NCBI GenBank assembly: GCA_028278065.1
Contig: JANQFA010000038.1
Coordinates: 2,497 to 66,496 of the forward strand
Direction: 5' to 3'
Origin: Myxococcota bacterium
GTDB lineage: Bacteria; Myxococcota_A; UBA9160; JAFDET01
Length of the DNA stretch: 64,000 nucleotides
Part shown: positions 1 through 64,000 of the stretch, one piece after another
How positions within the stretch are numbered: the first letter of the stretch is position 1
Layout of the letters: every line of letters starts with the position of its first letter
Position numbers and translations under genes: made by a program
Notes under the pieces: model-generated
What the model was told of the DNA's origin: nothing
Database searches by the model: none
What the model saw: only the letters and a program-made list of their open reading frames with translations

Positions 1-207
1 CTCCGCCTCGATGTTCAGCACGTTGTACCACTGGGTGAGGCTGAAGTCGTCGTAGACCTTGTAGTTGTTGGAGATGAAGCGGACCTGGGCCTCGAAGAAG
101 CCGTGGATCTGGAGCCGCCCATCAAAGAAGTCGAGGGCCGTCGCGCGCGGCGCCGCAACCGTGAGCATCAGGCCGATCAGCAGGATTCGCGTATTGGTTC
201 GTCGCAT
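1..207 (-). CDS. 5' end of a signal-peptide-bearing, probably secreted or outer-membrane protein; the gene continues beyond the window start
   Basis: Reverse-strand ATG at 205-207 with GGAGGGG 4 nt upstream. Translation is MRRTNTRILLIGLMLTVAAPRATALDFFDGRLQIHGFFEAQVRFISNNYKVYDDFSLTQWYNVLNIEAE: a basic n-region, a hydrophobic core, an A-x-A-like site, then a beta-strand-like alternation. The frame stays open to position 1. It is absent from the ORF track because it is truncated. Confidence 0.5.
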   Translation of the reverse strand, partial: MRRTNTRILLIGLMLTVAAPRATALDFFDGRLQIHGFFEAQVRFISNNYKVYDDFSLTQWYNVLNIEAE

Positions 208-429
208 TCGACCCCTCCGCAAGGTGCTCGTCGCAATCCGTGTGCCATGACGCTACGCGACACGGCCCCCCCGAATTCGAGCGAAATCCTCAGCGAAAGC
301 GTCGCGCTCCCGCGCCGAGCTGCGTCACGCGCGGGGCGAACGACGACACCGCTGTGGTCAAACGCCACGGGCGCGACTGCGAGCTCCCGGTCCAGCCGAG
401 TCCCGACGCGGACCCGACGAAGACCGCGC

Positions 430-1353
430 TCAGGATCTCGCGGCCGGGAGACGGCTCTCCAGGTAGGCGAGCGTACGCTCGGCGGTGCCGTCCCGGCCGC
501 CGACCGGCACGGCTTCGAGATCGCTCACGCCGAGGTCGCGCAGCCGGTCCAGGGCCGCGTCCAGGTCGCGCTCGTCGCCCACCAGGGCCAGGTCCGTGGG
601 ATCGGCGATCCCTTCCTTGTCGAGCATCGCGCGGTAGCTCGGAAGGCGACGATACGCGGCCATGGGCCCGGCCAGACGCGCCCGGACCGCCTGCGGATCC
701 CCGGTCAAGGCGATCTGGTAGCCGGCGACGATGCGCGGGTCCGGGCCTCCCGTCTCGCGCGCCGCCGCGCGCAGCTTCGGTGCGATGTGGCTCTCGATGG
801 TGCGCGGGCCGGTCATCCACAGGATCGTCCCCGCCGCCCTGCGCCCGGCCAGCGCGAGCATCCGGTCGCCGAGGGCGGCGAGCAGGATCGGTACCGGCTG
901 GATGCCGGGCACGTCGAGGCGGAGCTCGACCCGGAACTCCTCCCCGGAGCAGCTCGCCGGCTCGCCCCGCAGCAGGGGAGAGAGCACCTCCAGATACTCG
1001 CGCATGTGGCGCGCGCGGCGGGCGTAGGACAGGCCGAAGAGGCTCTCGATCACCACCGGGTGGGAGAGCCCGATGCCCAGGGTGAAGCGCCCGCCGCAGG
1101 AGACGCCGGCGGTGAGAGCCTGCTGGGCGAGAGCGGCGGGATGGCGCGGCTGGGTCGGCACCACCGCGCTGCCGATCTCGATCCGCTCCGTCTCGCGCCC
1201 GAGAACCGCTGCGGTGGTGACTGCGTCCAGGCCGAAGACCTGGGGAAGCCAGAGGGTGGCGAAGCCCCGGCTCTCGAGGTCCCGGGCCTGTGCGACCAGA
1301 TCGTCCAGGCCACGCCGGCTTCGCTCCATGCCCGGCATCACTCCGATGCGCAT
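430..1353 (-). CDS. LLM-class (luciferase-like) flavin/F420-dependent oxidoreductase
   Basis: 307-aa track ORF with LLM-type blocks (MRIGVMPG...LESRGFATLWLPQVFG, GGRFTLGIGLSH) and G/C-rich third positions. It starts 10 nt after the DDN gene stop and is the last gene of a three-gene string. Confidence 0.85.
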   Translation of the reverse strand: MRIGVMPGMERSRRGLDDLVAQARDLESRGFATLWLPQVFGLDAVTTAAVLGRETERIEIGSAVVPTQPRHPAALAQQALTAGVSCGGRFTLGIGLSHPVVIESLFGLSYARRARHMREYLEVLSPLLRGEPASCSGEEFRVELRLDVPGIQPVPILLAALGDRMLALAGRRAAGTILWMTGPRTIESHIAPKLRAAARETGGPDPRIVAGYQIALTGDPQAVRARLAGPMAAYRRLPSYRAMLDKEGIADPTDLALVGDERDLDAALDRLRDLGVSDLEAVPVGGRDGTAERTLAYLESRLPAARS

Positions 1354-1363
1354 GCCCGCCCTC

Positions 1364-1849
1364 TCATGTCGGCTTCCGTCGCAGACGGAAGACGCGGATG
1401 TCCCGGTCGGTGCGCTGCGCGTAGACCTCGAGCTGGGGAATCGCCCGGCGCAGATCGTCCCAGACCGCCTCCTTCTCCCCGCCGCTCAGCATCTCGGCAC
1501 GCGCCACATAGCGCTCCCCGCGCGCCTGGACCTCCACATCGGGATGCGCCTCCAGGTTGTAGCGCCAGGCGGGGTGCCGCTGCTGACCCATGGCGCTCGC
1601 CACCACCAGCGCGTCTCCCTCGTGCTCGACGCAGGCCAGGTGCACGGAGCGCGGACGACCCGAGCGCCGCCCGGTCGTCGTGAGCGTGAGCATCGGCATG
1701 GCAGGCGGGCCGAAGCAGGTCAGTCGGCCGTTGCTCGCCCTGAACAGGAGCGGGTCGAGGCGGGAGGCGACGTTCCGGACGAGCCAGGTGGCCGCGGGAT
1801 GGGTGGAGAGCCGGACGACGAGGGGCGGGACGTCGCCGGGTGCACTCAT
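1364..1849 (-). CDS. Deazaflavin-dependent nitroreductase-family (Ddn-like) oxidoreductase
   Basis: Start taken at ATG 1847-1849 (M68 of the 228-aa track ORF), which overlaps the BVMO stop as ATGA and gives 161 aa. Motifs TTTGRRSGRPRSV...LVVASAMGQQRHPAWRYNLEAHPDVEV are typical of the Ddn/split-barrel family. Confidence 0.8.
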   Translation of the reverse strand: MSAPGDVPPLVVRLSTHPAATWLVRNVASRLDPLLFRASNGRLTCFGPPAMPMLTLTTTGRRSGRPRSVHLACVEHEGDALVVASAMGQQRHPAWRYNLEAHPDVEVQARGERYVARAEMLSGGEKEAVWDDLRRAIPQLEVYAQRTDRDIRVFRLRRKPT

Positions 1850-3342
1850 CTCGTCTCGAAGTCCTCGAGCCGCGGACGCTGCATCTCCTCGCGGAAGCGA
1901 TCGTAGGTCCAGGGCCAGGCGGTCGGCAGTCCGTCGGCGCCGATGTACCAGCTCCGGCAGCCGCTGGCCCAGACGGTCTTCTTCGCAGCCTCCCTGCGCT
2001 CGGCCTCGAAGCGCTCCATGGCGGGCCAGGAGGCGCTGATCTCGCGGCACCCGCCCGACCGCACCCGCTCCACGAGCTGCAGGATGTAGGTCAGCTGCAG
2101 CTCGGCCACGTCGATCAGCGAGAAGTTCCCGACGGGTCCGTTGGGGCCCTGCAGCATGAAGAAGTTGGGGAGGTCGGGCACCGAGGTAGCCAGGTAGGCG
2201 AACGGACCGTCCTGCCAGATCGCGTCGAGAGCGGCGCCGTCCCGACCGATCACCTCCATCGGGCGCACGAAGCGGTCCACCCGAAAGCCCGTCGCCAGGA
2301 CCAGCACGTCCAGCTCGTGCAGCTCTCCGTCGCGCGTGCGGACGCCCTTCGCCTCCACGCGCTCGATCCCCTCGTTGACGAGCCTCGCGTTCGGCCGCTG
2401 GATCGCGTCGTAGAAGTCCTCGGAGAGGATGAGGCGCTTGCAGGTCGCGCGGTAGTCCGGGCGCAGCTTCTCGCGGAGCTCCGGGTCCTTCACGCTGCTC
2501 TCGAGATTGGCGACACAGGTCGCGTGAATCCCATCGAGCACCGGGGACTCGGCGTCCACGAGCACGTTGGCGAATCCCTCCGTGAACGCGCGGGCCGTAT
2601 CGGCGCGGAGCGTCTCCATGGCCTCCGGATGCTCACGGAACTCCGCCTTCTCCTGCTCCGTGTAGGCCGGGTTGTCCATGGGGGTGATCCACTGGGCGGT
2701 ACGCTGGAAGAGTGTGAGCCGGGCGACCCGATCGACCAGGGCCGACACGATCTGGATCGCGGAGGAGCCGGTCCCGACCACCCCTACCCGCCGCCCCTCG
2801 AGCGGAACCTCGTGGTCCCAGCGGGCGCTGTGGAACACGGCGCCCTCGAAGACGTCGAGGCCTTCGATCTGCGGGATGGCCGGATGGTGGAGCACTCCGG
2901 TGGCCGCGATCACGAAGTCGGCCGCATCGCTTTCCCCAGCAGCGGTCTCGATCCTCCAGCGCCCTTCCTCGAACGCGCAGCGCGCGACCTCGGTTCCGAA
3001 GCGGATGCGCTCGACCACCCCGTAGCGGTGCGCCACGCCCTCGAAATAGGCCTGGATCTCGGCACCCGGGGCGAAGCGGTGGCTCCAGTCGGGATTCAGC
3101 TCGAAGGAGTAGCTGTAGAAGTGCGACGGAACGTCACACGCGATGCCCGGATAGGTGTTCTCTCGCCAGGTTCCACCGAGAGTGTCGGCTTTCTCGTAGA
3201 CGACGAAGTCGTCGAATCCGGCCTTCTGGAGCTCGATGGCGCTGAGAATGCCCGACATCCCGGCGCCGATGACGACGAAGCGCGGCTGCTTCCGGGCGGG
3301 GTCCTCCGCGCGATTCACGTCAGGTTCGGTTTCCGTGTCCAT
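1846..3342 (-). CDS. Type I Baeyer-Villiger (flavin-containing) monooxygenase
   Basis: 498 aa. Two Rossmann motifs (VVIGAGMSG, VVGTGSSA) flank the BVMO fingerprint FxGxxxHxxxW[P/D], seen here as FEGAVFHSARWD. Confidence 0.9.
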   Translation of the reverse strand: MDTETEPDVNRAEDPARKQPRFVVIGAGMSGILSAIELQKAGFDDFVVYEKADTLGGTWRENTYPGIACDVPSHFYSYSFELNPDWSHRFAPGAEIQAYFEGVAHRYGVVERIRFGTEVARCAFEEGRWRIETAAGESDAADFVIAATGVLHHPAIPQIEGLDVFEGAVFHSARWDHEVPLEGRRVGVVGTGSSAIQIVSALVDRVARLTLFQRTAQWITPMDNPAYTEQEKAEFREHPEAMETLRADTARAFTEGFANVLVDAESPVLDGIHATCVANLESSVKDPELREKLRPDYRATCKRLILSEDFYDAIQRPNARLVNEGIERVEAKGVRTRDGELHELDVLVLATGFRVDRFVRPMEVIGRDGAALDAIWQDGPFAYLATSVPDLPNFFMLQGPNGPVGNFSLIDVAELQLTYILQLVERVRSGGCREISASWPAMERFEAERREAAKKTVWASGCRSWYIGADGLPTAWPWTYDRFREEMQRPRLEDFETR

Positions 3343-3413
3343 GCCACCCCGAAGAACGCCACCAGCGGGACGGCCATTCTAACGCGGCCGGCAGGGCCTT
3401 CACCTCCACGGGC

Positions 3414-5666
3414 CTACCGCTGGACGTCCAGCCCGCGCAGTCGCAGGGCGTTGGCGATCACCGAGACCGAGCTGAGGCTCATGGCGGCGGCCGCCAGCAT
3501 CGGACTCAGCAGGAGACCCAGTGCGGGGTAGAGGACGCCGGCCGCGATCGGGATGCCCAGCGCGTTGTACACGAAGGCGAAGAAGAGATTCTGGCGGATG
3601 TTCCGCATGGTGGCCCGGCTGATGCGACGCGCGCGCAGGATCCCGCGCAGGTCACCTTGCACCAGAGTCACCCCGGCGCTCTGCATGGCGACGTCGGTCC
3701 CGGTGCCCATGGCGATGCCGACCTGCGCCTGCGCGAGTGCCGGCGCGTCGTTCACGCCGTCTCCCGCCATCGCGACGACCCTCCCCTGCGCCTGGAGCTC
3801 CCGGATCGCCGCCGCCTTCTCGTCGGGGAGGAGGTCGGCCACCACGGCGTCCAGGTCCAACCGACCGGCCACCGCCTCCGCGGTCCCGCGCTCGTCGCCG
3901 GTGAACATCACCACCCGCAGCCCCTCGCTCTGCAGGCCGGCGATGGCTTCGGGCGTCGAGTCCTTGATCGGGTCCGCCACTCCCAAGACCGCAGCGACGG
4001 CCCGATCGGCGGCCAGGAAGACGGCCGTACGGGCCTGGGAGCGCAGCACACCGGCACGCCGCTCCAGGCCGCCGAGGTCCACGCCGAGCTCTTGCATCAG
4101 CTTCCGGCTCCCGAGAGCGATCTCGCGCCCCTCGATCCGCCCCACCACCCCGCGCCCGGTGCGCGACTCGAAGTCGGCCGGTCGGGCGAGATCGATGCCG
4201 CGCGCCGCGGCTCCCGAGACGATCGCCTGGGCCAGCGGGTGCTCGCTGGCGCGCTCGAGCGAGGCGGCCAGGCGAACGGCCTCCTCCTCCTCCCAGCCGG
4301 GCGCCAGAGCCACACCCACCAGCGCGGGCCGCCCCTCGGTGAGCGTGCCCGTCTTGTCCACGACGACGGTGTCGACCGCGCGCAACGCCTCGATGGCCTC
4401 GGCGTCGCGGAAGAGGACGCCCGCGCCGGCCGCCCGCGCCGACGCGACCATGATCGACATGGGCGTGGCCAGCCCCAGCGCGCACGGGCAGGCGATGATC
4501 AGCACGGCCACCGCGTTGAGGACGGCGTATGCCATGCGCGGATCGGGCCCCACGAGCGCCCAGATCGCGAAGGTCGCGGCGGAGGCGACGAGCACAGCGG
4601 GAACGAACCAGCCGGCCACGACGTCCGCGAGCCGCTGGATGGGAGCGCGGCTGCGCTGGGCCTCGGACACCATCTGGACGATCCGGGCGAGCAGGGTCTC
4701 GGATCCCACGCGCTCCGCGCGCACCAGGAGTGCCCCCGTGCCGTTGAGGGTGGCACCCGTCACCGGCTCGCCCGCCTCCTTGGCGACCGGGATCGGCTCG
4801 CCGGTGATCATCGACTCGTCCACGGCGCTGCGCCCTTCGAGCACGATCCCATCGGCAGGGATCTTCTCTCCCGGGCGTACGCGCAGGCGATCCCCGACCT
4901 GGAGCGACTCCAGCGGAAGCTCCTCCTCGCTGCCATCGTCGTTCACGCGCAGCGCGGTGGCCGGGGCCAGGCCGAGGAGCGCGCGGATCGCCTCTGCCGT
5001 GCGGCTGCGCGCGCGCAGCTCGAGGACCTGGCCCAGGAGCACCAGGGTGACGATCACCGCCGCCGCCTCGAAGTAGACGGCCACCGCGCCGTCGTGGGCG
5101 CGGAACGAGTCGGGAAAGACGCCGGGCGCCAGCGCGGCGAGGACACTGTACAGCCAGGCCGTACCGGTTCCGATCGCGATCAGCGTGAACATGTTGAGAT
5201 TGCCGGTGCGCAGCGAGTCCCAGCCGCGCTGGAAGAAGGGGCGCCCGCCCCACAGGACGACGGGCGTTCCCAGGGCGAGCTGGGCCCATCCCAGGGTGCG
5301 CGAGGCGAACGCCGCGGACAGAGGGTTGCCTGGGATCATCTCGACCATCGCGATCAGGAAGACCGGGAAGGTGAGCGCCAGGCTCCAGCGGAAGCGCCGC
5401 GTCATGTCGCGGAGCTCCGGGCTCTCCTCGGCCACAGGGACCTCGGCAGACTCGAGCCCCATCCCGCACCTCGGGCAGTCCCCGGGACCGTCCCGGACGA
5501 TCTCCGGGTGCATCGGGCAGGTCCAGCGGGTGGGGGACGGAGCGGAGAGCGGCGCCTCCAGGGCCATCCCGCACAGGGGACAGGCCCCAGGCTCCGCAGA
5601 CGCCACGCTGGGGCACATCGGGCACGTGAAGCGCCCGACCGCGGGAGGCCCGTCGTGGCAGCCCAT
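3414..5666 (-). CDS. copA: Copper-translocating P1B-type ATPase
   Basis: 750 aa with TGE (ITGEPIPV), CPC ([13 protein letters not shown]), DKTGTLT and [10 protein letters not shown] motifs. The N-terminus carries two Cys-rich C-P-x-C...C-P-x-C-G-M metal-binding repeats instead of a classical GMxCxxC domain. The gene starts 2 nt after the csoR stop. Confidence 0.93.
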
Positions 5667-5668
5667 GC

Positions 5669-5956
5669 TCAGCGCCCGCCGATGTGGGCGAACTTCGCGA
5701 AGACCTCCATCAGCTCGGCGATCTTCTCCTGGCGGTCCCTCGCCCGGCCGGAAGCCAGCGCGTCGGAGACGCAGGTCTCCACGTGGCCCTTGAGGAGCAC
5801 CTTGCCGAGCGAGTCGAGCGCCGCTCGCGCAGCCGCCACCTGCAGGAGCACGTCCACGCAGTAGCGGTCCTCCTCGATCATCCGCTCGATCCCGGCGACC
5901 TGCCCCGAGATGCGCCGGATTCGCCGGCGTGCCTGGTCGCGGGTTTCCTGCTGCAT
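5669..5956 (-). CDS. csoR: CsoR/RcnR-family metal-sensing transcriptional repressor
   Basis: 95 aa from ATG 5954-5956 (C-terminal part of the 399-aa track ORF). It has the DUF156-type helical bundle and C...H-x-x-x-C ligand pattern (RYCVDV ... GHVETC), and sits directly upstream of copA. Confidence 0.9.
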
Positions 5957-5968
5957 GACCGGAAACCT

Positions 5969-5985
5969 ATACCCTCTATGGGTAT
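5969..5985. promoter_or_regulatory. Candidate CsoR operator (inverted repeat ATACCC-N5-GGGTAT)
   Basis: ATACCCTCTATGGGTAT lies 13-29 nt upstream of the csoR start, in the csoR/patatin divergent intergenic region. Its perfect 6-bp arms resemble known TACCC..GGGTA-type CsoR boxes. Confidence 0.55.
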
Positions 5986-6040
5986 CGAGCAAGAGCCACC
6001 GCCCTGGTAGCCAGCAGCTCAGCGGTCGGGGAGCGGAGCG

Positions 6041-6886
6041 GTGGAGCGACCCTTCAGGAACGTGATCTTCGCCGGAGGCGGCAGCCGCTGCTTCTGGCAG
6101 CTCGGCTTCTGGGAGGGCGCCCGCGCCGGCGGGCTGGATCTGGGCGCCCAGGTCCGCTTCGCCGGATCGGTGAGCGCGGGCTGCGCCATGGCGACCGCTG
6201 CGGTGCTGGACCGCACCCACGAGGCGCTCGCGCTCTTCAAGGACCTGGCGGGCCGCAATCCCGCGAACGTCCACTGGCGCAACCTGGGACCGTTCCGCGC
6301 GGGCCCCGTCCTCCCCCACGGCCGGATGTACCGCAACGCCCTGCGGGAGTTCCTGAAGCCCGACGACCTGGCCGCCTTCCAGCGCGTCTCGGTCGCCTTC
6401 CTGATGTCGACCTATCCCCGCTGGCTGGGCGGGTTCCTGGGTGCCGCCTTCGGGCTCTCCGTCTACAGCGTCGAGAAGAAGCTCCGCAAGCCGATCCACC
6501 CGCGCTGGACCGCCCGTCTCGGCTACCGGCCCCTGGTCGGGTTCGCCCACGAGTGCCGCGATCCGGACGAGTTCACCGAGCTCGTGCTCGCCTCCTCCTG
6601 CGTGCCCCCGGTCCTCCCGGGCGGTCGCCATCGCGCGCAGCGGGTCCTCGACGGCGGCCTGATCGACAACGCACCGGTGCTCCTCGCCGAGGGCCAGCCG
6701 GGCGAGACGCTCGTCCTGCTCACCCGGAGGTACGAGCGTCCGCTCCCGGTCGTCGCCGCGCGCACCTACGTGCAGCCCTCTCGCGCGATCCCCATCGACA
6801 AGTTCGACTACGCCAACCCTGCCGGCCTGCAGGAAGCCTGGGATCTCGGCCTCGACGACGGTGCGCACTTCGCCGCTTCGCGGTGA
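6041..6886 (+). CDS. Patatin-like phospholipase
   Basis: 281 aa with a GTG start. Oxyanion GGGSRC, nucleophile elbow GSVSAG (GxSxG) and catalytic DGG (VLDGGLIDNAP) are present. Confidence 0.85.
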   Translation: MERPFRNVIFAGGGSRCFWQLGFWEGARAGGLDLGAQVRFAGSVSAGCAMATAAVLDRTHEALALFKDLAGRNPANVHWRNLGPFRAGPVLPHGRMYRNALREFLKPDDLAAFQRVSVAFLMSTYPRWLGGFLGAAFGLSVYSVEKKLRKPIHPRWTARLGYRPLVGFAHECRDPDEFTELVLASSCVPPVLPGGRHRAQRVLDGGLIDNAPVLLAEGQPGETLVLLTRRYERPLPVVAARTYVQPSRAIPIDKFDYANPAGLQEAWDLGLDDGAHFAASR

Positions 6887-6910
6887 GGGGCCGGGCGACG
6901 CCCCGTCGAG

Positions 6911-8443
6911 CTACGGGCCGACGAAGACGGGCGAGCTCCACGCCCACTGGTCGTTCTTCTGGCGGACCCGCACGTAGTAGTGAGCGGGCCCCGGCGAGTC
7001 GTCGGTCTCCTCCCAGCTCCAGCGCCAGGCGTACTCGGCTTCGGGAACGGCGCGCGAGAGCTGCCATGCGGGCGATACGAAGCCGTCGAGGAAGCCGGCA
7101 CGCGGCCCCTGACGCAGATCGGCGAGACGCACGTCCAATGAGCGCCCGTTGATCCGGGCGACGATGCGCGTCTCGCCGTCACCCTCGAGCTCGAGGGAGA
7201 TGCCCTGGGTCGCGTCGGTCCGCGTGGTGGGGTTCTTCCAGGTGCGCGCCTCGAGGGTGACCTCGTCACCCTTGCGCACGACCCGCGCGGTGTGGAAGGC
7301 CCCGTCGAAGCCCCAGCGCGCCTCGGGCGCCTCCTCGCCGCGCAGGCGTGGCTCCACTCCAAGGAGCCGACCGTCCTGCACGCTCAGCTCCACGCGCCAT
7401 TCGGTCGGCTCACCCGGCTCGCCCCAGCCGAGAGCCAGTGCCAGCTTGCCGCGGAACGCCGGATCGGCTCCGCCTCGCTCGCCCAGCCCGTCGCGACGGG
7501 CGATGCCCACGCCGTTCTTCACGAGCTCGACGTAGTCGATGGCCGCGCCGCCGCGCACGTCCAGATCGATCTCCCGATCCGGCACACCCGGGATCTCCGC
7601 ACCCATGGGAGCGCCGTTCACGGAGAAGGCCAGCTCGATCCGATCTCCGGTCAGCGCCCACGTGCGGCGCTCCTCGAGCCCACGCCAGATGCCGTCCCGG
7701 GTCAGCTCGGGCGCCCACACACCGAGGCGGCCGTGGTCGTGGCTTCCGGGGAACGCGGCGTGGTGGTCGGTCGAGCCGATCAACCCGAAGCGATGGCCGG
7801 CGGCCAGCCCGGCGCGCATCGACCCGCGGTCGTCGCGGGGACCCATCGTGTGCAGATAGGGCCGCGGCGCCTCGCCGCTCTCCGCACAGCCGTGCATGGA
7901 GACGATCTCCACCAGCGGCGAGTAGCGCGAATCGAAGTCCGGCCAGTGGACGCCTCGGAAGCCCGGCACGTAGCAGATGTGATGCGGGATCATCATCGCG
8001 CGGCCGCCACGGGAGCGCACCGCGTCCAGCGCCGCGCGCATCGCTGCGATGTCCGGAGCACGCACGATCTCCCCCCGCGGCCCGTCGTAGTACACGCAGT
8101 AGTCGCCGTGGCGCATGCTGTGCCACTCGAAGGAGAGAAAGCTGACGAAGCGGCCGTCCTGGTGCACGGCCGCGGTCTTCTCCTGCACCTCCTCCCACAC
8201 CTCGGCCAGGTGGTCGAAGCCCCGTTGGTGGAAGTCCACCAGGTAGCCCAAGCGCCCGTCGCCCTCCGGCATGTCCGGCCACCACGCGTGACCCGTGACG
8301 CTCGCGAAGTCGAGCTGAAGCCGCGCGTTGGCCCAGGCCTCGTCCAGGGAGCCCCGGCCGTAGGAGATGTCGCAGTGGTTGTGGAGATCCCCGAACCAGG
8401 GCCGAAGGCCGGCAAAGGCCGCGGGAAGATCGGAAGATCCCAT
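6911..8443 (-). CDS. PHP-like/DUF3604-type metal-dependent hydrolase with a C-terminal beta-rich domain
   Basis: Start taken at ATG 8441-8443 (MGSSDLPAAF...), giving 510 aa. The N-terminal GDLHNHCDISYG and later HHICY / STDHHAAF His clusters are typical of the PHP superfamily. The upstream 487 aa of the 997-aa track ORF overlap the next gene and are Arg/Pro-rich. Confidence 0.7.
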   Translation of the reverse strand: MGSSDLPAAFAGLRPWFGDLHNHCDISYGRGSLDEAWANARLQLDFASVTGHAWWPDMPEGDGRLGYLVDFHQRGFDHLAEVWEEVQEKTAAVHQDGRFVSFLSFEWHSMRHGDYCVYYDGPRGEIVRAPDIAAMRAALDAVRSRGGRAMMIPHHICYVPGFRGVHWPDFDSRYSPLVEIVSMHGCAESGEAPRPYLHTMGPRDDRGSMRAGLAAGHRFGLIGSTDHHAAFPGSHDHGRLGVWAPELTRDGIWRGLEERRTWALTGDRIELAFSVNGAPMGAEIPGVPDREIDLDVRGGAAIDYVELVKNGVGIARRDGLGERGGADPAFRGKLALALGWGEPGEPTEWRVELSVQDGRLLGVEPRLRGEEAPEARWGFDGAFHTARVVRKGDEVTLEARTWKNPTTRTDATQGISLELEGDGETRIVARINGRSLDVRLADLRQGPRAGFLDGFVSPAWQLSRAVPEAEYAWRWSWEETDDSPGPAHYYVRVRQKNDQWAWSSPVFVGP

Positions 8444-8472
8444 GTCGCCCAGCCTAGCCCGGAAACCCGTCG

Positions 8473-9783
8473 CTACTCCTTGGGGAACGCCCAGATCCGA
8501 GGCGCGAGCGGCTCGAGCAGGCGGCCGGGCTCTCCCGGCTGCCGGCCGTAGCGGATCAGCTGGATGAGATCGGCGCTCACCTGGGGGTCGCTCACGAAGT
8601 AGGCGTGGCCGAACCAGTCCGTACGCCGACGCTCGATGACCACGTCGAGCTTGGCCCACCCCTCGAGCTTCTTGCGCCGCACGGGATCCATGTCCTCGAA
8701 GGAGATCTGGCCGACCCGCCGCCGGCTGCGGAAGAGGATCTGCGAAACGCGCAGGGCGCGGTCGCCGGGCGACCCGTAGATCGTGAAGCGCCCGCGCAGC
8801 GCCGCCGGCAGGTTGTCCGACTGCCAGTGGGTCAGCATGTCCGGATCGGAGACGAAGATCTCGAGCTTCTGCATGGCCACGTCGCCGTCGATGTCCGGCG
8901 CCATGAGGACGAGGTTGATCAGCTTGTACTGGTCCACGGGAGCGACCCCGTGCGCCACCGCTTCGATCACCAGCTCCCGGATGGCGCTCAGGAGCAGAGC
9001 CGAGCCGCGGCTGTGGGCGAGCAGGTGGATGCCCTCGACCCCGGGCGTGTCCGCGATCAGGCGGATCGTCTTGCGCAGGTGAGGCACGGAGAACTCCGCG
9101 GACTCCGTGGTGGTGGTGTACGAAGTCAGGAAGTTCCCGCTCGCCGATGCCGGCCAGGTGAAGAAGGCGCACACGTGCTCGCGTCCCAGGAAGTGGCACA
9201 GCTCCGCGGCGGTGAACGCGGCGCTCTCGAACGTCTCGTTGAAGCCGTGTACGTAGAGGACGACCTCCTTCTTCGGCGATCGAGCGAGCCGCCCTTCGAG
9301 CTCCTCGTGGAGCTGCCTCCTCGTCTCCCGGTGCTCCCGCACCACCAGCGGGTCGCGGATCAGACCGGACGGGCGCCACTTGAACGGATACGGCTCCTCC
9401 GGGAAGCGCCCCATCTCGCGCACCGCACCCAGCTCCATGTTCACGTCGCGAGTGCGCTCGGCGAGCCGGCTCTCCGACGCCAGGGTCTCCCAGTCCAGAT
9501 CGGGGACCAGCTCGACGCGTGCGGATCCGAACGCGAGCGAGTTGGATCGCTCCTGGCCGTATGGAAGAGGCGCCTCGGCGGCGGTCTCCGCACCCCGGTC
9601 GGTGACGAAGAAGAGGTCCACTCCGGTCGTTCGCCGCTCTGGTGACGTCTTCTCGAAGATCGCGGGCCCGTCCGGCGCTGTGTAGAGCGCGGGCGTCGGC
9701 ATCAGCGGCCGGGGGCTCGCGCAGGCGAGTGCCAGCAAGGCGGCCGTCGCCACGACGATGTATCCGGATCCAGCTCTTCTCAT
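8473..9783 (-). CDS. Alpha/beta hydrolase (DUF900-like), probable lipoprotein
   Basis: Start at ATG 9781-9783 (MRRAGSGYIVVATAALLALAC/ASP, a lipobox-like signal), giving 436 aa. Contains the nucleophile elbow LLAHSRGS and the VVLYVHGFNETF block. Confidence 0.75.
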   Translation of the reverse strand: MRRAGSGYIVVATAALLALACASPRPLMPTPALYTAPDGPAIFEKTSPERRTTGVDLFFVTDRGAETAAEAPLPYGQERSNSLAFGSARVELVPDLDWETLASESRLAERTRDVNMELGAVREMGRFPEEPYPFKWRPSGLIRDPLVVREHRETRRQLHEELEGRLARSPKKEVVLYVHGFNETFESAAFTAAELCHFLGREHVCAFFTWPASASGNFLTSYTTTTESAEFSVPHLRKTIRLIADTPGVEGIHLLAHSRGSALLLSAIRELVIEAVAHGVAPVDQYKLINLVLMAPDIDGDVAMQKLEIFVSDPDMLTHWQSDNLPAALRGRFTIYGSPGDRALRVSQILFRSRRRVGQISFEDMDPVRRKKLEGWAKLDVVIERRRTDWFGHAYFVSDPQVSADLIQLIRYGRQPGEPGRLLEPLAPRIWAFPKE

Positions 9784-10054
9784 GGTCCCTCCACGGGCGA
9801 TGCGTCGCAAATCGGGGGCGCCTTGCCAAGCCCGGCTGCCGCGGCCCCGAGCCGGGCACCCGGCGTCGCCGTTTCTGGATAGCAGGGTCGCCCGGGGAAC
9901 CCATGCTGCAGGCCGAAAGGGAGCGTCTTGAGGGGAAGAGCGAGCAGAGCCGTCCGGACCCTGGCAGCAGCCGGGGTGCTGTCCGCCGCGCCGATCGGGC
10001 TGCCGGAGCCTTCGGTCCGACTCGGCCAGCTCGGCGAGAACAACGGAGACGGCG

Positions 10055-10582
10055 TCAATCCGTGGCGGCGGCTCCCGCGTCGCCCTCCTCTCTCCAGCCG
10101 AAGAAGATCTCCAGGAACGGGGCACGCCCGATCGTGCCGATCAGGGCCCGGACGAAGGTGTAGATGGCCATGAACAGGCCCAGGATCACGAACGTCGCGT
10201 AGAAGCGGTCCCAGTGAATCTCGTCGAGCAGCTTCCCCAAGGCGGGCGCGAGACCATCGTGCTTCGAAACGAGTGGGATCAGCTCTTCGAGCCCCAGGAA
10301 GAGAACGACGATCGCGAGGTAGAGGAACGTCCTCCACGCCACGTTGCAGACCAGCGGCCGCTCGCGGAAGAGCCGAAAGAGCGGCGACGCATCGGCGAGG
10401 AGAACCGACTTCCCGACGATGAGCGCCCCGATGAGGGCGGCGCGAGGGCTCGTGAGATAGAAGCCCTCGGCGTCCATCAGCCTTCGCGCGAAGATCGCGA
10501 TGTGGAACACCAGGAGAAAGAACAGCGTGGGTGGGAGCATCTCGAAGAACTCCTTCTTCAGGAACGCCAGGACTCTACTCAT
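10055..10582 (-). CDS. Hypothetical integral membrane protein (about 4 TM helices)
   Basis: Start at ATG 10580-10582 (MSRVLAFLKKEFFEMLPPTLFFLLVFHIAIF...), giving 175 aa. It has several hydrophobic helices, lies divergent from the MscS gene, and matches no family I recognise. Confidence 0.55.
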   Translation of the reverse strand: MSRVLAFLKKEFFEMLPPTLFFLLVFHIAIFARRLMDAEGFYLTSPRAALIGALIVGKSVLLADASPLFRLFRERPLVCNVAWRTFLYLAIVVLFLGLEELIPLVSKHDGLAPALGKLLDEIHWDRFYATFVILGLFMAIYTFVRALIGTIGRAPFLEIFFGWREEGDAGAAATD

Positions 10583-10809
10583 GGCCAGACCTCTCTGATG
10601 GACGAACCCGAGGGACCATACTCCAGCGCAGCTCGAGGCTCGCGCCCAGACCGGCAAGGGGCCGGGGTCCCCGTGCGGGCCTCGCTCGCTGCTGCGAGCC
10701 GCGGAGGCTGCCAGCGGCCGATTTCCGAGCGCGCCGTACGCGCGGCGGCGTAGGCTGTGTGCGCGGTGCGGCTCGCTGGGACGAGCCGCCCACGAAGACG
10801 GAGGAGTCC

Positions 10810-12603
10810 ATGCAGGCAATCATGCGACGGGTGGCCCTGGGCTTGGCGGTGCTCGCCCTGGTCGGGGCGGCGGGCGAGCAGCCGACGGTCAAGGAGCTGG
10901 TCGATCCCGAATCGGCGGAGACGGCCGCGGAGAAGCCGGAGCCCGAGAAGGCCCCGGCTCCAGGCCCCACCCCAGGGCCGGCCGACGAGTTCAACCGGGG
11001 CGTGCCGCGCACGAGCGTGGAGGGATTCCAGGAGGCGGCAGAGGCCGAGGACTGGGAACGGGCGGCCGAGTACCTGCACCTGCACGGGGTTCCCCGGGAT
11101 CTCAAGTCGCGAGGCGCCCCGCAGCTCGCTCGGGATCTGGCGACCGCCCTCAGCCGGGCCCTGTGGATCGATCCGCAGGCGCTGAGCAGCGACCCCCAGG
11201 GCCGCGACGAGGAGGGACTCCCCGCGTCTCGCGAGTTCCTGGGCCGCATCGAGACGCCCGAGGCCCAGGTGGACGTACTGCTCCAGCGGGTGCGCCGCGA
11301 GGACGGGGTGCTCGTCTGGAAGTACTCGAACGCCACCGTGGCACAGATTCCGCTGCTCAAGGCCCACTTCAGCTTCGGAGTGCTCGGCGAGCAGCTGCGG
11401 CAGGTCATCCCCGCGCGCCGTTTCCTGGGGCTCCCCCTCTGGGAGTGGACCGGCGTCCTGCTGTTGCTCTCTGCGGCAGTGCTCGCCGCCTGGCTGGGCG
11501 GTATCACCATACGAACCCTGGCGCGCGGCACCGGACACGCGGGGCTCGCTTCGTTGGAGGCCCGCTTCCGCGGTCCCTTGCGGCTGCTTCTCGTCGTGAT
11601 CGTCAGCCGGAGCGCCGCGGGGCTGCTGGGCCCCACCGTGGCCCTCCGAGCCCTGCTCGAGGCTCGGACCCTCCTGATCATCGCGGCGGCCTGGCTCGCG
11701 GTGCGGATCGGGGACGTCCTGATCGAGCGGGGAGCCGCCCGCCTTCGTCGCCGGGGCCAGCCGGCGGCCAATCTGCTCGGCCGACCTGCGCGCAACTTCG
11801 CCCGGGTCGTCATCGTGCTGCTCGCCGTCGTCTTCTGGCTCGACCTGCTGGGGGTTCGCGTCACCACCCTGGTCGCGGGCCTCGGCATCGGGGGCCTCGC
11901 CGTAGCCCTCGCGGCTCAGAGGCCGATCGAGGACCTGATCGGTGCGTTCACCATCTACTCCACGCAGGCGGCACGAGTCGGCGACTTCTGTCGATTCGGG
12001 GGCCACATGGGAACCGTCGAGGAGATCGGTCTGCGTACGACGCGGGTGCGAACCCTCGACGACTCCCTGCTCAGCGTCCCCAACGGGGAGTTCTCGAAGG
12101 CCCAGGTGGACAACCTCGGCATGCGCCGCAAGATCTGGTACCACCCTCGGGTCAAGCTGCGCTACGAGACGACCCCGGACCAGCTCCGCTGTATTCTCGT
12201 GGAGATCCGCAAGATCTTCTTCGCCCACCCGAAGGTGATCGCCGATCCGGCTCGGATCCGCTTCGTCGGCTTTGGCGAGTACTCGCTCGACCTCGACGTC
12301 TTCGCCTATCTCGATACGCGGGACTACGGCGAGTACCTGGAGATCGCGGAGGATCTGAACCTGCGGATCATGGTCGCCGTGCGGGAGGCGGGCTCGGCCT
12401 TCGCCTTCCCGTCCCAGGTCGCCTACCTGGAGCCGAGCGACGGGCTCGATGAGGAGCGGGCTCGGAACGCCGAGACGAGGGTGCAGGAATGGCGGGAGAA
12501 GGGCGAGCTCTACCTGCCGACTTTCCCGCACACGGTGGTCGAGGAGCTGCGCGGAACGGTCTCCTATCCGCCGGAGGGATCACCGGACGCGGCCCGGGCC
12601 TGA
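10810..12603 (+). CDS. Mechanosensitive ion channel (MscS family) with an N-terminal periplasmic domain
   Basis: ATG 10810 is preceded by GGAGGAG; 597 aa. A signal-like MQAIMRRVALGLAVLALVGAAG is followed by multiple TM helices and the MscS beta-domain (VGDFCRFGGHMGTVEEIGLRTTRVRTLDDSLLSVPNGEF). Confidence 0.88.
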   Translation: MQAIMRRVALGLAVLALVGAAGEQPTVKELVDPESAETAAEKPEPEKAPAPGPTPGPADEFNRGVPRTSVEGFQEAAEAEDWERAAEYLHLHGVPRDLKSRGAPQLARDLATALSRALWIDPQALSSDPQGRDEEGLPASREFLGRIETPEAQVDVLLQRVRREDGVLVWKYSNATVAQIPLLKAHFSFGVLGEQLRQVIPARRFLGLPLWEWTGVLLLLSAAVLAAWLGGITIRTLARGTGHAGLASLEARFRGPLRLLLVVIVSRSAAGLLGPTVALRALLEARTLLIIAAAWLAVRIGDVLIERGAARLRRRGQPAANLLGRPARNFARVVIVLLAVVFWLDLLGVRVTTLVAGLGIGGLAVALAAQRPIEDLIGAFTIYSTQAARVGDFCRFGGHMGTVEEIGLRTTRVRTLDDSLLSVPNGEFSKAQVDNLGMRRKIWYHPRVKLRYETTPDQLRCILVEIRKIFFAHPKVIADPARIRFVGFGEYSLDLDVFAYLDTRDYGEYLEIAEDLNLRIMVAVREAGSAFAFPSQVAYLEPSDGLDEERARNAETRVQEWREKGELYLPTFPHTVVEELRGTVSYPPEGSPDAARA

Positions 12604-12708
12604 CCGGGTCGCCTCCCGGGGCGGATTCCTCGGGGCAGGCCGTCGGCCACGAGCCGACGGCCGAGGCCACGCTACATTGGCCCGGCCCGAGTCCACGCGG
12701 AGGCGAAG

Positions 12709-13479
12709 CTGGCCGGACCGAAGCCCGACCCGGAGAGCGAACCGCTGCGCCCCCCGTTCCCCGGCGCCGTCGGCGTCTCGCACCTGCGCGTCTACGACAG
12801 CGAGGCGCCCGACGGCCTGCGCGGCGGCACGCCGCACGTGCACTCGGTCTGCACGGAGGCCTACATCGTCGTCTCCGGGCACGGCGCCGTGCAGACCCTG
12901 GGGCCCGGGGGATTCCGGGAAACGCCGCTCGAGCCCGGCAGCTTCGTCTGGTTCACGCCGGGCACGATCCACCGCCTCGTCAACGGCGACGGCGCCCTCG
13001 AGATCCTGGTCCTCATGCAGAACGCGGGGCTCCCCGAGGCCGGAGACATGGTGATCACGTTTCCGTCCCGGGTGCTGGCGGATCCCGCGACCTACGCCGA
13101 GTCGCACGCGCTGCCCGAGGGCGAGCAGACCACCCGCGGCAGCGGCGAAGCGGCGCGCAGGCGCCGCGACCTCGGGGTCGAGGGCTTCTCCGAGCTGCGC
13201 GCCGCCCTCGACCTCGACGGCCTGCCGGCGCTCGAGCGCTTCTACCGACGCGTCGGGGCGCTGCTGGCGCCGCGGGCGGAGCGCTGGGAGTCGATCTTCC
13301 AGGCCGGACCGCGCTCGGCCGTGGACTGCACCGCCCGTCAGCTCGAGGCGCTGCGCCGCGGCGACGCCTCCCATCTGCTCGACGCCACGCTCCACCGGCT
13401 GCCTCCGCCGCCCGAGGAGAGACGCATGGGCTGTTGCGGCACGCTCGGCGTCTACGTCAGCGGAGCCGATCCACGGTGA
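12709..13479 (+). CDS. Cupin-domain protein with a probable non-canonical CTG start
   Basis: The cupin motif GGTPHVHSVCTEAYIVVSGHG begins upstream of the first canonical start (GTG 12838, the track ORF). The frame is open back to 12604 with no ATG, GTG or TTG. In-frame CTG 12709 lies 5 nt after GGAGG (12699-12703). The 5' end is uncertain. Confidence 0.6.
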   Translation: MAGPKPDPESEPLRPPFPGAVGVSHLRVYDSEAPDGLRGGTPHVHSVCTEAYIVVSGHGAVQTLGPGGFRETPLEPGSFVWFTPGTIHRLVNGDGALEILVLMQNAGLPEAGDMVITFPSRVLADPATYAESHALPEGEQTTRGSGEAARRRRDLGVEGFSELRAALDLDGLPALERFYRRVGALLAPRAERWESIFQAGPRSAVDCTARQLEALRRGDASHLLDATLHRLPPPPEERRMGCCGTLGVYVSGADPR

Positions 13480-14507
13480 GCGAAGCTCCCATCCGCTTCG
13501 CGGCGATCGGCCTGAACCACGCGCACATCTACGGCCAGGTCGCGGCGCTCCTCGCGGGCGGCGCCGAGTTCGCGGGCTACTACTCCCGCGAGCCGAATCT
13601 GATGGAGGCCTTCGGCCGCGCGTTCGCGGCCGCGCCAGCCCTGGACGACGAGCGCGCCATCCTCGAGGACCCCTCGATCGGCATCGTGACCTCGGCGGGA
13701 ATTCCCAGCGAGCGCGCACCGCTCGGCGTCCGTGTCATGCAGCACGGCAAGGACTTCCTGGTGGACAAGCCCGGCATGACATCCCTCGACCAGCTGGCGG
13801 AGGTGCGGAGCGTTCAGCGGGAGACGGGTCGCATCTACTCGGTCTTCTTCTCCGAGAGGCTCGAGAGCCGCGCGACCGTGCGGGCCGCCGAGCTGGTACG
13901 CGACGGTGCCATCGGCGAGGTGGTGCAGATCATCGGACTGGGCCCCCATCGTGCCGGCCTCGCGGCGCGGCCGGCGTGGTTCTTCCAGCGCGAGCACTAC
14001 GGCGGGATCCTGTGCGACATCGCCTCCCATCAGGTGGACCAGTTCCTGTACTTCGCGGGCACGGAGACGGCCGAGGTGCTGGCGTCCACGGTCGCCAACT
14101 ACAAGCACCCGGAGCATCCGGGCCTCGAGGACTACGGCGAGATCCACCTGCGCGCCGGGAACACCCATGGACTCGCTCGCGTCGACTGGTACACACCCGA
14201 CGGGTTGTCCACCTGGGGAGACGGGCGCCTGTTCGTGCTGGGAACCGAGGGCTACGTCGAGGTTCGCAAGTACTGCGACCTGGGCGGGCGCACCGGATCC
14301 GACCACCTCTTCCTCGTGGACGCCAAGGAGATGCGACGCATCGACTGCGCCCAGGTGGAGCTGCCCTTCGCCCGCCTGTTCCTGGACGACGTGCGTGCGC
14401 GCACCGAGACGGCCATGTCCCAGAGCCACTGCTTCAGCGCCTGCGAGCTGGTGCTCACGGCACAGGCCCGGGCCGAACGCCGCGGCCACCTGGAGGGATC
14501 GGAGTGA
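13476..14507 (+). CDS. Gfo/Idh/MocA-family NAD(P)-dependent oxidoreductase
   Basis: GTG 13476 overlaps the cupin stop (GTGA); 343 aa. The N-terminal Rossmann IRFAAIGLNHAH and the KDFLVDKP block are typical of the family. Confidence 0.85.
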   Translation: MSEAPIRFAAIGLNHAHIYGQVAALLAGGAEFAGYYSREPNLMEAFGRAFAAAPALDDERAILEDPSIGIVTSAGIPSERAPLGVRVMQHGKDFLVDKPGMTSLDQLAEVRSVQRETGRIYSVFFSERLESRATVRAAELVRDGAIGEVVQIIGLGPHRAGLAARPAWFFQREHYGGILCDIASHQVDQFLYFAGTETAEVLASTVANYKHPEHPGLEDYGEIHLRAGNTHGLARVDWYTPDGLSTWGDGRLFVLGTEGYVEVRKYCDLGGRTGSDHLFLVDAKEMRRIDCAQVELPFARLFLDDVRARTETAMSQSHCFSACELVLTAQARAERRGHLEGSE

Positions 14508-15586
14508 GCGATCCGCTGCGCGTGGCGGTCGTGGGACTCGGCGTCGGATTCAGCCACCTGGCGGCGTACCGGGAGCTGCCGGAGCTGTACGAGCTGGCCG
14601 CGGTCTGCGATCCGCTGGAGCCGAAGCTCGACCTCGCGCGCGGCATCCTCGGCGTGCCGCGCAGCTTCACCTCCTTCGACGATCTGCTGGCCTGTGACGA
14701 CATCGACGTCGTGAACGTGTGCACGCCACCCGACCTCCATCTCCCCATGGTCACGGCGCTCCTCGAGCGGGACCTGCACGTCGTCTGCGAGAAGCCCCTC
14801 GCCGGCTCCCTGGCGGAGGTGGACGCGCTGGCGGCGTGCGAGAGGGAGAGCCGCGCACGCCTGATGCCCATCTTCCAGTACCGCTTCGGCCGCGGCATCG
14901 CGCGTCTGCGACGCCTGCTGGAGGCCGGCCTCGCGGGGAGGCCCTACGTGGCGAGCGTCGAGACCTGGTGGCGACGCGGGGCGGACTACTACGCCGTACC
15001 GTGGCGCGGCCGCTTCGACAGCGAGCTCGGGGGAATCTGCGTATCGCACGCGATCCACGCCCATGATCTGCTGCAGAGTCTGCTGGGGCCGATCGAACGC
15101 GTCTACGCGCGCGTGGCGACGCGCGTGAACGAGATCGAGACCGAGGACTGCGCGGCGGTGACCCTCGAGTTCGGAAGCGGAGCCCTGGCGACCCTCACCG
15201 CCACCCTGGGATCGGTCCGCGAGTCGTCACGGCTGCGCATTGCCTTCGAGCACTTCTCGGCCGAGAGCAGTCAGTCGCCGTACCAGCCCGGCTCGGAGCC
15301 CTGGACCCTGGAGCCGGCGACCGCGGAGGCAGCGGCGCGCATCGACGCGGCGCTCGACGACTTCGAGCCCGGCCCCGAGCTGTACGCGGGCCAGTTCGCG
15401 GCGTTCCACGCCGCGCTCGCCCGCGGCGACGCGCCGCCGGTCACCGTCGCCGACGCCCGCGCCGCCATCGAGCTGGTCACGGCGATCTACCACTCGTCGC
15501 GCACCGGCGAGGCGGTCGCGCTTCCCCTGGGCCCGGACCACCCCCTCTACGCCGGCTGGATCCCCGAGCGAGGCGCGGAAGGATGA
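14504..15586 (+). CDS. Gfo/Idh/MocA-family NAD(P)-dependent oxidoreductase (second paralogue)
   Basis: GTG 14504 overlaps the preceding stop (GTGA); 360 aa. Contains LRVAVVGLGVGFSH, VVNVCTPPDLH and HVVCEKPLA blocks. Confidence 0.85.
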   Translation: MSDPLRVAVVGLGVGFSHLAAYRELPELYELAAVCDPLEPKLDLARGILGVPRSFTSFDDLLACDDIDVVNVCTPPDLHLPMVTALLERDLHVVCEKPLAGSLAEVDALAACERESRARLMPIFQYRFGRGIARLRRLLEAGLAGRPYVASVETWWRRGADYYAVPWRGRFDSELGGICVSHAIHAHDLLQSLLGPIERVYARVATRVNEIETEDCAAVTLEFGSGALATLTATLGSVRESSRLRIAFEHFSAESSQSPYQPGSEPWTLEPATAEAAARIDAALDDFEPGPELYAGQFAAFHAALARGDAPPVTVADARAAIELVTAIYHSSRTGEAVALPLGPDHPLYAGWIPERGAEG

Positions 15587-15591
15587 CGGCG

Positions 15592-15930
15592 TCAACGCGC
15601 CGGGAGGCCCACATAGGACGACGAGTCGTAGAGCAGCTCGATCTCCCCCTCCTCCGGGGAGATCTGCTGGAAGAGCTCCTTGAACTCGACATCGATCGGG
15701 AGCTTCGAGCGCAGGAAGGAGTCAGCCGCGCGCGTGTCGTCCTCCACCTCCGCGACGACCACCAGGATCGGGAGATCGCGCATCCGGATCAGCAGGAAGA
15801 GCTCGTGGCGCGTCCCGTGCCGCGCGTAGCTCTCGCGCAGCTCGTCGCGGCGCGCGTGCAGGGACTGGAGCCAGGTGCGCAGCTGGGCGACCTCCGTGTC
15901 GCGGACCCGCGCGGCCATGAGCTGGAGCAT
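15592..15930 (-). CDS. Small hypothetical protein (112 aa)
   Basis: The ATG is preceded by GGAGG (reverse of cctcctcg). Third positions are G/C-rich. It is convergent with Gfo gene 2 and divergent from the MBL gene. It looks like a possible ferredoxin-like alpha/beta small domain, but I assign no family with confidence. Confidence 0.5.
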   Translation of the reverse strand: MLQLMAARVRDTEVAQLRTWLQSLHARRDELRESYARHGTRHELFLLIRMRDLPILVVVAEVEDDTRAADSFLRSKLPIDVEFKELFQQISPEEGEIELLYDSSSYVGLPAR

Positions 15931-16025
15931 GCGGCCTACCTCCTCGTGGAACGTCCGGGAAACACGCCCGTCCGCTGCATTCTGCCGCAGGGCCCTGGCG
16001 CGGGCGACGGGCGCAGGGCGGCCTC

Positions 16026-17381
16026 GTGAAGATCACCTTCATCGGCGCAGTCGGAACCGTCACCGGCTCGAAGTTCCTGGTCGAATCCGGCCGCACCCGC
16101 GTGCTCGTCGACTGCGGCCTCTTCCAGGGGCTCAAGCAGCTCCGGCGGCGCAACTGGCAGCCCCTTCCGGTCCGAGCCGGCGACATCGATGCCATCCTGC
16201 TGAGCCACGCGCACCTCGACCACAGCGGCTACCTGCCCGTCCTGGTCCGCGACGGCCTGCTCGGGCCCATCTACTGCACCCCGCCCACGAAGGCCCTCTG
16301 CCAGCTCCTGCTCCCCGACAGCGGGAGCATCCAGGAGGAGGACGCGCGCTACGCCACCCGCAAGAAGACCGCCTCGCACCACCCCGCCCTGCCCCTCTAC
16401 ACCGCGGACGACGCGCGCGCGACCCTGCCGCACATGGAGACCCGACGCTTCGACGAGCCACTCGAGATCGGCGACCTCTCGGTGCGCTTCGCCCCCGCTG
16501 GCCACATCCTGGGCGCCGCGTGCGTGGAGGTGCGCGACGAGCATGGGGCCGTGCTCTTCTCGGGCGACCTCGGCCGCAGCGACGACGTGCTGATGCAGCC
16601 CCCGCGAGCGCCCGGCGACGTCGACTGGATCGTGATGGAATCCACCTACGGGGACCGCAGCCACGGCGAGCGCGATCCGGTGGAGGCCATCGCGGAGATC
16701 GTCCGCCGCACGACGGAGCGCCGCGGCGTGGTCCTCATGCCCTCCTTCGCGGTGGGGCGGGCCCAGGCCCTTCTCTACTGCCTCCACAGCGCCTTCGAGC
16801 AGGGGCTGTGTCCGCGGATTCCCGTCTACGTGAACAGCCCGATGGCGACCAACGTGACCGACCTCTACCAGGACTTCCACGAGTATCACCGCCTGCGCGA
16901 CGACGAGTGCTCGCAAGTATGCGACGTCGCCGAGTTCGTGCGCAGCGTCGACGAGTCCCGGCGCCTGGCGGAGCGGCGAGGTCCCCTCGTGATCGTCTCC
17001 GCGAGCGGGATGGCCACCGGAGGACGGGTGCTACACCACCTCCGCGCCCTCGCGCCGGAGCCGGAGAACACCATCGTCCTGCCGGGCTTCCAGGCGGCGG
17101 GAACGCGCGGTGCCGACATCGCGGCGGGTGCGTCGTCGGTGAAGATCTACGGGCACTGGGTGCCGATTCGGGCGGAGGTGGTCCAGCTGGACCTGCTCTC
17201 GGCCCACGCCGATCGCGAGGATCTGCTCGGCTGGCTGCAGTCCGCAGCGCGGGCACCGCGGCGGGTCTTCCTGGTCCACGGCGAGCCGGTCGCAGCGGAC
17301 TCCCTGCGTCTCGCCGTGAAGGACCGCCTGGGCTACGAGCCCCACATCCCCGAGTACCTCGAATCGGTGGAGCTCGACTGA
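16026..17381 (+). CDS. MBL-fold beta-CASP metallo-hydrolase (RNA/nucleic-acid processing type)
   Basis: 451 aa with a GTG start. Contains HAHLDHSG (HxHxDH), later beta-CASP-style motifs and a C-terminal LSAHAD...VFLVHGE. Confidence 0.88.
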   Translation: MKITFIGAVGTVTGSKFLVESGRTRVLVDCGLFQGLKQLRRRNWQPLPVRAGDIDAILLSHAHLDHSGYLPVLVRDGLLGPIYCTPPTKALCQLLLPDSGSIQEEDARYATRKKTASHHPALPLYTADDARATLPHMETRRFDEPLEIGDLSVRFAPAGHILGAACVEVRDEHGAVLFSGDLGRSDDVLMQPPRAPGDVDWIVMESTYGDRSHGERDPVEAIAEIVRRTTERRGVVLMPSFAVGRAQALLYCLHSAFEQGLCPRIPVYVNSPMATNVTDLYQDFHEYHRLRDDECSQVCDVAEFVRSVDESRRLAERRGPLVIVSASGMATGGRVLHHLRALAPEPENTIVLPGFQAAGTRGADIAAGASSVKIYGHWVPIRAEVVQLDLLSAHADREDLLGWLQSAARAPRRVFLVHGEPVAADSLRLAVKDRLGYEPHIPEYLESVELD

Positions 17382-17394
17382 CGGACGGCAGCCC

Positions 17395-18507
17395 ATGACC
17401 ATGGCCCCCGAAGACCATTTCGCACCCGACTACGCGACTGCGCGCCGCGCCTTCCTGCGCGCCGCCGAGGACCGCGGCGCCGTGCTCGACTCGCACGGCT
17501 TGAGCGTGCGCGGAGCCCAGGGCGAGGAGCTGGCCGTGGACACGGCCTATCTGGGCCCCGAGCAGCCCGCCTGCGTCGCCGTACTGAGCAGCGGCATACA
17601 CGGCGCCGAGGGCTTCGCGGGGAGCGCCATCCAGCACCGCCTGCTCGCCCGGCAGCTCGACGGACTGGCGCTTCCACCGGACATGGGGCTCCTGCTGGTC
17701 CACGCTCTCAACCCCTTCGGCTTCTCGCATACCCGCCGCGTGAACGAGAGCAACGTCGACCTCAACCGCAACTTCCTGGCCCATCCCGAGCAGCACGTCC
17801 CCAACCCGGACTACGACTCGCTGTACGACGCCGTCAACCCGGCCTCGCTGGACGAGGAGACGGAGCAGCGGAGCAACGAGGCCATCCTCGCCTTCGCCCG
17901 ACGACACGGCTTCCCCCGCCTGCAGGAGGTCCTCTCCTGCGGTCAGTACGACCACCCCGAGGGCGTCCAGTACGGCGGCGAACGCGACGAGGCGTCGAAC
18001 CGCATCCTCCGCGAGATCGCGCGAGCGGCCACCCGCTCCGCCCGCCGGGTGGCCTGGATCGACTTCCACACCGGCCTGGGCGCCTACGGAGAGCTGGAGC
18101 TCATCATCGAGCTTCCCGCGAGCGACCCGGCCTACGCCCGCGGCCGCGCATGGTACGGCGAGGCCCAGCGCAGCACCATCGAGGGCGAATCCGTGTCGGC
18201 GGCCCTGCACGGCACCATCGAGCAGGGCGTCATGGAGATCCTCGACGACGACGTGGAGCTGACGATCCACGCCGCGGAGTTCGGCACCCACGACACCGTG
18301 CGGGTCTTCCGTGCCATGCGCGCCGACAACTGGCTCCACCACCACGGCCAGCTCGAGTCCGAGCAGGGCCGCGCCATCAAGGCCGAGCTCCTCGAGGTGT
18401 TCCGGCCCGCGGATCCCGCCTGGCGAGGGCGGATCCTGGCGACCGGCGCCGGACTCGTCGAGACGGTCGTCGGCGCCCTCGCCCGGGTCGGCGAGGAGGA
18501 GCGATGA
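17395..18507 (+). CDS. M14-like zinc carboxypeptidase/deacylase-fold protein (DUF2817-like)
   Basis: 370 aa. HxxE (GIHGAEG), NVDLNRNF and a distal His (IDFHTGLG) fit the M14 / succinylglutamate-desuccinylase-like zinc site. Confidence 0.7.
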   Translation: MTMAPEDHFAPDYATARRAFLRAAEDRGAVLDSHGLSVRGAQGEELAVDTAYLGPEQPACVAVLSSGIHGAEGFAGSAIQHRLLARQLDGLALPPDMGLLLVHALNPFGFSHTRRVNESNVDLNRNFLAHPEQHVPNPDYDSLYDAVNPASLDEETEQRSNEAILAFARRHGFPRLQEVLSCGQYDHPEGVQYGGERDEASNRILREIARAATRSARRVAWIDFHTGLGAYGELELIIELPASDPAYARGRAWYGEAQRSTIEGESVSAALHGTIEQGVMEILDDDVELTIHAAEFGTHDTVRVFRAMRADNWLHHHGQLESEQGRAIKAELLEVFRPADPAWRGRILATGAGLVETVVGALARVGEEER

Positions 18508-19643
18508 CGCCCGACGGAATCCTGATCGTCGGAGGCGGAATCGCCGGTCTGGCCACCGCGGCCGGGCTCTCACGCGCCGGAATCCCGTGCGAGATCGTCG
18601 AGCGCGCCGAGGCCTGGGCTCCCGTAGGCGCGGGAATCGTCCTCGGCGTCAACGCGATGAAGGTCCTGCGCAGCCTCGCTGCGGACGCGGCGGCCATCGC
18701 CGGCGGCACGCGGCTGGGCCGCGGCTCCATCACCGATCACGACGGCCGCCCCCTGGCCACGACCGACTTCGCCGCACTCGAGCCGGAGTTCGGCCCGACG
18801 ATCGGGCTCCACCGCGCCGCCCTGCACGACGTGCTACGGAACGTCGCCCCCGAGGTGCCCGTGTCGCTGGGCACCACGGTCGACGCGCTCGAGCCGCACG
18901 AGAAGTACGTCGAGGTGCGTCTCAGCGACGGGCGCGAAGGGCGCTACCGGCTGCTGATCGGCGCGGACGGCCTGCGCTCCCGGATCCGGCAGCTCCTCTT
19001 CGGCGACGAGCGCATCCGCTACTCCGGGTACACGTGCTGGCGCATGGTCGTCTCCTCCCCGGTCGACTCGGTCGCGATGCGCGAGATGTGGGGACGCGGG
19101 CACCGCTTCGGGGTGGTTCCCATCGGCGACGAGACCGTCTACTGCTTCGCGGTGGCGAACGCACCGCGCGGCCGCGAAGATCCGCCGGAGGAAAGACTCG
19201 AGCGATTCCGCGAGCGCTTCAGCGGATTCGGCGGCCAGGTGCCGGACCTGCTGCGAGCCCTGGCGGCACCGGGGGATCTCATCCACAACGACCTCGAGGA
19301 GGTCCGCCAGGGTCCCTGGCACGACGGGCGGGCGCTCCTGATCGGCGACGCCGCCCACGCCATGACACCCAACATGGGACAGGGCGCCGCGATGGCGCTG
19401 GAGGACGCCATGGTGCTCGTCGAGCTGATCCGGGACGGCGTTCCGGACGCCGAGGTTCCCGCGCGCCTGCACGCGCGACGCGCAACGCGGGTCCGCTGGG
19501 TCCAGGACCAGTCCCGGCGCATCGGTCGCATCGGACAGCTCGAAGGCACCCTCGCCTGCCGCCTGCGCAACACCGTCCTGCGCCTGGTTCCCGACGCCCT
19601 GAACGCGCGGGCGCTGCGAAGGATGGCGGAGGCCGACGTCTGA
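18504..19643 (+). CDS. FAD-dependent aromatic-ring-hydroxylase-type monooxygenase
   Basis: ATG 18504 overlaps the previous stop (ATGA); 379 aa. Contains GxGxxG (ILIVGGGIAGLA), GADGLRSRIR and LIGDAAHAMTPNMGQGAAMALEDA. Confidence 0.88.
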   Translation: MTPDGILIVGGGIAGLATAAGLSRAGIPCEIVERAEAWAPVGAGIVLGVNAMKVLRSLAADAAAIAGGTRLGRGSITDHDGRPLATTDFAALEPEFGPTIGLHRAALHDVLRNVAPEVPVSLGTTVDALEPHEKYVEVRLSDGREGRYRLLIGADGLRSRIRQLLFGDERIRYSGYTCWRMVVSSPVDSVAMREMWGRGHRFGVVPIGDETVYCFAVANAPRGREDPPEERLERFRERFSGFGGQVPDLLRALAAPGDLIHNDLEEVRQGPWHDGRALLIGDAAHAMTPNMGQGAAMALEDAMVLVELIRDGVPDAEVPARLHARRATRVRWVQDQSRRIGRIGQLEGTLACRLRNTVLRLVPDALNARALRRMAEADV

Positions 19644-19645
19644 TC

Positions 19646-19660
19646 GCGGGCCGGGCCCGC
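19646..19660. terminator. Short GC hairpin between convergent genes (possible bidirectional terminator)
   Basis: GCGGGC-CGG-GCCCGC, a perfect 6-bp stem, lies in the 44-nt gap between the monooxygenase stop (19643) and the HAD stop (19688). There is no U-tract. Confidence 0.3.
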
Positions 19661-19687
19661 AGCCCCGCCGGTCGCCCTCTCGGATGC

Positions 19688-20425
19688 TCAGAGCCGGGCG
19701 TCGACCAGTGCGATCAGCTCGGAGAGCCGCGAGATGACGTGATCGGGCCGGACCTCGAAGCTCTCGTCGTCCAGGTGGCTGGTACCGCCCTCCTCAGCGA
19801 GGAGCACGGTCGGCATCCCGACCGCCGCCGCTCCCTGGATGTCGTGGACCCGCGAATCCCCGACGAAGATCGTCTCGCCCGCGCTGCAGCCGGCCCGCTC
19901 CAGCGCCAGCTCGAAGATGCGCGCATCGGGCTTGCACGACTGCGCGGCCTCGGAGCTGACCCAGTGGTCGAAGAGCGGCTTCAGCTCGAGGTTGCGCAGC
20001 ATTCCATCCAGGTAGTCGTCATCGATGTTCGAGACGATCGAGAGGACCAGGCCCCGCTCCCTGAGCGCGTCCAGGGTCTCGATGCAGTCGTCGCGCAGGA
20101 CCAGCTCCTGGGTCATCGCCTTCCGCTGCGCCTCGTAGAACCACTCCACGAACTCGTCGGAGGCGACGCGGTCGAGCATCGCCGCGAAGGCCCGGTAGGT
20201 GTCGTGGAAGTGGTCGCGATGCAGGTAGTAGGAACGGCGCATGTAGACCTCGTTCACCTGACGCGAAGCCTGGAGGAAGGCCAGCCCGACCTCCCCGAAC
20301 CCCTTCTCCACCCCGAGGCGGCGTGCCGCCTCGGCGAGCGCCGGGGCATTCACGCGAGGGATATCGCGATTGCTGAACAAGGTGCCGCCCAGATCGAAGA
20401 ACACTGCACGAAGCCGACGGGTCAT
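19688..20425 (-). CDS. HAD-superfamily (subfamily IA-like) hydrolase
   Basis: 245 aa. Motif I is AVFFDLGGTLF and the distal motif is FVGDSRVHDIQGA. Confidence 0.85.
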   Translation of the reverse strand: MTRRLRAVFFDLGGTLFSNRDIPRVNAPALAEAARRLGVEKGFGEVGLAFLQASRQVNEVYMRRSYYLHRDHFHDTYRAFAAMLDRVASDEFVEWFYEAQRKAMTQELVLRDDCIETLDALRERGLVLSIVSNIDDDYLDGMLRNLELKPLFDHWVSSEAAQSCKPDARIFELALERAGCSAGETIFVGDSRVHDIQGAAAVGMPTVLLAEEGGTSHLDDESFEVRPDHVISRLSELIALVDARL

Positions 20426-20463
20426 CGTCTCGGAGTCTAGCCCGACAGACGCCTCGGGTGACG

Positions 20464-20700
20464 CTATCCCGTCGACGGACCCGGCTCGCCTCCGCCGCCC
20501 CGGGTCGTCGAGTCCGCGCGGCGACCCACCGCATCTCGCCGGTACTCGCAGGTGACACAGCGGCGCATGCCGTCGCGCATGCGCTCGTTGACGGCCCGCT
20601 GCTCGGCGAGCTCGGCGCGCGTGGCCGCCAGCTCGCTGCGCAACGCGGCGAGGAGCTGCTCCCGACGCAGGAGCTCACGCACCCGGGACACGGCGCTCAT
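20464..20700 (-). CDS. Small hypothetical coiled-coil protein (weak call)
   Basis: 78 aa from ATG 20698-20700 with GGAGG upstream (MSAVSRVRELLRREQLLAALRSELAATRAELAEQR...). No homology recognised, and it could be non-coding. Confidence 0.3.
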   Translation of the reverse strand: MSAVSRVRELLRREQLLAALRSELAATRAELAEQRAVNERMRDGMRRCVTCEYRRDAVGRRADSTTRGGGGEPGPSTG

Positions 20701-20942
20701 TCGCGCCTCCCCTCCCTGGACGGCACGGTCACCTCCTTCGACGCCGACGGGGCAGGCGACCGCGCCGTGGGCTAGCTTTGCGCAGCCGCCGGATCCAGGG
20801 CGCCCACGCCCATGCGGGGTCATGGCTCCGCGGATCCGCGCATGGAAAGAGGCCGAGGATACCACGTGGCTGCGAGCCGTCGCGCGGCCCGCAGCCGGCT
20901 GCGCGACGATCGCTGCGCCCGCACCCAGGATAGAGGAACACC

Positions 20943-21779
20943 GTGAGCAGTCTGAAGGGAAAGATCGCCGTCGTGACCGGCGCCAGCCGGGGAATCGGAA
21001 AGGGAATCGCGCTGGAGCTCGGTGCCGCGGGAGCGACGGTCTACGTGACGGGAAGGACGCTCGAAGAGGGCACCTCTCCCCTCCCCGGGACCGTCGGCGC
21101 CACCGCCGAGGAGGTCACCGGGCTCGGAGGCCAGGGTATCCCCGTTCGCTGCGATCACGCCGTGGACGAGGAGATCATCGCCCTCTTCAAGCGGATCCGG
21201 GCAGAGCAGGGACGCATCGACATCCTCGTGAACAATGCCTTCACCGCACCCGAAGGCAACATCCTCGAGGGAGGCGGCTTCTGGGAGTATCCGATCTCCG
21301 TCTGGGACGACATCATCCACGTCGGCTGTCGCTCGCACTACGTGGCCAGCCACGAGGCCGTCCCGATGATGCTCGAGCAGAAGGACGGCCTGATCGTGAA
21401 CATCTCGTCCTTCGCCGGCGCCGCCTACGCCTTCAACCTCGCATACGGCGTCGGCAAGGCCGCCGTGGACCGCATGATGAGGGACATGGCGCACGAGCTG
21501 CGCGATTACAACGTGACCTGCATCTCGCTCTATCCCGGCTGGGTGAAGACCGAGAACCTGCTTCAGCGCGCCGCCGAGGGGAAGGTCCCCGCCCCCATCG
21601 AGAAGGGCGAGTCGCCGCGCTTCAGCGGCAGGGCGGTCGTGGCCATCGCCACGGATCCGAAGCGCTTCGAGCGCAGCGGGCAGGTCCTCGTGGTGAACGA
21701 GCTCGGGCGCGAGTACGGCTTCACCGACGTCGACGGCAGCCAGCCCGGCTCACTGCCCGAGCAGATGGGACTCATCTAG
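20943..21779 (+). CDS. Short-chain dehydrogenase/reductase (SDR)
   Basis: 278 aa with a GTG start. Contains TGASRGIGKG, NNA and catalytic YGVGK. Confidence 0.88.
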   Translation: MSSLKGKIAVVTGASRGIGKGIALELGAAGATVYVTGRTLEEGTSPLPGTVGATAEEVTGLGGQGIPVRCDHAVDEEIIALFKRIRAEQGRIDILVNNAFTAPEGNILEGGGFWEYPISVWDDIIHVGCRSHYVASHEAVPMMLEQKDGLIVNISSFAGAAYAFNLAYGVGKAAVDRMMRDMAHELRDYNVTCISLYPGWVKTENLLQRAAEGKVPAPIEKGESPRFSGRAVVAIATDPKRFERSGQVLVVNELGREYGFTDVDGSQPGSLPEQMGLI

Positions 21780-21803
21780 CGGGCCGTCTCCTCCGGAATC
21801 CGC

Positions 21804-24218
21804 ATGCTCTCTCCCTACCGCGTCCTGGATCTGACAGACGAGGCGGGCCTGCTGTGCGGTCAGATCCTCGCCGACCTCGGGGCCGACGTGATCCAGATCG
21901 AGCCGCCCGAGGGCTCCCCGGCGCGCCGGATCGGCCCCCATCGAGACGGCTGCGAGGGACCCGAGGCGTCGCTGTTCTGGGCCGCCTACACGCGCAACAA
22001 GCGCAGCCTGGCCCTCGACCTGGACCTCGAGCGCGATCGGGAGGTCCTGCTTCGGCTCGTGGCCGGAGCCGATTTCCTGATCGAATCCGGGCGCCCGGGC
22101 TGGCTGGCGGAACTGGACCTCGGATACGAGGAGCTCGCGCGCATCCAGCCGGGGCTCGTCTACGTCTCGATCAGCCCCTTCGGCCAGACCGGTCCCAAGG
22201 CGCGCTGGCGCGCCAGCGATCTCACCCAGGTCGCCGCCGCCGGCTTCGCCCAGCTCTCGGGAGATGCAGAAGAGGCGCCTACACGGATCAGCGTTCCCCA
22301 GGCCCATGCGCACGCGGGAGCCGACGCAGCGGTCGGCGCCCTGATCGCCCACATGGAGCGACGGCGCAGCGGTCGCGGCCAGCACGTCGACATCTCCATG
22401 CAGCAGTCCATGACCCTCGCGAACATGTTCCGCACCCTGGACGCCGCGGTCGGCATGCCCCCCGCCCGAAGGACGGCCGGCGGGCTGCAGGCCGGGAGGG
22501 TCGTGATCCCCGTCCGCCACCGTACGCGCGACGGCTGGGTGACGCTGGGACCGTCCGTGATGCCCTCCACGGGGCACTTCATGCAGCGACTCCTGAGCTG
22601 GGTGGCGGAAGAGGGCTTCTGCGATGCGGCGCTGGCCGAGCAGGACTGGGGCGCGTTCGGCGTGCGCCTGGGTTCCGGCGAGCTGCCTCCGGACTCCTAC
22701 GAGCCCGTGAAGCGCGCGCTCGACGCGTTCTTCGCGACCCGGACCCACTCCGAAGTGCTGAAGGCGGCGATCGAGCGCAGGCTGCTCGTCGCCCCGGTCT
22801 TCGGCGTCGACGAGATCGTGGAGAGCGAGCAGCTCGCGGCGCGGGACTTCGCCGTCGCTCGGGAGAACGCTCCGACCGACCGATTTCCGGGCCCCTTCGC
22901 GAAGTTCAGCCGGACCCCCCTCGCGTACCGGCGACCGCCGCCCCGACTCGACGAGCACGGTGCGGAGCTGCGACGGGAAGCTCGCCGCGAGCCCGCATCG
23001 GCGCCCCGCCGCGGGAGACGCTCGCCCTCGCGAGGCGAGCTCCCTCTCGCCGGAGTGAAGATCCTGGACCTCTTCTGGGTGATCGCGGGCCCGGCCGCCA
23101 CCCGGATGCTCGCCGACTACGGCGCCACCGTCGTTCGCGTGGAATCGTCTACGAACCTGGACACCCTGCGGGTCAGCCCGCCCTGGGTATTCGGCCGCCC
23201 CGACGCCGAGGGAGCCGCGTGCTTCCAGTCCGCCAACGCGAACAAGCTCGGCATCACGCTCGATCTGCGCAGCGAGGAAGGACGCGCCGTCGTGCTGGAC
23301 CTGGTCCGCTGGGCCGACGTCGTGAGCGAGTCGTTCGCCCCCGGAGTCATGGAGAGGTGGGGACTGGGCTATCCGAAGCTGCGCCAGGTCAGGCCCGAGC
23401 TGATCATGATCTCGAGCTGCATCATGGGGCAGACCGGCCCGTGGCGCGGATTCACCGGCTTCGGCCGTCTGGCCGCAAGCCTGGCCGGCTTCCAGTCCCT
23501 CGCGAGCTGGCCCGGGAGGCCGCCGGCCGGACCCTTCGGCGCCTACACCGACGCCATCGCGGCCCGCTACAACGCGCTGGCGATCCTCGCCGCACTCGAG
23601 CACCGCGCCCGCACCGGCGAGGGGCAGTACATCGATCAGTCGCAGACCGAAGCGGCCCTGCACTTCCTGGCGCCCGCCTTCCTGGATTGGACGATCAACG
23701 GGCACGTGGCCGAGGCTGCCGGAAATGCCGACGAGCGCTGCTTCCCCCACGGCATCTACCCGACGGCGGACGAGGACGGCTGGGTGGCGATCGCGATCGA
23801 GCGCGACGAGGAGTGGCGCTCGCTCTGCGAGGCCATGGGACGACCGGACCCGACCGCGAGGCGGGATGCGCGGGCAGAGGTGGACGCCGCGCTGTCGGAG
23901 TGGACCCGCACGCGCCCGACGGTCGAGGCCGAGGCCGAGCTCCAGGCTCGCGACATCCCCGCCCACGCGGCGCTGGACACCCCCGGGCTCTTCTCGGACC
24001 CGCAGCTCCGCCATCGCGGGCATTTCATCCACGTCGACGACCCCGCCCGTCCCGGCATGGTGATCGAGAGCTCCCGGCTTCGGCTCTCGGCCTCACCGGC
24101 CCGCACACCCGAGCGCGTGCTCACCCTGGGGCGCGACAACCGCGCGGTGCTCGAGGACCTGCTCGGCTATCCGCCGGAGCGAATCGCCGAGCTGGAAGAA
24201 CGGGGTGTCCTGCGCTGA
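21804..24218 (+). CDS. Fused double-domain family III (CaiB/BaiF-type) CoA-transferase
   Basis: 804 aa. There are two complete modules, each opening with the family signature (YRVLDLTDEAGLLCGQILADLGADVIQIEPP and LAGVKILDLFWVIAGPAATRMLADYGATVVRVES). Confidence 0.9.
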   Translation: MLSPYRVLDLTDEAGLLCGQILADLGADVIQIEPPEGSPARRIGPHRDGCEGPEASLFWAAYTRNKRSLALDLDLERDREVLLRLVAGADFLIESGRPGWLAELDLGYEELARIQPGLVYVSISPFGQTGPKARWRASDLTQVAAAGFAQLSGDAEEAPTRISVPQAHAHAGADAAVGALIAHMERRRSGRGQHVDISMQQSMTLANMFRTLDAAVGMPPARRTAGGLQAGRVVIPVRHRTRDGWVTLGPSVMPSTGHFMQRLLSWVAEEGFCDAALAEQDWGAFGVRLGSGELPPDSYEPVKRALDAFFATRTHSEVLKAAIERRLLVAPVFGVDEIVESEQLAARDFAVARENAPTDRFPGPFAKFSRTPLAYRRPPPRLDEHGAELRREARREPASAPRRGRRSPSRGELPLAGVKILDLFWVIAGPAATRMLADYGATVVRVESSTNLDTLRVSPPWVFGRPDAEGAACFQSANANKLGITLDLRSEEGRAVVLDLVRWADVVSESFAPGVMERWGLGYPKLRQVRPELIMISSCIMGQTGPWRGFTGFGRLAASLAGFQSLASWPGRPPAGPFGAYTDAIAARYNALAILAALEHRARTGEGQYIDQSQTEAALHFLAPAFLDWTINGHVAEAAGNADERCFPHGIYPTADEDGWVAIAIERDEEWRSLCEAMGRPDPTARRDARAEVDAALSEWTRTRPTVEAEAELQARDIPAHAALDTPGLFSDPQLRHRGHFIHVDDPARPGMVIESSRLRLSASPARTPERVLTLGRDNRAVLEDLLGYPPERIAELEERGVLR

Positions 24219-24240
24219 ACCGACGGCTCAGCGCTTCGGA

Positions 24241-24651
24241 TCAGGCGGGCTGCTCGAACTCCATCACGCCCATGTGCCAGTAGCCGCGCAGGTTCGTGAT
24301 CTTGCCGTCCTCGTTCGTCCGGTAGGTGAAGATCCCCCGCACCTTCGTCTTCACCCCGTTCGACAGGGTCGTGTCGAGCGTCATGACGTGAGCCGATTCG
24401 TGCGCCTCGGCGACGTAGGACTCGTGGGTCGTGATCACGATCTTCGAAGGACCGATGTGCGTGTCGTAGAACTCGCCCACCGCCTTCTTGCCCTGGACGC
24501 CCTTGCCCGTCGGGTTCGTGGGGGCGAGTCCGATCGGATCCTCCATGCACACGTCTTCCGCCATCAGAGCCAGCCAGCCCTCCCGGTCGCCGCTCTGCAC
24601 GCAACGCCAGGAGTTCCGCGCCGCCACCATCGCCGGGTTCTCATCGCTCAT
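24241..24651 (-). CDS. NTF2-like (SnoaL/ketosteroid-isomerase-like) protein
   Basis: 136 aa from ATG 24649-24651 with GGAGGGAGG upstream. It has the size and pattern of an alpha+beta cone (WRCVQSGDREGWLALMAEDVCMEDP...). It is the last gene of the TetR-headed string. Confidence 0.8.
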   Translation of the reverse strand: MSDENPAMVAARNSWRCVQSGDREGWLALMAEDVCMEDPIGLAPTNPTGKGVQGKKAVGEFYDTHIGPSKIVITTHESYVAEAHESAHVMTLDTTLSNGVKTKVRGIFTYRTNEDGKITNLRGYWHMGVMEFEQPA

Positions 24652-24716
24652 GGGTGCGCCTCCCTCCGCCGATCCACGCGATCGGGAGGCCCAGTCTACC
24701 AGAGCGGGCCCCGGCC

Positions 24717-25586
24717 TCAGCCCTTCGACGGCGGCGCACCCGAGCCCTTCTTCTTGGGAGGCAGCAGACCCGCCGGATTGACCGGGATCTTGTGGACCTG
24801 GACGTTGTGACTGTGGCAGAGCTGATGCAGGCTGAAGGCCGCCTCCATGGCCTGCCACTGTCCCTGGGCGTCCTGGCTCTGGTTGACCGCCTGCTTCGAC
24901 ATCTTGAGCGCGAAGAGCGGCCTCGCCGCGATCCTCTCGGCCAGCTCGAGGACACGCGCCTGGAGCTCGTCCCGCGGGACGACGTGGTTCACCATGCCGA
25001 GCCGATGCGCGTCGTGCGCCGTGATCGCCTCCCCGGTGAACAGCATCTCCTTGGCCTTGCGGGCTCCGACCTCCCAGGGGTGTCCGAAGTACTCGACCCC
25101 GGAGATGCCGAGGTCGACCACGGGATCGCTGAAGGTGGCATCCTCGCTGGCGACGATCAGGTCGCACACCCAGGCGATCGCCAGCCCTCCGGCGATGCAC
25201 TTGCCCTGGACCGCCGCGATGGTCGGCTTGGGGATGTCGCGCCAGCGCCGGTACATGCGCAGGTAGATCTCGGACTCCCGCGAGATCAGGCCCTCGGCAC
25301 CGGGCTCCTGGAAGCCGCGCCACATGCCCACCACCGGGAAGTCCTCGACCTGCTTTCCATGGTCGCCCCGCAGGTCGTGGCCCGAGGAGAAGTGGGGATC
25401 CCCGCCGGCGACCACGATCACCTTGACCTGATCGTCGTCGGCGGCCCGCTGCAGGGCGGCATCCAGCTCGTACGTCATCTGCAGGTTCTGGGCGTTGCGC
25501 GCGTCGGGCCGGTCCATGACGACCCGCGCGACGCCGGGCGCCGGGGATTCGTAGCGTACGGTTTCGTAGTCGTTCTCTTCGAGCAT
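24717..25586 (-). CDS. Enoyl-CoA hydratase/isomerase (crotonase) family protein
   Basis: 289 aa from ATG 25584-25586 with GGAGGA 5 nt upstream. An alternative ATG at 25619 overlaps the oxygenase stop as ATGA. Crotonase blocks are VIVVAGGDPHFSSGHDL and AAVQGKCIAGGLAIAWVCDLIVAS. Confidence 0.88.
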   Translation of the reverse strand: MLEENDYETVRYESPAPGVARVVMDRPDARNAQNLQMTYELDAALQRAADDDQVKVIVVAGGDPHFSSGHDLRGDHGKQVEDFPVVGMWRGFQEPGAEGLISRESEIYLRMYRRWRDIPKPTIAAVQGKCIAGGLAIAWVCDLIVASEDATFSDPVVDLGISGVEYFGHPWEVGARKAKEMLFTGEAITAHDAHRLGMVNHVVPRDELQARVLELAERIAARPLFALKMSKQAVNQSQDAQGQWQAMEAAFSLHQLCHSHNVQVHKIPVNPAGLLPPKKKGSGAPPSKG

Positions 25587-25615
25587 GTCTTCCTCCAGAT
25601 CCCCTCGCGGCCGAC

Positions 25616-27028
25616 TCATTCCCCAGCGGGCCGCCAGCTCCCGTGGAAGCCGAAGGGGATGCGGTGGGGCATCTTGATCACCGCAGCCGGAGCGCCCTCG
25701 AAGTCCTGGGTGTCGATCACCAGGAGATCGCTGCGGTGCTCGCTCCGGCGGTACACGAGCGAGAGCACGTAGCCGTCGCCTTCCGCCGCATCCGGAGCGC
25801 GGGGAATGAAGCAGGGCTCGCCTGCGACATCGCCCGCCCCCAGACGGTGGACTTCGCGTCGATCCAGCTCCAGGTCGTAGTGGAAAAGGCTGTTGAAGCC
25901 CTCTGGCTGGCCCTTCATGTTGCGGTAGTCGACGCTTCCGAGCGTGAATGCGTGGCGGTAGGACTTCCCTACGTGGCGCGGATCGACACAGCCGAACTCG
26001 GCCGGCGCGTCGTCGAGCTGCTGCTCCGTCAACCCGCCGCCCGCCAGGTCCACCGTCCAGCGCCGCAACGTGGGGGGACGGGTCTCCGGACCCTCGGCGA
26101 GCGGGCCGTGGGGAAAGATGAAGAGGTCCGCGATCACCGTCTCGCCCCGGGTCTGGGCGTTCACCGTGTGGAAGGAGTAGCAGCCCTCGTGCTCGAACCA
26201 GAGCATGTCGTCGACCCTGCCGTCCCGGGGCAGCACACCGAGACGAGTGCCGCGCTCGGGCTGCCAGACGAGCGGGAGGCCCGCGCCGGAAGTCGCCTCG
26301 AAATCGAACACCGCCGGGAAGATCGGGAAGAGCGCATGCTCGGCGGAGACCAGGAAGTCGTGCATCATGCTCGGGAACGGAGCCTCGAGCTCGAAGCTGC
26401 GCGTGAGTCGACCCTCCCGATCGACCGTGTGGTACACGAGCCAGGGTGCGACGGGGCTGTACCCGAAGCCGATCCACTCCCCTGTGTCCGGATCGATCTT
26501 CGGGTGCGCGGTCATGACGTCCGGGTTGCGCTGGTCGGCGCGCACCCGATAGAAGTCACCGTCGTAGTCGTGGATGCCGCGGGTCTCGAGGGTGATGGGG
26601 TCCAGCTCGTGAGGAGGCCCCGCCTCCCAGAGCGACAGCAGCCTGCCGGCGTGCCAGATGACGTGGGTATTGGACGCGTTCGGGCTGACGCCCTCCGCGC
26701 GCGGGTCCGGAGACCCCTTCGGACCGATTCCACCGAAGATCGCCGCTCCGTACTTCCGCTGGGCGGCGAAGCGCGCCGTGCGCACCCAGCGATTCAGGTA
26801 GCTGCAGCGCCCGCCCTCGAAGTGGAAGGCGTGGATCATGCCGTCGCCGAAGAACCAGTGGTAGTTGGGCCCCGGCGGATAGGGAGGATTGGAGCCGTTG
26901 CGGTAGTAGCTTCCTCGCAGCGACTCGGGGATCTCCCCCTCCACCCTGAGGTCCGGGATGTCCTCCTCCTCCAGCCAGGGGGCGAAGTTGCCCTCGGCGA
27001 ACGGGTTCGAAGGAAAGGGATCGCTCAT
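25616..27028 (-). CDS. Carotenoid-cleavage / lignostilbene-type dioxygenase family protein
   Basis: 470 aa. The N-terminus NFAPWLEEEDIPDLRVEGEIPESLRGSYYRNGSNP...FGDGMIHAFHF and further conserved His-containing blocks (VMTAHPKID, MMHDFLVS, CYSFHTVNA) are typical of the seven-bladed propeller CCO family. Confidence 0.92.
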   Translation of the reverse strand: MSDPFPSNPFAEGNFAPWLEEEDIPDLRVEGEIPESLRGSYYRNGSNPPYPPGPNYHWFFGDGMIHAFHFEGGRCSYLNRWVRTARFAAQRKYGAAIFGGIGPKGSPDPRAEGVSPNASNTHVIWHAGRLLSLWEAGPPHELDPITLETRGIHDYDGDFYRVRADQRNPDVMTAHPKIDPDTGEWIGFGYSPVAPWLVYHTVDREGRLTRSFELEAPFPSMMHDFLVSAEHALFPIFPAVFDFEATSGAGLPLVWQPERGTRLGVLPRDGRVDDMLWFEHEGCYSFHTVNAQTRGETVIADLFIFPHGPLAEGPETRPPTLRRWTVDLAGGGLTEQQLDDAPAEFGCVDPRHVGKSYRHAFTLGSVDYRNMKGQPEGFNSLFHYDLELDRREVHRLGAGDVAGEPCFIPRAPDAAEGDGYVLSLVYRRSEHRSDLLVIDTQDFEGAPAAVIKMPHRIPFGFHGSWRPAGE

Positions 27029-27071
27029 CGGCCTGCTCCCTCGGTCGGCTCTCGGTGATCGGAGGCGTGCG

Positions 27072-28481
27072 TCATGCCGCCTCGACCAGCTCGGCGAACG
27101 AACGCTCCAGCATCTCGCAGAAGTCGTCGAGCTCCGCCATCGCCGTGCCGTCGGCGTCCAGTCCGATGAACAGCTGATCCCGGTACCCGTAGAGGGCGAC
27201 GCTGACGGGACAGTGGGGAACGATGGGAGCGATGGGGTACGCAGCCGTGATCTCGGCGCCGGCGATGAAGCGGGTCACCGGCACGCCCGGGATGTTGGTC
27301 ACGATGAGATCCATGGAGCTGCCGGACGCCAGGACGGCGGCGCGGTGGAGCCGGCGGGGAAGCAGGGCGAGCATGTGGGAGAAGTTGGCGAAGACCTCGA
27401 GCGCGGGGGCATCGGCGTGCTCCTCGAACATCTGGTGGATGAGGGCGAAGCGCTCGCGCGGATCGCGCACCGCGATGGGCAGGTGGAAGATGTGCGCCGT
27501 GAGCCGGTTGCCCACGTGGGTGTCCAGGCCCTGGTTGTCGCGGGGACGCAGATTGACCGGCACGGTCGTGAGCACGGTCTCGGCGTCCCCCCGGCCGCGG
27601 CTCCGGTGCCATTCGCCCATGGCGCCGGCCACTCCGGTCATCAGGAGCTCCACGGTCCGCCCGCCCAGGCGCTTCCGGGCGGCCCGCAGCGGCTCGAACG
27701 GGATCGCGAGTCCGCCCAGGCGCCGTGCGCGGCCGTAGCGGTCGAGGTGGGCCCGGCTCGAGTTGAAGAAGGTCTCCGACAGCTCCGCCCCTCCGCGAGC
27801 CAGGTCGAGCATTCGCGACGGATTCCGGACCAGATCCTGCATCGCCCGGCCCATGCTGCGCGCGCGCCCGAAGTCGTCGCTCATCCGGTCGCGGATGGCT
27901 CGCGCGACCAGGGCGGCGAAGCTCGGCTCGGGCCAGGTACCGGGGCTCTCTTCAGGGGGAGGCGGAGCCGGATCCCCGTCCCGTTCCGCATCGGTCAGTG
28001 CGCCCAGGACGGCGTTGGCTCCGACGCCGTCGGCGATGGAGTGGTGGAGGCGACAGAAGAGCGCCGAGCGCCCATCGGGCCGGTCGATCTCGATGAGCTC
28101 CCACAGCGGTCGTGCACGGTCGAAGGGGCGCTCGTAGATCGGGCCGATCGAGTGGAACAGCTCGCTCAGCTCGTTCTCCGCATCGACGCCGGCGTGGAGC
28201 GAGTAGCGCCGCAGGTGGAAGTCGAGATCGAAGGTGGGATCCCGCTCCCAGCGCGGGAGCGCCATGTCGAACGGCGCATCCACGACCCGCTGGTCCAGCC
28301 GCGGCACCGCCTGGACGGCCCGCCACGCGTTGGCGCGCAGACGCTCGGGATCCGGAGGCCGGTCCAGGAGCATCAGCATCGCCATCGTGTTGCGCTGGCG
28401 CGGCTGGTCGCTGTACCACCAGTTGAGGTCTTCGGGGGTCAGCGGCTCGCGAGCCGGCTCACGGGGGGGCTGCGCCATCAC
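27072..28481 (-). CDS. WS/DGAT-family acyltransferase (wax ester synthase / acyl-CoA:alcohol acyltransferase)
   Basis: 469 aa with the catalytic HHxxxDG motif (LHHSIADGVG) and the C-terminal NIPGVP block. Confidence 0.88.
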   Translation of the reverse strand: MMAQPPREPAREPLTPEDLNWWYSDQPRQRNTMAMLMLLDRPPDPERLRANAWRAVQAVPRLDQRVVDAPFDMALPRWERDPTFDLDFHLRRYSLHAGVDAENELSELFHSIGPIYERPFDRARPLWELIEIDRPDGRSALFCRLHHSIADGVGANAVLGALTDAERDGDPAPPPPEESPGTWPEPSFAALVARAIRDRMSDDFGRARSMGRAMQDLVRNPSRMLDLARGGAELSETFFNSSRAHLDRYGRARRLGGLAIPFEPLRAARKRLGGRTVELLMTGVAGAMGEWHRSRGRGDAETVLTTVPVNLRPRDNQGLDTHVGNRLTAHIFHLPIAVRDPRERFALIHQMFEEHADAPALEVFANFSHMLALLPRRLHRAAVLASGSSMDLIVTNIPGVPVTRFIAGAEITAAYPIAPIVPHCPVSVALYGYRDQLFIGLDADGTAMAELDDFCEMLERSFAELVEAA

Positions 28482-28545
28482 GCACCTCGGCCGAGAGCGG
28501 TCGACCCCGCAGCGCCGAGCCGGACGGCCGCCTCGGGGCGGGGCA

Positions 28546-29565
28546 TCATGCCAGCCACTGTGGCCACACGGGCATCACGCTGTACTCCGCCGTTCCCGTG
28601 CCCGTCTCGCCGGTCTCCTCCACCTCGAAGTCACAGAAGGCCTCGTAGCAGTCCATGCGGTTCTCGAGGTCGTTCTCGGCGCGCAGCCAGAGCTTGATCG
28701 TCCCGTGGTGCTTCGTGCTCTTCACGTGGATCACCTCACCGTCGGGCATGGTGAACTCGTAGCGGAAGGAGTTCGCCTCGCGCACCGAGGCGCTGCCGTC
28801 GTTGGGAGCGATCTCCCCCTTGGCGTTCAGCAGCGGCCGACTCCCGTCCTTGTCCGACACGAATCCGCCGACCGAACGCTCCTTGGGGTCCTTCTCGTTC
28901 TGGTAGTAGAGCGCGAAGACGTTGATGTGCTTGTCGGGGAGCTGGATCGAGGGCCAGAAGTGCGCCGCGAAGTGCGCCTCGTCGACCTTCCAGTTCTGGG
29001 GCACCGCGAAGCGGCTGGTCCAGGTGTGGTCGCGATGGCTCCAGCAGTTGATCTCGCGGGTTTCCCCCGCCGCCGGCCCGCCGCGGATCTCGAACTGGCC
29101 CGTGCAGTCCATGGCCTGCTCGTAGTGCCCTCCGTAGAACTCGTCGAAGAGCTTCATCGGGTCGCCGCTGGGCAGCGAGTTGTCGTAGTTGAAGGGGGCG
29201 AAGCGTCCCTTGAAGTCCAGGTCGAAGGCATACTTCTCCCAGTCCAGGGCGATGCGGATGTGCTCCCAGGGCTCCACGACCTCGTAGGTCATGCGCCCGT
29301 CGGTCCAGGGGCCGTTGTCGGGCTCGGGGCTCAGCGGGATCTTGTTGCCGTAGAGCTGGACGACTCCGTCGATCACGTAGAGGGCCTCGAAGCGGGCGTA
29401 CCCCTTGTTGGTGAGATGGAAGTGGTTCACGCCGTGGATTCCGGCCGCGGGGTCGACCACGCTCACCCAGAGCGTGTCCCCGAACAGCACCTTGTCGGAG
29501 CCTTCTCGTCCGCGGTGCCTGAACTCGTCCTCGTCCACCAGACCTTCCGGAGCCTTGAATGACAC
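28546..29565 (-). CDS. Conserved protein of unknown function, 339 aa (paralogue of 54584-55603)
   Basis: Strong coding signal and no TM or signal peptide. It is about 71% identical (242/339 in my gap-free hand count) to the second copy. Invariant blocks include IHGVNHFHLTNKG, FDLDFKGRFAPFNY, CWSHRDHTWTSRF and DCYEAFCDFEVEETGE. Confidence 0.8.
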   Translation of the reverse strand: MSFKAPEGLVDEDEFRHRGREGSDKVLFGDTLWVSVVDPAAGIHGVNHFHLTNKGYARFEALYVIDGVVQLYGNKIPLSPEPDNGPWTDGRMTYEVVEPWEHIRIALDWEKYAFDLDFKGRFAPFNYDNSLPSGDPMKLFDEFYGGHYEQAMDCTGQFEIRGGPAAGETREINCWSHRDHTWTSRFAVPQNWKVDEAHFAAHFWPSIQLPDKHINVFALYYQNEKDPKERSVGGFVSDKDGSRPLLNAKGEIAPNDGSASVREANSFRYEFTMPDGEVIHVKSTKHHGTIKLWLRAENDLENRMDCYEAFCDFEVEETGETGTGTAEYSVMPVWPQWLA

Positions 29566-29638
29566 GTGCCCTCTCCCTTCCTTCTGACTGCTTCGACTCG
29601 TCGGCCGGCCCGCAACCTGCGCCGACCGGAGAGCTCAC

Positions 29639-30322
29639 TCAGCTCCCGTGGGACTCCCGCTCGAGGAGCTGCAGACTGGCAGCGGCTTCCTGGTGCTCGC
29701 GCACCAGCGCCTCGAGATCCTTGGCGGCCTTTCCGCGGGCGAGACCCAACAACGTCACCGCGGCCCCGTAGAGCATGGTCGGCCGCAGTGCCTCGTCGCT
29801 GATCTGGTGGAGCGCCCAGGCGAAGGTCATCACGTTGATCTGCGCGGCGAGCCGCTCGGCCAGGGGCCGCGCGTGCGCCCACTGGGCGAGCTGACGGTCT
29901 GCCCGCATCTCCTCGAGGGCACGGGTCAGCTCGCGCGCGAGCCCGCCCGCCACCACGTCGGCGAGCCCGGCGGTCGTGTCCGAGGTATCGCGCATGAAGC
30001 TCACGAGCGAGCGCGAGTAGGCGGCGTGGCGTGGAGTCTCCCGGCTCAGGGTCTCGATCAGCGAGATCACCCGCGAGAGACCGCTCTCCGAGCCGACGAC
30101 GCCGACCATGCCGACCAGCTCGGTGAAGTAGGATTCGACCGCCGTCGAGAGCAGCTCGGTCTTGCTGCCGAAGAGCGCGTACAGGGTCGGAACCGACACG
30201 AGTCCACGCTCGGCGAGATCGCGCATGGTGACCGCGTCGTAGCCCCGCTCCGCGATGAGGTCGCGCGCGGCTTCCAGGATGCGCCGCCGCCGCTCCTCTC
30301 TCTGCCGAACCACCAGACCCAC
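29639..30322 (-). CDS. TetR/AcrR-family transcriptional regulator
   Basis: The HTH region is RRRRILEAARDLIAERGYDAVTMRDLAERGLVSVPTLYALFGSKTELL. The start is placed at GTG 30320-30322 (alternative GTG 30313), and the longer 325-aa track ORF is rejected. About 227 aa. Confidence 0.8.
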   Translation of the reverse strand: MGLVVRQREERRRRILEAARDLIAERGYDAVTMRDLAERGLVSVPTLYALFGSKTELLSTAVESYFTELVGMVGVVGSESGLSRVISLIETLSRETPRHAAYSRSLVSFMRDTSDTTAGLADVVAGGLARELTRALEEMRADRQLAQWAHARPLAERLAAQINVMTFAWALHQISDEALRPTMLYGAAVTLLGLARGKAAKDLEALVREHQEAAASLQLLERESHGS

Positions 30323-30423
30323 TGCGTCCCCGCTGCACCGCTCATGGGCGGCGCTCTCGTCCCGGACCCGCGGTACCGTGGCCCCCTCCGGGCTGTGGCA
30401 TGGGGCCCCGATTCCGCTCGATA

Positions 30424-30453
30424 TTAACGCATTCAAATGCCTGAACGTGTTAA
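30424..30453. promoter_or_regulatory. Candidate TetR operator (imperfect palindrome) in a divergent promoter region
   Basis: TTAACGCATTCA-AATGCC-TGAACGTGTTAA has 12-nt arms matching 10/12. It sits in an unusually A/T-rich patch of the 244-nt gap between the TetR gene (-) and the SDR gene (+). Confidence 0.45.
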
Positions 30454-30566
30454 GATACGGAATCGGATGGCCTTCCGCCGCCGGGCGTGCGGAGGCCTCC
30501 CATCCCCTGATTTTTTTGAGCGATTCCGGTGCGTTGTACTCGGGTCGCAGAAGAGGAGCAGTCGAG

Positions 30567-31334
30567 ATGAAGGGTCCCCTGGAAGGCCGGACGGCGATCG
30601 TAACGGGTGGAGGCACCGGCCTGGGCCTCGGCTACGCCCGGGCCCTGGCAGGCGCGGGCGCGGCCACCGCCGTGACCGGGCGCAGGCAGGAGCCGCTGGA
30701 CGAGTGCGTCGCGGCGATCGAGCAGAGCGGCGGAAAGGCCCTGGCCGTGACCTGCGACCAGCGCTCGCGCGAGCAGGTGGACGCGGCCGTGGAGCAGGTC
30801 GTGAGCTGGGGCGAAAAGGTCGACATCCTCGTCAACAACGCCGGCATCTATCCCCCGGGGCTCTTCCTCAACGTGGAAGAGGAGCAGTGGCTGGACGTGA
30901 TGGACACCAACATCAACGGCCCCTTCCGCTTCTCCCAGGCGTGTGCGCGGGTCATGGCCCAGCACGGCTGGGGCCGCATCATCAACATCCTCTCGCCCTC
31001 CGCCGTCCTGGGATTCGCGATGGTGAGCGCCTACGGCACTTCGAAGGGCGCTCTCGGATCCATGACGCGGGTCATGGCGGCCGAGCTCGGTCCCATGGGC
31101 ATCACCGTCAACGCGCTCACCCCGGGTGTCTCGGCGACCGAGACCTTCGTCGGCCTGTACACGACGGTGGGCGTCGACATGATGTCCAAGGGCCTGCCGC
31201 TGCAGCGCGCCTGCGAGAACGACGACATGACGGGCGCACTGCTGATGCTGGCCTCGGACGCGGGCGGATACATCACCGGAGCCAACATCTGCATCGATGG
31301 CGGCATGACCAGCACGTTCTCGCTCGGCAGCTGA
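30567..31334 (+). CDS. Short-chain dehydrogenase/reductase (SDR)
   Basis: ATG 30567 is preceded by AAGAGGAG; 255 aa. Contains TGGGTGLGLG, NNAG and YGTSK. Confidence 0.88.
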   Translation: MKGPLEGRTAIVTGGGTGLGLGYARALAGAGAATAVTGRRQEPLDECVAAIEQSGGKALAVTCDQRSREQVDAAVEQVVSWGEKVDILVNNAGIYPPGLFLNVEEEQWLDVMDTNINGPFRFSQACARVMAQHGWGRIINILSPSAVLGFAMVSAYGTSKGALGSMTRVMAAELGPMGITVNALTPGVSATETFVGLYTTVGVDMMSKGLPLQRACENDDMTGALLMLASDAGGYITGANICIDGGMTSTFSLGS

Positions 31335-31366
31335 CGCCTGAAGCGCACCGGGAATCGGAGAAGCAC

Positions 31367-32140
31367 ATGGCACGCCTGGAAGGAAAGGTCGCCCTGGTCA
31401 CGGGTGCGGCGTCGGGCATCGGCGCGGCGACCGCCGCGAGGTTCGCAGCCGAGGGCGCGTCGATCGCCGGCCTCGATGTCGCCAAGCCCGCGGACGCCAT
31501 CTGGGACGAGGTCGACGGCAGCGCACCGGACGCGATGTTCCACGAGGCCGACGTCCGCGACGAAGACGCCGTGAAGGCCGCCGTCGGGGCCGCCCTCGAG
31601 CGCTTCGGCCGCATCGACGCGCTCGTCAATGCAGCCGGCGTCGTCGGCTTCGGCTCCGCGCACGTACTCGAGGTGGAGGAGTTCGACCGCGTCGTGGACA
31701 TCAACCTGAAGGGCTCCTTTCTCGTCTCGAAGCACGTGATCCCGACGATGCTCGAGCAGGGGTCCGGCAGCATCATCCACCTGGCCAGCGTCGAGGGGCT
31801 GGTCGGGATCAGCGGCCAGCTCGCCTACAACGCCTCCAAGGGCGGAGTCGTGTTGATGACCAAGAACATGGCCCTCGACTACTCGCCCGCCGGCATCCGG
31901 GTCAACTGCATCTGCCCGGGTGGGGTCGAGACGCCCATGACCGACATGCTCAAGCTGGAAGCCCTGCGCCCCATCGGCGAGAAGCTGCGCAGCGCCCACC
32001 TGCTGGGACGCTTCGCCAAGCCCTCGGAGATCGCGGCAGCCGCCCTCTTCCTGGCGTCGGACGACGCCTCCTTCGTGACGGGAAGCTCGCTGGTCGTGGA
32101 CGGAGGCTATACGGCGGGTCACCGCATGAGCCTGGACTGA
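31367..32140 (+). CDS. Short-chain dehydrogenase/reductase (SDR)
   Basis: 257 aa with TGAASGIGAA, NAAG, YNASK and a C-terminal VVDGGYTA. Confidence 0.9.
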   Translation: MARLEGKVALVTGAASGIGAATAARFAAEGASIAGLDVAKPADAIWDEVDGSAPDAMFHEADVRDEDAVKAAVGAALERFGRIDALVNAAGVVGFGSAHVLEVEEFDRVVDINLKGSFLVSKHVIPTMLEQGSGSIIHLASVEGLVGISGQLAYNASKGGVVLMTKNMALDYSPAGIRVNCICPGGVETPMTDMLKLEALRPIGEKLRSAHLLGRFAKPSEIAAAALFLASDDASFVTGSSLVVDGGYTAGHRMSLD

Positions 32141-32147
32141 GCGGGCG

Positions 32148-32876
32148 GTGGCTCAGCTCGAGGGCAAGATCGCCGTCGTCACGGGAGCCGGCTCCGGCAT
32201 CGGCCTGGCCATCGCGGAGCGGTTCGGCGCAGAGGGCGCCGAGGTGGTCCTGGTCGGACGCCAGAAGGGACGCCTCGACCAGGCCGCGGACCGCATCGGC
32301 GGCGGTGCTCGCGGCGTATCGGTGGACGTGGGCGAGGAGGAGCAGGTTCGCCGCCTCTTCGAGGACCTGCCCCGGGTCGACATCCTCTGCACCTGCGCGG
32401 GCAAGGCGGTCTTCGGCACGGTCGACGAGACGCCTCCCAGTGCCTGGAAGGACCTCTTCCACGCCCGCTTCTTCGGCCAGCTCTCCGCCGTCCACTACGC
32501 CGTTCCGCGGATGCCGGAGGGCTCGGTGATCCTGCTCTGCTCGGGCATCGCGGACAAGGCCTACGTGCCCAACTACGCGGGGGGTGCCGCCATCGCCGGC
32601 GCCATCAACGCCATGGCGAAGAGCCTCGCCGTGGAGCTCGCGCCGCGCAGCATCCGGGTGAACGCCCTCTCTCCCGGCTTCATCATCGGCACCGACATCA
32701 AGTTCAACCTGGAAGGCGAGGAGGCGGTCGAGTTCGTGAAGCGCTCGATCGCCGACACGCCCCTCCCCTACCACGGACACCCCGAGGACCTCGCCGACGC
32801 GGCGCTGTTCCTCGCGACCTGCAACTTCGTCACGGGCCAGGTCGTGGAGATCGACGGCGGCTGGACCGCTACCTGA
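32148..32876 (+). CDS. SDR-fold protein with a degenerate catalytic motif
   Basis: 242 aa with a GTG start. The cofactor motif TGAGSGIGLA is normal, but the YxxxK segment reads NYAGGAAIAGAINAMAKSL, with no Lys four residues after any Tyr. Confidence 0.85.
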   Translation: MAQLEGKIAVVTGAGSGIGLAIAERFGAEGAEVVLVGRQKGRLDQAADRIGGGARGVSVDVGEEEQVRRLFEDLPRVDILCTCAGKAVFGTVDETPPSAWKDLFHARFFGQLSAVHYAVPRMPEGSVILLCSGIADKAYVPNYAGGAAIAGAINAMAKSLAVELAPRSIRVNALSPGFIIGTDIKFNLEGEEAVEFVKRSIADTPLPYHGHPEDLADAALFLATCNFVTGQVVEIDGGWTAT

Positions 32877-32978
32877 GGACGCCGCGCCGGGCGGCTCGTG
32901 GAACGGCGCAGTCCGGTCGCGACTCCGACGTCGAAGTCGAGGGATGGGCCACCGCCCGACATCTCCCGGACGGACTCG

Positions 32979-34610
32979 TCAGGATCGGCGAACGATGGAC
33001 TCCCCGCTCGCCTTCATCCCGTCGAGCAGCCAGTCCCTCATCACGACCTTCTGCACCTTGCCGCTCCCCGTCATGGGCACGTCGTCCTGCTCCAGGATCA
33101 AGATGCCCTCGGGACGCTTGTAGCCGGAGAGGCTCGCCTTGCAGTACGCGAGAATCGCCTCCTCCTCGAGCTCCGCACCCGGGTCCGCCACCAGGGCCGC
33201 TCCGACCACCTCGCCCCGATCCTCCGAAGGGAGGGGAAAGGCGTGCGCCGCGGCCACGCCCGGCATCGCCGCCAGCTTGCTCTCGATGTCGGCGGGAGCC
33301 ACGTTGATGCCGCCCGTCTTGATCGTGTCCTTGATGCGCCGGCTGAAGACGAGCCGCCCCTCCTCGTCGAGGTGGCCGAGGTCCCCGGTGCGGAAGAAGC
33401 CCTCCTCGTCGAAGACCGTATCCGGGTCGACCTTGTAGTACCCGCGCATCACGGTCGGCCCCTTGACCCGGATCTCACCCGGCTGACCGGGCTTCACGCG
33501 CTCGCCGCTGTCGACGTCGAAGATCGCGATCTCGTTTCCGGGCATGAGCCCGCCGCAGGTCGTCAGCCGCACAGGCAGAGGGTCGTCCGCGCGCGTACAC
33601 GCGAAGGCCGTGCACGTCTCGGTCATGCCGTACATGTTGACGCCCCCGAAGCCGTCTTCGGGCGGGCCGCCTTGCAGGGCGTCGTAGGGACCGGTGCCCT
33701 TGTGAAGCAGGGAGTGGTCCCGCTGGCTCCAGTCCGGGTGCGCGGTCAGCTCCTTCAGCGTGTGGGGCCAGAGGTGCCAGGTGGTGGCCCGTTCCCGCTC
33801 GATCAGCTCGATCGCGACCTCCGGATCGAAGAAGGGCTGCAGGATCAGCGCGGCGCCGTGGGAGAGCGTTCCGAGCAGGACGTTGATGCAACCCGCCGAG
33901 AAGAAGAGCGGGTAGTAGAACCAGACGACGTCGTTCTCGTCCAGGCACTGGTACTCGCCGATCCGCCGGCCGTTGATCGCGATGGCGCCGTGTACCTGGA
34001 CGACACCCTTGGGACGCGCGGTGGTGCCGGAGGTATAGAGCAGGTAGCACTCGTCCTCCGCGTCGACCTCGGTCCGCAGTCCATCGACGATCGGCTGGGG
34101 AACGTCCTCGCTCCCCGCCTCGAAGGCGGTCCAGGACCCGAAGCCCTCCGGCAGGTCCTCCTCACCGAGCACGACGACGCTCCGCAGGGCCGGCAGCTCC
34201 TCGCACCAGCCCTGCGCGGCCGCTACTTCGGGCGCCAGCGCCCGCAGCATGGCCAGGTAGTCGTTCCCCAGGAAGCGTGCAGAAAGGAACAAGTGCTGCA
34301 CGTCTGCGTGTCTCAGCTGGAAGGCCAGGTCGTCGCGCTTCGAAAAGGTGCTGATGGGGATCAGCAATGCGCCCAGACCCGTCACGGCGAAGGCGGACGC
34401 CACCCAGTCCGGCGTATTCTCCATCAGGAGGCCGACCCGGCTCCCCTTGCCGATGCCATGGGCGACCAGGGCCCGGGAGAGCTCGTCCACCCGTCGGGCC
34501 AGGTCCTCGTAGGTCCAGCGCTCGTCCTGGGTGATGAGAGCCGTTCTCGAGGCGTGGATCCCCACGACCTGGTCCAGCAGCTGGGGAAGCGTTCGAGCCT
34601 CTGCCATCAC
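32979..34610 (-). CDS. Acyl-CoA synthetase / AMP-dependent ligase
   Basis: 543 aa. The AMP-binding motif is LLYTSGTTARPKGV and the C-terminus carries SGKVQK. It is the last gene of the ten-gene minus-strand operon. Confidence 0.9.
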   Translation of the reverse strand: MMAEARTLPQLLDQVVGIHASRTALITQDERWTYEDLARRVDELSRALVAHGIGKGSRVGLLMENTPDWVASAFAVTGLGALLIPISTFSKRDDLAFQLRHADVQHLFLSARFLGNDYLAMLRALAPEVAAAQGWCEELPALRSVVVLGEEDLPEGFGSWTAFEAGSEDVPQPIVDGLRTEVDAEDECYLLYTSGTTARPKGVVQVHGAIAINGRRIGEYQCLDENDVVWFYYPLFFSAGCINVLLGTLSHGAALILQPFFDPEVAIELIERERATTWHLWPHTLKELTAHPDWSQRDHSLLHKGTGPYDALQGGPPEDGFGGVNMYGMTETCTAFACTRADDPLPVRLTTCGGLMPGNEIAIFDVDSGERVKPGQPGEIRVKGPTVMRGYYKVDPDTVFDEEGFFRTGDLGHLDEEGRLVFSRRIKDTIKTGGINVAPADIESKLAAMPGVAAAHAFPLPSEDRGEVVGAALVADPGAELEEEAILAYCKASLSGYKRPEGILILEQDDVPMTGSGKVQKVVMRDWLLDGMKASGESIVRRS

Positions 34611-34637
34611 CTTCTTCCGATCGGCCGGCCGGGCGCC

Positions 34638-37010
34638 TCAGACCAGGACACCCTGCCCCTTCAGGTCTTCGATCTCGTCGTCGGCGAGCTCCACGAGCTG
34701 CTTGAAGACGTAGTCGTTGTCCCCGCCCAGCGCCGGCGTTCCTCGCGTCACTTCCGGTGGCGTCTCGCTCAGAAGCCAGGGGGTGGAGTAGATCCGGCAG
34801 GGATCGAAGCCCTCGAACTCGTGCTGATAGCAGAGCCCCCGCTCGACGAAGTGGGGATGCTCGTTGCGCTCCTCGAGCTCCAGAACCGCCGACGCGGGTA
34901 TCCCCGCTTCCACCAGCTGCGCCACCGCCGTGTCGCGCTCCTGGGATCGGGTCCACGCCGTGACGGCCTCGGCGATCTCCCCGGCCCGCTCGCGACGCCG
35001 CTCGGCGCTCGCCAGCTCCGCATCCCCGGCCCAGTCGCCGCGCCCGATCAGGTCGCACAGGGCGCGCCACTCGGGCTCGCTGCGCACGGCGAGCGCGATC
35101 CATCTCTCGTCGCCCTCGGCCGCGAAGATCCCGTGCGGGAAGAAGCGTGTGTGACCGTTTCCCTGCGGCCCGACGGCGTCTCCCGCGAGCTGGTGGGCGA
35201 GCAGCGGCTCGCCGAGGGTCGAGGCCGCCGAGTCCATCTGGCTCACGTCCACGAACTGCCCCTCGCCGGTACGCGCGCGGTGGTGCAGAGCGGCCAGCGC
35301 CCCGATGACGCCCTGGATCGCCATGGTCGTATCGCCGAGACCGAAGGGCAGCAGGCCCGTGGAGGTGTCGATCTCGGGATAGCCCACCATCAGCTCCATC
35401 CCGGAGTATCCGGTGGCGATGGATGCGAAGCCGCGCATGCCACGCAGCGGCCCCTCCTGGCCGGCCATGCTCATGGAGACCGTGATGATCCGGGGGTTCT
35501 CCTTGCTGAGATCGTCGTGTGCGAGGCCGTTCTTCGCCATGACCCCCGCGGCGAAGTTGTCCATGACGATGTCCGCCTTGCGGGCCAGGCGCTGCACCAG
35601 CCGCTGGCCGTCCGGGCTCCCGAGGTTGAAGGTCGCGGACATCTTGCTGCGGTTGTTGTGGCAGAAGAACCAGGAGGTGTAGTCGAGGAAGCGCATCAGG
35701 TCCTGGCGCTTGCTGGTCTCGACACGGATCACCTCGGCACCCATGTCGGCCAGAAGCTGGCCGGCCATCGGGCCCGCCCAGTTCCAGCCGAAATCGAGCA
35801 CACGAACGCCCTCGAGGGCGCGGGCCGGGCCGTCGCCCTGCTCCAGGCGGATGGGCTCGGGGGGGCGCGCCCGCAACGCATCACCGTCGGCATCGAGAGC
35901 CGGCCCCCGCGTGCCGAGGGCCGTCGGCGTGTGCTTCAGCTGGTAGCCCGGCTTGGGTGCAACCGGACCCGGGTCGGCGATGCGAAGCTCGGAGAAGAGC
36001 TCGCGGAAGGCGTACTGCTCGCTCGCCAGAACCTCGTCCACGTTCTGGGCCACGCCCATGACGATGTTCTCGGCCATCGCCATCTCGATCAGCTCGGCGC
36101 GGGTGTACTCCATCAGCCAGCTCTTGAAGTGCTTGTCGGCCGGCTTGGAGTCGACCAGGCCCAGATAGGCGGCGTTCCCGGCCTGCCCTTCCTTGGACCA
36201 CCTGGGGTTGTCCATCAGGGCGAGGAAGGCCTCCCACTGCTTGGGTGTCTGCGAGGCGATGCACACGAAGCCGTCCTTGCAGGCGAAGAAGCCGGTGGGA
36301 TACATGGAGCCCTTCATCGACGTGCTTCGCTGGCCCCACTTCGACCCGCCCTTCGCGCCGACCAGGTGCATGCCCCCGACGCAGTAGGCCATCACCTGCG
36401 CCACCGAGACGTCGACGCCCTGTCCTCGACCGGAGGAGCGCCGCGCGTACAGCGCGCACAGGGCAGCCGCGAAGGCGTGCAGGGCAGCCTGGTAGTCGCC
36501 CTGCTCGAAGGGGATGCGCAGAGGCTCCCGATCGGGCATGCCCAGCGCGAGAGGCAGGGAGGCAGCAGCCTGGGCCGTGAGGTCGACTCCGGGACGGTCT
36601 GCCCAGGGTCCGCTGCGCCCGTAGGGCGAGAGAGACACCACGACCAGGTGCGGGTGGCGTGCCAGGAGCGAAGCCGAGTCCAGCCCGAAGCGCGCGTACT
36701 CGGCGGGCTCGCTGTTCTCGACCAGCACGTCGGCGCCGGCGAGCAGGGTGTGGAAGAACTCGAGCTGATCCGGGTCTTCCAGGTCGGCGACGACGCCCCG
36801 CTTTCCGGCGTTCAGGTAGTGGAAGATCCCGCTGGCGTCGGGGTGCGCGCCGCCGCCCGCAAAGGGCCCCTGGGCGCGGGACGGATCGCCGCCGGGAGCC
36901 TCGACCTTGATCACGTCGGCACCCAGATCGGCGAACAGGCGCGCGCAGTAGGGACCGGACACGTCCCGGCCCAGCTCCACCACGCGCAGGTCTTCGAGCG
37001 CGCCCGCCAT
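34638..37010 (-). CDS. Fused double-domain family III (CaiB/BaiF-type) CoA-transferase
   Basis: 790 aa with two modules (LRVVELGRDVSGPYCARLFADLGADVIKVEAP and LEGVRVLDFGWNWAGPMAGQLLADMGAEVIRVET). It is a paralogue of 21804-24218. Confidence 0.9.
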   Translation of the reverse strand: MAGALEDLRVVELGRDVSGPYCARLFADLGADVIKVEAPGGDPSRAQGPFAGGGAHPDASGIFHYLNAGKRGVVADLEDPDQLEFFHTLLAGADVLVENSEPAEYARFGLDSASLLARHPHLVVVSLSPYGRSGPWADRPGVDLTAQAAASLPLALGMPDREPLRIPFEQGDYQAALHAFAAALCALYARRSSGRGQGVDVSVAQVMAYCVGGMHLVGAKGGSKWGQRSTSMKGSMYPTGFFACKDGFVCIASQTPKQWEAFLALMDNPRWSKEGQAGNAAYLGLVDSKPADKHFKSWLMEYTRAELIEMAMAENIVMGVAQNVDEVLASEQYAFRELFSELRIADPGPVAPKPGYQLKHTPTALGTRGPALDADGDALRARPPEPIRLEQGDGPARALEGVRVLDFGWNWAGPMAGQLLADMGAEVIRVETSKRQDLMRFLDYTSWFFCHNNRSKMSATFNLGSPDGQRLVQRLARKADIVMDNFAAGVMAKNGLAHDDLSKENPRIITVSMSMAGQEGPLRGMRGFASIATGYSGMELMVGYPEIDTSTGLLPFGLGDTTMAIQGVIGALAALHHRARTGEGQFVDVSQMDSAASTLGEPLLAHQLAGDAVGPQGNGHTRFFPHGIFAAEGDERWIALAVRSEPEWRALCDLIGRGDWAGDAELASAERRRERAGEIAEAVTAWTRSQERDTAVAQLVEAGIPASAVLELEERNEHPHFVERGLCYQHEFEGFDPCRIYSTPWLLSETPPEVTRGTPALGGDNDYVFKQLVELADDEIEDLKGQGVLV

Positions 37011-37012
37011 CG

Positions 37013-38227
37013 TCAGCCCTGCCCCTTGGACGGAAGCTCCACCGTCGCTTCACCATCGGTGGTGCGCTGGCCCCGCGGATGGCTCATCGTCCAGATGTCG
37101 AGATCGACCAGATGCTCGTCGCCCTCGACCCGCTTTCCCTTCACCTTGGCGTAGAGCCGGCAGGCGTCCCCCTGCCAGTGGAATCCCCGGAACTGGCATC
37201 CGAGGTTGCGGAGCTTGCCGTGGTCGCCCATCCAGCCGTTGAAGAGCTGGGTGAACCAGCTCAGCCGCTCGAAGCCCGCCTCGTATGCGCCCGGCATGCC
37301 CAGGTACTTCTCACAGCGCTCGTTGGTCCAGTGGATGGCCACGGGCGGCTCCGGGACGTTCTCCTCGTTGCGGATCGGCAGGTTCGGCTGCTTCTCCCAG
37401 AGAGCCAGCGCCAGCTCGTGCCCGACGAACCAGCCCATGGCGCCGAAGGCCAGCTCGAAGGCGATCTTGCTCGTCAGGGTCACCGGCCCCTTGATGATGT
37501 ACGGAACCTCGTCGCCCTCCTTCACGTCCTCGAAGTACAGGGGTTCCTTGCCTCGTCGGTTCTTGAGGTTCTGATCGTGGTACTCCTGCCAGACCCCTTC
37601 GAGCTCCTCCTCGGACCACATGTGACGCTCGATTCCGGCGTACTTGCTCTCCTTCTTCGCGCTGCTGCGCGAGAATCGATGCCAGGACGTGCGGTAGGTG
37701 CCGACGTACTCATCCTGGAGCGTCTCGACCTTGGTCGCATAGTTCTGGACCGCAGCGCGCCCCCCGGCGAACTTGCTGTCCTCGATGATGTAGGCGTCCT
37801 CGAGGATCGTGGTCCCCTTCACGACCTCGTCCGCGAAGATCGGACGCTTCCAGTCGTACTCGACCCCGCGCCAGATGGTATGACAGCCCGGGAACCCGTC
37901 CGAGGCGCCGTTGACCGTCTCGGCGTAGCAGAGGACCGTCGGGGGGGTGATGATCCGACCCCATGGCGAGGCCTCTGCGTACGGCTTCTTGTGGTAGAGC
38001 GGGTTCATGTCCGCGAAGCCGCGCGCATAGCGACTCACCGTCTCCGCACTCATCGCGAACAATGCGAGCTTCGGTGCCGGCGTCTCCTTCTCGCCCTTCT
38101 TCTTGTTCTCGGTGATCGACTGCATCGTGCCGCGCTTGAGGCGGGGGACACCCTTGCGCTCGAGCAGGCGCTCGAGACTCGCATCGGTGATCTCGCCCCA
38201 GACCTCGCCCTCTCTCAGATCTGCCAT
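37013..38227 (-). CDS. MaoC-like double hot-dog (R)-hydratase/dehydratase family protein
   Basis: 404 aa. The hydratase-like motif is YARGFADMNPLYHKKPYAEAS and the second half also looks hot-dog-like. Its stop lies 2 nt before the CoA-transferase start. Confidence 0.8.
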   Translation of the reverse strand: MADLREGEVWGEITDASLERLLERKGVPRLKRGTMQSITENKKKGEKETPAPKLALFAMSAETVSRYARGFADMNPLYHKKPYAEASPWGRIITPPTVLCYAETVNGASDGFPGCHTIWRGVEYDWKRPIFADEVVKGTTILEDAYIIEDSKFAGGRAAVQNYATKVETLQDEYVGTYRTSWHRFSRSSAKKESKYAGIERHMWSEEELEGVWQEYHDQNLKNRRGKEPLYFEDVKEGDEVPYIIKGPVTLTSKIAFELAFGAMGWFVGHELALALWEKQPNLPIRNEENVPEPPVAIHWTNERCEKYLGMPGAYEAGFERLSWFTQLFNGWMGDHGKLRNLGCQFRGFHWQGDACRLYAKVKGKRVEGDEHLVDLDIWTMSHPRGQRTTDGEATVELPSKGQG

Positions 38228-38242
38228 CTTCCGTGCCTCTTC

Positions 38243-39202
38243 CTATTCTTCGAGCTTCAGGAAGCGGGCCACGTTGTCGTACAGAACGGCCCGCTTGGTG
38301 TCTTCGCCGATGTCGAGCTCCAGGAACTCGCGCTTGCAGCGTTCGAGCCCCAGCCCGTTGGTGCCGAACAGCACCTTGTCCCGCCCGCGACCCGAGTCCA
38401 TGAACTTGATCAGCCGATCGTCCAGGGCCTTGGGGTAGTAGGCCGAGATGTCGCCGTAGACGTTCGGGTGACGCCAGAGCATCGAGCACCACTCGTCCAC
38501 CCACGGCCAGCCCGTGTGGGAGAGGTTGATGCGGAGGTCCGGGAAGTCGATGGCCACGTCGTCGGCGAGCATCGGCCTCCCGCAGTCGGAGGGCAGCACC
38601 TCCGCCGAGTGACCCACCTGGAAGCCCACGGCGATGTCCAGCTCCACACACTTCTGGTAGAGCGGATAGAAGCGTCGGTCGTTGGGCGGCAGGCCGAAGG
38701 ACAGCGGGTGGAACCAGACGTATTTGAAGCCCAGCTCCTTCGCCCCGCGCTCGACGTCCGCGATGCTCTGGCCGATGTGGAAGGGGCTGTAGCTGGCCGC
38801 ACCCACGATGCGCCCGGCCGTCTCCTTCACGGCATCGCCGATCGGGTCCATCGGGTAGTCCATGATGAAATCGTGGTGGTAGTGGTAGGACCACATCTTG
38901 GTCGCACATACGGCGATGTGGGCGTAACCGAGCTCATCCATGTCGGCCACGCATTCGGCCGGCGAGGCGTGGCCGCTGAGCATGCCGGTACCCCCACCGC
39001 CGCTCGACTTCTTCCTGCTCCCATCCTCTCCGCCGCCCTTCGCCCGGGTCTCGGGCGGCTTCGCGGTCAGCTTCTTGAAGGTCGTCTGCAGCATGATCTG
39101 GAACTCGCGGAAGGCGAAGGGGTTCCCCGCCAGATCGCGACGGATCTCCAGGATGTGGTTCATGATGTCGATGGACGGGTAGTCCTTCAGATCGATGCTC
39201 AT
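38243..39202 (-). CDS. Amidohydrolase_2 (ACMSD/LigW/LigI-type TIM-barrel) family protein, atypical
   Basis: 319 aa. Family blocks are present (FKYVWFHPLSFG, GFQVGHS, NLSHTGWPW, VLFGTNGLG). The N-terminal HxH reads IDIMNHI and the C-terminal G[ST]D reads GTN. A Gly/Ser/Lys-rich insertion is KPPETRAKGGGEDGSRKKSSGGGGTG. Confidence 0.85.
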   Translation of the reverse strand: MSIDLKDYPSIDIMNHILEIRRDLAGNPFAFREFQIMLQTTFKKLTAKPPETRAKGGGEDGSRKKSSGGGGTGMLSGHASPAECVADMDELGYAHIAVCATKMWSYHYHHDFIMDYPMDPIGDAVKETAGRIVGAASYSPFHIGQSIADVERGAKELGFKYVWFHPLSFGLPPNDRRFYPLYQKCVELDIAVGFQVGHSAEVLPSDCGRPMLADDVAIDFPDLRINLSHTGWPWVDEWCSMLWRHPNVYGDISAYYPKALDDRLIKFMDSGRGRDKVLFGTNGLGLERCKREFLELDIGEDTKRAVLYDNVARFLKLEE

Positions 39203-41202
39203 CAGATCTCCATTCCGACGCGGGCGCCGTGCTGTGTCGCCTCCGCAAGGAGGCGGGGCACCCAGGCCGACCCCACCAGGAAGAGCCGCGCCGCCGTACC
39301 GGCCTCCTTCAGCTCGTAGTACAGGCGGGCGTCGGGCACCGATCCGTAGACCAGGACCACGCTATCGAACCCCTCGAAGGTATGTGTCCGTCCGCCGAAG
39401 GCGGAGCGGAACTCGAGCTTGCCCTTCGTCACCGAAGCGAGTCGCATTCCCGTATGGAACACCACCTCGTGCTCGACCAGGCGCGTCATCACGGGGCCGA
39501 TGGAGTAGCGGTCGATCTCGGCGCCGATCCCCATCCATTTGTGGAAGACCTCGACCCTCCGGCCCCGCTCGGCCAGGTAGTCCGCCACGTTCGGCGTCTC
39601 GAAATGGTCCTCCTGTGAGACCACGGCGACCCGCTCTCCCACCTCCGCCTGGCCCGCCAGAACATCCCAGCCCTGCACGACTTCGGCGGGATCGAGACCC
39701 GGGGTGTCCGGCCACCTGGGAACCGACCCGGTGGCACAGGCCACGGCGTCGGGCTCCAGGTCCAGCACCCCGGCCGCCCCGAGCTCGGTCTCGAGGCGCA
39801 CGTCGACGCCGAGCATCTCGAGCTGGTTCTCCTGGAAGATCCTGAAGTCGTCGTAGGCATCGCGGCCTGGCGCCGCGGACGCGAGGTTCACCTGCCCTCC
39901 CAGGCGCTGTCCGCGCTCCAGCAGGATGACCTCGTGGCCCCGCTTCGCGGCGACCCGCGCGGCCTCGCAGCCCGCTGCACCCCCACCCACGACCACCAGG
40001 CGCTTCTTCTCCGCGGCAGGCCCCGCGTTGGCCGCGTAGAAGAGCTCGTTCCCCACCTCGGGATTCACGGAGCAGGTCGGCTTCTGGAACAGGGTGGGCG
40101 CGTCGTCCTTGACCGATTTGGCGATGCAGCGGTTGCAGCCGATGCAGCGTCGCATCTCCTGGAGCCGCCCCTCCCTGGCCTTGTTGGCGAATTCCGGATC
40201 GGCGATCCCGGCTCGCGTCATGCCCACCAGGTCGCAGCACCCCTGCTCCAGGAGCTGCTCGGCGATGCCCGGGTCGTTCACCCGCCCGGAGAAGAGCAAC
40301 GCGATGCCTTCCAGGTCCACCTTGAGCGCCTTGCCCGCCTCGCGATAGACGGCGTGACCGTAGTAGGAGGGCTGCACGTAGGAGGGCCCGCCCCAGGAGT
40401 GCCCGACATCGACGTTCACGAAGTCGAGGGTCCCCGTCTCGGCGACGTGGCTCATCATCTCGCGCAGCTCGAGGAGGTCGTAGCCGCCTTCTCGCGTCTC
40501 CTGCCCGTTGACCCGGACGCCCAGGGCGACGCGGTCGCCGACCTGCTCCTTGACGCCCAGCAGCACCTCCCGCAGGAAGCGGGTTCGATCGCGGGCATCG
40601 CCGCCCCACTCGTCGCTTCGCTTGTTGAGCGCAGGGGAGAGGAAGCTCTGCGGAAGCGTCTCGTGTGCGCAGTGGATCTCGATGCCGTCCACCCCGGCCT
40701 CGAGGAACTTGACGGCCGCCTCTGCGTAGGTGCGAATGAGCTGCTTGATCTCCTCCGAGTCGAGCTCGTGGGGAACCCAGTCGTAGGCCTCGACCAGGGG
40801 GACGGACGAGGCCGCCATGGTGAAGTTCAGCTGGGTCAGCTGGCAGACCGTGACGGCACCCGTCTCGCGCACCGCATCGGCGAACTTCGCCACGCTCTCG
40901 CTGAAGCCCGGCATGGCGAAGAGGGGAACGCGCACCGCCCCGGTTCCCGGAAAGAACTCCTCCGCAGCCTCCTGCGGGATGGGCGAGTTCAGCAGGAAGG
41001 TCTCGCTCCCGATCCAGCCCGTGCCGCCCTTCGCCTTGGCGAGGTGGTGTGCGATGAAGGGCTCGTCGACGAAGCCCGGCATCTGGGCAGCGCGAATGGT
41101 GTTCGTCGTCTCGCAGATGCGGTTGGGGACGCGCATCGGGCCGACCTGGAGCGGCTCGAAGAGGCGCCTGAACCGCGGCCCGGTACCGGAGGTGGCGCTC
41201 AT
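39202..41202 (-). CDS. FadH/BaiH-like Fe-S flavoenzyme (OYE-type NADH:flavin oxidoreductase fused to an FAD/NAD(P) domain; 2,4-dienoyl-CoA-reductase-like)
   Basis: 666 aa from ATG 41200-41202 (MSATSGTGPRFRRLFEPLQVGP...). It combines an OYE TIM-barrel N-half, a 4Fe-4S cluster motif (CIGCNRCI...C) and GxGxxG (VVVGGGAAGCEAA). Its stop overlaps the amidohydrolase start by 1 nt. Confidence 0.9.
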   Translation of the reverse strand: MSATSGTGPRFRRLFEPLQVGPMRVPNRICETTNTIRAAQMPGFVDEPFIAHHLAKAKGGTGWIGSETFLLNSPIPQEAAEEFFPGTGAVRVPLFAMPGFSESVAKFADAVRETGAVTVCQLTQLNFTMAASSVPLVEAYDWVPHELDSEEIKQLIRTYAEAAVKFLEAGVDGIEIHCAHETLPQSFLSPALNKRSDEWGGDARDRTRFLREVLLGVKEQVGDRVALGVRVNGQETREGGYDLLELREMMSHVAETGTLDFVNVDVGHSWGGPSYVQPSYYGHAVYREAGKALKVDLEGIALLFSGRVNDPGIAEQLLEQGCCDLVGMTRAGIADPEFANKAREGRLQEMRRCIGCNRCIAKSVKDDAPTLFQKPTCSVNPEVGNELFYAANAGPAAEKKRLVVVGGGAAGCEAARVAAKRGHEVILLERGQRLGGQVNLASAAPGRDAYDDFRIFQENQLEMLGVDVRLETELGAAGVLDLEPDAVACATGSVPRWPDTPGLDPAEVVQGWDVLAGQAEVGERVAVVSQEDHFETPNVADYLAERGRRVEVFHKWMGIGAEIDRYSIGPVMTRLVEHEVVFHTGMRLASVTKGKLEFRSAFGGRTHTFEGFDSVVLVYGSVPDARLYYELKEAGTAARLFLVGSAWVPRLLAEATQHGARVGMEI

Positions 41203-41212
41203 CCCCGCCCCT

Positions 41213-42352
41213 TCATGCCTTGACCGGCGCAACCCACGATTCGCCCATGTAGTCCGCGATGCGGTCGCGGTGATGATCCGCATCGCCCTGCATGGCCGCG
41301 TTGCAGCGCGCGCGGCGCAGGTGGAGGTGGACATCGTACTCCCACGTGAAGCCGACTCCGCCGTGGATCTGCATGGCCGTCTCGGCTGCCGCGACCGCGG
41401 TGTCGCCGAGCCACGCCTTCGCGGCGGAGACCAGGGGCGCGGCGTTGTCGCGGCCTTCGTCGAGCGCCAGGCAGGCGGCGAAGAGGAGGCTGCGTCCGAT
41501 CTCCACCTCGACCAGGGTGTCGGCCAGGCGATGGCTCACCGCCTGGAAGGTCCCGATCGGCTTTCCGAACTGCACCCTCTCGCAGGCGTACAGCCGCGTG
41601 AGCTCGAGGGAGGCCTCTGCGCTGCCCAGCAGGTCCGCGGCCAGAAGCACGGTCCAGATGTCGTACACCTCGCGCAGGAGGGCTTCTCCGCGTTCGGCTC
41701 CGGCGAGAACTCCGCCCTCGGCCGCTGCACCCTCGAGGATGACCTCGCCGCAGGACTGGGCATCCATGCGGTCCATGCGGTTGATGGTCACTCCCTCGGC
41801 GGCGGCGGGCACGCACCAGAGCGCCGGCCCCTGAGACGTTCGCGCGGCGACCAGCAGCCGATCGGCCTCGTTCGCCTCCGGGACGAGGATCTTGTGGCCG
41901 CTGACCCGCCAGACGCCCGCTTCCTCGCGGGCTTCCGCGCTCACGGCGTCGGGTCCGTAGAGCCCGCCCGGCTCTTCGATCCCCACGCTGACGCGCCGGC
42001 TCCCCGCGATCAGCTCCGGCAGCAGGTTCTTGCAGAGAGCCTCGTCCCGACTGCGGTCGAGTGCGATCGCGGCGACGAGCGACGACTCGAACGGGCCCGG
42101 CAGGACTCCCCGTCCCGCCTCCTGACAGAGGACGGCGGCGGTCGTCACGTCGCCGCCGATCCCGCCCGCCTCCTCCGAGGCCGCCACTCCGAGCCAGCCC
42201 ATCTCGACGATCTCGCGCCAGACATCGTCGTCGATCAGGGCCGGTCGAGCGTCCAGGAGCTGGCGCGAGCGTTCCGTGGGCCATCGCTCGGCGAGGAAGT
42301 CGCGAGCCATCTCCTGGAGCGCGTGCTGCTCTTCGCTGAGGTCGAAGTCCAT
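41213..42352 (-). CDS. Acyl-CoA dehydrogenase family protein (second of an adjacent pair)
   Basis: 379 aa from ATG 42350-42352 (MDFDLSEEQHALQEMARDFLAE...). The ACAD C-terminal block is QIHGGVGFTWEYDVHLHLRRAR. Confidence 0.88.
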   Translation of the reverse strand: MDFDLSEEQHALQEMARDFLAERWPTERSRQLLDARPALIDDDVWREIVEMGWLGVAASEEAGGIGGDVTTAAVLCQEAGRGVLPGPFESSLVAAIALDRSRDEALCKNLLPELIAGSRRVSVGIEEPGGLYGPDAVSAEAREEAGVWRVSGHKILVPEANEADRLLVAARTSQGPALWCVPAAAEGVTINRMDRMDAQSCGEVILEGAAAEGGVLAGAERGEALLREVYDIWTVLLAADLLGSAEASLELTRLYACERVQFGKPIGTFQAVSHRLADTLVEVEIGRSLLFAACLALDEGRDNAAPLVSAAKAWLGDTAVAAAETAMQIHGGVGFTWEYDVHLHLRRARCNAAMQGDADHHRDRIADYMGESWVAPVKA

Positions 42353-42363
42353 CCGGTCTTTCC

Positions 42364-43575
42364 TCAGTCGTCCTGGAGGCGCGGAAGGCCGAGGACCTTC
42401 TCCGCGATGACGTTGCGCATGATCTCGCTCGTTCCCCCACCGATGGAGTGCGCGAGGGCATCGAAGTAGGCGGCGTGCCAGCGCCCCCGCTCGACGACGT
42501 GGGGGGAGCGCTTGGCCACGGGGCCGAGCGGCCCTTCGAGCTGCAGGGCCGTTCGCGTCATCTCCTGCCTCACCTCGGAGGCGAAGAGCTTGCCGACCGA
42601 CGCCCCGGGCCCGGGCGGCTTGCCCGCGATCTGGTCGCTCAGGGTGCGGTAGCCCAGGTGGCGCAGGCCCTCGATCTCGATCCAGTGCTGGGCCAGGGCC
42701 CGTCGCGCACCCGCGTCCGCCAGGGCCTGGTCCGTGCCCCGCTTCAGGCCTCCCGCCATGCGCCACAGGCGCCCCAGGGTCTCCTCCAGGGCGATCACCC
42801 CGGAGAGCCCGCTCCGCTCGTGGTCGAGCGAGCTGCGCGCGATCGACCACCCCCGGTTCAGCTCGCCCACCAGGTTGTCGCGCGGAACGCGCACGTCGTC
42901 GAGGAACACCTCGCTGAAATGCTGGCCGCCGGCCGCGTTGCGCAGAGGGCGAACGTTGATGCCCGGCGTCTTCATGTCGAGCAGCAGGTAGCTGATGCCC
43001 TCCCGCTTGGGAGCATCGGGATCCGTGCGAACCAGCAGGAACATCCAGTTCGAGAGGAAGGCCAGGCTGGTCCACACCTTCTGTCCGTTGACGACGAACT
43101 CGTCGCCGTCGAGCTCGGCGCGGCAGCGCAGCGACGCCAGGTCACTACCCGCCTCGGGCTCGCTGAAGCCCTGACACCAGAGGTCGTCGGCGCTCAGGAT
43201 GCGCGGCAGGAAGCGCCGCTTCTGCTCCTCGCTGCCGTGCTGCACCAGGGTGGGCCCGATGATCGTGAGCCCGATGGTGTTGATCAGCGGAGGCGTGCGG
43301 ACCCTCGCCATCTCCTCGGCGCAGATCACCTGCTCGGTGAACGAGGCGTCCTGGCCCCCGTACTCCTTCGGCCAGGCGAGCCCGACATAGCCGGCTTCGT
43401 GGAGCCGTCGTGCCCAGGCGCGAGCGCCGGCGAGCGGGTCCTTGGCAGCCCCGGGGTCCTTCTCGGCCTGCCTCATGACCGCATTGGCCGAGCCGCCCTC
43501 GCCGAGGTTGTCCCTCAGCCACGCGCGGAGGCGCTGTCGATAGTCCTCGTCTGCCTTCGAGAATTCGAGATCCAC
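42364..43575 (-). CDS. Acyl-CoA dehydrogenase family protein (first of an adjacent pair)
   Basis: 403 aa with a GTG start overlapping the LLM stop by 1 nt. ACAD blocks are WCQGFSEPEAGSDLASL and IGGGTSEIMRNVIAEKVLGLPR. Confidence 0.9.
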   Translation of the reverse strand: MDLEFSKADEDYRQRLRAWLRDNLGEGGSANAVMRQAEKDPGAAKDPLAGARAWARRLHEAGYVGLAWPKEYGGQDASFTEQVICAEEMARVRTPPLINTIGLTIIGPTLVQHGSEEQKRRFLPRILSADDLWCQGFSEPEAGSDLASLRCRAELDGDEFVVNGQKVWTSLAFLSNWMFLLVRTDPDAPKREGISYLLLDMKTPGINVRPLRNAAGGQHFSEVFLDDVRVPRDNLVGELNRGWSIARSSLDHERSGLSGVIALEETLGRLWRMAGGLKRGTDQALADAGARRALAQHWIEIEGLRHLGYRTLSDQIAGKPPGPGASVGKLFASEVRQEMTRTALQLEGPLGPVAKRSPHVVERGRWHAAYFDALAHSIGGGTSEIMRNVIAEKVLGLPRLQDD

Positions 43576-44567
43576 TACTTGAACTCGGGGAGGATTTCCT
43601 GCGCGATCAACTCGTGCTGCTGCGAGGGCAGGAAGATCATGTCCATGCCCAGGGCCTCGTAGCGCTTGAGCTCCTCGACCACCATCTCGATGGTCCCGCA
43701 GTAGAGACTCTGGGTGAAGCGCTGGTAGAGCGGGTGGTCCTTCGGCGGGTTGTAGACGTTCTTCCCGTTCTCATCGACCAGGTACCCGTAGCCGAGGATG
43801 TGCTCGTCGTAGAAGCTGTCGATCAGCATCTGACGCAGCCCCTCGGCCTCCTCCATCGTGTTGCCGATGCAGACGTCCTTGAAGGACGCCACGCGCAGCT
43901 GCGACTCGTCGAAGCCGGCCTCCCGACCCGCCTGGCGGTACTCCTTGACGATGGCCTCCGTGTGATCGAAGGGCGAGTTGGCGAGCCAGTAGTCCAGGCC
44001 CGCGGCGCCCGCCCGCCGGGCACCCTGCAGCGAGGTACCGCCGCAGAACCACTGATCGATGGGTCGCTGGATCGGGCGCGGATGCAGCGTCTCGTCTTCG
44101 TACCGGTAGTGCTTGCCCTCGTAGGAGAAACGCTCCTGGCTCGTCGCCAGGCGGAGCACCTCCATCGCCTCACGGAGACGTGCCCCCCGCGTGCGCTTCG
44201 CGGTGCCGAAGCCGTCGAACTCGTACGGTCGGTAGCCCATGCCGAGACCGAGACTGACCCGACCGCCCGAGAGCACGTCGAGTGTCGCCGCGATCTCCGC
44301 GGCCTCCAGCGGATCGTAGAGGGGCAGCAGCATCGCGTTGGTGCAGAGGCGGATCCTGCTGGTCGCCGCCGCGACGGCGGCGACTGCCTGCAGCGGGATC
44401 GGCATGAACTCGTCGTACATGAAGTGGTGTTCACCGCTGCCGTAGCCGTCGAACCCCAGCTCCTCGATCCGGATGGCGTCCTGGACGAAGCGCTCGTAGC
44501 CGTCCGCCAGCGCGTTCGGGATGGGGCGCATCTTCGACACCCCGAGGCTCGTGGTCCAGAACTCCAT
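43575..44567 (-). CDS. LLM-class flavin-dependent oxidoreductase/monooxygenase
   Basis: 330 aa from ATG 44565-44567 (MEFWTTSLGVSKM...). LLM blocks are EELGFDGYGSGEHHF and GGRVSLGLGMGYRPYEF. Confidence 0.85.
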   Translation of the reverse strand: MEFWTTSLGVSKMRPIPNALADGYERFVQDAIRIEELGFDGYGSGEHHFMYDEFMPIPLQAVAAVAAATSRIRLCTNAMLLPLYDPLEAAEIAATLDVLSGGRVSLGLGMGYRPYEFDGFGTAKRTRGARLREAMEVLRLATSQERFSYEGKHYRYEDETLHPRPIQRPIDQWFCGGTSLQGARRAGAAGLDYWLANSPFDHTEAIVKEYRQAGREAGFDESQLRVASFKDVCIGNTMEEAEGLRQMLIDSFYDEHILGYGYLVDENGKNVYNPPKDHPLYQRFTQSLYCGTIEMVVEELKRYEALGMDMIFLPSQQHELIAQEILPEFK

Positions 44568-44596
44568 TTCGGCTGACTGTCCTCCTCGCGTGCCCT

Positions 44597-45520
44597 TCAG
44601 GCCTGGAGCAGAAGCTGGACTTCCGAGGCGAAGCGATAGAGATCCATCGGTGTCGCCTCTCCGCGACGCCACACGAAGTGCGAGACCCCGGTCTTCCTGC
44701 GCAGATCCACGATCGCGTTCAACACGTCGCGCGGCGGCCCGCCCAGGGTCCGTTCGTCCGTCGCCCCGTCCAGCGCGACGCGGCGCTCGAGGACCACCTC
44801 GATCTCCCGGCGGGCACGGCCCGCCTTGTCCGCGATCTCGTGATAGCGCGCCAGTCGCAGGACCGCCTCCGAGGTGGGCAGGTCGGCCCCCACCATCGGG
44901 GAGATCCCGTGCTTCGCCGCCCACTCGAGGGTCTCGTCGTCGTCGATCTCGACGTGCACGGGCGTGTGGCTGACGTAGGGCTTCGGGGTGATCGCCAGGA
45001 AGTCGGGGGTCTCGGGGCCCCATTCCCACTGCGGGACGTAGTCGCCGCCGCTGGTGGGCACGCTGGTGCCCGGCGGTGCGTCGTCGGGCGTGTGGGCCGG
45101 AAAGCGGACGTAGTCGCCGCGATAGCGCATCTCGTCCACGGCCCACGACGACGTCACGAAGTCGATCATCTCGTGGACGTGACCCGCAGGCACGCCCTGG
45201 CGCGAGGCCGGCGCGAAGGCGAGGCCCGCCCGCCCCCGCGAGAAGTTGTCGAGTACCGCCACCTCCTCCGCAATGTGGGCTGGAAGGGCGCGAGTGACGC
45301 GGCGGCCCGCGATCCGGAGCTGACCGCTCCTGGTCTTCGTCGAGAGGTAGGTCAGGAAGACCGAGGGCTCGGGGCAGTCGGCGGGACCCTCCCGACCCTC
45401 GTGGATCCAGAAGCTGTGAAAGCCCATTCGATCCGCCTCGACGACCTCGGCGATCACGCCCTGCCAGCCGCCGGCGGCGTCGTCGAAACGATCCAGGTCC
45501 CAGCTCAGTCCGACCCTCAT
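44597..45520 (-). CDS. LLM-class flavin-dependent oxidoreductase (divergent paralogue)
   Basis: 307 aa. Its ATG overlaps the ligase stop (ATGA). The LLM-like N-terminus is MRVGLSWDL...ADRMGFHSFWIHEGRE, followed by a divergent middle region. Confidence 0.8.
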   Translation of the reverse strand: MRVGLSWDLDRFDDAAGGWQGVIAEVVEADRMGFHSFWIHEGREGPADCPEPSVFLTYLSTKTRSGQLRIAGRRVTRALPAHIAEEVAVLDNFSRGRAGLAFAPASRQGVPAGHVHEMIDFVTSSWAVDEMRYRGDYVRFPAHTPDDAPPGTSVPTSGGDYVPQWEWGPETPDFLAITPKPYVSHTPVHVEIDDDETLEWAAKHGISPMVGADLPTSEAVLRLARYHEIADKAGRARREIEVVLERRVALDGATDERTLGGPPRDVLNAIVDLRRKTGVSHFVWRRGEATPMDLYRFASEVQLLLQA

Positions 45521-47235
45521 CCGGATTCACCGCCGTTCCGCGTGCCGGCCCGCCTGCGGGCATCCTCCTGGAGGCTGGCCTTGCGGACCTTGCCGGTGGG
45601 CGTCATGGGGAACTCGTCCAGGAACACCAGGTGTTGCGGGTACATGTACCGGGTCACCTTCTGCGCATCCAGGTGGGCTCTCAGCTCCTCCAGGGTGAAC
45701 TCGCCGTCCCTGGGGACGATGTAGGCGCAGACCGTCTCGCCGAGGCGCTCGTCGGGCCAGCCCACCACCGCCACGTCGCGCACCCGCTCGTAGCCGCTGA
45801 GCAGATCCTCGATCTCCTTGGGGTAGATCTTCGAGCCGCCGCGATTGATGACCTCCTTGGCCCGACCCGCGAAGCACAGGTACCCGTCCTCGTCGACGAA
45901 ACCCAGGTCTCCGGTGTAGAACCAGCCCTCGTCGTCCCGCGTCGCGGCCGTGAGCTCCGGCTGCTTGTGGTACCCGACGAAGAGGGTCGGCCCCCGGAAG
46001 CAGATCTCTCCCGTCTCGTCGGCAGGAAGCTCCCGGGAGCGGTCCTTCGGATCGACGATCTTCAGCTCGGCTCCGAACATGGGCTTGCCGACGGTGTCGC
46101 GCTGCTTGTCTTCCGGGTCCCACCCCATCGTCCGGGTGTGCATGATCGTCTCACCCATGCCGTAGGTGTTGCCCGAGCTGCAGCCCCAGACCGCCTTGAT
46201 CCGCTCGATCAGCTCCGGCGAGCTGCGCGCCCCGCCCACTCCGGCGCTCTTGATCGTGGACGTGTCGTACTTCGCGAAGTCCGGGTGGTCGAGGATGCCG
46301 ATCATGTGGGCCGGGGTTCCGGAGAGGGCGGTGACCTTCTCGCTGTCGATCAGCTTCAGGACCTCGAGGGGGCGATAGCGGTCGACCAGCACCATGGGGA
46401 TGCGCCCCAGGGCGCACTGGTAGGTCGTGAAATGCCCGTAGCTGTGGGTCATCGGCGAGCAGGCCAGGTTCACCACGTCGGGGTCCATGCTCTTCATCGC
46501 GGTCGCCGCCATCTTGAAGAGCGAGACCAGCGTGTTGTGGGTGTGCAGGAATCCCTTCGGGTTGCCCTCCGTGCCCGACGTGAAGTTCAGGTAGAAGACG
46601 TCGTCCGGATCGGTCTCCACCTCGTCCAGGCGCTCCGGGCTGCGGCGGCCCTCTTCGACGAGCGCTTCGAGGGAGAGCTCGCCCTCCGACAGGGTCCCGG
46701 GGTCTGCCTGGCCACGCGCCACGATGAGGCTCTTCAGCTGGGGCAGATCGCCGCGGATCCCCCGCATCACCTCGGCGTAGGGGTACTCCCCGAACGACTC
46801 GGGCACGACCGCGTGGTCGGTCTCGCAGAACCCCAGCAGGGAGCGCATCTCGCGCTCGCGGAACACCAGGTGGAGCGGCTGGATCACCGCGCCGATCCGG
46901 GAGAGGGCGATCTGCAGGAAGCACATCTCCGGCCAGTTCGGGAGCTGCACGCTGACCAGATCTCCGGGGTTCACCCCACAGCCCCGCAGGCCGGCGGCGA
47001 GGGCGTCCGAGATCTCCTTGAACTCGCCGAAGGTGTAGCGGCGCTCCGCCGTGATGAGGGCGACGCCGTCGGGCCCCTCGGCGACGCTCTCGTCGAAGAG
47101 ATCGTGCAGGGTCCGATCGGTCCAGTGGCCTGCCGCCACCCAGCGCTCGCGGTACTCGTCCGAGAAGCGCGGATAGCGGTCGGCCGGGGGGCGGCTCGGG
47201 CGACGGGAACCGGTGGGAGGGGAGTTCTTGGGCAT
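45517..47235 (-). CDS. Acyl-CoA synthetase / AMP-dependent ligase
   Basis: 572 aa with the AMP-binding motif LNFTSGTEGNPKGF and a C-terminal TGKVRK. It is the first gene of the ten-gene operon. Confidence 0.9.
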   Translation of the reverse strand: MPKNSPPTGSRRPSRPPADRYPRFSDEYRERWVAAGHWTDRTLHDLFDESVAEGPDGVALITAERRYTFGEFKEISDALAAGLRGCGVNPGDLVSVQLPNWPEMCFLQIALSRIGAVIQPLHLVFREREMRSLLGFCETDHAVVPESFGEYPYAEVMRGIRGDLPQLKSLIVARGQADPGTLSEGELSLEALVEEGRRSPERLDEVETDPDDVFYLNFTSGTEGNPKGFLHTHNTLVSLFKMAATAMKSMDPDVVNLACSPMTHSYGHFTTYQCALGRIPMVLVDRYRPLEVLKLIDSEKVTALSGTPAHMIGILDHPDFAKYDTSTIKSAGVGGARSSPELIERIKAVWGCSSGNTYGMGETIMHTRTMGWDPEDKQRDTVGKPMFGAELKIVDPKDRSRELPADETGEICFRGPTLFVGYHKQPELTAATRDDEGWFYTGDLGFVDEDGYLCFAGRAKEVINRGGSKIYPKEIEDLLSGYERVRDVAVVGWPDERLGETVCAYIVPRDGEFTLEELRAHLDAQKVTRYMYPQHLVFLDEFPMTPTGKVRKASLQEDARRRAGTRNGGESG

Positions 47236-47263
47236 GTCGTCCGGAAGGCTGGTTGGTCCCGAT

Positions 47264-47293
47264 TTAACGGGTTAAGTATATTGCATCTGTTAA
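47264..47293. promoter_or_regulatory. A/T-rich patch with TTAAC/GTTAA repeats and a TATATT box in a divergent promoter region
   Basis: The sequence is TTAACGGGTTAA-GTATATTGCATCT-GTTAA. Three TTAAC/GTTAA pentamers and a -10-like TATATT (47277-47282) lie in the 104-nt gap between the ligase (-) and the small-protein gene (+). Confidence 0.3.
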
Positions 47294-47339
47294 AGTGCGC
47301 CACGGGAATCGCGCCCCAACCACGGACGAAGGCGGCCAC

Positions 47340-47738
47340 ATGATTCTATGGTCGAAGGGACTGGGAAAGCTGGTCCTCAGAATGAGCCTGGCGGAGCGAT
47401 CAGCCACCAGCGAGCAGGACGAGACCCTGGTCATCGATGGGACCATGGGGCCGCCGACCCACTGGGACTACGCGGTCAAGATGAACGAAGCCGACGTCCT
47501 CGACTTCGTCGACCTGCTCAAGCAGCCGGCCGCCGTGCGATTCGCCACCGAGGCCGACGCGACCGGTCCGCTGGTACGCGCCGCGCTCACCAGCGGCATC
47601 GTCTTCGCCTGGAACACGACGCGCTGCTTCCTCGGCCTGGACACCCGGTCCGAAGACGATGCGGAGGCAGGAACGACGCCCGCCGCGACGAAGCCGAGCG
47701 CAACGGCCGACCAGGAATCAGGAACAGATCGGAGCTAG
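47340..47738 (+). CDS. Small protein of unknown family (S1), paralogue of 51125-51607
   Basis: 132 aa from ATG 47340. This start is chosen because MILWSKGLGK aligns with the N-terminus MEFWSKGLGK of the paralogue. Third positions are G/C-rich. Its stop lies 8 nt before the CrtI-like gene. Confidence 0.6.
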   Translation: MILWSKGLGKLVLRMSLAERSATSEQDETLVIDGTMGPPTHWDYAVKMNEADVLDFVDLLKQPAAVRFATEADATGPLVRAALTSGIVFAWNTTRCFLGLDTRSEDDAEAGTTPAATKPSATADQESGTDRS

Positions 47739-47746
47739 CGACCAAG

Positions 47747-49462
47747 ATGCCGGGCCCTGAAAGAGAGTACGACGTCATCGTCGTCGGCGGAGGCATCAAC
47801 GGCCTCACCGCGGCGATCTATCTCCAGAAGTCGGGCCTGCGGGTCGCCTGCTTCGAGCGCAAGCTCGAAGCGGGATCCGGATGCTGCACCGAAGAGGTGA
47901 TGCAGCCCGGCGTGAAGGTGAACCTGTGCGCCTGCAACATGGCGACCCTCTGGTCGCCCGCCTACGGCGACCTCGAGCTCGAGAAGTTCGGCCTCGACAT
48001 GCTCACCTCCAGCGAGTGGGGGATGTTCCACCCCTTCAAGGACCGTTCGGCGGTGATGTTCAACTCGTTCCACGCCCAGAAGACCTACGAGCACTTCAGG
48101 AGCCGGAACGCGCATGATGCCGAGCTGTACAAGACGGCCTTCAACGTCATGGGCCCGATGCTCGGCGACACCATGATGGGCTCGATGTTCAGCCAGGCGA
48201 CCAACGGCCCCGAAGAGGCCGTGGCGGCCGAGGGCCTGGGCTCCGCCCTCCGCGCGATCATCCCCGAGATCCCCGAGAACGTCCACGAGCTCAACGGAAT
48301 CGAGCTCGCCGAGGCGGTCTACCACGACGAGAAGATCCGCACGGCCATTCTCGCCAACTGCATCATGGCGGGCTCCCACCCCTGGGATCGGGGCATGTCG
48401 ACTCTCATGCCCATCGTCTTCCCCATCATGCAGGCAGTCCAGAGCGTCACCTGGACCTGCCGCGGCGGGAGCCACTCCCTCGTGCACGCCCTCGCCTCCT
48501 GCTTCGCCTACCACGGCGGGCGGATGTTCACCGGCTGCCCGGTGGACGAGATGATCATGGAGGGCGACTCGGTCAAGGGCATCGCGCTCTCGAAGCACGC
48601 CATCTTCCCCGAGGCGGAGGTCCGGGCACGCCGCGCGGTGGTGAGCAACCTCTCGTGCCATCCGACCTTCCTGGATCTGATCGGCGAGGACAGGCTTCCC
48701 GACTGGGTGAAGGACGGCGTCGACGCCTACAAGAACGACGAGACGGTTCTCTTCGCCAACTACTGGGTGCTCGACCGGCCGCCCCGCTGGGAGGGCTACC
48801 CGGAGGAGATCAACGAGGCGTACGGCTTCAACTTCGGGATGGAGAGCGTCGACGACATCCGTCGGCTCGAACACTGCCTCGAGAACGACGAGCTTCCCGA
48901 CCCGCCCATCGTCTCCGGGCTCTCGGTGCAGGGCTTCGCCCTGGCCGATCCCAGCCAGGCGCCCGAGGGCCAGTACACGATGATGGCCTGGTCGAACGTG
49001 CCGTACAAGCTCCCGCAGCTCGGAGGACCCGAGAAGTGGGACGAGATCCGCGAGAGCTACGGGGACAAGGTCGACGACCTGCTCCGGGAGTACAACCCCG
49101 GCCTGATGGACTCGGTGGTGGACCGCTACTGCAACTCGCCGCTCGACTACTACCGGAAGAACCCCAGCCAGGTGATGGGCAGCACGACGAGCGGCCCCAC
49201 CTGCCTGAAGTGGTACGGCACCGCCCGCCCCTTCCCGGGCTGCGGCGCGCCGCGCACGCCCTTCGAGAACCTCTATCTCTCGAACTCGATCTGGCCTTTC
49301 GGCACCAGCAACCTCGGAGCCGGCTACGTGGCGGCCAGCATCGTCGCCGAGGATCTCGGCGTGCGCAAAGACCAGGACGATTGGTGGCGACACAAGAGCC
49401 TGGAAGCGGGATTCGAGCTGCTGAAGCGACGCGGCATCGAAGTGGATCTCAACATCTCCTGA
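47747..49462 (+). CDS. CrtI/phytoene-desaturase-family FAD-dependent oxidoreductase (subunit A-like)
   Basis: 571 aa. The N-terminal dinucleotide fold is EYDVIVVGGGINGLTAAIYLQKSGLRVACFE, and both the length and the C-terminal region are typical of COG1233-type enzymes. Confidence 0.88.
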   Translation: MPGPEREYDVIVVGGGINGLTAAIYLQKSGLRVACFERKLEAGSGCCTEEVMQPGVKVNLCACNMATLWSPAYGDLELEKFGLDMLTSSEWGMFHPFKDRSAVMFNSFHAQKTYEHFRSRNAHDAELYKTAFNVMGPMLGDTMMGSMFSQATNGPEEAVAAEGLGSALRAIIPEIPENVHELNGIELAEAVYHDEKIRTAILANCIMAGSHPWDRGMSTLMPIVFPIMQAVQSVTWTCRGGSHSLVHALASCFAYHGGRMFTGCPVDEMIMEGDSVKGIALSKHAIFPEAEVRARRAVVSNLSCHPTFLDLIGEDRLPDWVKDGVDAYKNDETVLFANYWVLDRPPRWEGYPEEINEAYGFNFGMESVDDIRRLEHCLENDELPDPPIVSGLSVQGFALADPSQAPEGQYTMMAWSNVPYKLPQLGGPEKWDEIRESYGDKVDDLLREYNPGLMDSVVDRYCNSPLDYYRKNPSQVMGSTTSGPTCLKWYGTARPFPGCGAPRTPFENLYLSNSIWPFGTSNLGAGYVAASIVAEDLGVRKDQDDWWRHKSLEAGFELLKRRGIEVDLNIS

Positions 49463-49496
49463 CGCCGGAGCACTGCAGCTTCATCGGAGTGCGTGG

Positions 49497-51125
49497 GTGG
49501 CAAACCTCGACGACAAGTACGACGTGATCATCATCGGCGGCGGCCCGAACGGACTGACGGCCGCCGGGTACCTGGCGAAGGCCGGCGCAAAGACGCTCCT
49601 CCTCGAACGCCACCACGAGGGCGGCGGCGGGCTCGTCACCGAGGAGTTCTCGGGCTTCCGCTTCAACACCCACGCGAAGCTGATGCTGATGATGGACTGC
49701 ATGCCGCCCTACGCGGACATGAACCTCGAGAGCTGGGGCTGCCGCTACGTCATTCCCGACGCGGCGCTCTCCCTGCTCACCCGGGACGGCAGGGCCCTCA
49801 CGCTCTACAGCGACATCCAGCGCTCCGCCAAGAGCATCGCGCAGTTCTCGACCGACGACGCCGAGCGCTACATCGGCCTGATGCAGGACTGGTACACCAT
49901 CGTCAACGAGGCCCTGATTCCGGCCACCTACTCCCTCCCCCTGCCCATGCTCGACATGGTCGTCAGCTACCAGCAGAGCGAGCTGGGGCGGGTCGTGAAC
50001 GACATGGCCGAGGAGACGTTCCTCGAGACCCTGGCCGCCGCCGGCTTCGAGAACAGCCTCGTCGAGGCCGCGCTGCTCTTCATGGGCACCATGTACGGCA
50101 TCGATCCCGAGGACGGCCTCGGCTTCCTCCTGCCCCTGTACGCGAACCGGGTGCTCCACTCGGCGGTGATCCTGTCCGGCTCCCACCAGCTGGCCGCCTC
50201 CCTGTCGCGCTTCGCGAACAACGCCGGCGCGAGCCTGGAGCGGGCCGCAGAGGTCACCAAGATCCTCACCGACGGAACCAAGGCCGTCGGGGTCCGCCTG
50301 GCGAGCGGCGAGGAGGTCTTCGCGGAGAAGATCATCGCCACGACCGATCCGGAGATGACCTTCCTCGACCTGGTCGGCGAAGACGTCTGCAACGCCGCGT
50401 CGCCCACCCTCGTCGCCCAGACGAAGGAGTGGGAGTGGGAGTCGGTCAGCCTCTACAACGTCCACTTCGCGCTCTCGGAGCGCCCCCGATACGCCGCCGC
50501 CGAGGACGATCCGGAGGTGGATCGGTCGCTGATCAAGGTCATGGGGCTCGAGTCCGTGGACGAGGTGATGAACCACATCAAGACGGTGAAGGAAGGCGGC
50601 TTCAGCCTGGCGGGCTCCGCCACCACCTTCACCGACTACGATCCCATGCAGGCCCCCATCGACGTCGAGCCCGGCTCCGCGGTCGCCTGCTTCGAGACCA
50701 TCGCCCCTTACGAGAACCGGGACGGCGACTGGGACGACGTCGGCGAAGGCTACGTCAAGAGGATCCGTGACATGTGGAGCGAGTACGCTCCCAACCTCAG
50801 GGATGCGACCGTGGTGCGGCACTACGTGAACCACCCGAAGGCGATCGAGGCCAAGCTGCCCAACATGAAGCGCGGATCGATCAAGCACGGGGCCTACCTT
50901 CCGACCCAGATGCTCTCGAACCGACCCAACCCCGACTGCTCGTCGTACCGCACGCCGATCGAGAACCTCTACGTGGGCGGGGCCAGCGTGTGGCCCGGCG
51001 GGATGGTGCTGCTCGGCGGGGGCTACAACGTGGCCGGGGTGGTGGCGGACGACCTGGGGCTCGAACGCTGGTGGAACGAGCCCGAGTACGTGGTCGAAGC
51101 ACGCAAGAAGGGACTGGTCGGCTGA
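49497..51125 (+). CDS. CrtI/phytoene-desaturase-family FAD-dependent oxidoreductase (subunit B-like)
   Basis: 542 aa with a GTG start. Contains KYDVIIIGGGPNGLTAAGYLAKAGAKTLLLE and a C-terminal NLYVGGASVWPGG block. It is a diverged paralogue of the preceding gene. Confidence 0.88.
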   Translation: MANLDDKYDVIIIGGGPNGLTAAGYLAKAGAKTLLLERHHEGGGGLVTEEFSGFRFNTHAKLMLMMDCMPPYADMNLESWGCRYVIPDAALSLLTRDGRALTLYSDIQRSAKSIAQFSTDDAERYIGLMQDWYTIVNEALIPATYSLPLPMLDMVVSYQQSELGRVVNDMAEETFLETLAAAGFENSLVEAALLFMGTMYGIDPEDGLGFLLPLYANRVLHSAVILSGSHQLAASLSRFANNAGASLERAAEVTKILTDGTKAVGVRLASGEEVFAEKIIATTDPEMTFLDLVGEDVCNAASPTLVAQTKEWEWESVSLYNVHFALSERPRYAAAEDDPEVDRSLIKVMGLESVDEVMNHIKTVKEGGFSLAGSATTFTDYDPMQAPIDVEPGSAVACFETIAPYENRDGDWDDVGEGYVKRIRDMWSEYAPNLRDATVVRHYVNHPKAIEAKLPNMKRGSIKHGAYLPTQMLSNRPNPDCSSYRTPIENLYVGGASVWPGGMVLLGGGYNVAGVVADDLGLERWWNEPEYVVEARKKGLVG

Positions 51126-51607
51126 TGGAGTTCTGGTCGAAAGGTCTGGGAAAGAAGACGATCGCCCTGCAGCTCACCGCGGGCGAGTCTCTGGTCAGTG
51201 AGGACGCCCTGTGTCTGAAGGGGGTCATGGAGGAGCCGGTCTCGTGGGAGTACGTGATGCTCCTCGACAAGACCGACCTCGTGGACTTCTTCGTCATCCT
51301 GCAGGAGCCGAACCTCGCCCGCTACATCCACGCTTCTCCCAATCGCTGGCGCCTCTACCTCGGAATGGTGAAGGGCGGCGCGCAGATCGCCCTGCGGGTG
51401 CTCGCCTCCCTCTGGAAGCAGAGCTTCGGCAACGCGGCGCCGGCGGAGAAGGTGGTGATCGAGCTGCCGCCCCCCTCGATGATCAAGAAGAAGAGGAAGA
51501 AGAAGGTCCTCTACCGCCGCCGGCTCAGCACCACCACCCTCGCCGCGCCGACGATGACCCCTCTAGCCTCGACCGGCGAGGCCACCCTCCGGGCCGGTCG
51601 CGTGTAG
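51125..51607 (+). CDS. Small protein of unknown family (S2) with a polybasic tail, paralogue of 47340-47738
   Basis: 160 aa. Its ATG overlaps the upstream stop (TGATG). It shares WSKGLGK, G-x-M-x-x-P-x-x-W-x-Y and D-x-x-DF anchors with S1 and contains MIKKKRKKKVLYRRRL. Confidence 0.6.
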   Translation: MEFWSKGLGKKTIALQLTAGESLVSEDALCLKGVMEEPVSWEYVMLLDKTDLVDFFVILQEPNLARYIHASPNRWRLYLGMVKGGAQIALRVLASLWKQSFGNAAPAEKVVIELPPPSMIKKKRKKKVLYRRRLSTTTLAAPTMTPLASTGEATLRAGRV

Positions 51608-51610
51608 CCC

Positions 51611-52606
51611 ATGGCGGAGGTCACCGCCGAGATGGCGGCGCCGCTGGAGAAGGCGCTCAGGGAGAGGGCCCCCCGCCTGGGAGTCCACCGGGTCCTCGCC
51701 ATCGAGCGCCTCACCACCGGGCTCTCGTCCCAGAGCTACAGCGTCGAGACGGAGACCGCCTCGGGGCCACTGCGCCTCGTGATGAGGGTAGAGCCCGAGC
51801 ACGGCGTGATCCCCCCCTACGACATCGCCCGGGAGTACCGCCTGCTTCGCGAGGTACACGAAGCCGGCCTGCCCACCCCGGGTGTGGTCCACCTCGAAGA
51901 GGATCAGTCCGTGGTCGGCGGCCGCTTCATCCTGATGACCTTCGTGGAGGGGGTCATCTACCGGAACATGGACGAGCGCCTCGCAGACGACCCTGCCCGA
52001 CTGGCCGCGATGCAGGAGCGGTTCGTCGAGATGCTGGCTCGAATCCACGATACGCCCCAGACCGTGCTGCCGAACCACACCAGCGGCGAGGACGCGGCGC
52101 GCGCCGAGGTGGCCATCTGCCGCCACCGGCTGGAGCGGACGGAGCTCCTGCCCTCTCCGATCATCCGCCACGCCCTCGACGTCCTCCACGAGCACGCGCC
52201 GTCGGCCCAGCGCCTGGCGCTGCTGCATGGGGACTACCGACTGCCGAACCTGATGTGGAAGGGTGAGACGATCTCGGGTGTGCTCGACTGGGAGCTGGCA
52301 CGCGTAGGCGACCCTCTGAGCGACCTGGCCTTCACGCAGACCATCGGCCGCGGCCTCTGCTCGATCGAAGGGGAGCTGGCGGCCCGCTACGGCGAGCTCA
52401 CCGGGATCGAGATCGACGATCGCCGGCTCGTCTACTATCGGCTGCTCGAGATGGTGAAGGGCACGATCATCGGCCTCGCGGGTGCCTACGACCTGGCCCA
52501 TGGCGGCGACGACCTGCGCCTGCTCTCCGTGGCCCGCATCGCGGCCGCCGGACAGGCGATCATGGGAGGCCTCGAGGCACAGCTCGAGGCATTCCTGGAG
52601 ACCTGA
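51611..52606 (+). CDS. APH-like phosphotransferase (kinase-fold) family protein
   Basis: 331 aa. The catalytic loop is LLHGDYRLPNLMW and the metal-binding segment is VLDWELARVGDPLSDLAF. It starts 3 nt after the S2 stop. Confidence 0.85.
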   Translation: MAEVTAEMAAPLEKALRERAPRLGVHRVLAIERLTTGLSSQSYSVETETASGPLRLVMRVEPEHGVIPPYDIAREYRLLREVHEAGLPTPGVVHLEEDQSVVGGRFILMTFVEGVIYRNMDERLADDPARLAAMQERFVEMLARIHDTPQTVLPNHTSGEDAARAEVAICRHRLERTELLPSPIIRHALDVLHEHAPSAQRLALLHGDYRLPNLMWKGETISGVLDWELARVGDPLSDLAFTQTIGRGLCSIEGELAARYGELTGIEIDDRRLVYYRLLEMVKGTIIGLAGAYDLAHGGDDLRLLSVARIAAAGQAIMGGLEAQLEAFLET

Positions 52607-52609
52607 AGC

Positions 52610-53062
52610 ATGATCGTGCTCGACTCGGCCCAGATCCTCACCGCGGTGGGGCTCTCCCTCCGGAACCATGTGCTCCCCGCACTCGAGGACGATTTCGCCC
52701 GGGTGCAGGTGATGTCGGCCCTGAAGGCTCTCGCCGAGGTGAGCGACCGCCTCGAGAACGGCGATCCGGCCGAACGGTCGAACGCCATCATCGAAGGAGG
52801 TGTGCGCGAGCTCGCCGACTCGATCCGCTCCGACGCGCCCGACTTCGCGGCGAAGCTCGACGCCGCCGTGGCGGCGAAGCCCGAAGGAGATGCTCCCCGC
52901 GACCGCTCGAGACAGCTGGGAGAGGCCTTGTGGGAGCTCTGCGCGCGGGACGAGGGCGCGGCGGCGGCGCGCCTGCTCGCTCTCCTGCAGGCCGAGGCCC
53001 TGCGGACGATGGGCGAGGACAATGCCTGGATCTGCCCCGAAGCGATCGAGTCGCTCACCTGA
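52610..53062 (+). CDS. Hypothetical helical protein (150 aa)
   Basis: It starts 3 nt after the kinase stop, has G/C-rich third positions and an Ala/Leu/Glu-rich helical composition. No family recognised. Confidence 0.6.
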   Translation: MIVLDSAQILTAVGLSLRNHVLPALEDDFARVQVMSALKALAEVSDRLENGDPAERSNAIIEGGVRELADSIRSDAPDFAAKLDAAVAAKPEGDAPRDRSRQLGEALWELCARDEGAAAARLLALLQAEALRTMGEDNAWICPEAIESLT

Positions 53063-53095
53063 CCCTCTCCATCGCGCCCGCGGAGTGAACCTCCC

Positions 53096-53623
53096 ATGAA
53101 GACGGTGTCGAACGACGAGCTCGCGGCGATCGCGCCGCACTTCGCCCAGATGGGATACGTCGTGCGCGATCTGGCTGCGGCCGAGACGTGGTTCCGGGAC
53201 ATCGTGGGCGTACCCGCCTGGACGCGGATGGAGAACATGACGTTCGGCGCGGAGTGCAGCCATCGCGGTCGACCCGCGGACTACGCCGCCCACCTCTCTC
53301 TCGGCTACCTCGGCGACACCCAGATCGAGCTGATCGAGCCCCTCCGCGGCGAGAGCCTCTACGCCGAGTTCCTGCAGAGCAAGGGCCCTGGACTCCATCA
53401 CCTCGCGTTCGAGGTGCCCGACTTCGAAGCCACGGTCGACGCCCTCGGCGCGGCGGGACTCGAGCTGCTGGGCTCCGGTGCGATCGGGGCCGGGAGTCGC
53501 TTCGCCTACTTCGATTGCGTGTCGGCCCAGGCGTCGGTGATCGAGATCCTGGGCTACGACGAGGGCACACGCGCCTTCATGCAGCAGCTCAGGAAGCAGA
53601 GCGCGGAAGCGCTCCGCGACTGA
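53096..53623 (+). CDS. VOC (glyoxalase/bleomycin-resistance/extradiol dioxygenase) family protein
   Basis: 175 aa with paired beta-alpha-beta-beta-beta modules and His/Glu ligand blocks (HFAQMGYVV, IELIEP, GLHHLAFEV). Confidence 0.85.
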   Translation: MKTVSNDELAAIAPHFAQMGYVVRDLAAAETWFRDIVGVPAWTRMENMTFGAECSHRGRPADYAAHLSLGYLGDTQIELIEPLRGESLYAEFLQSKGPGLHHLAFEVPDFEATVDALGAAGLELLGSGAIGAGSRFAYFDCVSAQASVIEILGYDEGTRAFMQQLRKQSAEALRD

Positions 53624-53650
53624 GCCGGGCGGGAGGGCCGAGGAGACACC

Positions 53651-54496
53651 GTGCGGGAGCTGGCTGGACGCGTAGCGGTCGTGACGGGCGGCGCCGGAGG
53701 CATCGGCCGGGGCATGGCCCTCGCCTTCGCCGAAGCGGGCATGGACGTCGTGATCGCGGACATCGACGAAGACGGCGCCCGCGCCGTCGCCGCCGAAATC
53801 GAGGCGCTCGGCCAGCGCTGCCTGCCCCGTCGCGTGGACCTGGCGAAGCCGGCCGAAGTAGAGGCCCTGGCCGAGGAGACCTGGGGCGAGCTGGGCGGCG
53901 CCCACCTCCTCTGCAACAACGCCGGGGTCACGACCTTCGGGATGATGTGTGACGGCATCCCCGACGCGGATTGGGACTGGGTCCTGACCGTCAATCTGAG
54001 GGGCGTCGTCCATGGCCTCCAGTCCTTCCTCCCGCGCATGCGAGAGCTCCCGGGCGAGAAGCACGTGGTGAACACGGCGTCGATCGCCGGCATCTCGCCC
54101 GGAGTCTTCGTCGCCCCCTACGCCGCCAGCAAGCACGCGGTCGTCGGGCTATCCGAGACGCTGCGCGAGGAGGGCGCCGCCCATGGGATCAGCTGCTCGG
54201 TGCTCTGCCCCAATGCCGTGGCCACCGGGATCGTGGAGGCGGACCGCAACCGGCAGGCCGAGTTCGGCGGACCCTCCGGCGCGGGGAACGAGATGATCGC
54301 CGCCTTCGTGGCCGCTGGTCTCGCCCCCACCTACGTCGGCCGGATGGTCCGTCAGGCGGTGATCGACGACCTGCCCTTCATCTTCACTCACGCGGACACC
54401 CGCGAGCTGGTGGAGGCCCGCTACGAGCGCATGAAGGAGTCCTTCGCCTGGGCGGATCGCTGGCGCGAAGCGAACCCGGAACCCGATCCCCTATGA
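53651..54496 (+). CDS. Short-chain dehydrogenase/reductase (SDR)
   Basis: 281 aa with a GTG start. Contains TGGAGGIGRG, NNAG and YAASK. Confidence 0.88.
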   Translation: MRELAGRVAVVTGGAGGIGRGMALAFAEAGMDVVIADIDEDGARAVAAEIEALGQRCLPRRVDLAKPAEVEALAEETWGELGGAHLLCNNAGVTTFGMMCDGIPDADWDWVLTVNLRGVVHGLQSFLPRMRELPGEKHVVNTASIAGISPGVFVAPYAASKHAVVGLSETLREEGAAHGISCSVLCPNAVATGIVEADRNRQAEFGGPSGAGNEMIAAFVAAGLAPTYVGRMVRQAVIDDLPFIFTHADTRELVEARYERMKESFAWADRWREANPEPDPL

Positions 54497-54583
54497 TCGG
54501 CCGGCGCGCGTGTCGGACCCGATATCCGTCCGCGAGCCGAGCCGTCGACGAGGCACCTCGGTAGCCAGAAAGGAAACAAGTCG

Positions 54584-55603
54584 ATGTCATTTGCACCCCC
54601 GGACGGACTCACCGAAGAGGACGAGTTCCGTCATGCCCTCGTGGATGCGCCCAGCAACGTCCTCTTCGGCGACAGCCTCTGGGTGAGCGTGGTCGATCCG
54701 GAGGCGAACATCCACGGCGTCAACCACTTCCATCTCACCAACAAGGGCTTTGCACGCTACGAGGCCCTGTACCTCATCGACGGTGTCCTGCAGCAGTACG
54801 GCAACAAGTTCCCCCTGCCGCGCCAGATCGAGCACGGTCCCTGGGACGACGGGCGGCTGCGCTACGAGGTGGTCGACCCCTACAACCACATCCGCATCAC
54901 GCTGGACTGGGACAACTTCTCGTTCGACCTCGACTTCAAGGGCCGCTTCGCGCCCTTCAACTACGCCAACTCCTCCCCGAACGGCGATCCCATGCGGGTC
55001 TTCGACGAGTACTACGGGGGACACTTCGAGCAGGCCATGAACTGCACGGGCACACTCGAGATCCACGGAGGCCGCGCCAAGGGACAGACCCGCCAGATCG
55101 ACTGCTGGAGCCACCGCGATCACACCTGGACCTCGCGTTTCAACGAGCGCAACGACTGGTACGTGCGGGAGGGCCACTTCCCCGCCCACTTCTGGCCCTC
55201 CATCCAGCTCCCGGATCGACACATCAACGTTCTCGGGATGTACTACCAGAACGACACGCCCATCGAAGAGCGGGTCAATGCCGGGTTCGTCTCCGACAAG
55301 GACGGCAGCCGGCCGATCCTGAACGCCAAGGGATGGATCATCCCCAACGACGGTACGCCGGAGGTGCGAACCGCCAAGGAGTTCCGGTACGAGATCACCC
55401 TGCCCGACGGCGAAGTCATCCACGTCAAGAACACCCGTCACCACGGGACCGTCAAGCTCTGGATGCGGGCCGAGAACGACCTCGAGAACCGCCTGGACTG
55501 CTACGAGGCCTTCTGCGACTTCGAGGTCGAGGAGACGGGCGAAGTCGGCACCGGCACTGCCGAGTACGACGTGATGCCGCCGCTTCCCCAGTGGCTGGTC
55601 TGA
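54584..55603 (+). CDS. Conserved protein of unknown function, 339 aa (paralogue of 28546-29565)
   Basis: Colinear with, the same length as, and about 71% identical to the first copy. It is flanked by SDR genes. Confidence 0.8.
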   Translation: MSFAPPDGLTEEDEFRHALVDAPSNVLFGDSLWVSVVDPEANIHGVNHFHLTNKGFARYEALYLIDGVLQQYGNKFPLPRQIEHGPWDDGRLRYEVVDPYNHIRITLDWDNFSFDLDFKGRFAPFNYANSSPNGDPMRVFDEYYGGHFEQAMNCTGTLEIHGGRAKGQTRQIDCWSHRDHTWTSRFNERNDWYVREGHFPAHFWPSIQLPDRHINVLGMYYQNDTPIEERVNAGFVSDKDGSRPILNAKGWIIPNDGTPEVRTAKEFRYEITLPDGEVIHVKNTRHHGTVKLWMRAENDLENRLDCYEAFCDFEVEETGEVGTGTAEYDVMPPLPQWLV

Positions 55604-55623
55604 CGACGCCGGGGGATCGACGC

Positions 55624-56376
55624 ATGGGCAAGCTGGACGACAGGATCGCGATCATCACCGGCGCGGCGTCCGGTATCGGCCAGGGCATGGCCGAGCTCTT
55701 CGCTGCGGAAGGCGCGACGGTGGTGGTCGCGGACATCCAGGACGAGCCCGGCCGGGCCCTGGCCGACGCTCTCGGCGGGACCTACCTGCACTGCGACGTG
55801 ACGGATCCGGCTGCGGTCGAGCAGCTCATCCAGGAGGCGGTCGATCGGCACGGGCGAATCGACGTGCTCGTGAACAACGCGGGCATCGAGGGTGAGCAGG
55901 CCCTCACCGCCGAGAGCTCCCTGGAGAACTGGCGACGGGTGATGTCCATCAACGTCGACGGCGTCTACTACGGCATGAAGTACGCCCTCCCCGTGATGGT
56001 CTCGCAGAAGGGAGGGGTCATCCTCAATACCGCGTCGACGGTGGGCCTCAACGCGCTGGGTGCGATCCCCGCCTACAGCGCCTCGAAGGCCGGGGTGATC
56101 CAGCTGAGCAAGGCCGTGGCGATCGAGTACGCGATGCACGGGATCCGGGTCAACGCCCTCTGCCCCTCCGTCGTCGAGACCCCTCTGCTGACGAGCTTCA
56201 TCGAGAACACCCCGGATCCCGAGTCCGCACGAACCGGCCTGGCTTCTCTCAACCCGATGCCGGGCATGGTGACCGTGGACGCCGTCGCGAAGGCGGCGCT
56301 CTTCCTCGTGAGCGACGACGCTTCCTTCATCACGGCGGTCGCCCTTCCCATAGACGGTGGCTACACCGCCCGCTAG
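55624..56376 (+). CDS. Short-chain dehydrogenase/reductase (SDR)
   Basis: 250 aa with TGAASGIGQG, NNAG, YSASK and PIDGGYTA. Confidence 0.9.
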   Translation: MGKLDDRIAIITGAASGIGQGMAELFAAEGATVVVADIQDEPGRALADALGGTYLHCDVTDPAAVEQLIQEAVDRHGRIDVLVNNAGIEGEQALTAESSLENWRRVMSINVDGVYYGMKYALPVMVSQKGGVILNTASTVGLNALGAIPAYSASKAGVIQLSKAVAIEYAMHGIRVNALCPSVVETPLLTSFIENTPDPESARTGLASLNPMPGMVTVDAVAKAALFLVSDDASFITAVALPIDGGYTAR

Positions 56377-56442
56377 TCTGCCTCGAGCAGGTCCGCTCGC
56401 CGTGTATCGAGGCCCACCCCCAGTCTCCAGAGAGGAACGAGC

Positions 56443-56859
56443 GTGGACGAGTCGAAGCTGCAGTCGCTCATCGAGCGCAACGAAGTCATCGAGACCTTCA
56501 ACCGCTATGCAACCGGGATCGACCTGCGCGACCGGGACCTGTACCGCGGCTGCTTCACCGACGAGCTCCAGGTGAGCATGGGCGGCGGAGAGCCGAAGAC
56601 CTGCCCGGCAGACGAGTGGGTGGACCAGGCCTTCGAGGCCGTCAACGCGTTCCAGGGCACGCAGCACATCATCACCAACCACGTGATCGATCTCCAAGGA
56701 GACGAAGCGGACGCGACGGCGTACCTCCACGCCCAGCACTTCAATCCGGACGGCGTCTTCACCGTCGGAGGCTACTACTCGAACCACCTGGTACGCGCCG
56801 GATCGACCTGGAAGATCGATCGGCTCGGGCTGGTGGTGACCTGGACCCTCAACCGGTGA
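56443..56859 (+). CDS. NTF2-like (SnoaL_4-type) protein
   Basis: 138 aa with a GTG start. The pattern [27 protein letters not shown]...TQHIITNH is typical of SnoaL-like cones. Confidence 0.8.
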
Positions 56860-56902
56860 GAGCGGGGACGCAAGAGCGAAGGGCGCGGGAGAATCGGCAG
56901 GC

Positions 56903-57748
56903 GTGACGGGCAGGCTGGATGGCCAGGTGGCGCTGATCAGCGGCGGCGCCAGCGGGATCGGCGAGGCGACCGCCCGCATGTTCGTCGACCACGGCGCTCG
57001 TGTGGTCATCGCAGACCTCCAGGGCGAGCGCGGGCGCCGACTCGCCGACGATCTGGGGGAGGCGTCGGTGTTCCAGCACACCGACGTCACGCGTGAGGAT
57101 TCGATCGCGGACGCCGTCGACCGCGCCGTCGCCGAGTTCGGGCAGCTCGATTGCCTGTTCGCGAACGCCGGGATCGTGGGCGCGGTCGGACCGATCGACG
57201 AGATCCCCGCCGAGGAGTACGACGCCACGATGGCGGTCAATCTGCGCGGGGTCTTCCTCGCGATGAAGCACGCGGCTCGCGTGATGAAGCCCCGGGGAGC
57301 CGGCACGATCCTCTGCACGGCGAGCATCGCAGCACTGCAGGGCGGCCTGGGCCCCCACGTCTACGCAGCAGCCAAGAGCGCCCTCATCGGACTGACCCGC
57401 AACGTGGCGGCCGAGCTCGCCTCCCAGGGAATCCGGGTCAACTGCATCGCGCCCGGGAACATGGCGACCGAAATGATCGCCGGCCTCGTGACCGGAGACC
57501 CCGACAGGGTGGCGGAGGTCGCACAGGGAATGGCGGGAACCTCGCCGATGCCGGGACGTCCCGGCCTGCCGAGCGACGTCGCCCACGCTGCACTCTACCT
57601 CGCCAGCGACGCCGGGGCCTTCGTGAGTGGCCACACCCTGGTGGTGGACGCCGGCCTCACCTCGGGAAGCGGCCAGTCCATGCCGCTCTTCGCGAACCAC
57701 GCACCCATGATCCGGGAGGCAGGGCGCCGGGGGCTGCCGGACGAGTGA
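56903..57748 (+). CDS. Short-chain dehydrogenase/reductase (SDR)
   Basis: 281 aa with a GTG start. Contains SGGASGIGEA, ANAG and YAAAK. Confidence 0.88.
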   Translation: MTGRLDGQVALISGGASGIGEATARMFVDHGARVVIADLQGERGRRLADDLGEASVFQHTDVTREDSIADAVDRAVAEFGQLDCLFANAGIVGAVGPIDEIPAEEYDATMAVNLRGVFLAMKHAARVMKPRGAGTILCTASIAALQGGLGPHVYAAAKSALIGLTRNVAAELASQGIRVNCIAPGNMATEMIAGLVTGDPDRVAEVAQGMAGTSPMPGRPGLPSDVAHAALYLASDAGAFVSGHTLVVDAGLTSGSGQSMPLFANHAPMIREAGRRGLPDE

Positions 57749-57793
57749 TTCCCCGTCGACCGCAAGGCCCCGGACGCACCCGCGAGGCGCTGC

Positions 57794-58543
57794 TCAGGAC
57801 ATGGTCAGGCCGCCGGAGACGCTGATCGCCTGACCCGTGATGAAGCTGGCCTCGCGCATGGCCAGGAAGGCGACGAGGGACGCCACCTCCTCGGGCCGAG
57901 CCGGTCTCCTGAAGGGGATCAGGCGCATGAACGAGGCCCAGCCGTCGGGCGACAGGCCCGGGGGCGGATCGGCCGTCTCGCTGGTGGGCCCGAGGCATAC
58001 GGTGTTCACCGTCACCCCGTGGCGTGCCATCTCCCGGGCCAGCGACTTCGAGAAGGCGACGATCGCGCCCTTGGCGCTCGACTGCGCGGTCTCCAGGGTG
58101 GCGCCGATCTTCGCCGAGTCCGACACCAGCGTGACGATGCGGCCGTAGCCCTGGGGAATCATGTGACGCAGGGCTTCCTGGCAGCCCCGCATCGTGCCCT
58201 TCACGTTGACGTCGTGGACCTTGTCCCAGTGTCGTTCTTCGTCGTCCATGAAGCGCCGCATGTGGTCGTAGGAGACACAGTTGACCAGGACGTCGAGACC
58301 GCCCAGCTGGTCGATGGTCGCGTCGACGGCGTCCGCGACCTGACCTCGTTGGGTGACGTCGGCGGCAACGAAGCGCGCCACGAGTCCCTCTTCACGAAGC
58401 GAGGTCGCGAAGGGCGCGCCCTCCTCCTCGCGGCGGGCGCTCAGCATCATCGAGGCGCCTTCCTCACAGAGCTTGTGAGCGACCGCCCTGCCCGCACGCC
58501 CCAGCACCCCGAAGACGAGCGCCCTCTGGCCCTGCAGATCCAT
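57794..58543 (-). CDS. SDR-fold protein with atypical cofactor and catalytic motifs
   Basis: 249 aa. The fold blocks are SDR-like (VNCVS, ITGQAISVSGGLTMS). The glycine motif reads FGVLGRAGRA and the active-site segment reads AQSSAKGA, with Gln where Tyr is expected. Confidence 0.85.
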   Translation of the reverse strand: MDLQGQRALVFGVLGRAGRAVAHKLCEEGASMMLSARREEEGAPFATSLREEGLVARFVAADVTQRGQVADAVDATIDQLGGLDVLVNCVSYDHMRRFMDDEERHWDKVHDVNVKGTMRGCQEALRHMIPQGYGRIVTLVSDSAKIGATLETAQSSAKGAIVAFSKSLAREMARHGVTVNTVCLGPTSETADPPPGLSPDGWASFMRLIPFRRPARPEEVASLVAFLAMREASFITGQAISVSGGLTMS

Positions 58544-58545
58544 GC

Positions 58546-58944
58546 TCAGTCGGAGCTCGCGTCCAGCTCGTCGAAGACCTCCTTCACGGCGCCGAAGGCC
58601 TGGATCGCCGCCGGAAAGCCCGCGTAGACGGAGATGTGGAGGACGATCTCACAGATCTCCTCCCGGCCGAGGCCGAGGTTCAGCGCACCGACGACGTAGG
58701 CCTTCAGCTGCTCCAGCCTGCCCATCGCGGCGAGGACGCCGAGCGTGATCCTCGCGCGATCCTCCAGCCGGAGGCCTTCGCGCCCCCAGACGTCACCCAT
58801 CACGGTGGAGATCGAGAACTCGTTCCAGTCCGCCGCGATCTCTTCCGGATACTCGAACCGCGGGGCGCCCGGGGTGCCCGGCTTGAAGAGACTGAGGGCG
58901 GTCACCATTCCCTTGGCCATCCGCGGATCGATCTCGTCGGCCAC
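58546..58944 (-). CDS. Carboxymuconolactone decarboxylase (AhpD-like) family protein
   Basis: 132 aa. The CMD block is REEICEIVLHISVYAGFPAAIQAF. Its stop lies 2 nt before the SDR start. Confidence 0.85.
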   Translation of the reverse strand: MADEIDPRMAKGMVTALSLFKPGTPGAPRFEYPEEIAADWNEFSISTVMGDVWGREGLRLEDRARITLGVLAAMGRLEQLKAYVVGALNLGLGREEICEIVLHISVYAGFPAAIQAFGAVKEVFDELDASSD

Positions 58945-58946
58945 GG

Positions 58947-59444
58947 CTACTGCTCCAGGGGCGAGAGGCGGAAGACCATGAACTCGCGGTCGCAGTACTT
59001 CTGGAAGTGGCCCCAGAGCGGGAAGAACTCCACCAGCCGGGGCCAGACCTCCGCGCGCGCCTCGCCGGCGAGCCGCTCGACCCGAGCGGGGTACCTCTTG
59101 GCCTTGACCTGAACCCAGGCCTGGGGCGTGGCCTCGAGGTTGAGCGCCCAGTGGGGGTGCTTGTCCAGGCCAGCGATGGAGCCGACGATGTAGACGTCGT
59201 CACCCTCCTGCATGAAGTTGACCGGCGAGATCACGTCGTTCCCGGTCTTGCGTCCGACGCTGGTGACCAGGCAGGTGGGGCCGCCCTGGGTGTAGTAGGT
59301 GTCGCCCTCTCCCCCTGCGGCGATGTACTGCTCCACGTGGACCTTCGCGACCGCCGCGATGATCTTCGCGTCCCGCGTGGCGATCAGCTTGCTCCACTCC
59401 TCCTCGTCCATGAAGTCGGGCTTGGGTACTTCCTTTACAGACAT
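58947..59444 (-). CDS. Deazaflavin-dependent nitroreductase-family (Ddn-like) oxidoreductase
   Basis: 165 aa from ATG 59442-59444 (MSVKEVPKP...). Contains TSVGRKTGNDVISPV...IVGSIAGLDKHPHWALNLEATPQAWVQV. Confidence 0.8.
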   Translation of the reverse strand: MSVKEVPKPDFMDEEEWSKLIATRDAKIIAAVAKVHVEQYIAAGGEGDTYYTQGGPTCLVTSVGRKTGNDVISPVNFMQEGDDVYIVGSIAGLDKHPHWALNLEATPQAWVQVKAKRYPARVERLAGEARAEVWPRLVEFFPLWGHFQKYCDREFMVFRLSPLEQ

Positions 59445-59546
59445 CTTCTCTCCCGTCGGGCTGCCGCGACGCAATCGCGCGGCCCCTGGCAATCGTGCGA
59501 AGCCGGCGCACGCACCGGCACCGGGTCTCAGCGGTTCTGCGACGAG

Positions 59547-60584
59547 CTAGAGAAGCTCGTCGGCCAGAACCTCGAGGGCGGGCCCTCCGCCGCCGATCAG
59601 CATCGAGCCGACATGGTGCTTCCTGCCGGCCTCCTTCCAGCGCTGGAGGCGATCGCGGATCCGATCCTCAGGCCCTACCAGCGCGACGTCGTCCACGAGC
59701 TCGTCCGGGACGGCGGCTGCCGCCTCCTGCTTCTTGCCGTCCAGGTAGAGATCCTGGATCTTCACGGCCGCCTCCTCGTAGCCGAGCCGCTTCGCGTAGT
59801 CGTTGTAGAAGTTCTTGCCACGAGCGCCCATCCCGCCGATGTAGAGGGCCATGTTGTTCTTGATCGGCGCGCGGCACTTCTCGACGTCGTCGGACATGAG
59901 ACACGTGACGAAGGGGGCGACGTCGAAGTCTTCGAGGCTCTTGCCCCCGCCCGCCTTGGCGAACCCCTTCTCGAGGGACTCCTCGAAGATGTCGAAGCGC
60001 TCGGGATTCATCCAGATCGGGAAGACCCCGTCCGACACCTCACCGGCGCACTCCATTCCGTTCGGCGAGATGGACGCCGTGTAGATCTTCAAGGCGGGAT
60101 CCCCATGGAGGATGCTCTTGAGCGGCTTGCCCAGCCCCGTGGCGTCATCGCCCTTGTAGGGCATCTGGTAGTGGAAGCCGTCGTGGGTGACCCTCTCCTC
60201 CCGCGCGAGGATCTTCCGGATGATCTCGATGTACTCACGGGTCCGCGTGAGCGGGCGGCCGTAGGGAACACCGTGCCACCCCTCGACGACCTGCGGGCCC
60301 GAGGGCCCGAGCCCCAGGATGAAGCGGCCTCCAGAGAGGGCGTAGAGCGTCATCGCCGTCATGGCCGCCATGGCCGGCGTACGCCCCGGCATCTGCATGA
60401 TCGCGGTGCCGACGTTGATCTTCTCCGTCTGTGCCAGGATCCAGGCGGCGGGGGAGACGGCGTCGGAGCCCCAGGCCTCGGCAGTCCAGGCGGACGTGAA
60501 GCCGAGCGATTCGGCGTGCTTGATCATGTCGATGGGCACGGACATGGTTGCAGGGGAGTAGCCGACGAGCAGGCCGAGCTTCAT
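59547..60584 (-). CDS. LLM-class F420/flavin-dependent oxidoreductase
   Basis: 345 aa from ATG 60582-60584 with a purine-rich GAGAGAGAGGA upstream. Contains MKLGLLVGY...[19 protein letters not shown] and [21 protein letters not shown]. Confidence 0.88.
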
Positions 60585-60652
60585 TGTGTTGTCCTCTCTC
60601 TCGAACGGAGTCCGGATCGTGTTCGGGGCTCCCGGTTGGAACAGTGTCGGAT

Positions 60653-61501
60653 TCAGGCTGATGCCGCTCTCTCGAAGATCTTCGCAAACGCCTCGCCGCA
60701 ACGAAGCCAGGCGTCGAGATCCCGCTGACGCGGCTCGGCGACGACATGCTGGATTCCGGCCCCCCGGTACGCCGCGAGCTCACGCAGGATCTCGTCCGGG
60801 TCGTCCTCGAGCGCGTCCCAGCGCGCACGCATCGAGAGGGTGAAGGTCTCCTCGGGCCGGTCACGGCGCAGGCGCGCGACGATCTCGGCGGTTCTCTCCG
60901 GAGTCTGGAACCCGCCGTGCCAGCCGTCGCCGCGCTCGACAGCGCGGCGCAACGCCGCCTCGCTGTGCCCTCCGATCCAGATCGGGATCGACCGGCCCGG
61001 CTGGGGCTTGGCGCGCATGTCCTCCAGCTTCGCGCCGCTCGCGGGCGCGCTGAAATCGATGGGATCCTCGCTCCAGCAGCGCCGGATCAACTCGATCGCC
61101 TCGTCCGTTCGCGCCCCCCGCGTCCCATAGGGAACCCCCAGTGCTGCGAACTCCTCCGCGAGCCACCCGCTCGCGCCGCCGAAGATCACGCGCCCCCCGC
61201 TCATCAGGTCGAGCGAAGCCAGCATCTTCGCCAGCAGCACCGGAGGGCGCAGCGGCACGACCAGCACCGAGCTGCCGAGCCCGACCGAGGTCGTCGCGGC
61301 TGCCGCCCAGGTGAGGGCGACCAGGGGCTCGATGATGTAGGCCGAAGGCGGGTACTTCGCCGTTCGGGGGACGACCAGATGGTCGCTCACCCAGACGTCG
61401 GCGAATCGCAGCTCCTCGGCCTGCCTCGCGGCGACGCGGATCGCGTCCGGCGACGCGGCCGGTCCCGCCTGCGGTAGGTGAATGCCGAATCGGATGCTCA
61501 T
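60653..61501 (-). CDS. LLM-class F420/flavin-dependent oxidoreductase
   Basis: 282 aa from ATG 61499-61501 ([13 protein letters not shown]...). Contains [11 protein letters not shown] and [17 protein letters not shown]. The upstream part of the 700-aa track ORF is rejected. Confidence 0.85.
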
Positions 61502-61618
61502 GGCGAGGGGCAGGAAGATGTACCAGATCGCCGCTGGGACGGCCGCTTTCCTGGTGTCCGCGCGGTGCCTATCATCCGCCTCGCACTCGCCCGTCCCGCA
61601 ACCCGGAGAAACCCTGGC

Positions 61619-62641
61619 GTGAAGGCACTGGTACTCGGTGGATCGCAGTTCGTCGGCCTCCACACCGTACGTGAGCTCCTGGGCCGGGGACACGACGTCA
61701 CCGTCCTGAACCGTGGCCGGACCGAGACCTCCCTGCCCCCCGAGGTCGGGCGACTCGTGGCCGATCGGCGCGACAGCGAGTCGATGCGCGCCGCCCTCGC
61801 CGGCAAGGACTGGGACGCGGTCTTCGACGTGTCGGGCTTCGTGATGGCCGCGATGGGCTCGAACGTGTCGGATCTCGTCGACCTCCTCGACGGGCGGGTC
61901 GGCGCGTACGTGTACACGAGCTCGATCATGGCCTACGCGCCTTCCGGGGTGTTCCCCTGGGACGAGAGCTTCCCAACGGTCGATGAAGGCCCCAACACGT
62001 ACGGGGGCTTCAAGAAGGCGACCGAGGAGATCCTGCTCGAGAGGCACGAACGCACCGGCTTCCCTGCCTCGGTGGTGCGCCCGGCCGCGATCTACGGTCC
62101 CGACAACAACATCTACGACATGGAGATGTCGTACTTCCTGCGCCTGCTGCGCGGGCTCCCCATCATCCTCCCTCACGAAGGTCTGGTGACCGGCTCCTAC
62201 GGCCACGTCGACGACCTGTGCCGGGCGATGGTCGACATGGCGACCCACTCCAGCGCGCCCGGCGAGATCTTCAACATCACGGCCGAGGGGGTCGTTGCGA
62301 AGGAGTACATCGCGGTCCTGAGCGAGATCGTCGGAAAGCCTGCAGACGTCCTCTTCATGCCCTCGAAGTACGTGGGAACGCTCGAGAAGCCGGCCTACAG
62401 CCACCTCTTCGGCTCCTTCCACCACGCCGTCCTGAGCACCGAGAAGGCCCGGAACCGGCTGGGCTTCAGGCCGGAGTACGACTTCCGCAGCGGCCATGCG
62501 CACACCTTCCAGTGGTTCATCGACTCGGGCCTCGACCGCATCGAGACGGCACCGACGGACCCCCTCTGGTTCGCCACCTACGACTTCGAGTACGAGGCCC
62601 GGCTCGCCGCAACCCTGCGGGCCGAGCAGGACCCTGGGTGA
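61619..62641 (+). CDS. NAD-dependent epimerase/dehydratase (extended SDR) family protein
   Basis: 340 aa from GTG 61619 (VKALVLGGSQFVGLHTVRELLGRGHDV). Contains the YxxxK-type segment YGGFKKATEE. Confidence 0.85.
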   Translation: MKALVLGGSQFVGLHTVRELLGRGHDVTVLNRGRTETSLPPEVGRLVADRRDSESMRAALAGKDWDAVFDVSGFVMAAMGSNVSDLVDLLDGRVGAYVYTSSIMAYAPSGVFPWDESFPTVDEGPNTYGGFKKATEEILLERHERTGFPASVVRPAAIYGPDNNIYDMEMSYFLRLLRGLPIILPHEGLVTGSYGHVDDLCRAMVDMATHSSAPGEIFNITAEGVVAKEYIAVLSEIVGKPADVLFMPSKYVGTLEKPAYSHLFGSFHHAVLSTEKARNRLGFRPEYDFRSGHAHTFQWFIDSGLDRIETAPTDPLWFATYDFEYEARLAATLRAEQDPG

Positions 62642-62647
62642 ACCACC

Positions 62648-62662
62648 AGAGAGAGAGAGAGA
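62648..62662 (+). repeat. (AG)7A dinucleotide tract acting as, or overlapping, the Shine-Dalgarno region
   Basis: agagagagagagaga lies within the 25-nt gap between the epimerase stop (62641) and the SnoaL start (62667). Confidence 0.7.
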
Positions 62663-62666
62663 CGAG

Positions 62667-63074
62667 ATGGCGGGAGAAGCCGAGATCGAGATCGCGAAGA
62701 AGCTCTTCGCTGCCTGGAGCAGCGGCGACGCGGATGCGCCCCGTGAATTTCTCACCGAGGATGCGGTGCTCTACGACATCGTCGCGGGCACCCCGAAGGA
62801 GGGCTGGCCCGCCATTCGCGAGTTCTTCGGAAAGACCCTGGAGATGTCGCAGGGCCTCGTCCTGGCGCCCCAGGAGTTCTGGGTCAACGAGCGAGGCGTG
62901 GCGGTGAGCTGGATCATGAGCGCCGTCGCAGGCGACCTGTTCGGCCCCGAGGCCAGCGGGAAGAGCTGGCGCACGGAGGGGATGTCGACCCTCGAGTTCC
63001 GGGACGGCAAGGTGTGCCGCGAGGTGGACTACCACCACGGCCCCAACGTGCTCCGCTCGCTGGGGCTGGCATAG
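62667..63074 (+). CDS. NTF2-like (SnoaL-type) protein
   Basis: 135 aa. The N-terminus IAKKLFAAWSSGDADAPREFLTEDAVLYD is typical of SnoaL-like cones. Confidence 0.8.
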   Translation: MAGEAEIEIAKKLFAAWSSGDADAPREFLTEDAVLYDIVAGTPKEGWPAIREFFGKTLEMSQGLVLAPQEFWVNERGVAVSWIMSAVAGDLFGPEASGKSWRTEGMSTLEFRDGKVCREVDYHHGPNVLRSLGLA

Positions 63075-63172
63075 CGCAGGGTCCTGCACGCTCGCGGCGG
63101 TGTCGCCGAGCATTGGAGGCCGACGTGTCGCTGCGTTAGGCTCCGTTCCTACTCACGCTCCGGAGTCCGCAC

Positions 63173-63685
63173 ATGCCCCAGTTCAACTACGACGACGTCA
63201 CCGAGTACGGCCTCGACCCGGAAGTCCGCGAGGAGATCCTGCAGAAGCAGATCGAGTGCACGTTCATCTGGGGTCCGAAGGACCACTGGGCCGTGGGCGT
63301 GCTGATGACCTACATCTGGAAGGACGGACGCTTCTGGGTCAGCGCCACCAGCCAGCGCAAGCGCATCGCCGCCATCCGGCGCGATCCCCGTGTCTCCATC
63401 GTGGTGTCGAGCCACGGAACCGACCTGGGGCCTGCCAAGGGAATCACCGCGAAGGGCCGCGCGATCATCCACGACGACCAGGAGACCAAGGACTGGTTCT
63501 ACCCGGCGTGTGCCGCCGTGAACATCCCCACGCCCGGCAAGCTGCAGGATGCCTTCGCCCAGATGATGGATACCGAGCGCCGCCTGGTCATCGAGGTGGT
63601 TCCGGAGAAGTGGATCACCTTCGACGCCACCAAGATGATGATGGCGTCGATCGAGGCCTGGAAGAAGGAGGGGATCCTCGACTGA
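63173..63685 (+). CDS. Pyridoxamine-5'-phosphate-oxidase-like (PPOX-class, possibly F420-dependent) split-barrel protein
   Basis: 170 aa. Blocks IECTFIWGPKDHWAVGVLMTYIWKDGRFWVSATSQRKRIAAIRRDPRVSIVV fit the PPOX split beta-barrel. Confidence 0.8.
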   Translation: MPQFNYDDVTEYGLDPEVREEILQKQIECTFIWGPKDHWAVGVLMTYIWKDGRFWVSATSQRKRIAAIRRDPRVSIVVSSHGTDLGPAKGITAKGRAIIHDDQETKDWFYPACAAVNIPTPGKLQDAFAQMMDTERRLVIEVVPEKWITFDATKMMMASIEAWKKEGILD

Positions 63686-63703
63686 CCCGCGCTGCTCGGG
63701 TCA
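63683..63703. terminator. Hairpin spanning two convergent stop codons (possible bidirectional terminator)
   Basis: TGACCCG-CGCTGCT-CGGGTCA forms a 7-bp stem whose arms contain the TGA of the PPOX gene and the TGA (reverse) of the kinase gene. There is no U-tract. Confidence 0.35.
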
Positions 63704-64000
63704 GAGGATCTTGTCCGCCAGGCGCTTCAGGGCGGAGAGGTGGATGCAGGTCCCGATCGCCAGCAGGTTGGGTGCCAGGTACTGGCGACGGATGAAGATG
63801 CCGAGGGCGGTCTGGTCGATGCAAGCGCCCTTGTAGAGATTGAGCGCGATCCAGTACCCGAGCCGTTCCGGATCGAGCTCGACGCCCACCGCGTCGGCCA
63901 GGTAGGCGACCCACGACGCCTCGTCCATGATTCCCATCCCGCGCATGGAGATCAGGTAGGCCCAGTCCTCTTCCGGATCGCCCAGATGCGCGAACTCCCA
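63701..64000 (-). CDS. APH-like phosphotransferase family protein, C-terminal part; the gene starts beyond the window end
   Basis: The reverse frame is open to 64000. Translation ...WEFAHLGDPEEDWAYLISMRGMGIMDEASWVAYLADAVG... contains the DWE...GDP kinase-fold segment. The track lists only the internal Met ORF 63701-63946. Confidence 0.7.
   Translation of the reverse strand, partial: WEFAHLGDPEEDWAYLISMRGMGIMDEASWVAYLADAVGVELDPERLGYWIALNLYKGACIDQTALGIFIRRQYLAPNLLAIGTCIHLSALKRLADKIL

Follow-up and report, generated by a model that had tools for sequence, protein, structure and literature searches.

Two paralogous two-domain β-barrel proteins related to 25-phosphosteroid lyase in a Myxococcota bacterium: candidate partners of an APH-type kinase in lipid alcohol dehydration

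We analyzed a 64 000-nucleotide stretch of Myxococcota DNA (hereafter, the window) and found that two of its open reading frames, both encoding proteins of 339 aa, form a genuine and strongly conserved pair of paralogues whose enzyme family carries no annotation and is a distant relation of 25-phosphosteroid lyase. Their placement is best explained by a distinct, unannotated branch of the AttH-CrtC-like superfamily that comprises Rv3169, 25-phosphosteroid lyase (25-PSL) and the DUF7064-DUF7065 proteins. On our best reading, they would be C-O lyases whose substrates are isoprenoid or sterol-like alcohols and whose leaving group is phosphate or, possibly, water; acting with a neighboring kinase, they probably serve to dehydrate lipids of the isoprenoid or sterol type. 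The full proposal, in which both ORFs encode cytoplasmic two-domain β-barrel enzymes and the kinase and lyase together perform a net ATP-driven dehydration of isoprenoid or sterol-like alcohols, has in our judgment about an even chance of being correct.

Ordinary dehydrogenases cannot process tertiary alcohols or saturated isoprenoid termini. To our knowledge, the only O2-free biological solution is the three-step sequence of Sterolibacterium, namely hydroxylation, phosphorylation and elimination. The lyase of this sequence is 25-PSL, which belongs to the anaerobic cholesterol pathway and was identified and solved only recently.

Two conserved copies in the window

Copy 1 occupies positions 28546..29565 on the (-) strand (GTG start; 339 codons plus a stop codon), and copy 2 occupies positions 54584..55603 on the (+) strand (ATG start; 339 aa). 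The plus-strand reading of 28546-29565 is full of shadow ORFs. In a BLASTP comparison, the two proteins shared 242/339 identities (71%) and 83% positives with 0 gaps, which is exactly the value that the first-pass annotation, made by eye, had estimated for a gap-free second copy of equal length. That annotation also named ten invariant blocks, nine of which were recovered at the same positions in both copies; the tenth, LPDGEVIHVK, is exact in copy 2 only, and its counterpart in copy 1 reads MPDGEVIHVK. The strong coding signal reported earlier was evident both from the GC contents at codon positions 1/2/3 (0.62/0.42/0.91 for copy 1 and 0.62/0.41/0.88 for copy 2) and from comparison with orthologues in a related MAG, which yielded dN/dS values of 0.063 and 0.056 for copies 1 and 2, respectively. 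Both copies thus evolve under strong purifying selection (dN/dS of approximately 0.06).

A purine-rich ribosome-binding site precedes copy 1 and copy 2 alike; scans for promoters and terminators around copy 1 found none. The prediction that no transmembrane segment is present was borne out, as hydrophobic segments are absent (maximum Kyte-Doolittle 19-residue mean, 1.1). A homologue search returned 242 proteins, the best 120 of which span E-values from 1e-215 to 1e-118. The composition of the window is flat (GC 0.66-0.73), no tRNA or Rfam family was detected within it, and a contig of a related MAG shows synteny with the region (loci L001 and L020). The flat composition and the synteny gave little reason to read the region as a mobile island.

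Fold and homology to 25-PSL

The AF2 model (pLDDT 94.9, pTM 0.92) is all-β and consists of two domains of approximately nine strands each, in line with the earlier description of a probably soluble, beta-rich enzyme or ligand-binding protein; a catalytic role is probable. The first-pass annotation had proposed identifying the fold by structure prediction and Foldseek, and the closest fold found in this manner is that of 25-PSL: the top five matches in the PDB are all 25-PSL chains (9g4c, 9g2i and 9fzn; E = 3e-12 to 2e-10, TM = 0.68-0.69). Because direct sequence searches of the PDB gave nothing useful (0 matches at E ≤ 10 for the single protein, and just two chance matches with E of approximately 1 for our narrow family profile, A1), this link required either structure or broader and profile-profile searches. 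A broader profile, A2, matched 25-PSL over its full length at E = 1.9e-26, and alignment of A1 with a profile of the 25-PSL/Rv3169 clade (A3) using hhalign gave a probability of 98.6% (E = 1.1e-15, 284 columns). In addition, A1 retrieved three proteins of the PSL clade (P0257, P0262 and P0268) at E of approximately 1e-5 from a library of 1.8e9 proteins. When A1 was aligned with the single 25-PSL sequence, the match was weak (E = 0.009, probability 4%), yet the core motif was aligned. These comparisons show that the window proteins are homologous to 25-PSL.

No curated family claims copies 1 and 2. The NCBIfam model NF053593 (Rv3169_fam) matched both over residues 90-287, with 45.8 bits for copy 1 (E = 4e-12) and 48.6 bits for copy 2 (E = 6e-13), in each case under the curated cutoff of 150 bits, whereas 25-PSL (391 bits) and P0257, P0262 and P0268 (270-339 bits) are full members. 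We assign the window proteins to a separate, unannotated branch because they reach only 46-49 bits against this cutoff. Pfam DUF7065 matched the two copies at 14.7 and 18.1 bits, below its gathering threshold of 27 bits, and these matches stop exactly at the RDHTW strand; DUF7064, also with a 27-bit threshold, matched neither copy. Among 39 remote relatives, DUF7065 was present in 24 and DUF7064 in 20, and CrtC_N was found in just one (6.7e-5). 25-PSL itself has no Pfam match. Matches to Pfam DUF7352 and NCBIfam Ves were discarded as sub-threshold and due to chance. The database searches did not place the proteins in a well-characterized family whose function lies outside lipid or terpenoid metabolism, and the earlier suggestion of an AttH/CrtC affinity holds at the level of the superfamily, through the DUF7065, DUF7064 and single CrtC_N matches of the relatives, but not for the window proteins themselves, neither of which matches CrtC (PF07143) at E ≤ 1. 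The closest characterized relative is not a hydratase, as had been tentatively suggested, but 25-PSL, a phosphate-eliminating C-O lyase.

Core motif and conserved residues

Within the superfamily, no motif is more strongly conserved than the RDH-x-W element noted previously, which aligns with RDRSW of 25-PSL. It lies within the core motif HRDHTWTSR, which is identical in the two copies at residues 177-185 (29011..29037 on the (-) strand for copy 1 and 55112..55138 on the (+) strand for copy 2). Residues R178, D179, T181, W182, R185, H17, Q150 and E327 align with R175, D176, S178, W179, R182, H14, Q149 and E350 of 25-PSL, and the set H17, Q150, R178, D179, W182, R185 and E327 is conserved from the window proteins through to 25-PSL. 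Relative to 9fzn, the ligand-bound PDB entry 9g4c, which contains phosphate and desmost-1,4-diene-3-one, carries D176N within RDRSWGVR, and D176 aligns with D179 of the window proteins; entry 9g2i contains phosphate. As no paper on the 25-PSL structure was found in the open literature, the residue roles in 25-PSL are taken from this difference, and we infer a catalytic role of D176 solely from the D-to-N change between the PDB sequences.

Over 53 sequences, approximately 75 residues are invariant, among them a dense group that is polar or charged (H, R, D, E and C). The invariants H48, E149, C154, H177, H202, H213, D305 and C306 are specific to the branch and absent from 25-PSL; this set of its own could reflect a different chemistry or a metal site.

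Gene neighborhoods of the two copies

Copy 1 was described earlier as the first gene after a TetR regulator, and a TetR-family gene (29639..30322, (-) strand) indeed lies directly upstream on the same strand, ending 73 bp from copy 1. Its ORF extends to 30616, and we placed the likelier start at GTG 30322 or 30313 because the TetR_N domain begins at ORF residue 113. The same order, TetR followed by a family gene, recurs in L001, L003 and L007. Downstream of copy 1, at a distance of 64 bp, is a gene for a WS/DGAT-type wax-ester/acyl-transferase (27072..28481, (-) strand), and the last clear gene of the string encodes an RPE65/carotenoid-cleavage-oxygenase family protein (25616..27028, (-) strand). 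RPE65 homologues were found near family members in nine loci (L019, L024, L026, L029, L030, L047, L051, L055 and L065).

The genes described next, around copy 2, are all on the (+) strand up to and including the third SDR. Two flavoprotein genes, previously read as CrtI-like, are better described as a CtmAB/delta-24-steroid-desaturase-like pair, since one member bears the published covalent-FMN motif (PMC11061730). The CtmA/delta-24-SD-alpha-like member (47747..49462; likely ATG at 47747, with the ORF opening at 47348) has GVKVNLCA as its covalent-flavin site, and the CtmB/delta-24-SD-beta-like member (49497..51125), which is 27% identical to it, has GFRFNTHA at residues 53-60, fitting the published consensus (PMC11061730). 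They are followed by an APH-family (PF01636) small-molecule kinase (51611..52606), the proposed partner of copy 2, which sits 2 kb upstream of copy 2 in the same operon; its best relatives in the PDB include an ACAD10/11-type 4-hydroxyacyl-CoA kinase domain, and 3ats is also among its structural-database matches. Directly after the kinase is a 150-aa helical protein with no family assigned (52610..53062), which is weakly similar to the Binatia protein c34 (E = 3e-4); when compared with the 174-aa protein of the Rv3169-family locus L079, it gave E = 2.4, and the two were judged not to be equivalent. A VOC/Glyoxalase_4 protein (53096..53623) and an SDR (53651..54496) precede copy 2, the latter immediately, and in other loci, too, VOC/Glyoxalase_4 genes repeatedly occupy the first or second position upstream of family members. 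Copy 2 is directly followed by another SDR (55624..56376; likely ATG at 55624, with the ORF opening at 55333), then by a SnoaL_4/NTF2-like protein (56443..56859), a conserved +2 neighbor of the family, and by the third SDR of the operon (56903..57748). Further context genes encode acyl-CoA ligases, CoA-transferases, an ACAD, a MaoC-like protein and an OYE. The view of a conserved duplicate set in a lipid/terpenoid-type gene neighborhood is upheld.

Linkage between the family and APH kinases

In a survey of 20-kb flanks, an APH gene was located within 5 kb of 32 of the 98 family instances, in 23 of 45 genomes. An APH-(ADH)-VOC-family string is kept in Binatia, 'Deltaproteobacteria', Thermoflexaceae, Aromatoleum, Steroidobacteraceae and the lineage of the window, and locus L071 of Dehalococcoidia retains the ADH-VOC-family part without APH. 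Cultured carriers include Aromatoleum tolulyticum ATCC 51758 (NZ_FTMD01000002, 244255-265241) and A. toluclasticum MF63 (NZ_KB899495, 209412-230398), in which the family gene has an APH gene beside it. Two thirds of the instances, copy 1 among them, have no kinase inside 5 kb; this absence is weaker evidence than it looks because many contigs are short and because the kinase and lyase genes of Sterolibacterium are likewise unlinked. In the true Rv3169-family loci, L079 carries an APH gene, a gene for a 174-aa protein and then the lyase, and in L077 an APH-SCP2 fusion adjoins. The gene downstream of P0268 (L078) was rejected as a kinase and looks like a second PSL-like paralogue. EBDH-like Mo-hydroxylase alpha/beta genes adjoin family members in five other loci.

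Proposed reaction and alternative explanations

Previous work reported the dehydration of tertiary 25-OH-steroids by two enzymes, an APH-type 25-hydroxysteroid kinase and a distinct lyase (PMC8449060, PMC11061730). By analogy, the APH-type kinase at 51611-52606 would first phosphorylate a hydrophobic alcohol, most likely tertiary, of the isoprenoid, sterol-side-chain or a similar lipid type, and the 339-aa protein would take the phospho-ester into its barrel and eliminate phosphate to leave an alkene, so that the pair would accomplish a net ATP-driven dehydration. H17, R178, H180 and R185, a conserved Arg/His set, would bind the phosphate, with W182 and W204 shielding the developing carbocation and D179 together with E327 serving as acid/base. 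Copy 2 would act in cis with the CtmAB-like flavoprotein pair, the kinase, the VOC protein, the SDRs and the SnoaL-like protein. Copy 1, in its context of TetR, WS/DGAT and RPE65, may carry out the same chemistry on another substrate, either with a kinase acting in trans or as a direct (de)hydratase that uses water.

We consider it rather unlikely, although worth weighing, that the proteins are instead cofactor- and ATP-independent hydratases or dehydratases of the CrtC/AttH type, which would add water to an isolated C=C bond, or remove it from a tertiary alcohol, in a lipid derived from carotenoids or terpenoids while the APH kinase serves another enzyme. The superfamily is held in common (CrtC_N in one remote relative and DUF7064/7065 in most), the RPE65 and flavoprotein desaturase neighbors suggest alkene-rich substrates, and no kinase is found near copy 1 (none within 22 kb) or near the family members of the whole Acidimicrobiia clade. 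Moreover, H180-T-W182 repeats the pattern of H239-x-W241 in CrtC of R. gelatinosus, in which H239, W241, Y266 and D268, that is, H-x-W and Y-x-D, are essential (PMC4717167); however, the Y266-x-D268 pair has no obvious counterpart at the expected spacing, as judged without an aligned CrtC sequence. The absence of any CrtC match also contrasts with the E-value of 1e-12 for Rv3169_fam and the 98.6% of the profile comparison, and CrtC/AttH structures are missing from the top Foldseek matches. As for the kinase, it could be paired with an ACAD-type phosphate eliminase, since it resembles the kinase domains of ACAD10/11 and ACAD genes occur in several clusters. Its likeness to ACAD11 kinase domains and the presence of ACADs beside 16 of the 98 family instances fit such a division, but the tightest synteny core is APH-VOC-family, often without an adjoining ACAD (the window, L020, L032, L034, L073 and L074).

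The fungal pericyclases at Foldseek ranks 6-15 (E = 3e-8 to 5e-7, TM = 0.48-0.57) raise the question of a carbocation- or pericyclic-type isomerase or cyclase resembling Fsa2, Phm7, CghA or MycB, which would rearrange a polyene or terpenoid intermediate with no C-O break. SnoaL/NTF2-like and polyketide-cyclase-like (PF10604) proteins are recurring neighbors, as such a role might suggest, but we regard it as improbable: the structural match is clearly below that of 25-PSL and sequence similarity is absent, no PKS, NRPS or terpene synthase was detected in the window or in the neighborhoods of 76 related loci, the surrounding genes (CoA ligases, ACAD and CoA-transferases) are catabolic, and the charged R-D-H...R set suits anion binding better than a purely hydrophobic cyclization chamber. 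Still less probable, indeed very much so, is a non-catalytic lipocalin-like protein that binds hydrophobic substrates and ferries them to the surrounding catabolic enzymes. A barrel with a hydrophobic interior, the absence of a cofactor motif and the expansion of the family in some marine Gammaproteobacteria to as many as 12 copies per genome, as expected of substrate-specific binders, would all fit a carrier. Against this stand the dense polar and charged invariants described above, the conservation of the motif that holds the residue mutated in 25-PSL, the dN/dS of 0.06 and the fact that the sole characterized homologue is an enzyme.

Implications of a proposed kinase and lyase pairing

Tentatively, and with a likelihood well short of even, the family, the APH kinases, the CtmAB/delta-24-desaturase-like flavoproteins and, in other genomes, the EBDH/S25DH-like molybdenum hydroxylases might constitute a widespread, unrecognized 'kinase plus lyase' toolkit with which tertiary alcohols are dehydrated at the expense of ATP. 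In that case, the way in which Sterolibacterium activates isoprenoid and sterol side chains without oxygen would not be peculiar to a handful of denitrifiers but in common use, shared by bacteria of corals, marine waters and sediments (Myxococcota-like, Binatia, Acidimicrobiia and Chloroflexota) and probably by mycobacteria (Rv3168-Rv3169), with each paralogue tuned to its own terpenoid or sterol substrate. If a separate, deeply conserved and much duplicated branch of the lyase superfamily does accompany this kind of kinase in numerous uncultured lineages of sea and sediment, it would suggest that the turnover of terpenoids, sterols and carotenoids, both in the ocean and in coral holobionts, generally includes an ATP-driven dehydration module. 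Such a pairing would also provide the first functional handle on a family without any annotation and a testable function for the Rv3168-Rv3169 operon of M. tuberculosis. The family could, in addition, yield biocatalysts for selective (de)hydration.

Comparison with known systems

The fungal decalin Diels-Alderases Fsa2, Phm7, CghA and MycB (7e5t, 7e5v, 6kaw and 7dmn) have the same two-barrel architecture (E of approximately 1e-7, TM of approximately 0.5) but no sequence similarity to the window proteins, and theirs is a PKS-NRPS biosynthetic context; Fsa2, Phm7 and CghA have been described as AttH-like. The remote relatives that carry DUF7065 (PF23213) and DUF7064 (PF23212) have both in the same N-to-C order. 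CrtC/AttH (PF07143) belongs to the common superfamily, and an H-x-W pattern can be read in both. The center on which CrtC acts, a tertiary carbon that ends an isoprenoid, is of the kind proposed here, and its acid/base mechanism is of the carbocation type (PMC4717167), but it adds water, whereas 25-PSL, the nearest relative of the window proteins, eliminates phosphate.

Rv3169 of M. tuberculosis, from the same superfamily, is the defining member of the NCBIfam family whose cutoff the window proteins do not reach. Its neighbor Rv3168 is presumably the APH protein of PDB 3ats. The gene logic is the same, namely TetR, an APH kinase and a PSL-like protein: the Rv3168-Rv3169 operon is repressed by the TetR regulator Rv3167c, which has been connected to PDIM synthesis and host cell exit (PMC5340868).

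The closest system is 25-PSL of Sterolibacterium denitrificans (PDB 9fzn, 9g2i and 9g4c, released January 2026; NF053593). Its identity to the window proteins is just approximately 15%, its approximately 362 aa include C-domain insertions that are absent from the 339-aa window proteins, and its R177 is replaced by His. Furthermore, the host of the window is an uncultured coral-associated bacterium, and the gene context holds O2-dependent RPE65 and BVMO-like proteins. Nevertheless, the two-domain all-β fold is the same (TM = 0.68), and H, Q, R-D-x-S/T-W-x-x-R and E form a common core. Lipid/isoprenoid catabolism is a context of both, as is, at least for copy 2, an APH-type kinase.

Two ancient paralogues under strong constraint

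Copy 1 (28546–29565, minus strand, GTG start) and copy 2 (54584–55603, plus strand, ATG start) each comprise 339 codons. BLASTP alignment of their products yielded 242/339 identities (71%), 83% positives and 0 gaps, exactly the identity count made by hand in the first-pass annotation. Nine of the ten sequence blocks listed there as invariant are present in both copies, at matching positions, but LPDGEVIHVK is exact in copy 2 only, with Met as its first residue in copy 1. We regarded both ORFs as genes because the third-codon-position GC reached 0.91 in copy 1 and 0.88 in copy 2 (window GC about 69%), a purine-rich ribosome-binding site precedes each copy, the dN/dS values against orthologues in a related MAG were 0.063 (copy 1) and 0.056 (copy 2), and a homology search returned 242 relatives, every one labelled 'hypothetical'. 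Together with the BLASTP result, these data confirm the earlier observation of two real, related 339-aa genes. No hydrophobic segment was found in either protein. On the plus strand, an ORF of 442 codons (28234–29562) nearly covers copy 1; it was rejected as a high-GC shadow ORF because, unlike the minus-strand gene, it does not pass the codon-position GC test. Many other long shadow ORFs occur in the window, and the strand of a feature must be given.

The source organism is an uncultured bacterium, and one coral-metagenome run contains 95% of the sampled words of the window. The closest genomic match was a MAG contig, JAAELW010000430 ('bacterium Bpl_16'), in which both copies are present in the same arrangement; the relatives that come next are labelled Deltaproteobacteria or Myxococcota. 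In a neighbour-joining tree, the two copies fall in separate clades, each with orthologues from related MAGs, and the duplication is therefore old. These results show that the copies are ancient paralogues under strong constraint.

Homology to 25-phosphosteroid lyase

No curated Pfam or NCBIfam family claims either copy. The only Pfam matches, DUF7065 and DUF7352, were all below threshold, the copies scored 46–49 bits against the NCBIfam 'Rv3169 family' (cutoff 150 bits), and PDB sequence searches with the protein or with the 53-member family profile (A1) returned nothing meaningful. In an exhaustive HMMER scan of 1.84 billion representatives, only 168 clusters reached E ≤ 1e-3: a small core set and a tail of ~300-aa proteins, most of which carry DUF7065 plus DUF7064 and one of which carries CrtC_N.

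An AlphaFold2 model built on A1 (pLDDT 94.9, pTM 0.92) comprises two beta domains (residues 29–183 and 199–331), each with about nine strands. The top five Foldseek matches in the PDB were chains of 25-phosphosteroid lyase (25-PSL) of Sterolibacterium denitrificans (9g4c, 9g2i and 9fzn; E 3e-12 to 2e-10, TM 0.68–0.69, ~15% identity). The next tier comprised the fungal decalin-forming Diels-Alderases Fsa2, Phm7, CghA and MycB (E ~1e-7, TM ~0.5), and matches below these were noise.

A broader profile (A2), aligning the window copies with remote relatives, matched 25-PSL over its full length at E 1.9e-26. Residues 8–359 of 25-PSL, rebuilt from the A2 search alignment, scored 391 bits on NCBIfam Rv3169_fam, and 25-PSL is therefore a true member of the Rv3169 family. 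The library proteins P0257, P0262 and P0268 reached E ~1e-5 in the A1 profile search of the whole library and are clear relatives of 25-PSL (1e-23 to 1e-40), and a profile–profile comparison of A1 with a six-member alignment of the 25-PSL/Rv3169 clade (A3) gave a probability of 98.6% (E 1.1e-15, 284 columns). Judged by their sequences, the window proteins lie outside the Rv3169 family, yet are related to it. Taken together, these results show that they form a distinct, unannotated branch homologous to 25-PSL/Rv3169, with its fold and core motif.

Residues common to the window proteins, the intermediates and 25-PSL are, in window/25-PSL numbering, H17/H14, Q150/Q149, R178/R175, D179/D176, H180/R177, T181/S178, W182/W179, R185/R182, W204/Y205, E308/E333 and E327/E350. 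The motif HRDHTWTSR (29011–29037, minus strand; 55112–55138, plus strand), noted in the first reading as RDH-x-W, contains D179, which aligns with D176 of 25-PSL. The PDB holds two distinct 25-PSL sequences with one visible difference, D176N: entry 9g4c, in which phosphate and desmost-1,4-diene-3-one are bound, reads RNRSWGVR, and the other entries read RDRSWGVR. From these PDB sequences we infer that D176N, being the usual mark of an inactivated catalytic residue, may have that meaning here.

Gene neighbourhoods in the window

Copy 1 is the second gene of a minus-strand string consisting of TetR (29639 to about 30322), copy 1, a WS/DGAT acyltransferase (27072–28481) and an RPE65/carotenoid-cleavage-oxygenase family protein (25616–27028), divergent from three SDR genes. 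The plus-strand operon of copy 2 opens with two adjacent, paralogous CrtI-fold flavoproteins (47747–49462 and 49497–51125; 27% identical), followed by an APH-family kinase (51611–52606), directly thereafter a helical ~150-aa protein (52610–53062), and then VOC/Glyoxalase_4, SDR, copy 2, SDR, SnoaL_4 and SDR. The second flavoprotein contains GFRFNTHA (residues 53–60), an exact fit to the covalent-FMN consensus G-F-L/R-x-N/S-T/L-H-A; the first has GVKVNLCA, where Cys replaces His. This consensus was reported for covalent FMN attachment in the Sterolibacterium delta-24-steroid desaturase and the limonene dehydrogenase CtmAB, which have two adjacent subunits with about 26% mutual identity (PMC11061730). 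The window pair is likewise adjacent, with comparable mutual identity and the FMN motif in the second protein, and the two probably make up a heteromeric enzyme, an allylic desaturase or hydroxylase acting on terpenoid/sterol chains. The helical protein, for which no family match was found, also lies directly behind APH in an Acidimicrobiia MAG and, as a weakly similar protein, in Binatia (L055 12473–12937; 33% identity, E 3e-4); it may be a kinase accessory subunit.

Between the copies lie genes for acyl-CoA ligases, a double CoA-transferase III, a MaoC-like hydratase, an amidohydrolase, an OYE-type reductase, ACAD and luciferase-like oxidoreductases, and this region is a CoA-dependent lipid-catabolic neighbourhood. 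Two ~800-aa proteins (21804–24218, plus; 34638–37010, minus) are each tandem fusions of two complete CoA-transferase family III units, and in ~20 related loci, mainly from Acidimicrobiia, the latter is conserved together with the genes for acyl-CoA ligase, MaoC-like hydratase, amidohydrolase and OYE. Flavin/F420-type families are unusually dense (430–1353, 43575–45520, 58947–59492 and 59547–60701, minus; 63173–63685, plus), with four luciferase-like oxidoreductases, two of them in tandem at 43575–45520 (where the long ORF of 662 aa is probably over-extended), one F420H2-quinone-reductase-like protein and one PNPOx-like protein, a type that recurs at position +1 next to the family in other loci. 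The lipid-catabolic region begins at about 20.9 kb; positions 1–20500 hold unrelated housekeeping genes (BVMO/FMO-like monooxygenase, heavy-metal P-type ATPase, patatin, MscS channel, GFO/IDH/MocA oxidoreductase, beta-CASP RNase and DUF2817).

Gene neighbourhoods in other genomes

Scanning 185,579 species-representative genomes yielded 144 matching stretches, of which we retained 76 loci, drawn from about 44 genomes. The carriers are nearly all marine, sediment or freshwater MAGs; the only cultured carriers among the scanned genomes are Aromatoleum toluclasticum and A. tolulyticum. After ORFs were called and clustered in all loci (98 family instances), the genes found within four genes of the family were SDR (71/98), APH kinase (33/98), Zn-ADH (26/98), VOC/Glyoxalase_4 and acyl-CoA ligase (22/98 each), a second family copy (21/98), ACAD (16/98), PNPOx-like (15/98), SnoaL_4 (13/98) and OYE (11/98). 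An APH gene lies ≤5 kb from 32/98 instances, in 23/45 genomes.

Three strings are conserved. Family/PNPOx-like/APH/(small protein)/ADH/VOC/family/amidohydrolase/SDR occurs in Binatia, several 'Deltaproteobacteria' and Thermoflexaceae, and its family-ADH-VOC-family part in a Dehalococcoidia locus (L071) containing no APH. APH/ADH/VOC/(TetR)/family occurs in Aromatoleum and Steroidobacteraceae. The window lineage has APH/150-aa protein/VOC/SDR/family/SDR/SnoaL, and one Acidimicrobiia MAG (L034) has APH/150-aa protein/SDR/family, without VOC. Other Acidimicrobiia (L022–L030) have a kinase-free arrangement of SnoaL, 3-beta-HSD-like epimerase, family, SDR and SnoaL_4, in which the pairing of 3-beta-HSD with ketosteroid-isomerase-like SnoaL hints at steroid/triterpenoid ring-A chemistry; RPE65 lies upstream, as does a 279-aa protein of unknown family (cluster c14). 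These results show a recurrent linkage between the family and both APH kinases and lipid/isoprenoid-type catabolic genes.

In five loci (L033, L037, L042, L064 and L070; for example, L037 17083–19935 and L042 6275–7312), the family adjoins the alpha subunit of a type-II DMSO-reductase-family molybdoenzyme, with the Fe-S beta subunit also adjacent in L033, L042 and L064. Among solved structures, those closest to the alpha subunit are perchlorate reductase and ethylbenzene dehydrogenase; steroid C25 dehydrogenase was assigned to the same clade (PMC8449060). This arrangement echoes the Sterolibacterium order of Mo-hydroxylase, kinase and lyase.

The family is strongly expanded in three gammaproteobacterial MAGs of marine origin, SI047_bin61 (L042, L045, L056, L058, L060–L062 and L065), PBRQ and PBRP, with copy numbers of at least 12, 8 and 6 and, in places, four copies inside one 20-kb locus (L056). 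Many operons contain two deeply divergent paralogues together, which might form hetero-oligomers or act sequentially.

The kinase linkage also holds for the characterised Rv3169/25-PSL branch. A metagenomic locus of a true Rv3169-family protein (L079) is a tight operon of APH, a 174-aa gene and a lyase-like gene, and its APH and the window kinase share 28% identity (E 2e-26). Another (L077) contains two paralogues, SDR and, beside these two 25-PSL-clade genes, an APH kinase fused to an SCP2 sterol-carrier-type lipid-binding domain (9603–10979), in support of a lipid as the substrate of the kinase/lyase pair; phage-tail-like genes (baseplate J, sheath initiator) border this locus. The PDB matches of the window kinase include 3ats, which we take to be Rv3168. 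In M. tuberculosis, the Rv3168–Rv3169 operon is repressed by the adjacent TetR Rv3167c (PMC5340868). In Sterolibacterium, tertiary 25-OH-steroids are converted to delta-24 alkenes by a 'phosphotransferase-family' 25-hydroxysteroid kinase acting with a separate lyase (PMC8449060; PMC11061730).

Proposed function and comparison with known systems

We consider it an evenly balanced proposition that the family members are C-O lyases acting on hydrophobic alcohols, likeliest tertiary and isoprenoid, with a phosphate leaving group in the case of copy 2 and with the following residue roles. The phosphate would be put on by the neighbouring kinase, the anion would be held by R178, H180, R185 and H17, D179/E327 would serve as acid/base, and W182/W204 would shield the cationic transition state. 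The main alternative, a CrtC-like (de)hydratase that needs no ATP, in which case the kinase would serve an ACAD-type eliminase, appears rather doubtful. It is favoured by the resemblance of the window kinase to the ACAD11 kinase domain as well, by the absence of a kinase near copy 1 and near many homologues, and by H180-x-W182, which mirrors the essential H-x-W of CrtC (PMC4717167). An AttH/CrtC-like hydratase had been tentatively suggested in the first-pass annotation; its superfamily and metabolic theme were borne out, although among characterised proteins the nearest relative is a phosphate lyase, not a hydratase. Roles as a cyclase or isomerase, or as a passive carrier, are less likely.

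The family is a variant of a recently defined enzyme kind, and differs from 25-PSL in its branch-invariant H48, D89, R121, E149, C154, H177, H202, H213, N215, D305 and C306, which are absent from 25-PSL. Its importance lies in the possibility that the 'phosphorylate then eliminate' treatment of tertiary alcohols extends to many uncultured lineages and also to the Rv3168–Rv3169 operon of mycobacteria.

Follow-up and report, generated by a model that had tools for sequence, protein, structure and literature searches.

Two flavoenzyme-like genes, A and B, stand in tandem in a Myxococcota genome with a gene for a small protein on either side, S1 before A and S2 after B. What kind of enzyme does the pair form, and what do the small proteins contribute to it? 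We analysed the locus within the window, a stretch of 64,000 nt. The enzyme pair is of a known kind; the new part is the conserved family of WSKGLG proteins, probable partners of the enzyme, represented by S1 and S2. The four plus-strand genes, with order, lengths and gaps as first noted and coordinates now verified, are given in Table 1. S1 and A are 8 nt apart, A and B 34 nt, and B and S2 overlap by 1 nt (TGATG), an overlap kept in survey loci L002 and L004. Junctions that overlap or span only 3-8 nt suggest translational coupling.

Table 1. The cassette and its flanks, in window coordinates
Feature	Position	Strand	Description
Divergent intergenic region, 104 nt	47236-47339	none	between acyl-CoA synthetase gene (-) and S1 (+)
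S1	47340-47738	+	132 aa, ATG start; candidate small partner protein
A	47747-49462	+	571 aa, ATG start; putative alpha-type large subunit, CtmAB / delta-24-SD-type flavoenzyme
B	49497-51125	+	542 aa, GTG start; putative beta-type large subunit
S2	51125-51607	+	160 aa, ATG start; candidate small partner protein, S1 paralogue
APH-family kinase	51611-52606	+	331 aa; 3 nt past S2; Pfam APH 1e-38
150-aa protein without known family	52610-53062	+	paired with kinase

The enzyme pair

Both large proteins carry a GxGxxG dinucleotide fold (A 47780-47806, B 49530-49556) and align with each other over their full length (27% identity, E 2e-45), which bears out their early description as diverged paralogues with an FAD-binding fold. 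[quoted passage not shown] B, for which 860 homologues were found, reads GFRFNTHA (49653-49676, His59 at 49671-49673), in agreement with the published flavinylation consensus of the delta-24-SD family, G-F-L/R-X-N/S-T/L-H-A, and the His is present in 25 of 25 close B homologues. This correspondence of A to alpha and B to beta, together with the motif in B and the level of A-B identity, places the pair by sequence in the CtmAB / delta-24-SD family of heteromeric covalent-flavin dehydrogenases, and the comparison with CtmAB drawn in the preliminary description thus reflects a real family relationship.

A departs from the family pattern at the flavin site. In alignment to delta-24-SD alpha the His-containing motif is absent from A, which reads GVKVNLCA (47909-47932) and has Cys61 (47927-47929) where alpha has its FMN-bound His57. 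The Cys is fixed in 23 of 23 close A homologues, whereas 24 of 26 A-like proteins at 50-70% identity have His.

Characterised members of the family oxidise isoprenoid chains, without O2, at a C-H bond beside a C=C bond and carry a covalent flavin near the N terminus. To our knowledge limonene dehydrogenase and delta-24-SD are the only CtmAB-type enzymes characterised so far, each described as a two-subunit enzyme with no known natural electron acceptor. Limonene dehydrogenase, CtmAB of Castellaniella defragrans, is like A and B a heteromeric COG1233 flavoprotein pair (27% mutual identity); it needs no O2 to hydroxylate an allylic methyl group (PMC4109377). The ctm operon supplies a ferredoxin and a ferredoxin reductase (ctmEF), whereas a scan of 51 window proteins gave neither of these, nor an ETF, in accord with the initial observation that no such genes lie nearby. 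Delta-24-SD likewise has two adjacent paralogous subunits (63 and 57 kDa, 26% mutual identity) and shares the N-terminal flavinylation motif of B. It is nevertheless not the orthologue of A and B, since its true clade, 58-72% identical to alpha, forms a separate branch, and its genomic context differs by a molybdenum hydroxylase not seen in the window.

A more distant architectural parallel is heterotetrameric sarcosine oxidase (alpha-beta-gamma-delta), which carries a covalent 8-alpha-histidyl-FMN on a Rossmann-type subunit and has two small extra subunits. Its beta subunit is among the weak N-terminal (Rossmann-region) PDB matches. The likeness is one of architecture only; the substrate chemistry differs, and a Pfam search gave no relation of SoxG or SoxD to S1 or S2.

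A family of small, probable partner proteins

S1 and S2 begin with nearly the same signature, MILWSKGLGK (47340-47369) and MEFWSKGLGK (51125-51154), followed by a core that reads GTMGPPTHWDY...DVLDFVDLLKQP in S1 (47439-47528) and GVMEEPVSWEY...DLVDFFVILQEP in S2 (51221-51310). They then diverge: S1 has a moderately hydrophobic helix (47565-47639) and an acidic Thr/Ala-rich tail, S2 an amphipathic helix (51335-51427) and a conserved LPPPS-polybasic-YRRRL tail (51464-51526) with a net charge of +11. The paralogy first estimated by hand holds far beyond chance (32% identity over 68 aa, E 4e-13), and alignment of the whole family lengthens the match to about 100 residues, taking in the next helix. 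We found 86 homologues of S1 and 97 of S2.

We assign both to a previously undescribed family of small WSKGLG proteins, defined here and without a database entry, by the motif M-x-x-[WR]-S-x-G-L-G at residue 1, a G..P..W.[YF] core, a D..[DE][FIL] helix and a length of 60-200 aa. A local HMM of the family recovers S1 at E 8e-38 and S2 at E 1e-36, and S5, G7, L8, G9, P38, W41 and D51 (S2 numbering) are invariant in the combined S1 and S2 alignment. The family comprises 229 clusters among 1.84 billion proteins, nearly all of them 60-200 aa long and starting with the motif; ten proteobacterial-looking representatives that we looked up are all 'hypothetical protein' entries from MAGs. As the preliminary description had it, the small proteins match no characterised family: Pfam returned nothing for S1 or S2 at E<=1 and only single chance matches for 23 family members at E<=10, NCBIfam has no family for either, and the family profile met only chance matches (E>0.7) among PDB sequences. 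AlphaFold2 monomer models are of low confidence (S1 pLDDT 62.2 from 46 sequences, S2 58.6 from 50) and give a beta-beta-beta-alpha-alpha outline only; a Foldseek search of the PDB with the S1 model found nothing at E<=0.001. The N terminus, the most conserved part of the proteins, is disordered in these models, as expected of a fold that depends on a partner.

Gene neighbourhoods point to the probable partner. Four genome scans were made, by the N-terminal motif, by two B alignments (covering the best 80 loci) and by delta-24-SD alpha. The motif alone led to 25 loci, 22 of which have an adjoining A-like and B-like pair. In the reverse direction, from B, family members stand beside a CtmAB-like pair at 58 of 98 loci and beside generic CrtI-like genes at 0 of 62, both among the matches listed; the latter control consists of the low-identity loci of a B scan diluted by the generic Rossmann pattern. 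The small ORFs thus have homologues in strongly conserved synteny with the enzyme pair, as the initial interpretation required. Loci with adjoining members span at least eight bacterial and three archaeal lineages, with one or two small genes per pair. In three genomes (L026, L028, L029) the two small genes form a single continuous reading frame, and such a fusion is seen in Calescibacterium. An apparent fusion of B with S2 (P0327) was rejected as a frameshift artefact. About 40% of the CtmAB-like loci, among the matches listed, have no family member within ~5 kb even at relaxed thresholds, which indicates that the small proteins are not universally needed in cis.

Both characterised systems appear to be part of this pattern. 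In the ctmABCDEFG operon, two small unassigned genes, ctmC and ctmD, directly follow ctmAB (PMC4109377). The closest retrieved relative of this arrangement, that of strain NaphS2, has two family members at the ctmC/ctmD position, which family genes also occupy in alphaproteobacterial and Calescibacterium loci, and from gene position we predict that CtmC and CtmD are themselves members. The small proteins, initially taken as a trait that sets the cassette apart from ctm, therefore do not do so; the difference lies in their placement, after the pair in ctm and on both sides of it in the window. For delta-24-SD, Sterolibacterium MAGs whose alpha is 97% identical to that of the purified enzyme have a family gene (HMM E 1e-27) immediately upstream of alpha. 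This clade differs from the window in having one small gene rather than two, and the tail of its product is charged instead of hydrophobic.

Related gene pairs number more than 500 in species-representative genomes and range from Myxococcota to Thermoplasmata. CtmAB-type flavoenzymes are among the few known O2-free routes to the activation of unreactive isoprenoid C-H bonds. A small protein encoded beside about 60% of the sampled pairs, among the matches listed, may be the subunit or assembly factor that heterologous production has lacked, and may connect the enzyme to the membrane or its electron acceptor. An ORF that begins with WSKGLG next to a tandem COG1233 pair is also a simple genomic marker, separating the catabolic class from the carotenoid CrtI genes with which annotation now lumps it as 'phytoene dehydrogenase-like'.

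Possible roles of S1 and S2

S1 and S2 are most likely accessory subunits or membrane tethers. We tentatively posit, as a reading that falls somewhat short of an even chance, that A and B form the core of an isoprenoid-type dehydrogenase that S1 and S2, as dedicated non-catalytic partners, dock onto and tether to the membrane. In such a complex, A and B would make up the two-subunit core, B keeping the flavinyl-His and A the clade-fixed Cys. The invariant N terminus (M-x-x-W-S-K-G-L-G) and the small beta-rich domain of the partners would dock onto the large subunits, and their amphipathic or hydrophobic helix, with the polybasic tail of S2, would hold the assembly at the cytoplasmic membrane, where the water-insoluble substrate, and probably the physiological electron acceptor too, would be found. 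The tether is suggested by a hydrophobic segment that starts near residue 73 and reaches transmembrane strength (KD>=1.6) in 29 of 89 family members, and by the strongly charged S2 tail, which evolves under constraint (dN/dS 0.18); the N-terminal domains of S1 (residues 1-70) and S2 have a dN/dS of 0.22 each. Against a tether count the helices of S1 and S2 themselves, which lie below the transmembrane threshold (KD 1.04 and 1.08), the acidic tail of S1 and the charged tail in the delta-24-SD clade. Against a subunit role count the absence of any reported small subunit from delta-24-SD, which was purified from the soluble fraction as two ~60 kDa bands with no mention of one, and of CtmC and CtmD from the C. 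defragrans proteome, where they went undetected (PMC4109377).

These last two facts also speak for the main rival, which we consider unlikely: that S1 and S2 are maturation factors that bind the apo-subunits transiently, aid covalent flavin attachment or assembly of the heteromer, and are absent from the finished enzyme. There is precedent in SdhE/SDHAF2, a small protein dedicated to covalently flavinylated succinate dehydrogenase that promotes flavinyl-His attachment. The family is confined to enzymes defined by a covalent flavin, with one or two small genes per pair each subunit type of the window could have a chaperone of its own, and dN/dS against a close relative is looser for S1 (0.35) and S2 (0.30) than for A (0.11) and B (0.08). 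However, across the 98 CtmAB-like loci, among the matches listed, the presence of a small gene does not correlate with the flavinyl-His: 40 loci have no small gene nearby, and 37 of these 40 have the His in every subunit. Conversely, A of the window has lost the flavinyl-His, yet S1 is kept. Transmembrane-grade helices and polybasic tails would be unusual in soluble assembly factors, and the fused small proteins fit a stable complex better. Nor do S1 and S2, which are paired and have hydrophobic helices, resemble SdhE/SDHAF2 in sequence (no Pfam match).

It is improbable that the small proteins instead handle substrate or product, as lipid or isoprenoid carriers or gates between membrane and active site. 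Substrates known for these enzymes hardly dissolve in water, and a small domain of beta/alpha type joined to an amphipathic helix could suit such a function; still, neither the PDB profile search nor Foldseek with the S1 model gave any likeness to a known lipid-binding fold, and the domain has only ~65 residues. Moreover, the N-terminal signature is shared by clades whose substrates must differ widely, which argues for binding of the conserved enzyme rather than of a variable substrate.

A broader proposition we put forward as possible but doubtful: WSKGLG proteins, CtmC/CtmD and the product of the gene upstream of delta-24-SD alpha included, could be integral to the CtmAB / delta-24-SD class as a whole and have been overlooked there, either (i) coupling these O2-independent, hydrocarbon- and sterol-activating enzymes to the membrane and an electron acceptor or (ii) being required for their unusual covalent flavin. 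The His-to-Cys change in the alpha subunit of the window's clade would then indicate that flavin is attached in another way or that the subunit is structural and carries no covalent flavin.

Improbable readings: carotenoid enzymes and spurious frames

The initial label of A and B, 'CrtI/phytoene-desaturase family', holds for the superfamily fold with its GxGxxG motif, shared with CrtI and CrtO (PDB 4dgk aligns with full-length B, E 2e-6), but is otherwise too loose. A reading of A and B as ordinary enzymes of carotenoid synthesis, paralogues of CrtI desaturase or CrtO ketolase that make pigment next to incidental small ORFs, is very improbable. CrtO and crtI_fam are the top NCBIfam names for both proteins, and an RPE65-type carotenoid oxygenase is encoded 20 kb away, yet the scores fall far below the cut-offs (CrtO: A 123, B 175, cut-off 1000; crtI_fam: A 49.5, B 72.5, cut-off 238), and the full-length similarity to delta-24-SD is far stronger. 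CrtI and CrtO are monomeric or homo-oligomeric and hold FAD non-covalently, in contrast to the flavinyl-His motif of B, and none of the 62 generic CrtI-like control loci has an adjoining small gene. No crtB, crtE or crtY genes are present, and the neighbours of the cassette are catabolic.

Long spurious ORFs are common in high-GC DNA, but the idea that S1 and S2 are such frames has practically no chance of being right and is refuted by their in-frame GC3, their purifying selection (dN/dS ~0.3, as the initial interpretation required), the same N terminus in homologues from distant bacterial and archaeal lineages, and the 229 clusters of the protein library. The GC3 excess in all four ORFs (S1 0.83, A 0.93, B 0.95, S2 0.92, in window DNA of 69% GC) is itself a mark of real genes.

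Genomic island and flanking DNA

The surrounding island encodes the RPE65-type carotenoid-cleavage oxygenase, acyl-CoA synthetases, CoA-transferases, ACADs, a hydratase and SDRs. From these neighbours alone, our best guess for the substrate is an isoprenoid acid, an apocarotenoid or a sterol-side-chain-like compound, which the island would process as a CoA thioester. A published preparation of 25-hydroxysteroid kinase co-enriched an acyl-CoA synthetase, a phytoene dehydrogenase and a luciferase-like protein; we rejected this as evidence, because the proteins come from scattered loci.

The AT-richer intergenic region upstream of S1 contains a TTAAC...GTTAA near-palindrome and is presumed to act as promoter and operator; it has no match to the sigma-70 consensus, and a promoter scan gave no promoter-like site. 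Terminator-like sites are no more frequent than in shuffled sequence.

Downstream, the APH-family kinase, closest among solved structures to 3dxp and the ACAD11 kinase domain, follows S2 also in survey loci L002, L006-L013, L017, L018, L022 and L229 and is an operon neighbour conserved across the clade of the window. The 150-aa protein, which gave no Pfam or PDB match, adjoins the kinase in every locus of this clade; in Acidimicrobiia the two genes lie together on the other strand.

The cassette and its paired flavoenzymes

Two CrtI-like flavoenzymes, A and B, bracketed by two small paralogues, S1 and S2, make up a cassette whose four open reading frames lie exactly where the preliminary description placed them, all on the + strand. 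[quoted passage not shown] The genes are spaced by 8 nt (S1/A) and 34 nt (A/B) and overlap by 1 nt (TGATG) at B/S2; in a window of ~69% GC, their GC3 (S1 0.83, A 0.93, B 0.95, S2 0.92) shows the excess typical of real genes. The proposed paralogies are borne out by alignments of S1 with S2 (32% identity, 68 residues, E 4e-13) and of A with B (27% identity, full length, E 2e-45).

Coordinates of features in the window and, where a locus handle (L) is given, in loci retrieved from other genomes
Feature	Position	Strand	Remarks
Double family-III CoA-transferase	21804-24218	+	~800 aa; two family-III domains
RPE65-family carotenoid-cleavage oxygenase	25616-27028		
WS/DGAT wax-ester synthase	27072-28481		
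339-aa protein	28546-29565	-	beside WS/DGAT and RPE65 genes
TetR regulator	29639-30616		
Double family-III CoA-transferase	34638-37010	-	~800 aa; two family-III domains
Divergent intergenic stretch	47236-47339		5' of S1
S1	47340-47738	+	132 aa
A	47747-49462	+	571 aa
Cys61 codon of A	47927-47929		
B	49497-51125	+	542 aa; GTG start
S2	51125-51607	+	160 aa
APH-type kinase and 150-aa protein	51611-53062		kinase 331 aa; after S2, 3-nt gaps
339-aa protein	54584-55603	+	downstream of cassette operon
Kinase/150-aa pair, Acidimicrobiia	L004 13014-14461		opposite strand
Fused small proteins, Candidatus Calescibacterium and bacterium HR19	L026 6001-6900, L028 6001-6900, L029 6001-6846		
Split S1- and S2-like ORFs, long-read MAG	L111 3893-4196 and 7629-7935		

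The label of CrtI/phytoene-desaturase family survives only in part: the best NCBIfam names for A and B are CrtO and crtI_fam, but membership of either is rejected, as scores (CrtO, A 123 and B 175; crtI_fam, 49.5 and 72.5) fall far under the curated cut-offs of 1000 and 238. Their only PDB relative is the remote CrtI structure 4dgk. CtmAB, invoked initially as a precedent, turns out to be kin. CtmAB and delta-24-SD are heteromers of two COG1233 proteins ~26-27% identical to each other (PMC11061730, PMC4109377); delta-24-SD binds FMN covalently at the His of an N-terminal G-F-L/R-X-N/S-T/L-H-A motif in both subunits (PMC11061730), which is present in both CtmAB subunits too (PMC11061730, PMC4109377). 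Compared with the delta-24-SD sequences in the supplement of PMC11061730, A is nearer to alpha (35% identity, E 2e-93) than to beta (27%), and B nearer to beta (38%, E 5e-114) than to alpha (29%); B shares the flavinylation motif, GFRFNTHA fitting the consensus exactly at His59. Judged by these sequence relationships, A/B belongs to the CtmAB/delta-24-SD family. A/B is an orthologue of neither delta-24-SD, whose true clade is 58-72% identical to alpha and forms a different branch, nor CtmAB, and it represents a new clade of a known, rare enzyme family.

The clade also differs where the alpha-type subunit would be flavinylated: unlike alpha, A carries GVKVNLCA, in which Cys61 aligns with the flavin-bound His57. 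Cys occupies this site in 23/23 A homologues with at least 70% N-terminal identity and His in 24 of the 26 with 50-70%, while the flavinyl-His of B is kept in all 25 close homologues. The His-to-Cys change in the alpha-type subunit is derived and marks the window's clade; flavin may be linked to this subunit through the Cys or may not be bound to it covalently. Cys also recurs at this site in A-like partners of other clades, e.g., GFLQNPCA (locus L115) and GYIQNVCA (locus L119).

A small-protein family that accompanies the enzyme pair

No Pfam or NCBIfam model matches S1 or S2 even at E<=1, in keeping with the initial failure to recognise a family. A word-indexed protein collection holds 97 homologues of S2 and 86 of S1, all unnamed and from metagenomes and MAGs; in five MAGs, NCBI locus tags put the two three genes apart. 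The extreme N-terminus is invariant (MEFWSKGLGK in S2, MILWSKGLGK in S1) and is followed by a G..P..W.Y core, a D..DF helix, a hydrophobic or amphipathic helix and, in S2 only, an invariant PPPS-polybasic-RRRL tail. Both proteins are under purifying selection: relative to L229, a close relative whose B is 94% identical, dN/dS is 0.35 for S1 and 0.30 for S2 (A, 0.11; B, 0.08), with 0.22 in the N-terminal domains of both, 0.18 in the S2 tail and 0.83 in the S2 helix. Among 1.84 billion representative proteins, an S1+S2 profile finds 229 clusters at E<=1e-3 and 89 at E<=1e-10, nearly all of 60-200 aa and matching from residue 1; Pfam searches with members reveal no recurring family, and PDB sequences yield no match. 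This S family (signature M-x-x-W-S-K-G-L-G) is described neither in Pfam, NCBIfam or PDB nor in the literature searched. AlphaFold2 models of the monomers have low confidence (pLDDT 58.6 for S2, 62.2 for S1), with three strands, a short helix, a long helix and a disordered N-terminus, the most conserved part; Foldseek with the S1 model finds nothing in PDB at E<=0.001. The most hydrophobic 19-residue stretch begins near residue 73 and reaches transmembrane strength in 29/89 members (e.g., NaphS2, alphaproteobacteria, Calescibacterium); it scores only 1.04 in S1 and 1.08 in S2, whose amphipathic helix precedes a tail with net charge +11.

The neighborhood survey proposed at the outset ties the family to the enzyme pair. 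Scanning 185,579 species-representative genomes for M[EIK][FL]WSKGLG gave 25 loci, 22 with an A-like and B-like pair directly adjacent (tblastn with the window proteins); of the others, one is truncated by a contig end, one lies on a contig of 3.5 kb, and in the third the pair is 3.7 kb distant. Conversely, two scans with B alignments returned >500 CtmB-like relatives; among the best 80 loci per scan, a local S-family HMM, which converged after one round, matches 58 of 98 CtmAB-like loci, always directly beside the pair, and none of 62 loci with only generic CrtI-like genes (<=34% identity to B). The other 40 of these 98 have no S gene within ~5 kb, even at relaxed thresholds.

Gene order varies: S1-A-B-S2 in the window's clade (MAGs labelled Deltaproteobacteria or Myxococcota, Acidimicrobiia and other Actinomycetes, Gammaproteobacteria, Spirochaetaceae); A-B-Sa-Sb, with two S copies, in strain NaphS2, Alphaproteobacteria, a Myxococcales MAG, Calescibacterium and others; S-A-B in the delta-24-SD clade, Smithella and Desulfobacterales; A-B-S in Thermoplasmata and Actinomycetota; and B-S-A in Syntrophorhabdus, Desulfomonilales and Nitrososphaerales. 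In two Candidatus Calescibacterium genomes and bacterium HR19, an in-frame fusion joins both small genes, giving a single protein of 281-299 aa, the second copy beginning at ...YQGGMIFWSKGLG. On a rough neighbor-joining tree, Sa and Sb separate, and S1/S2 of the window's clade fall out as a separate, probably later, duplication, a topology that would imply more than one origin of the two-copy state.

Several loci depart from these layouts. In L001/L010 (CP070734.1, a 3.67-Mb MAG chromosome), B minus its first 24 codons is followed by S2 and the kinase, without A or S1, and directly preceded by a 1015-aa PFOR/ferredoxin-domain gene. The locus is either what is left of a cassette or one in which the electron donor is arranged differently. 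Seven Actinomycetota MAG loci (L069, L073, L101, L103, L107, L120, L124) have four CtmAB-like genes in a row, i.e., two pairs, with a single S-family gene after the second in six and none detected in L101. In L111, the S1- and S2-like ORFs each give two HMM matches in different frames, probably through assembly frameshifts.

Possible roles of S1 and S2

The characterised enzymes may have similar neighbors. Sterolibacterium MAGs encoding subunits 97% (alpha) and 91-93% (beta) identical to the purified desaturase carry an S-family ORF (MRLRSKGLGRREMVMDFREYE..., HMM E 1e-27) ending ~100 nt upstream of alpha. In the ctm operon (ctmABCDEFG), ctmC and ctmD encode hypothetical proteins without BLAST relatives, and the top BLAST match of CtmA/B in 2014 was a NaphS2 protein (PMC4109377). 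The NaphS2 locus has two S-family ORFs right after the pair, in the ctmC/ctmD position; by analogy, we predict that CtmC/CtmD belong to the S family.

From paralogy, selection, specific conserved adjacency, Rosetta-stone fusion of the small proteins and tight operon junctions, we infer that S1/S2 are dedicated partners of the A/B enzyme. Tentatively, we posit that they are non-catalytic subunits: the N-terminal domain would dock on A and B, and the helix and tail would fix the complex to the membrane. The main rival, a maturation or flavinylation factor, seems less likely to us, although it would account for the two bands only of purified delta-24-SD (PMC11061730) and for the absence of CtmC/CtmD from proteomics detections (PMC4109377). 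An obligatory role, as subunit or maturation factor alike, is at odds with the 40 loci lacking an S gene and with the absence of any correlation between S presence and flavinyl-His across CtmAB-like loci.

Island context and substrate

The kinase and 150-aa no-family protein that follow S2 are adjacent in every window-clade locus and stay together even on the opposite strand in Acidimicrobiia. The nearest solved relatives of the kinase, 3dxp and the ACAD11 kinase domain (8v3v), suggest that it acts on a hydroxy-acyl-CoA or a hydroxy-lipid and has a small partner, an arrangement presumably resembling LvaA/LvaB of the levulinate pathway or following 25-hydroxysteroid kinase logic. Genes for a VOC-family protein and an SDR continue the series; on the upstream, divergent side are an acyl-CoA synthetase, two luciferase-like monooxygenases and acyl-CoA dehydrogenases, and farther out an OYE/FAD reductase, an amidohydrolase and a hydratase-like protein. 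The RPE65, WS/DGAT and TetR cluster 20 kb upstream hints at an apocarotenoid or isoprenoid substrate, and gene context is consistent with an isoprenoid or apocarotenoid-like acid being broken down as CoA esters. No ferredoxin or ferredoxin reductase, as already stated in the preliminary description, and likewise no ETF was found among the window proteins scanned.

AT content is locally high in the intergenic stretch 5' of S1, which includes a near-palindrome, TTAACGGGTTAA, and may be an operator for the island's TetR-type regulator. The two 339-aa proteins share 71% identity and lack relatives in Pfam and PDB; where the downstream copy sits in the operon, L229 has a similar gene of 351 aa, also of no family.
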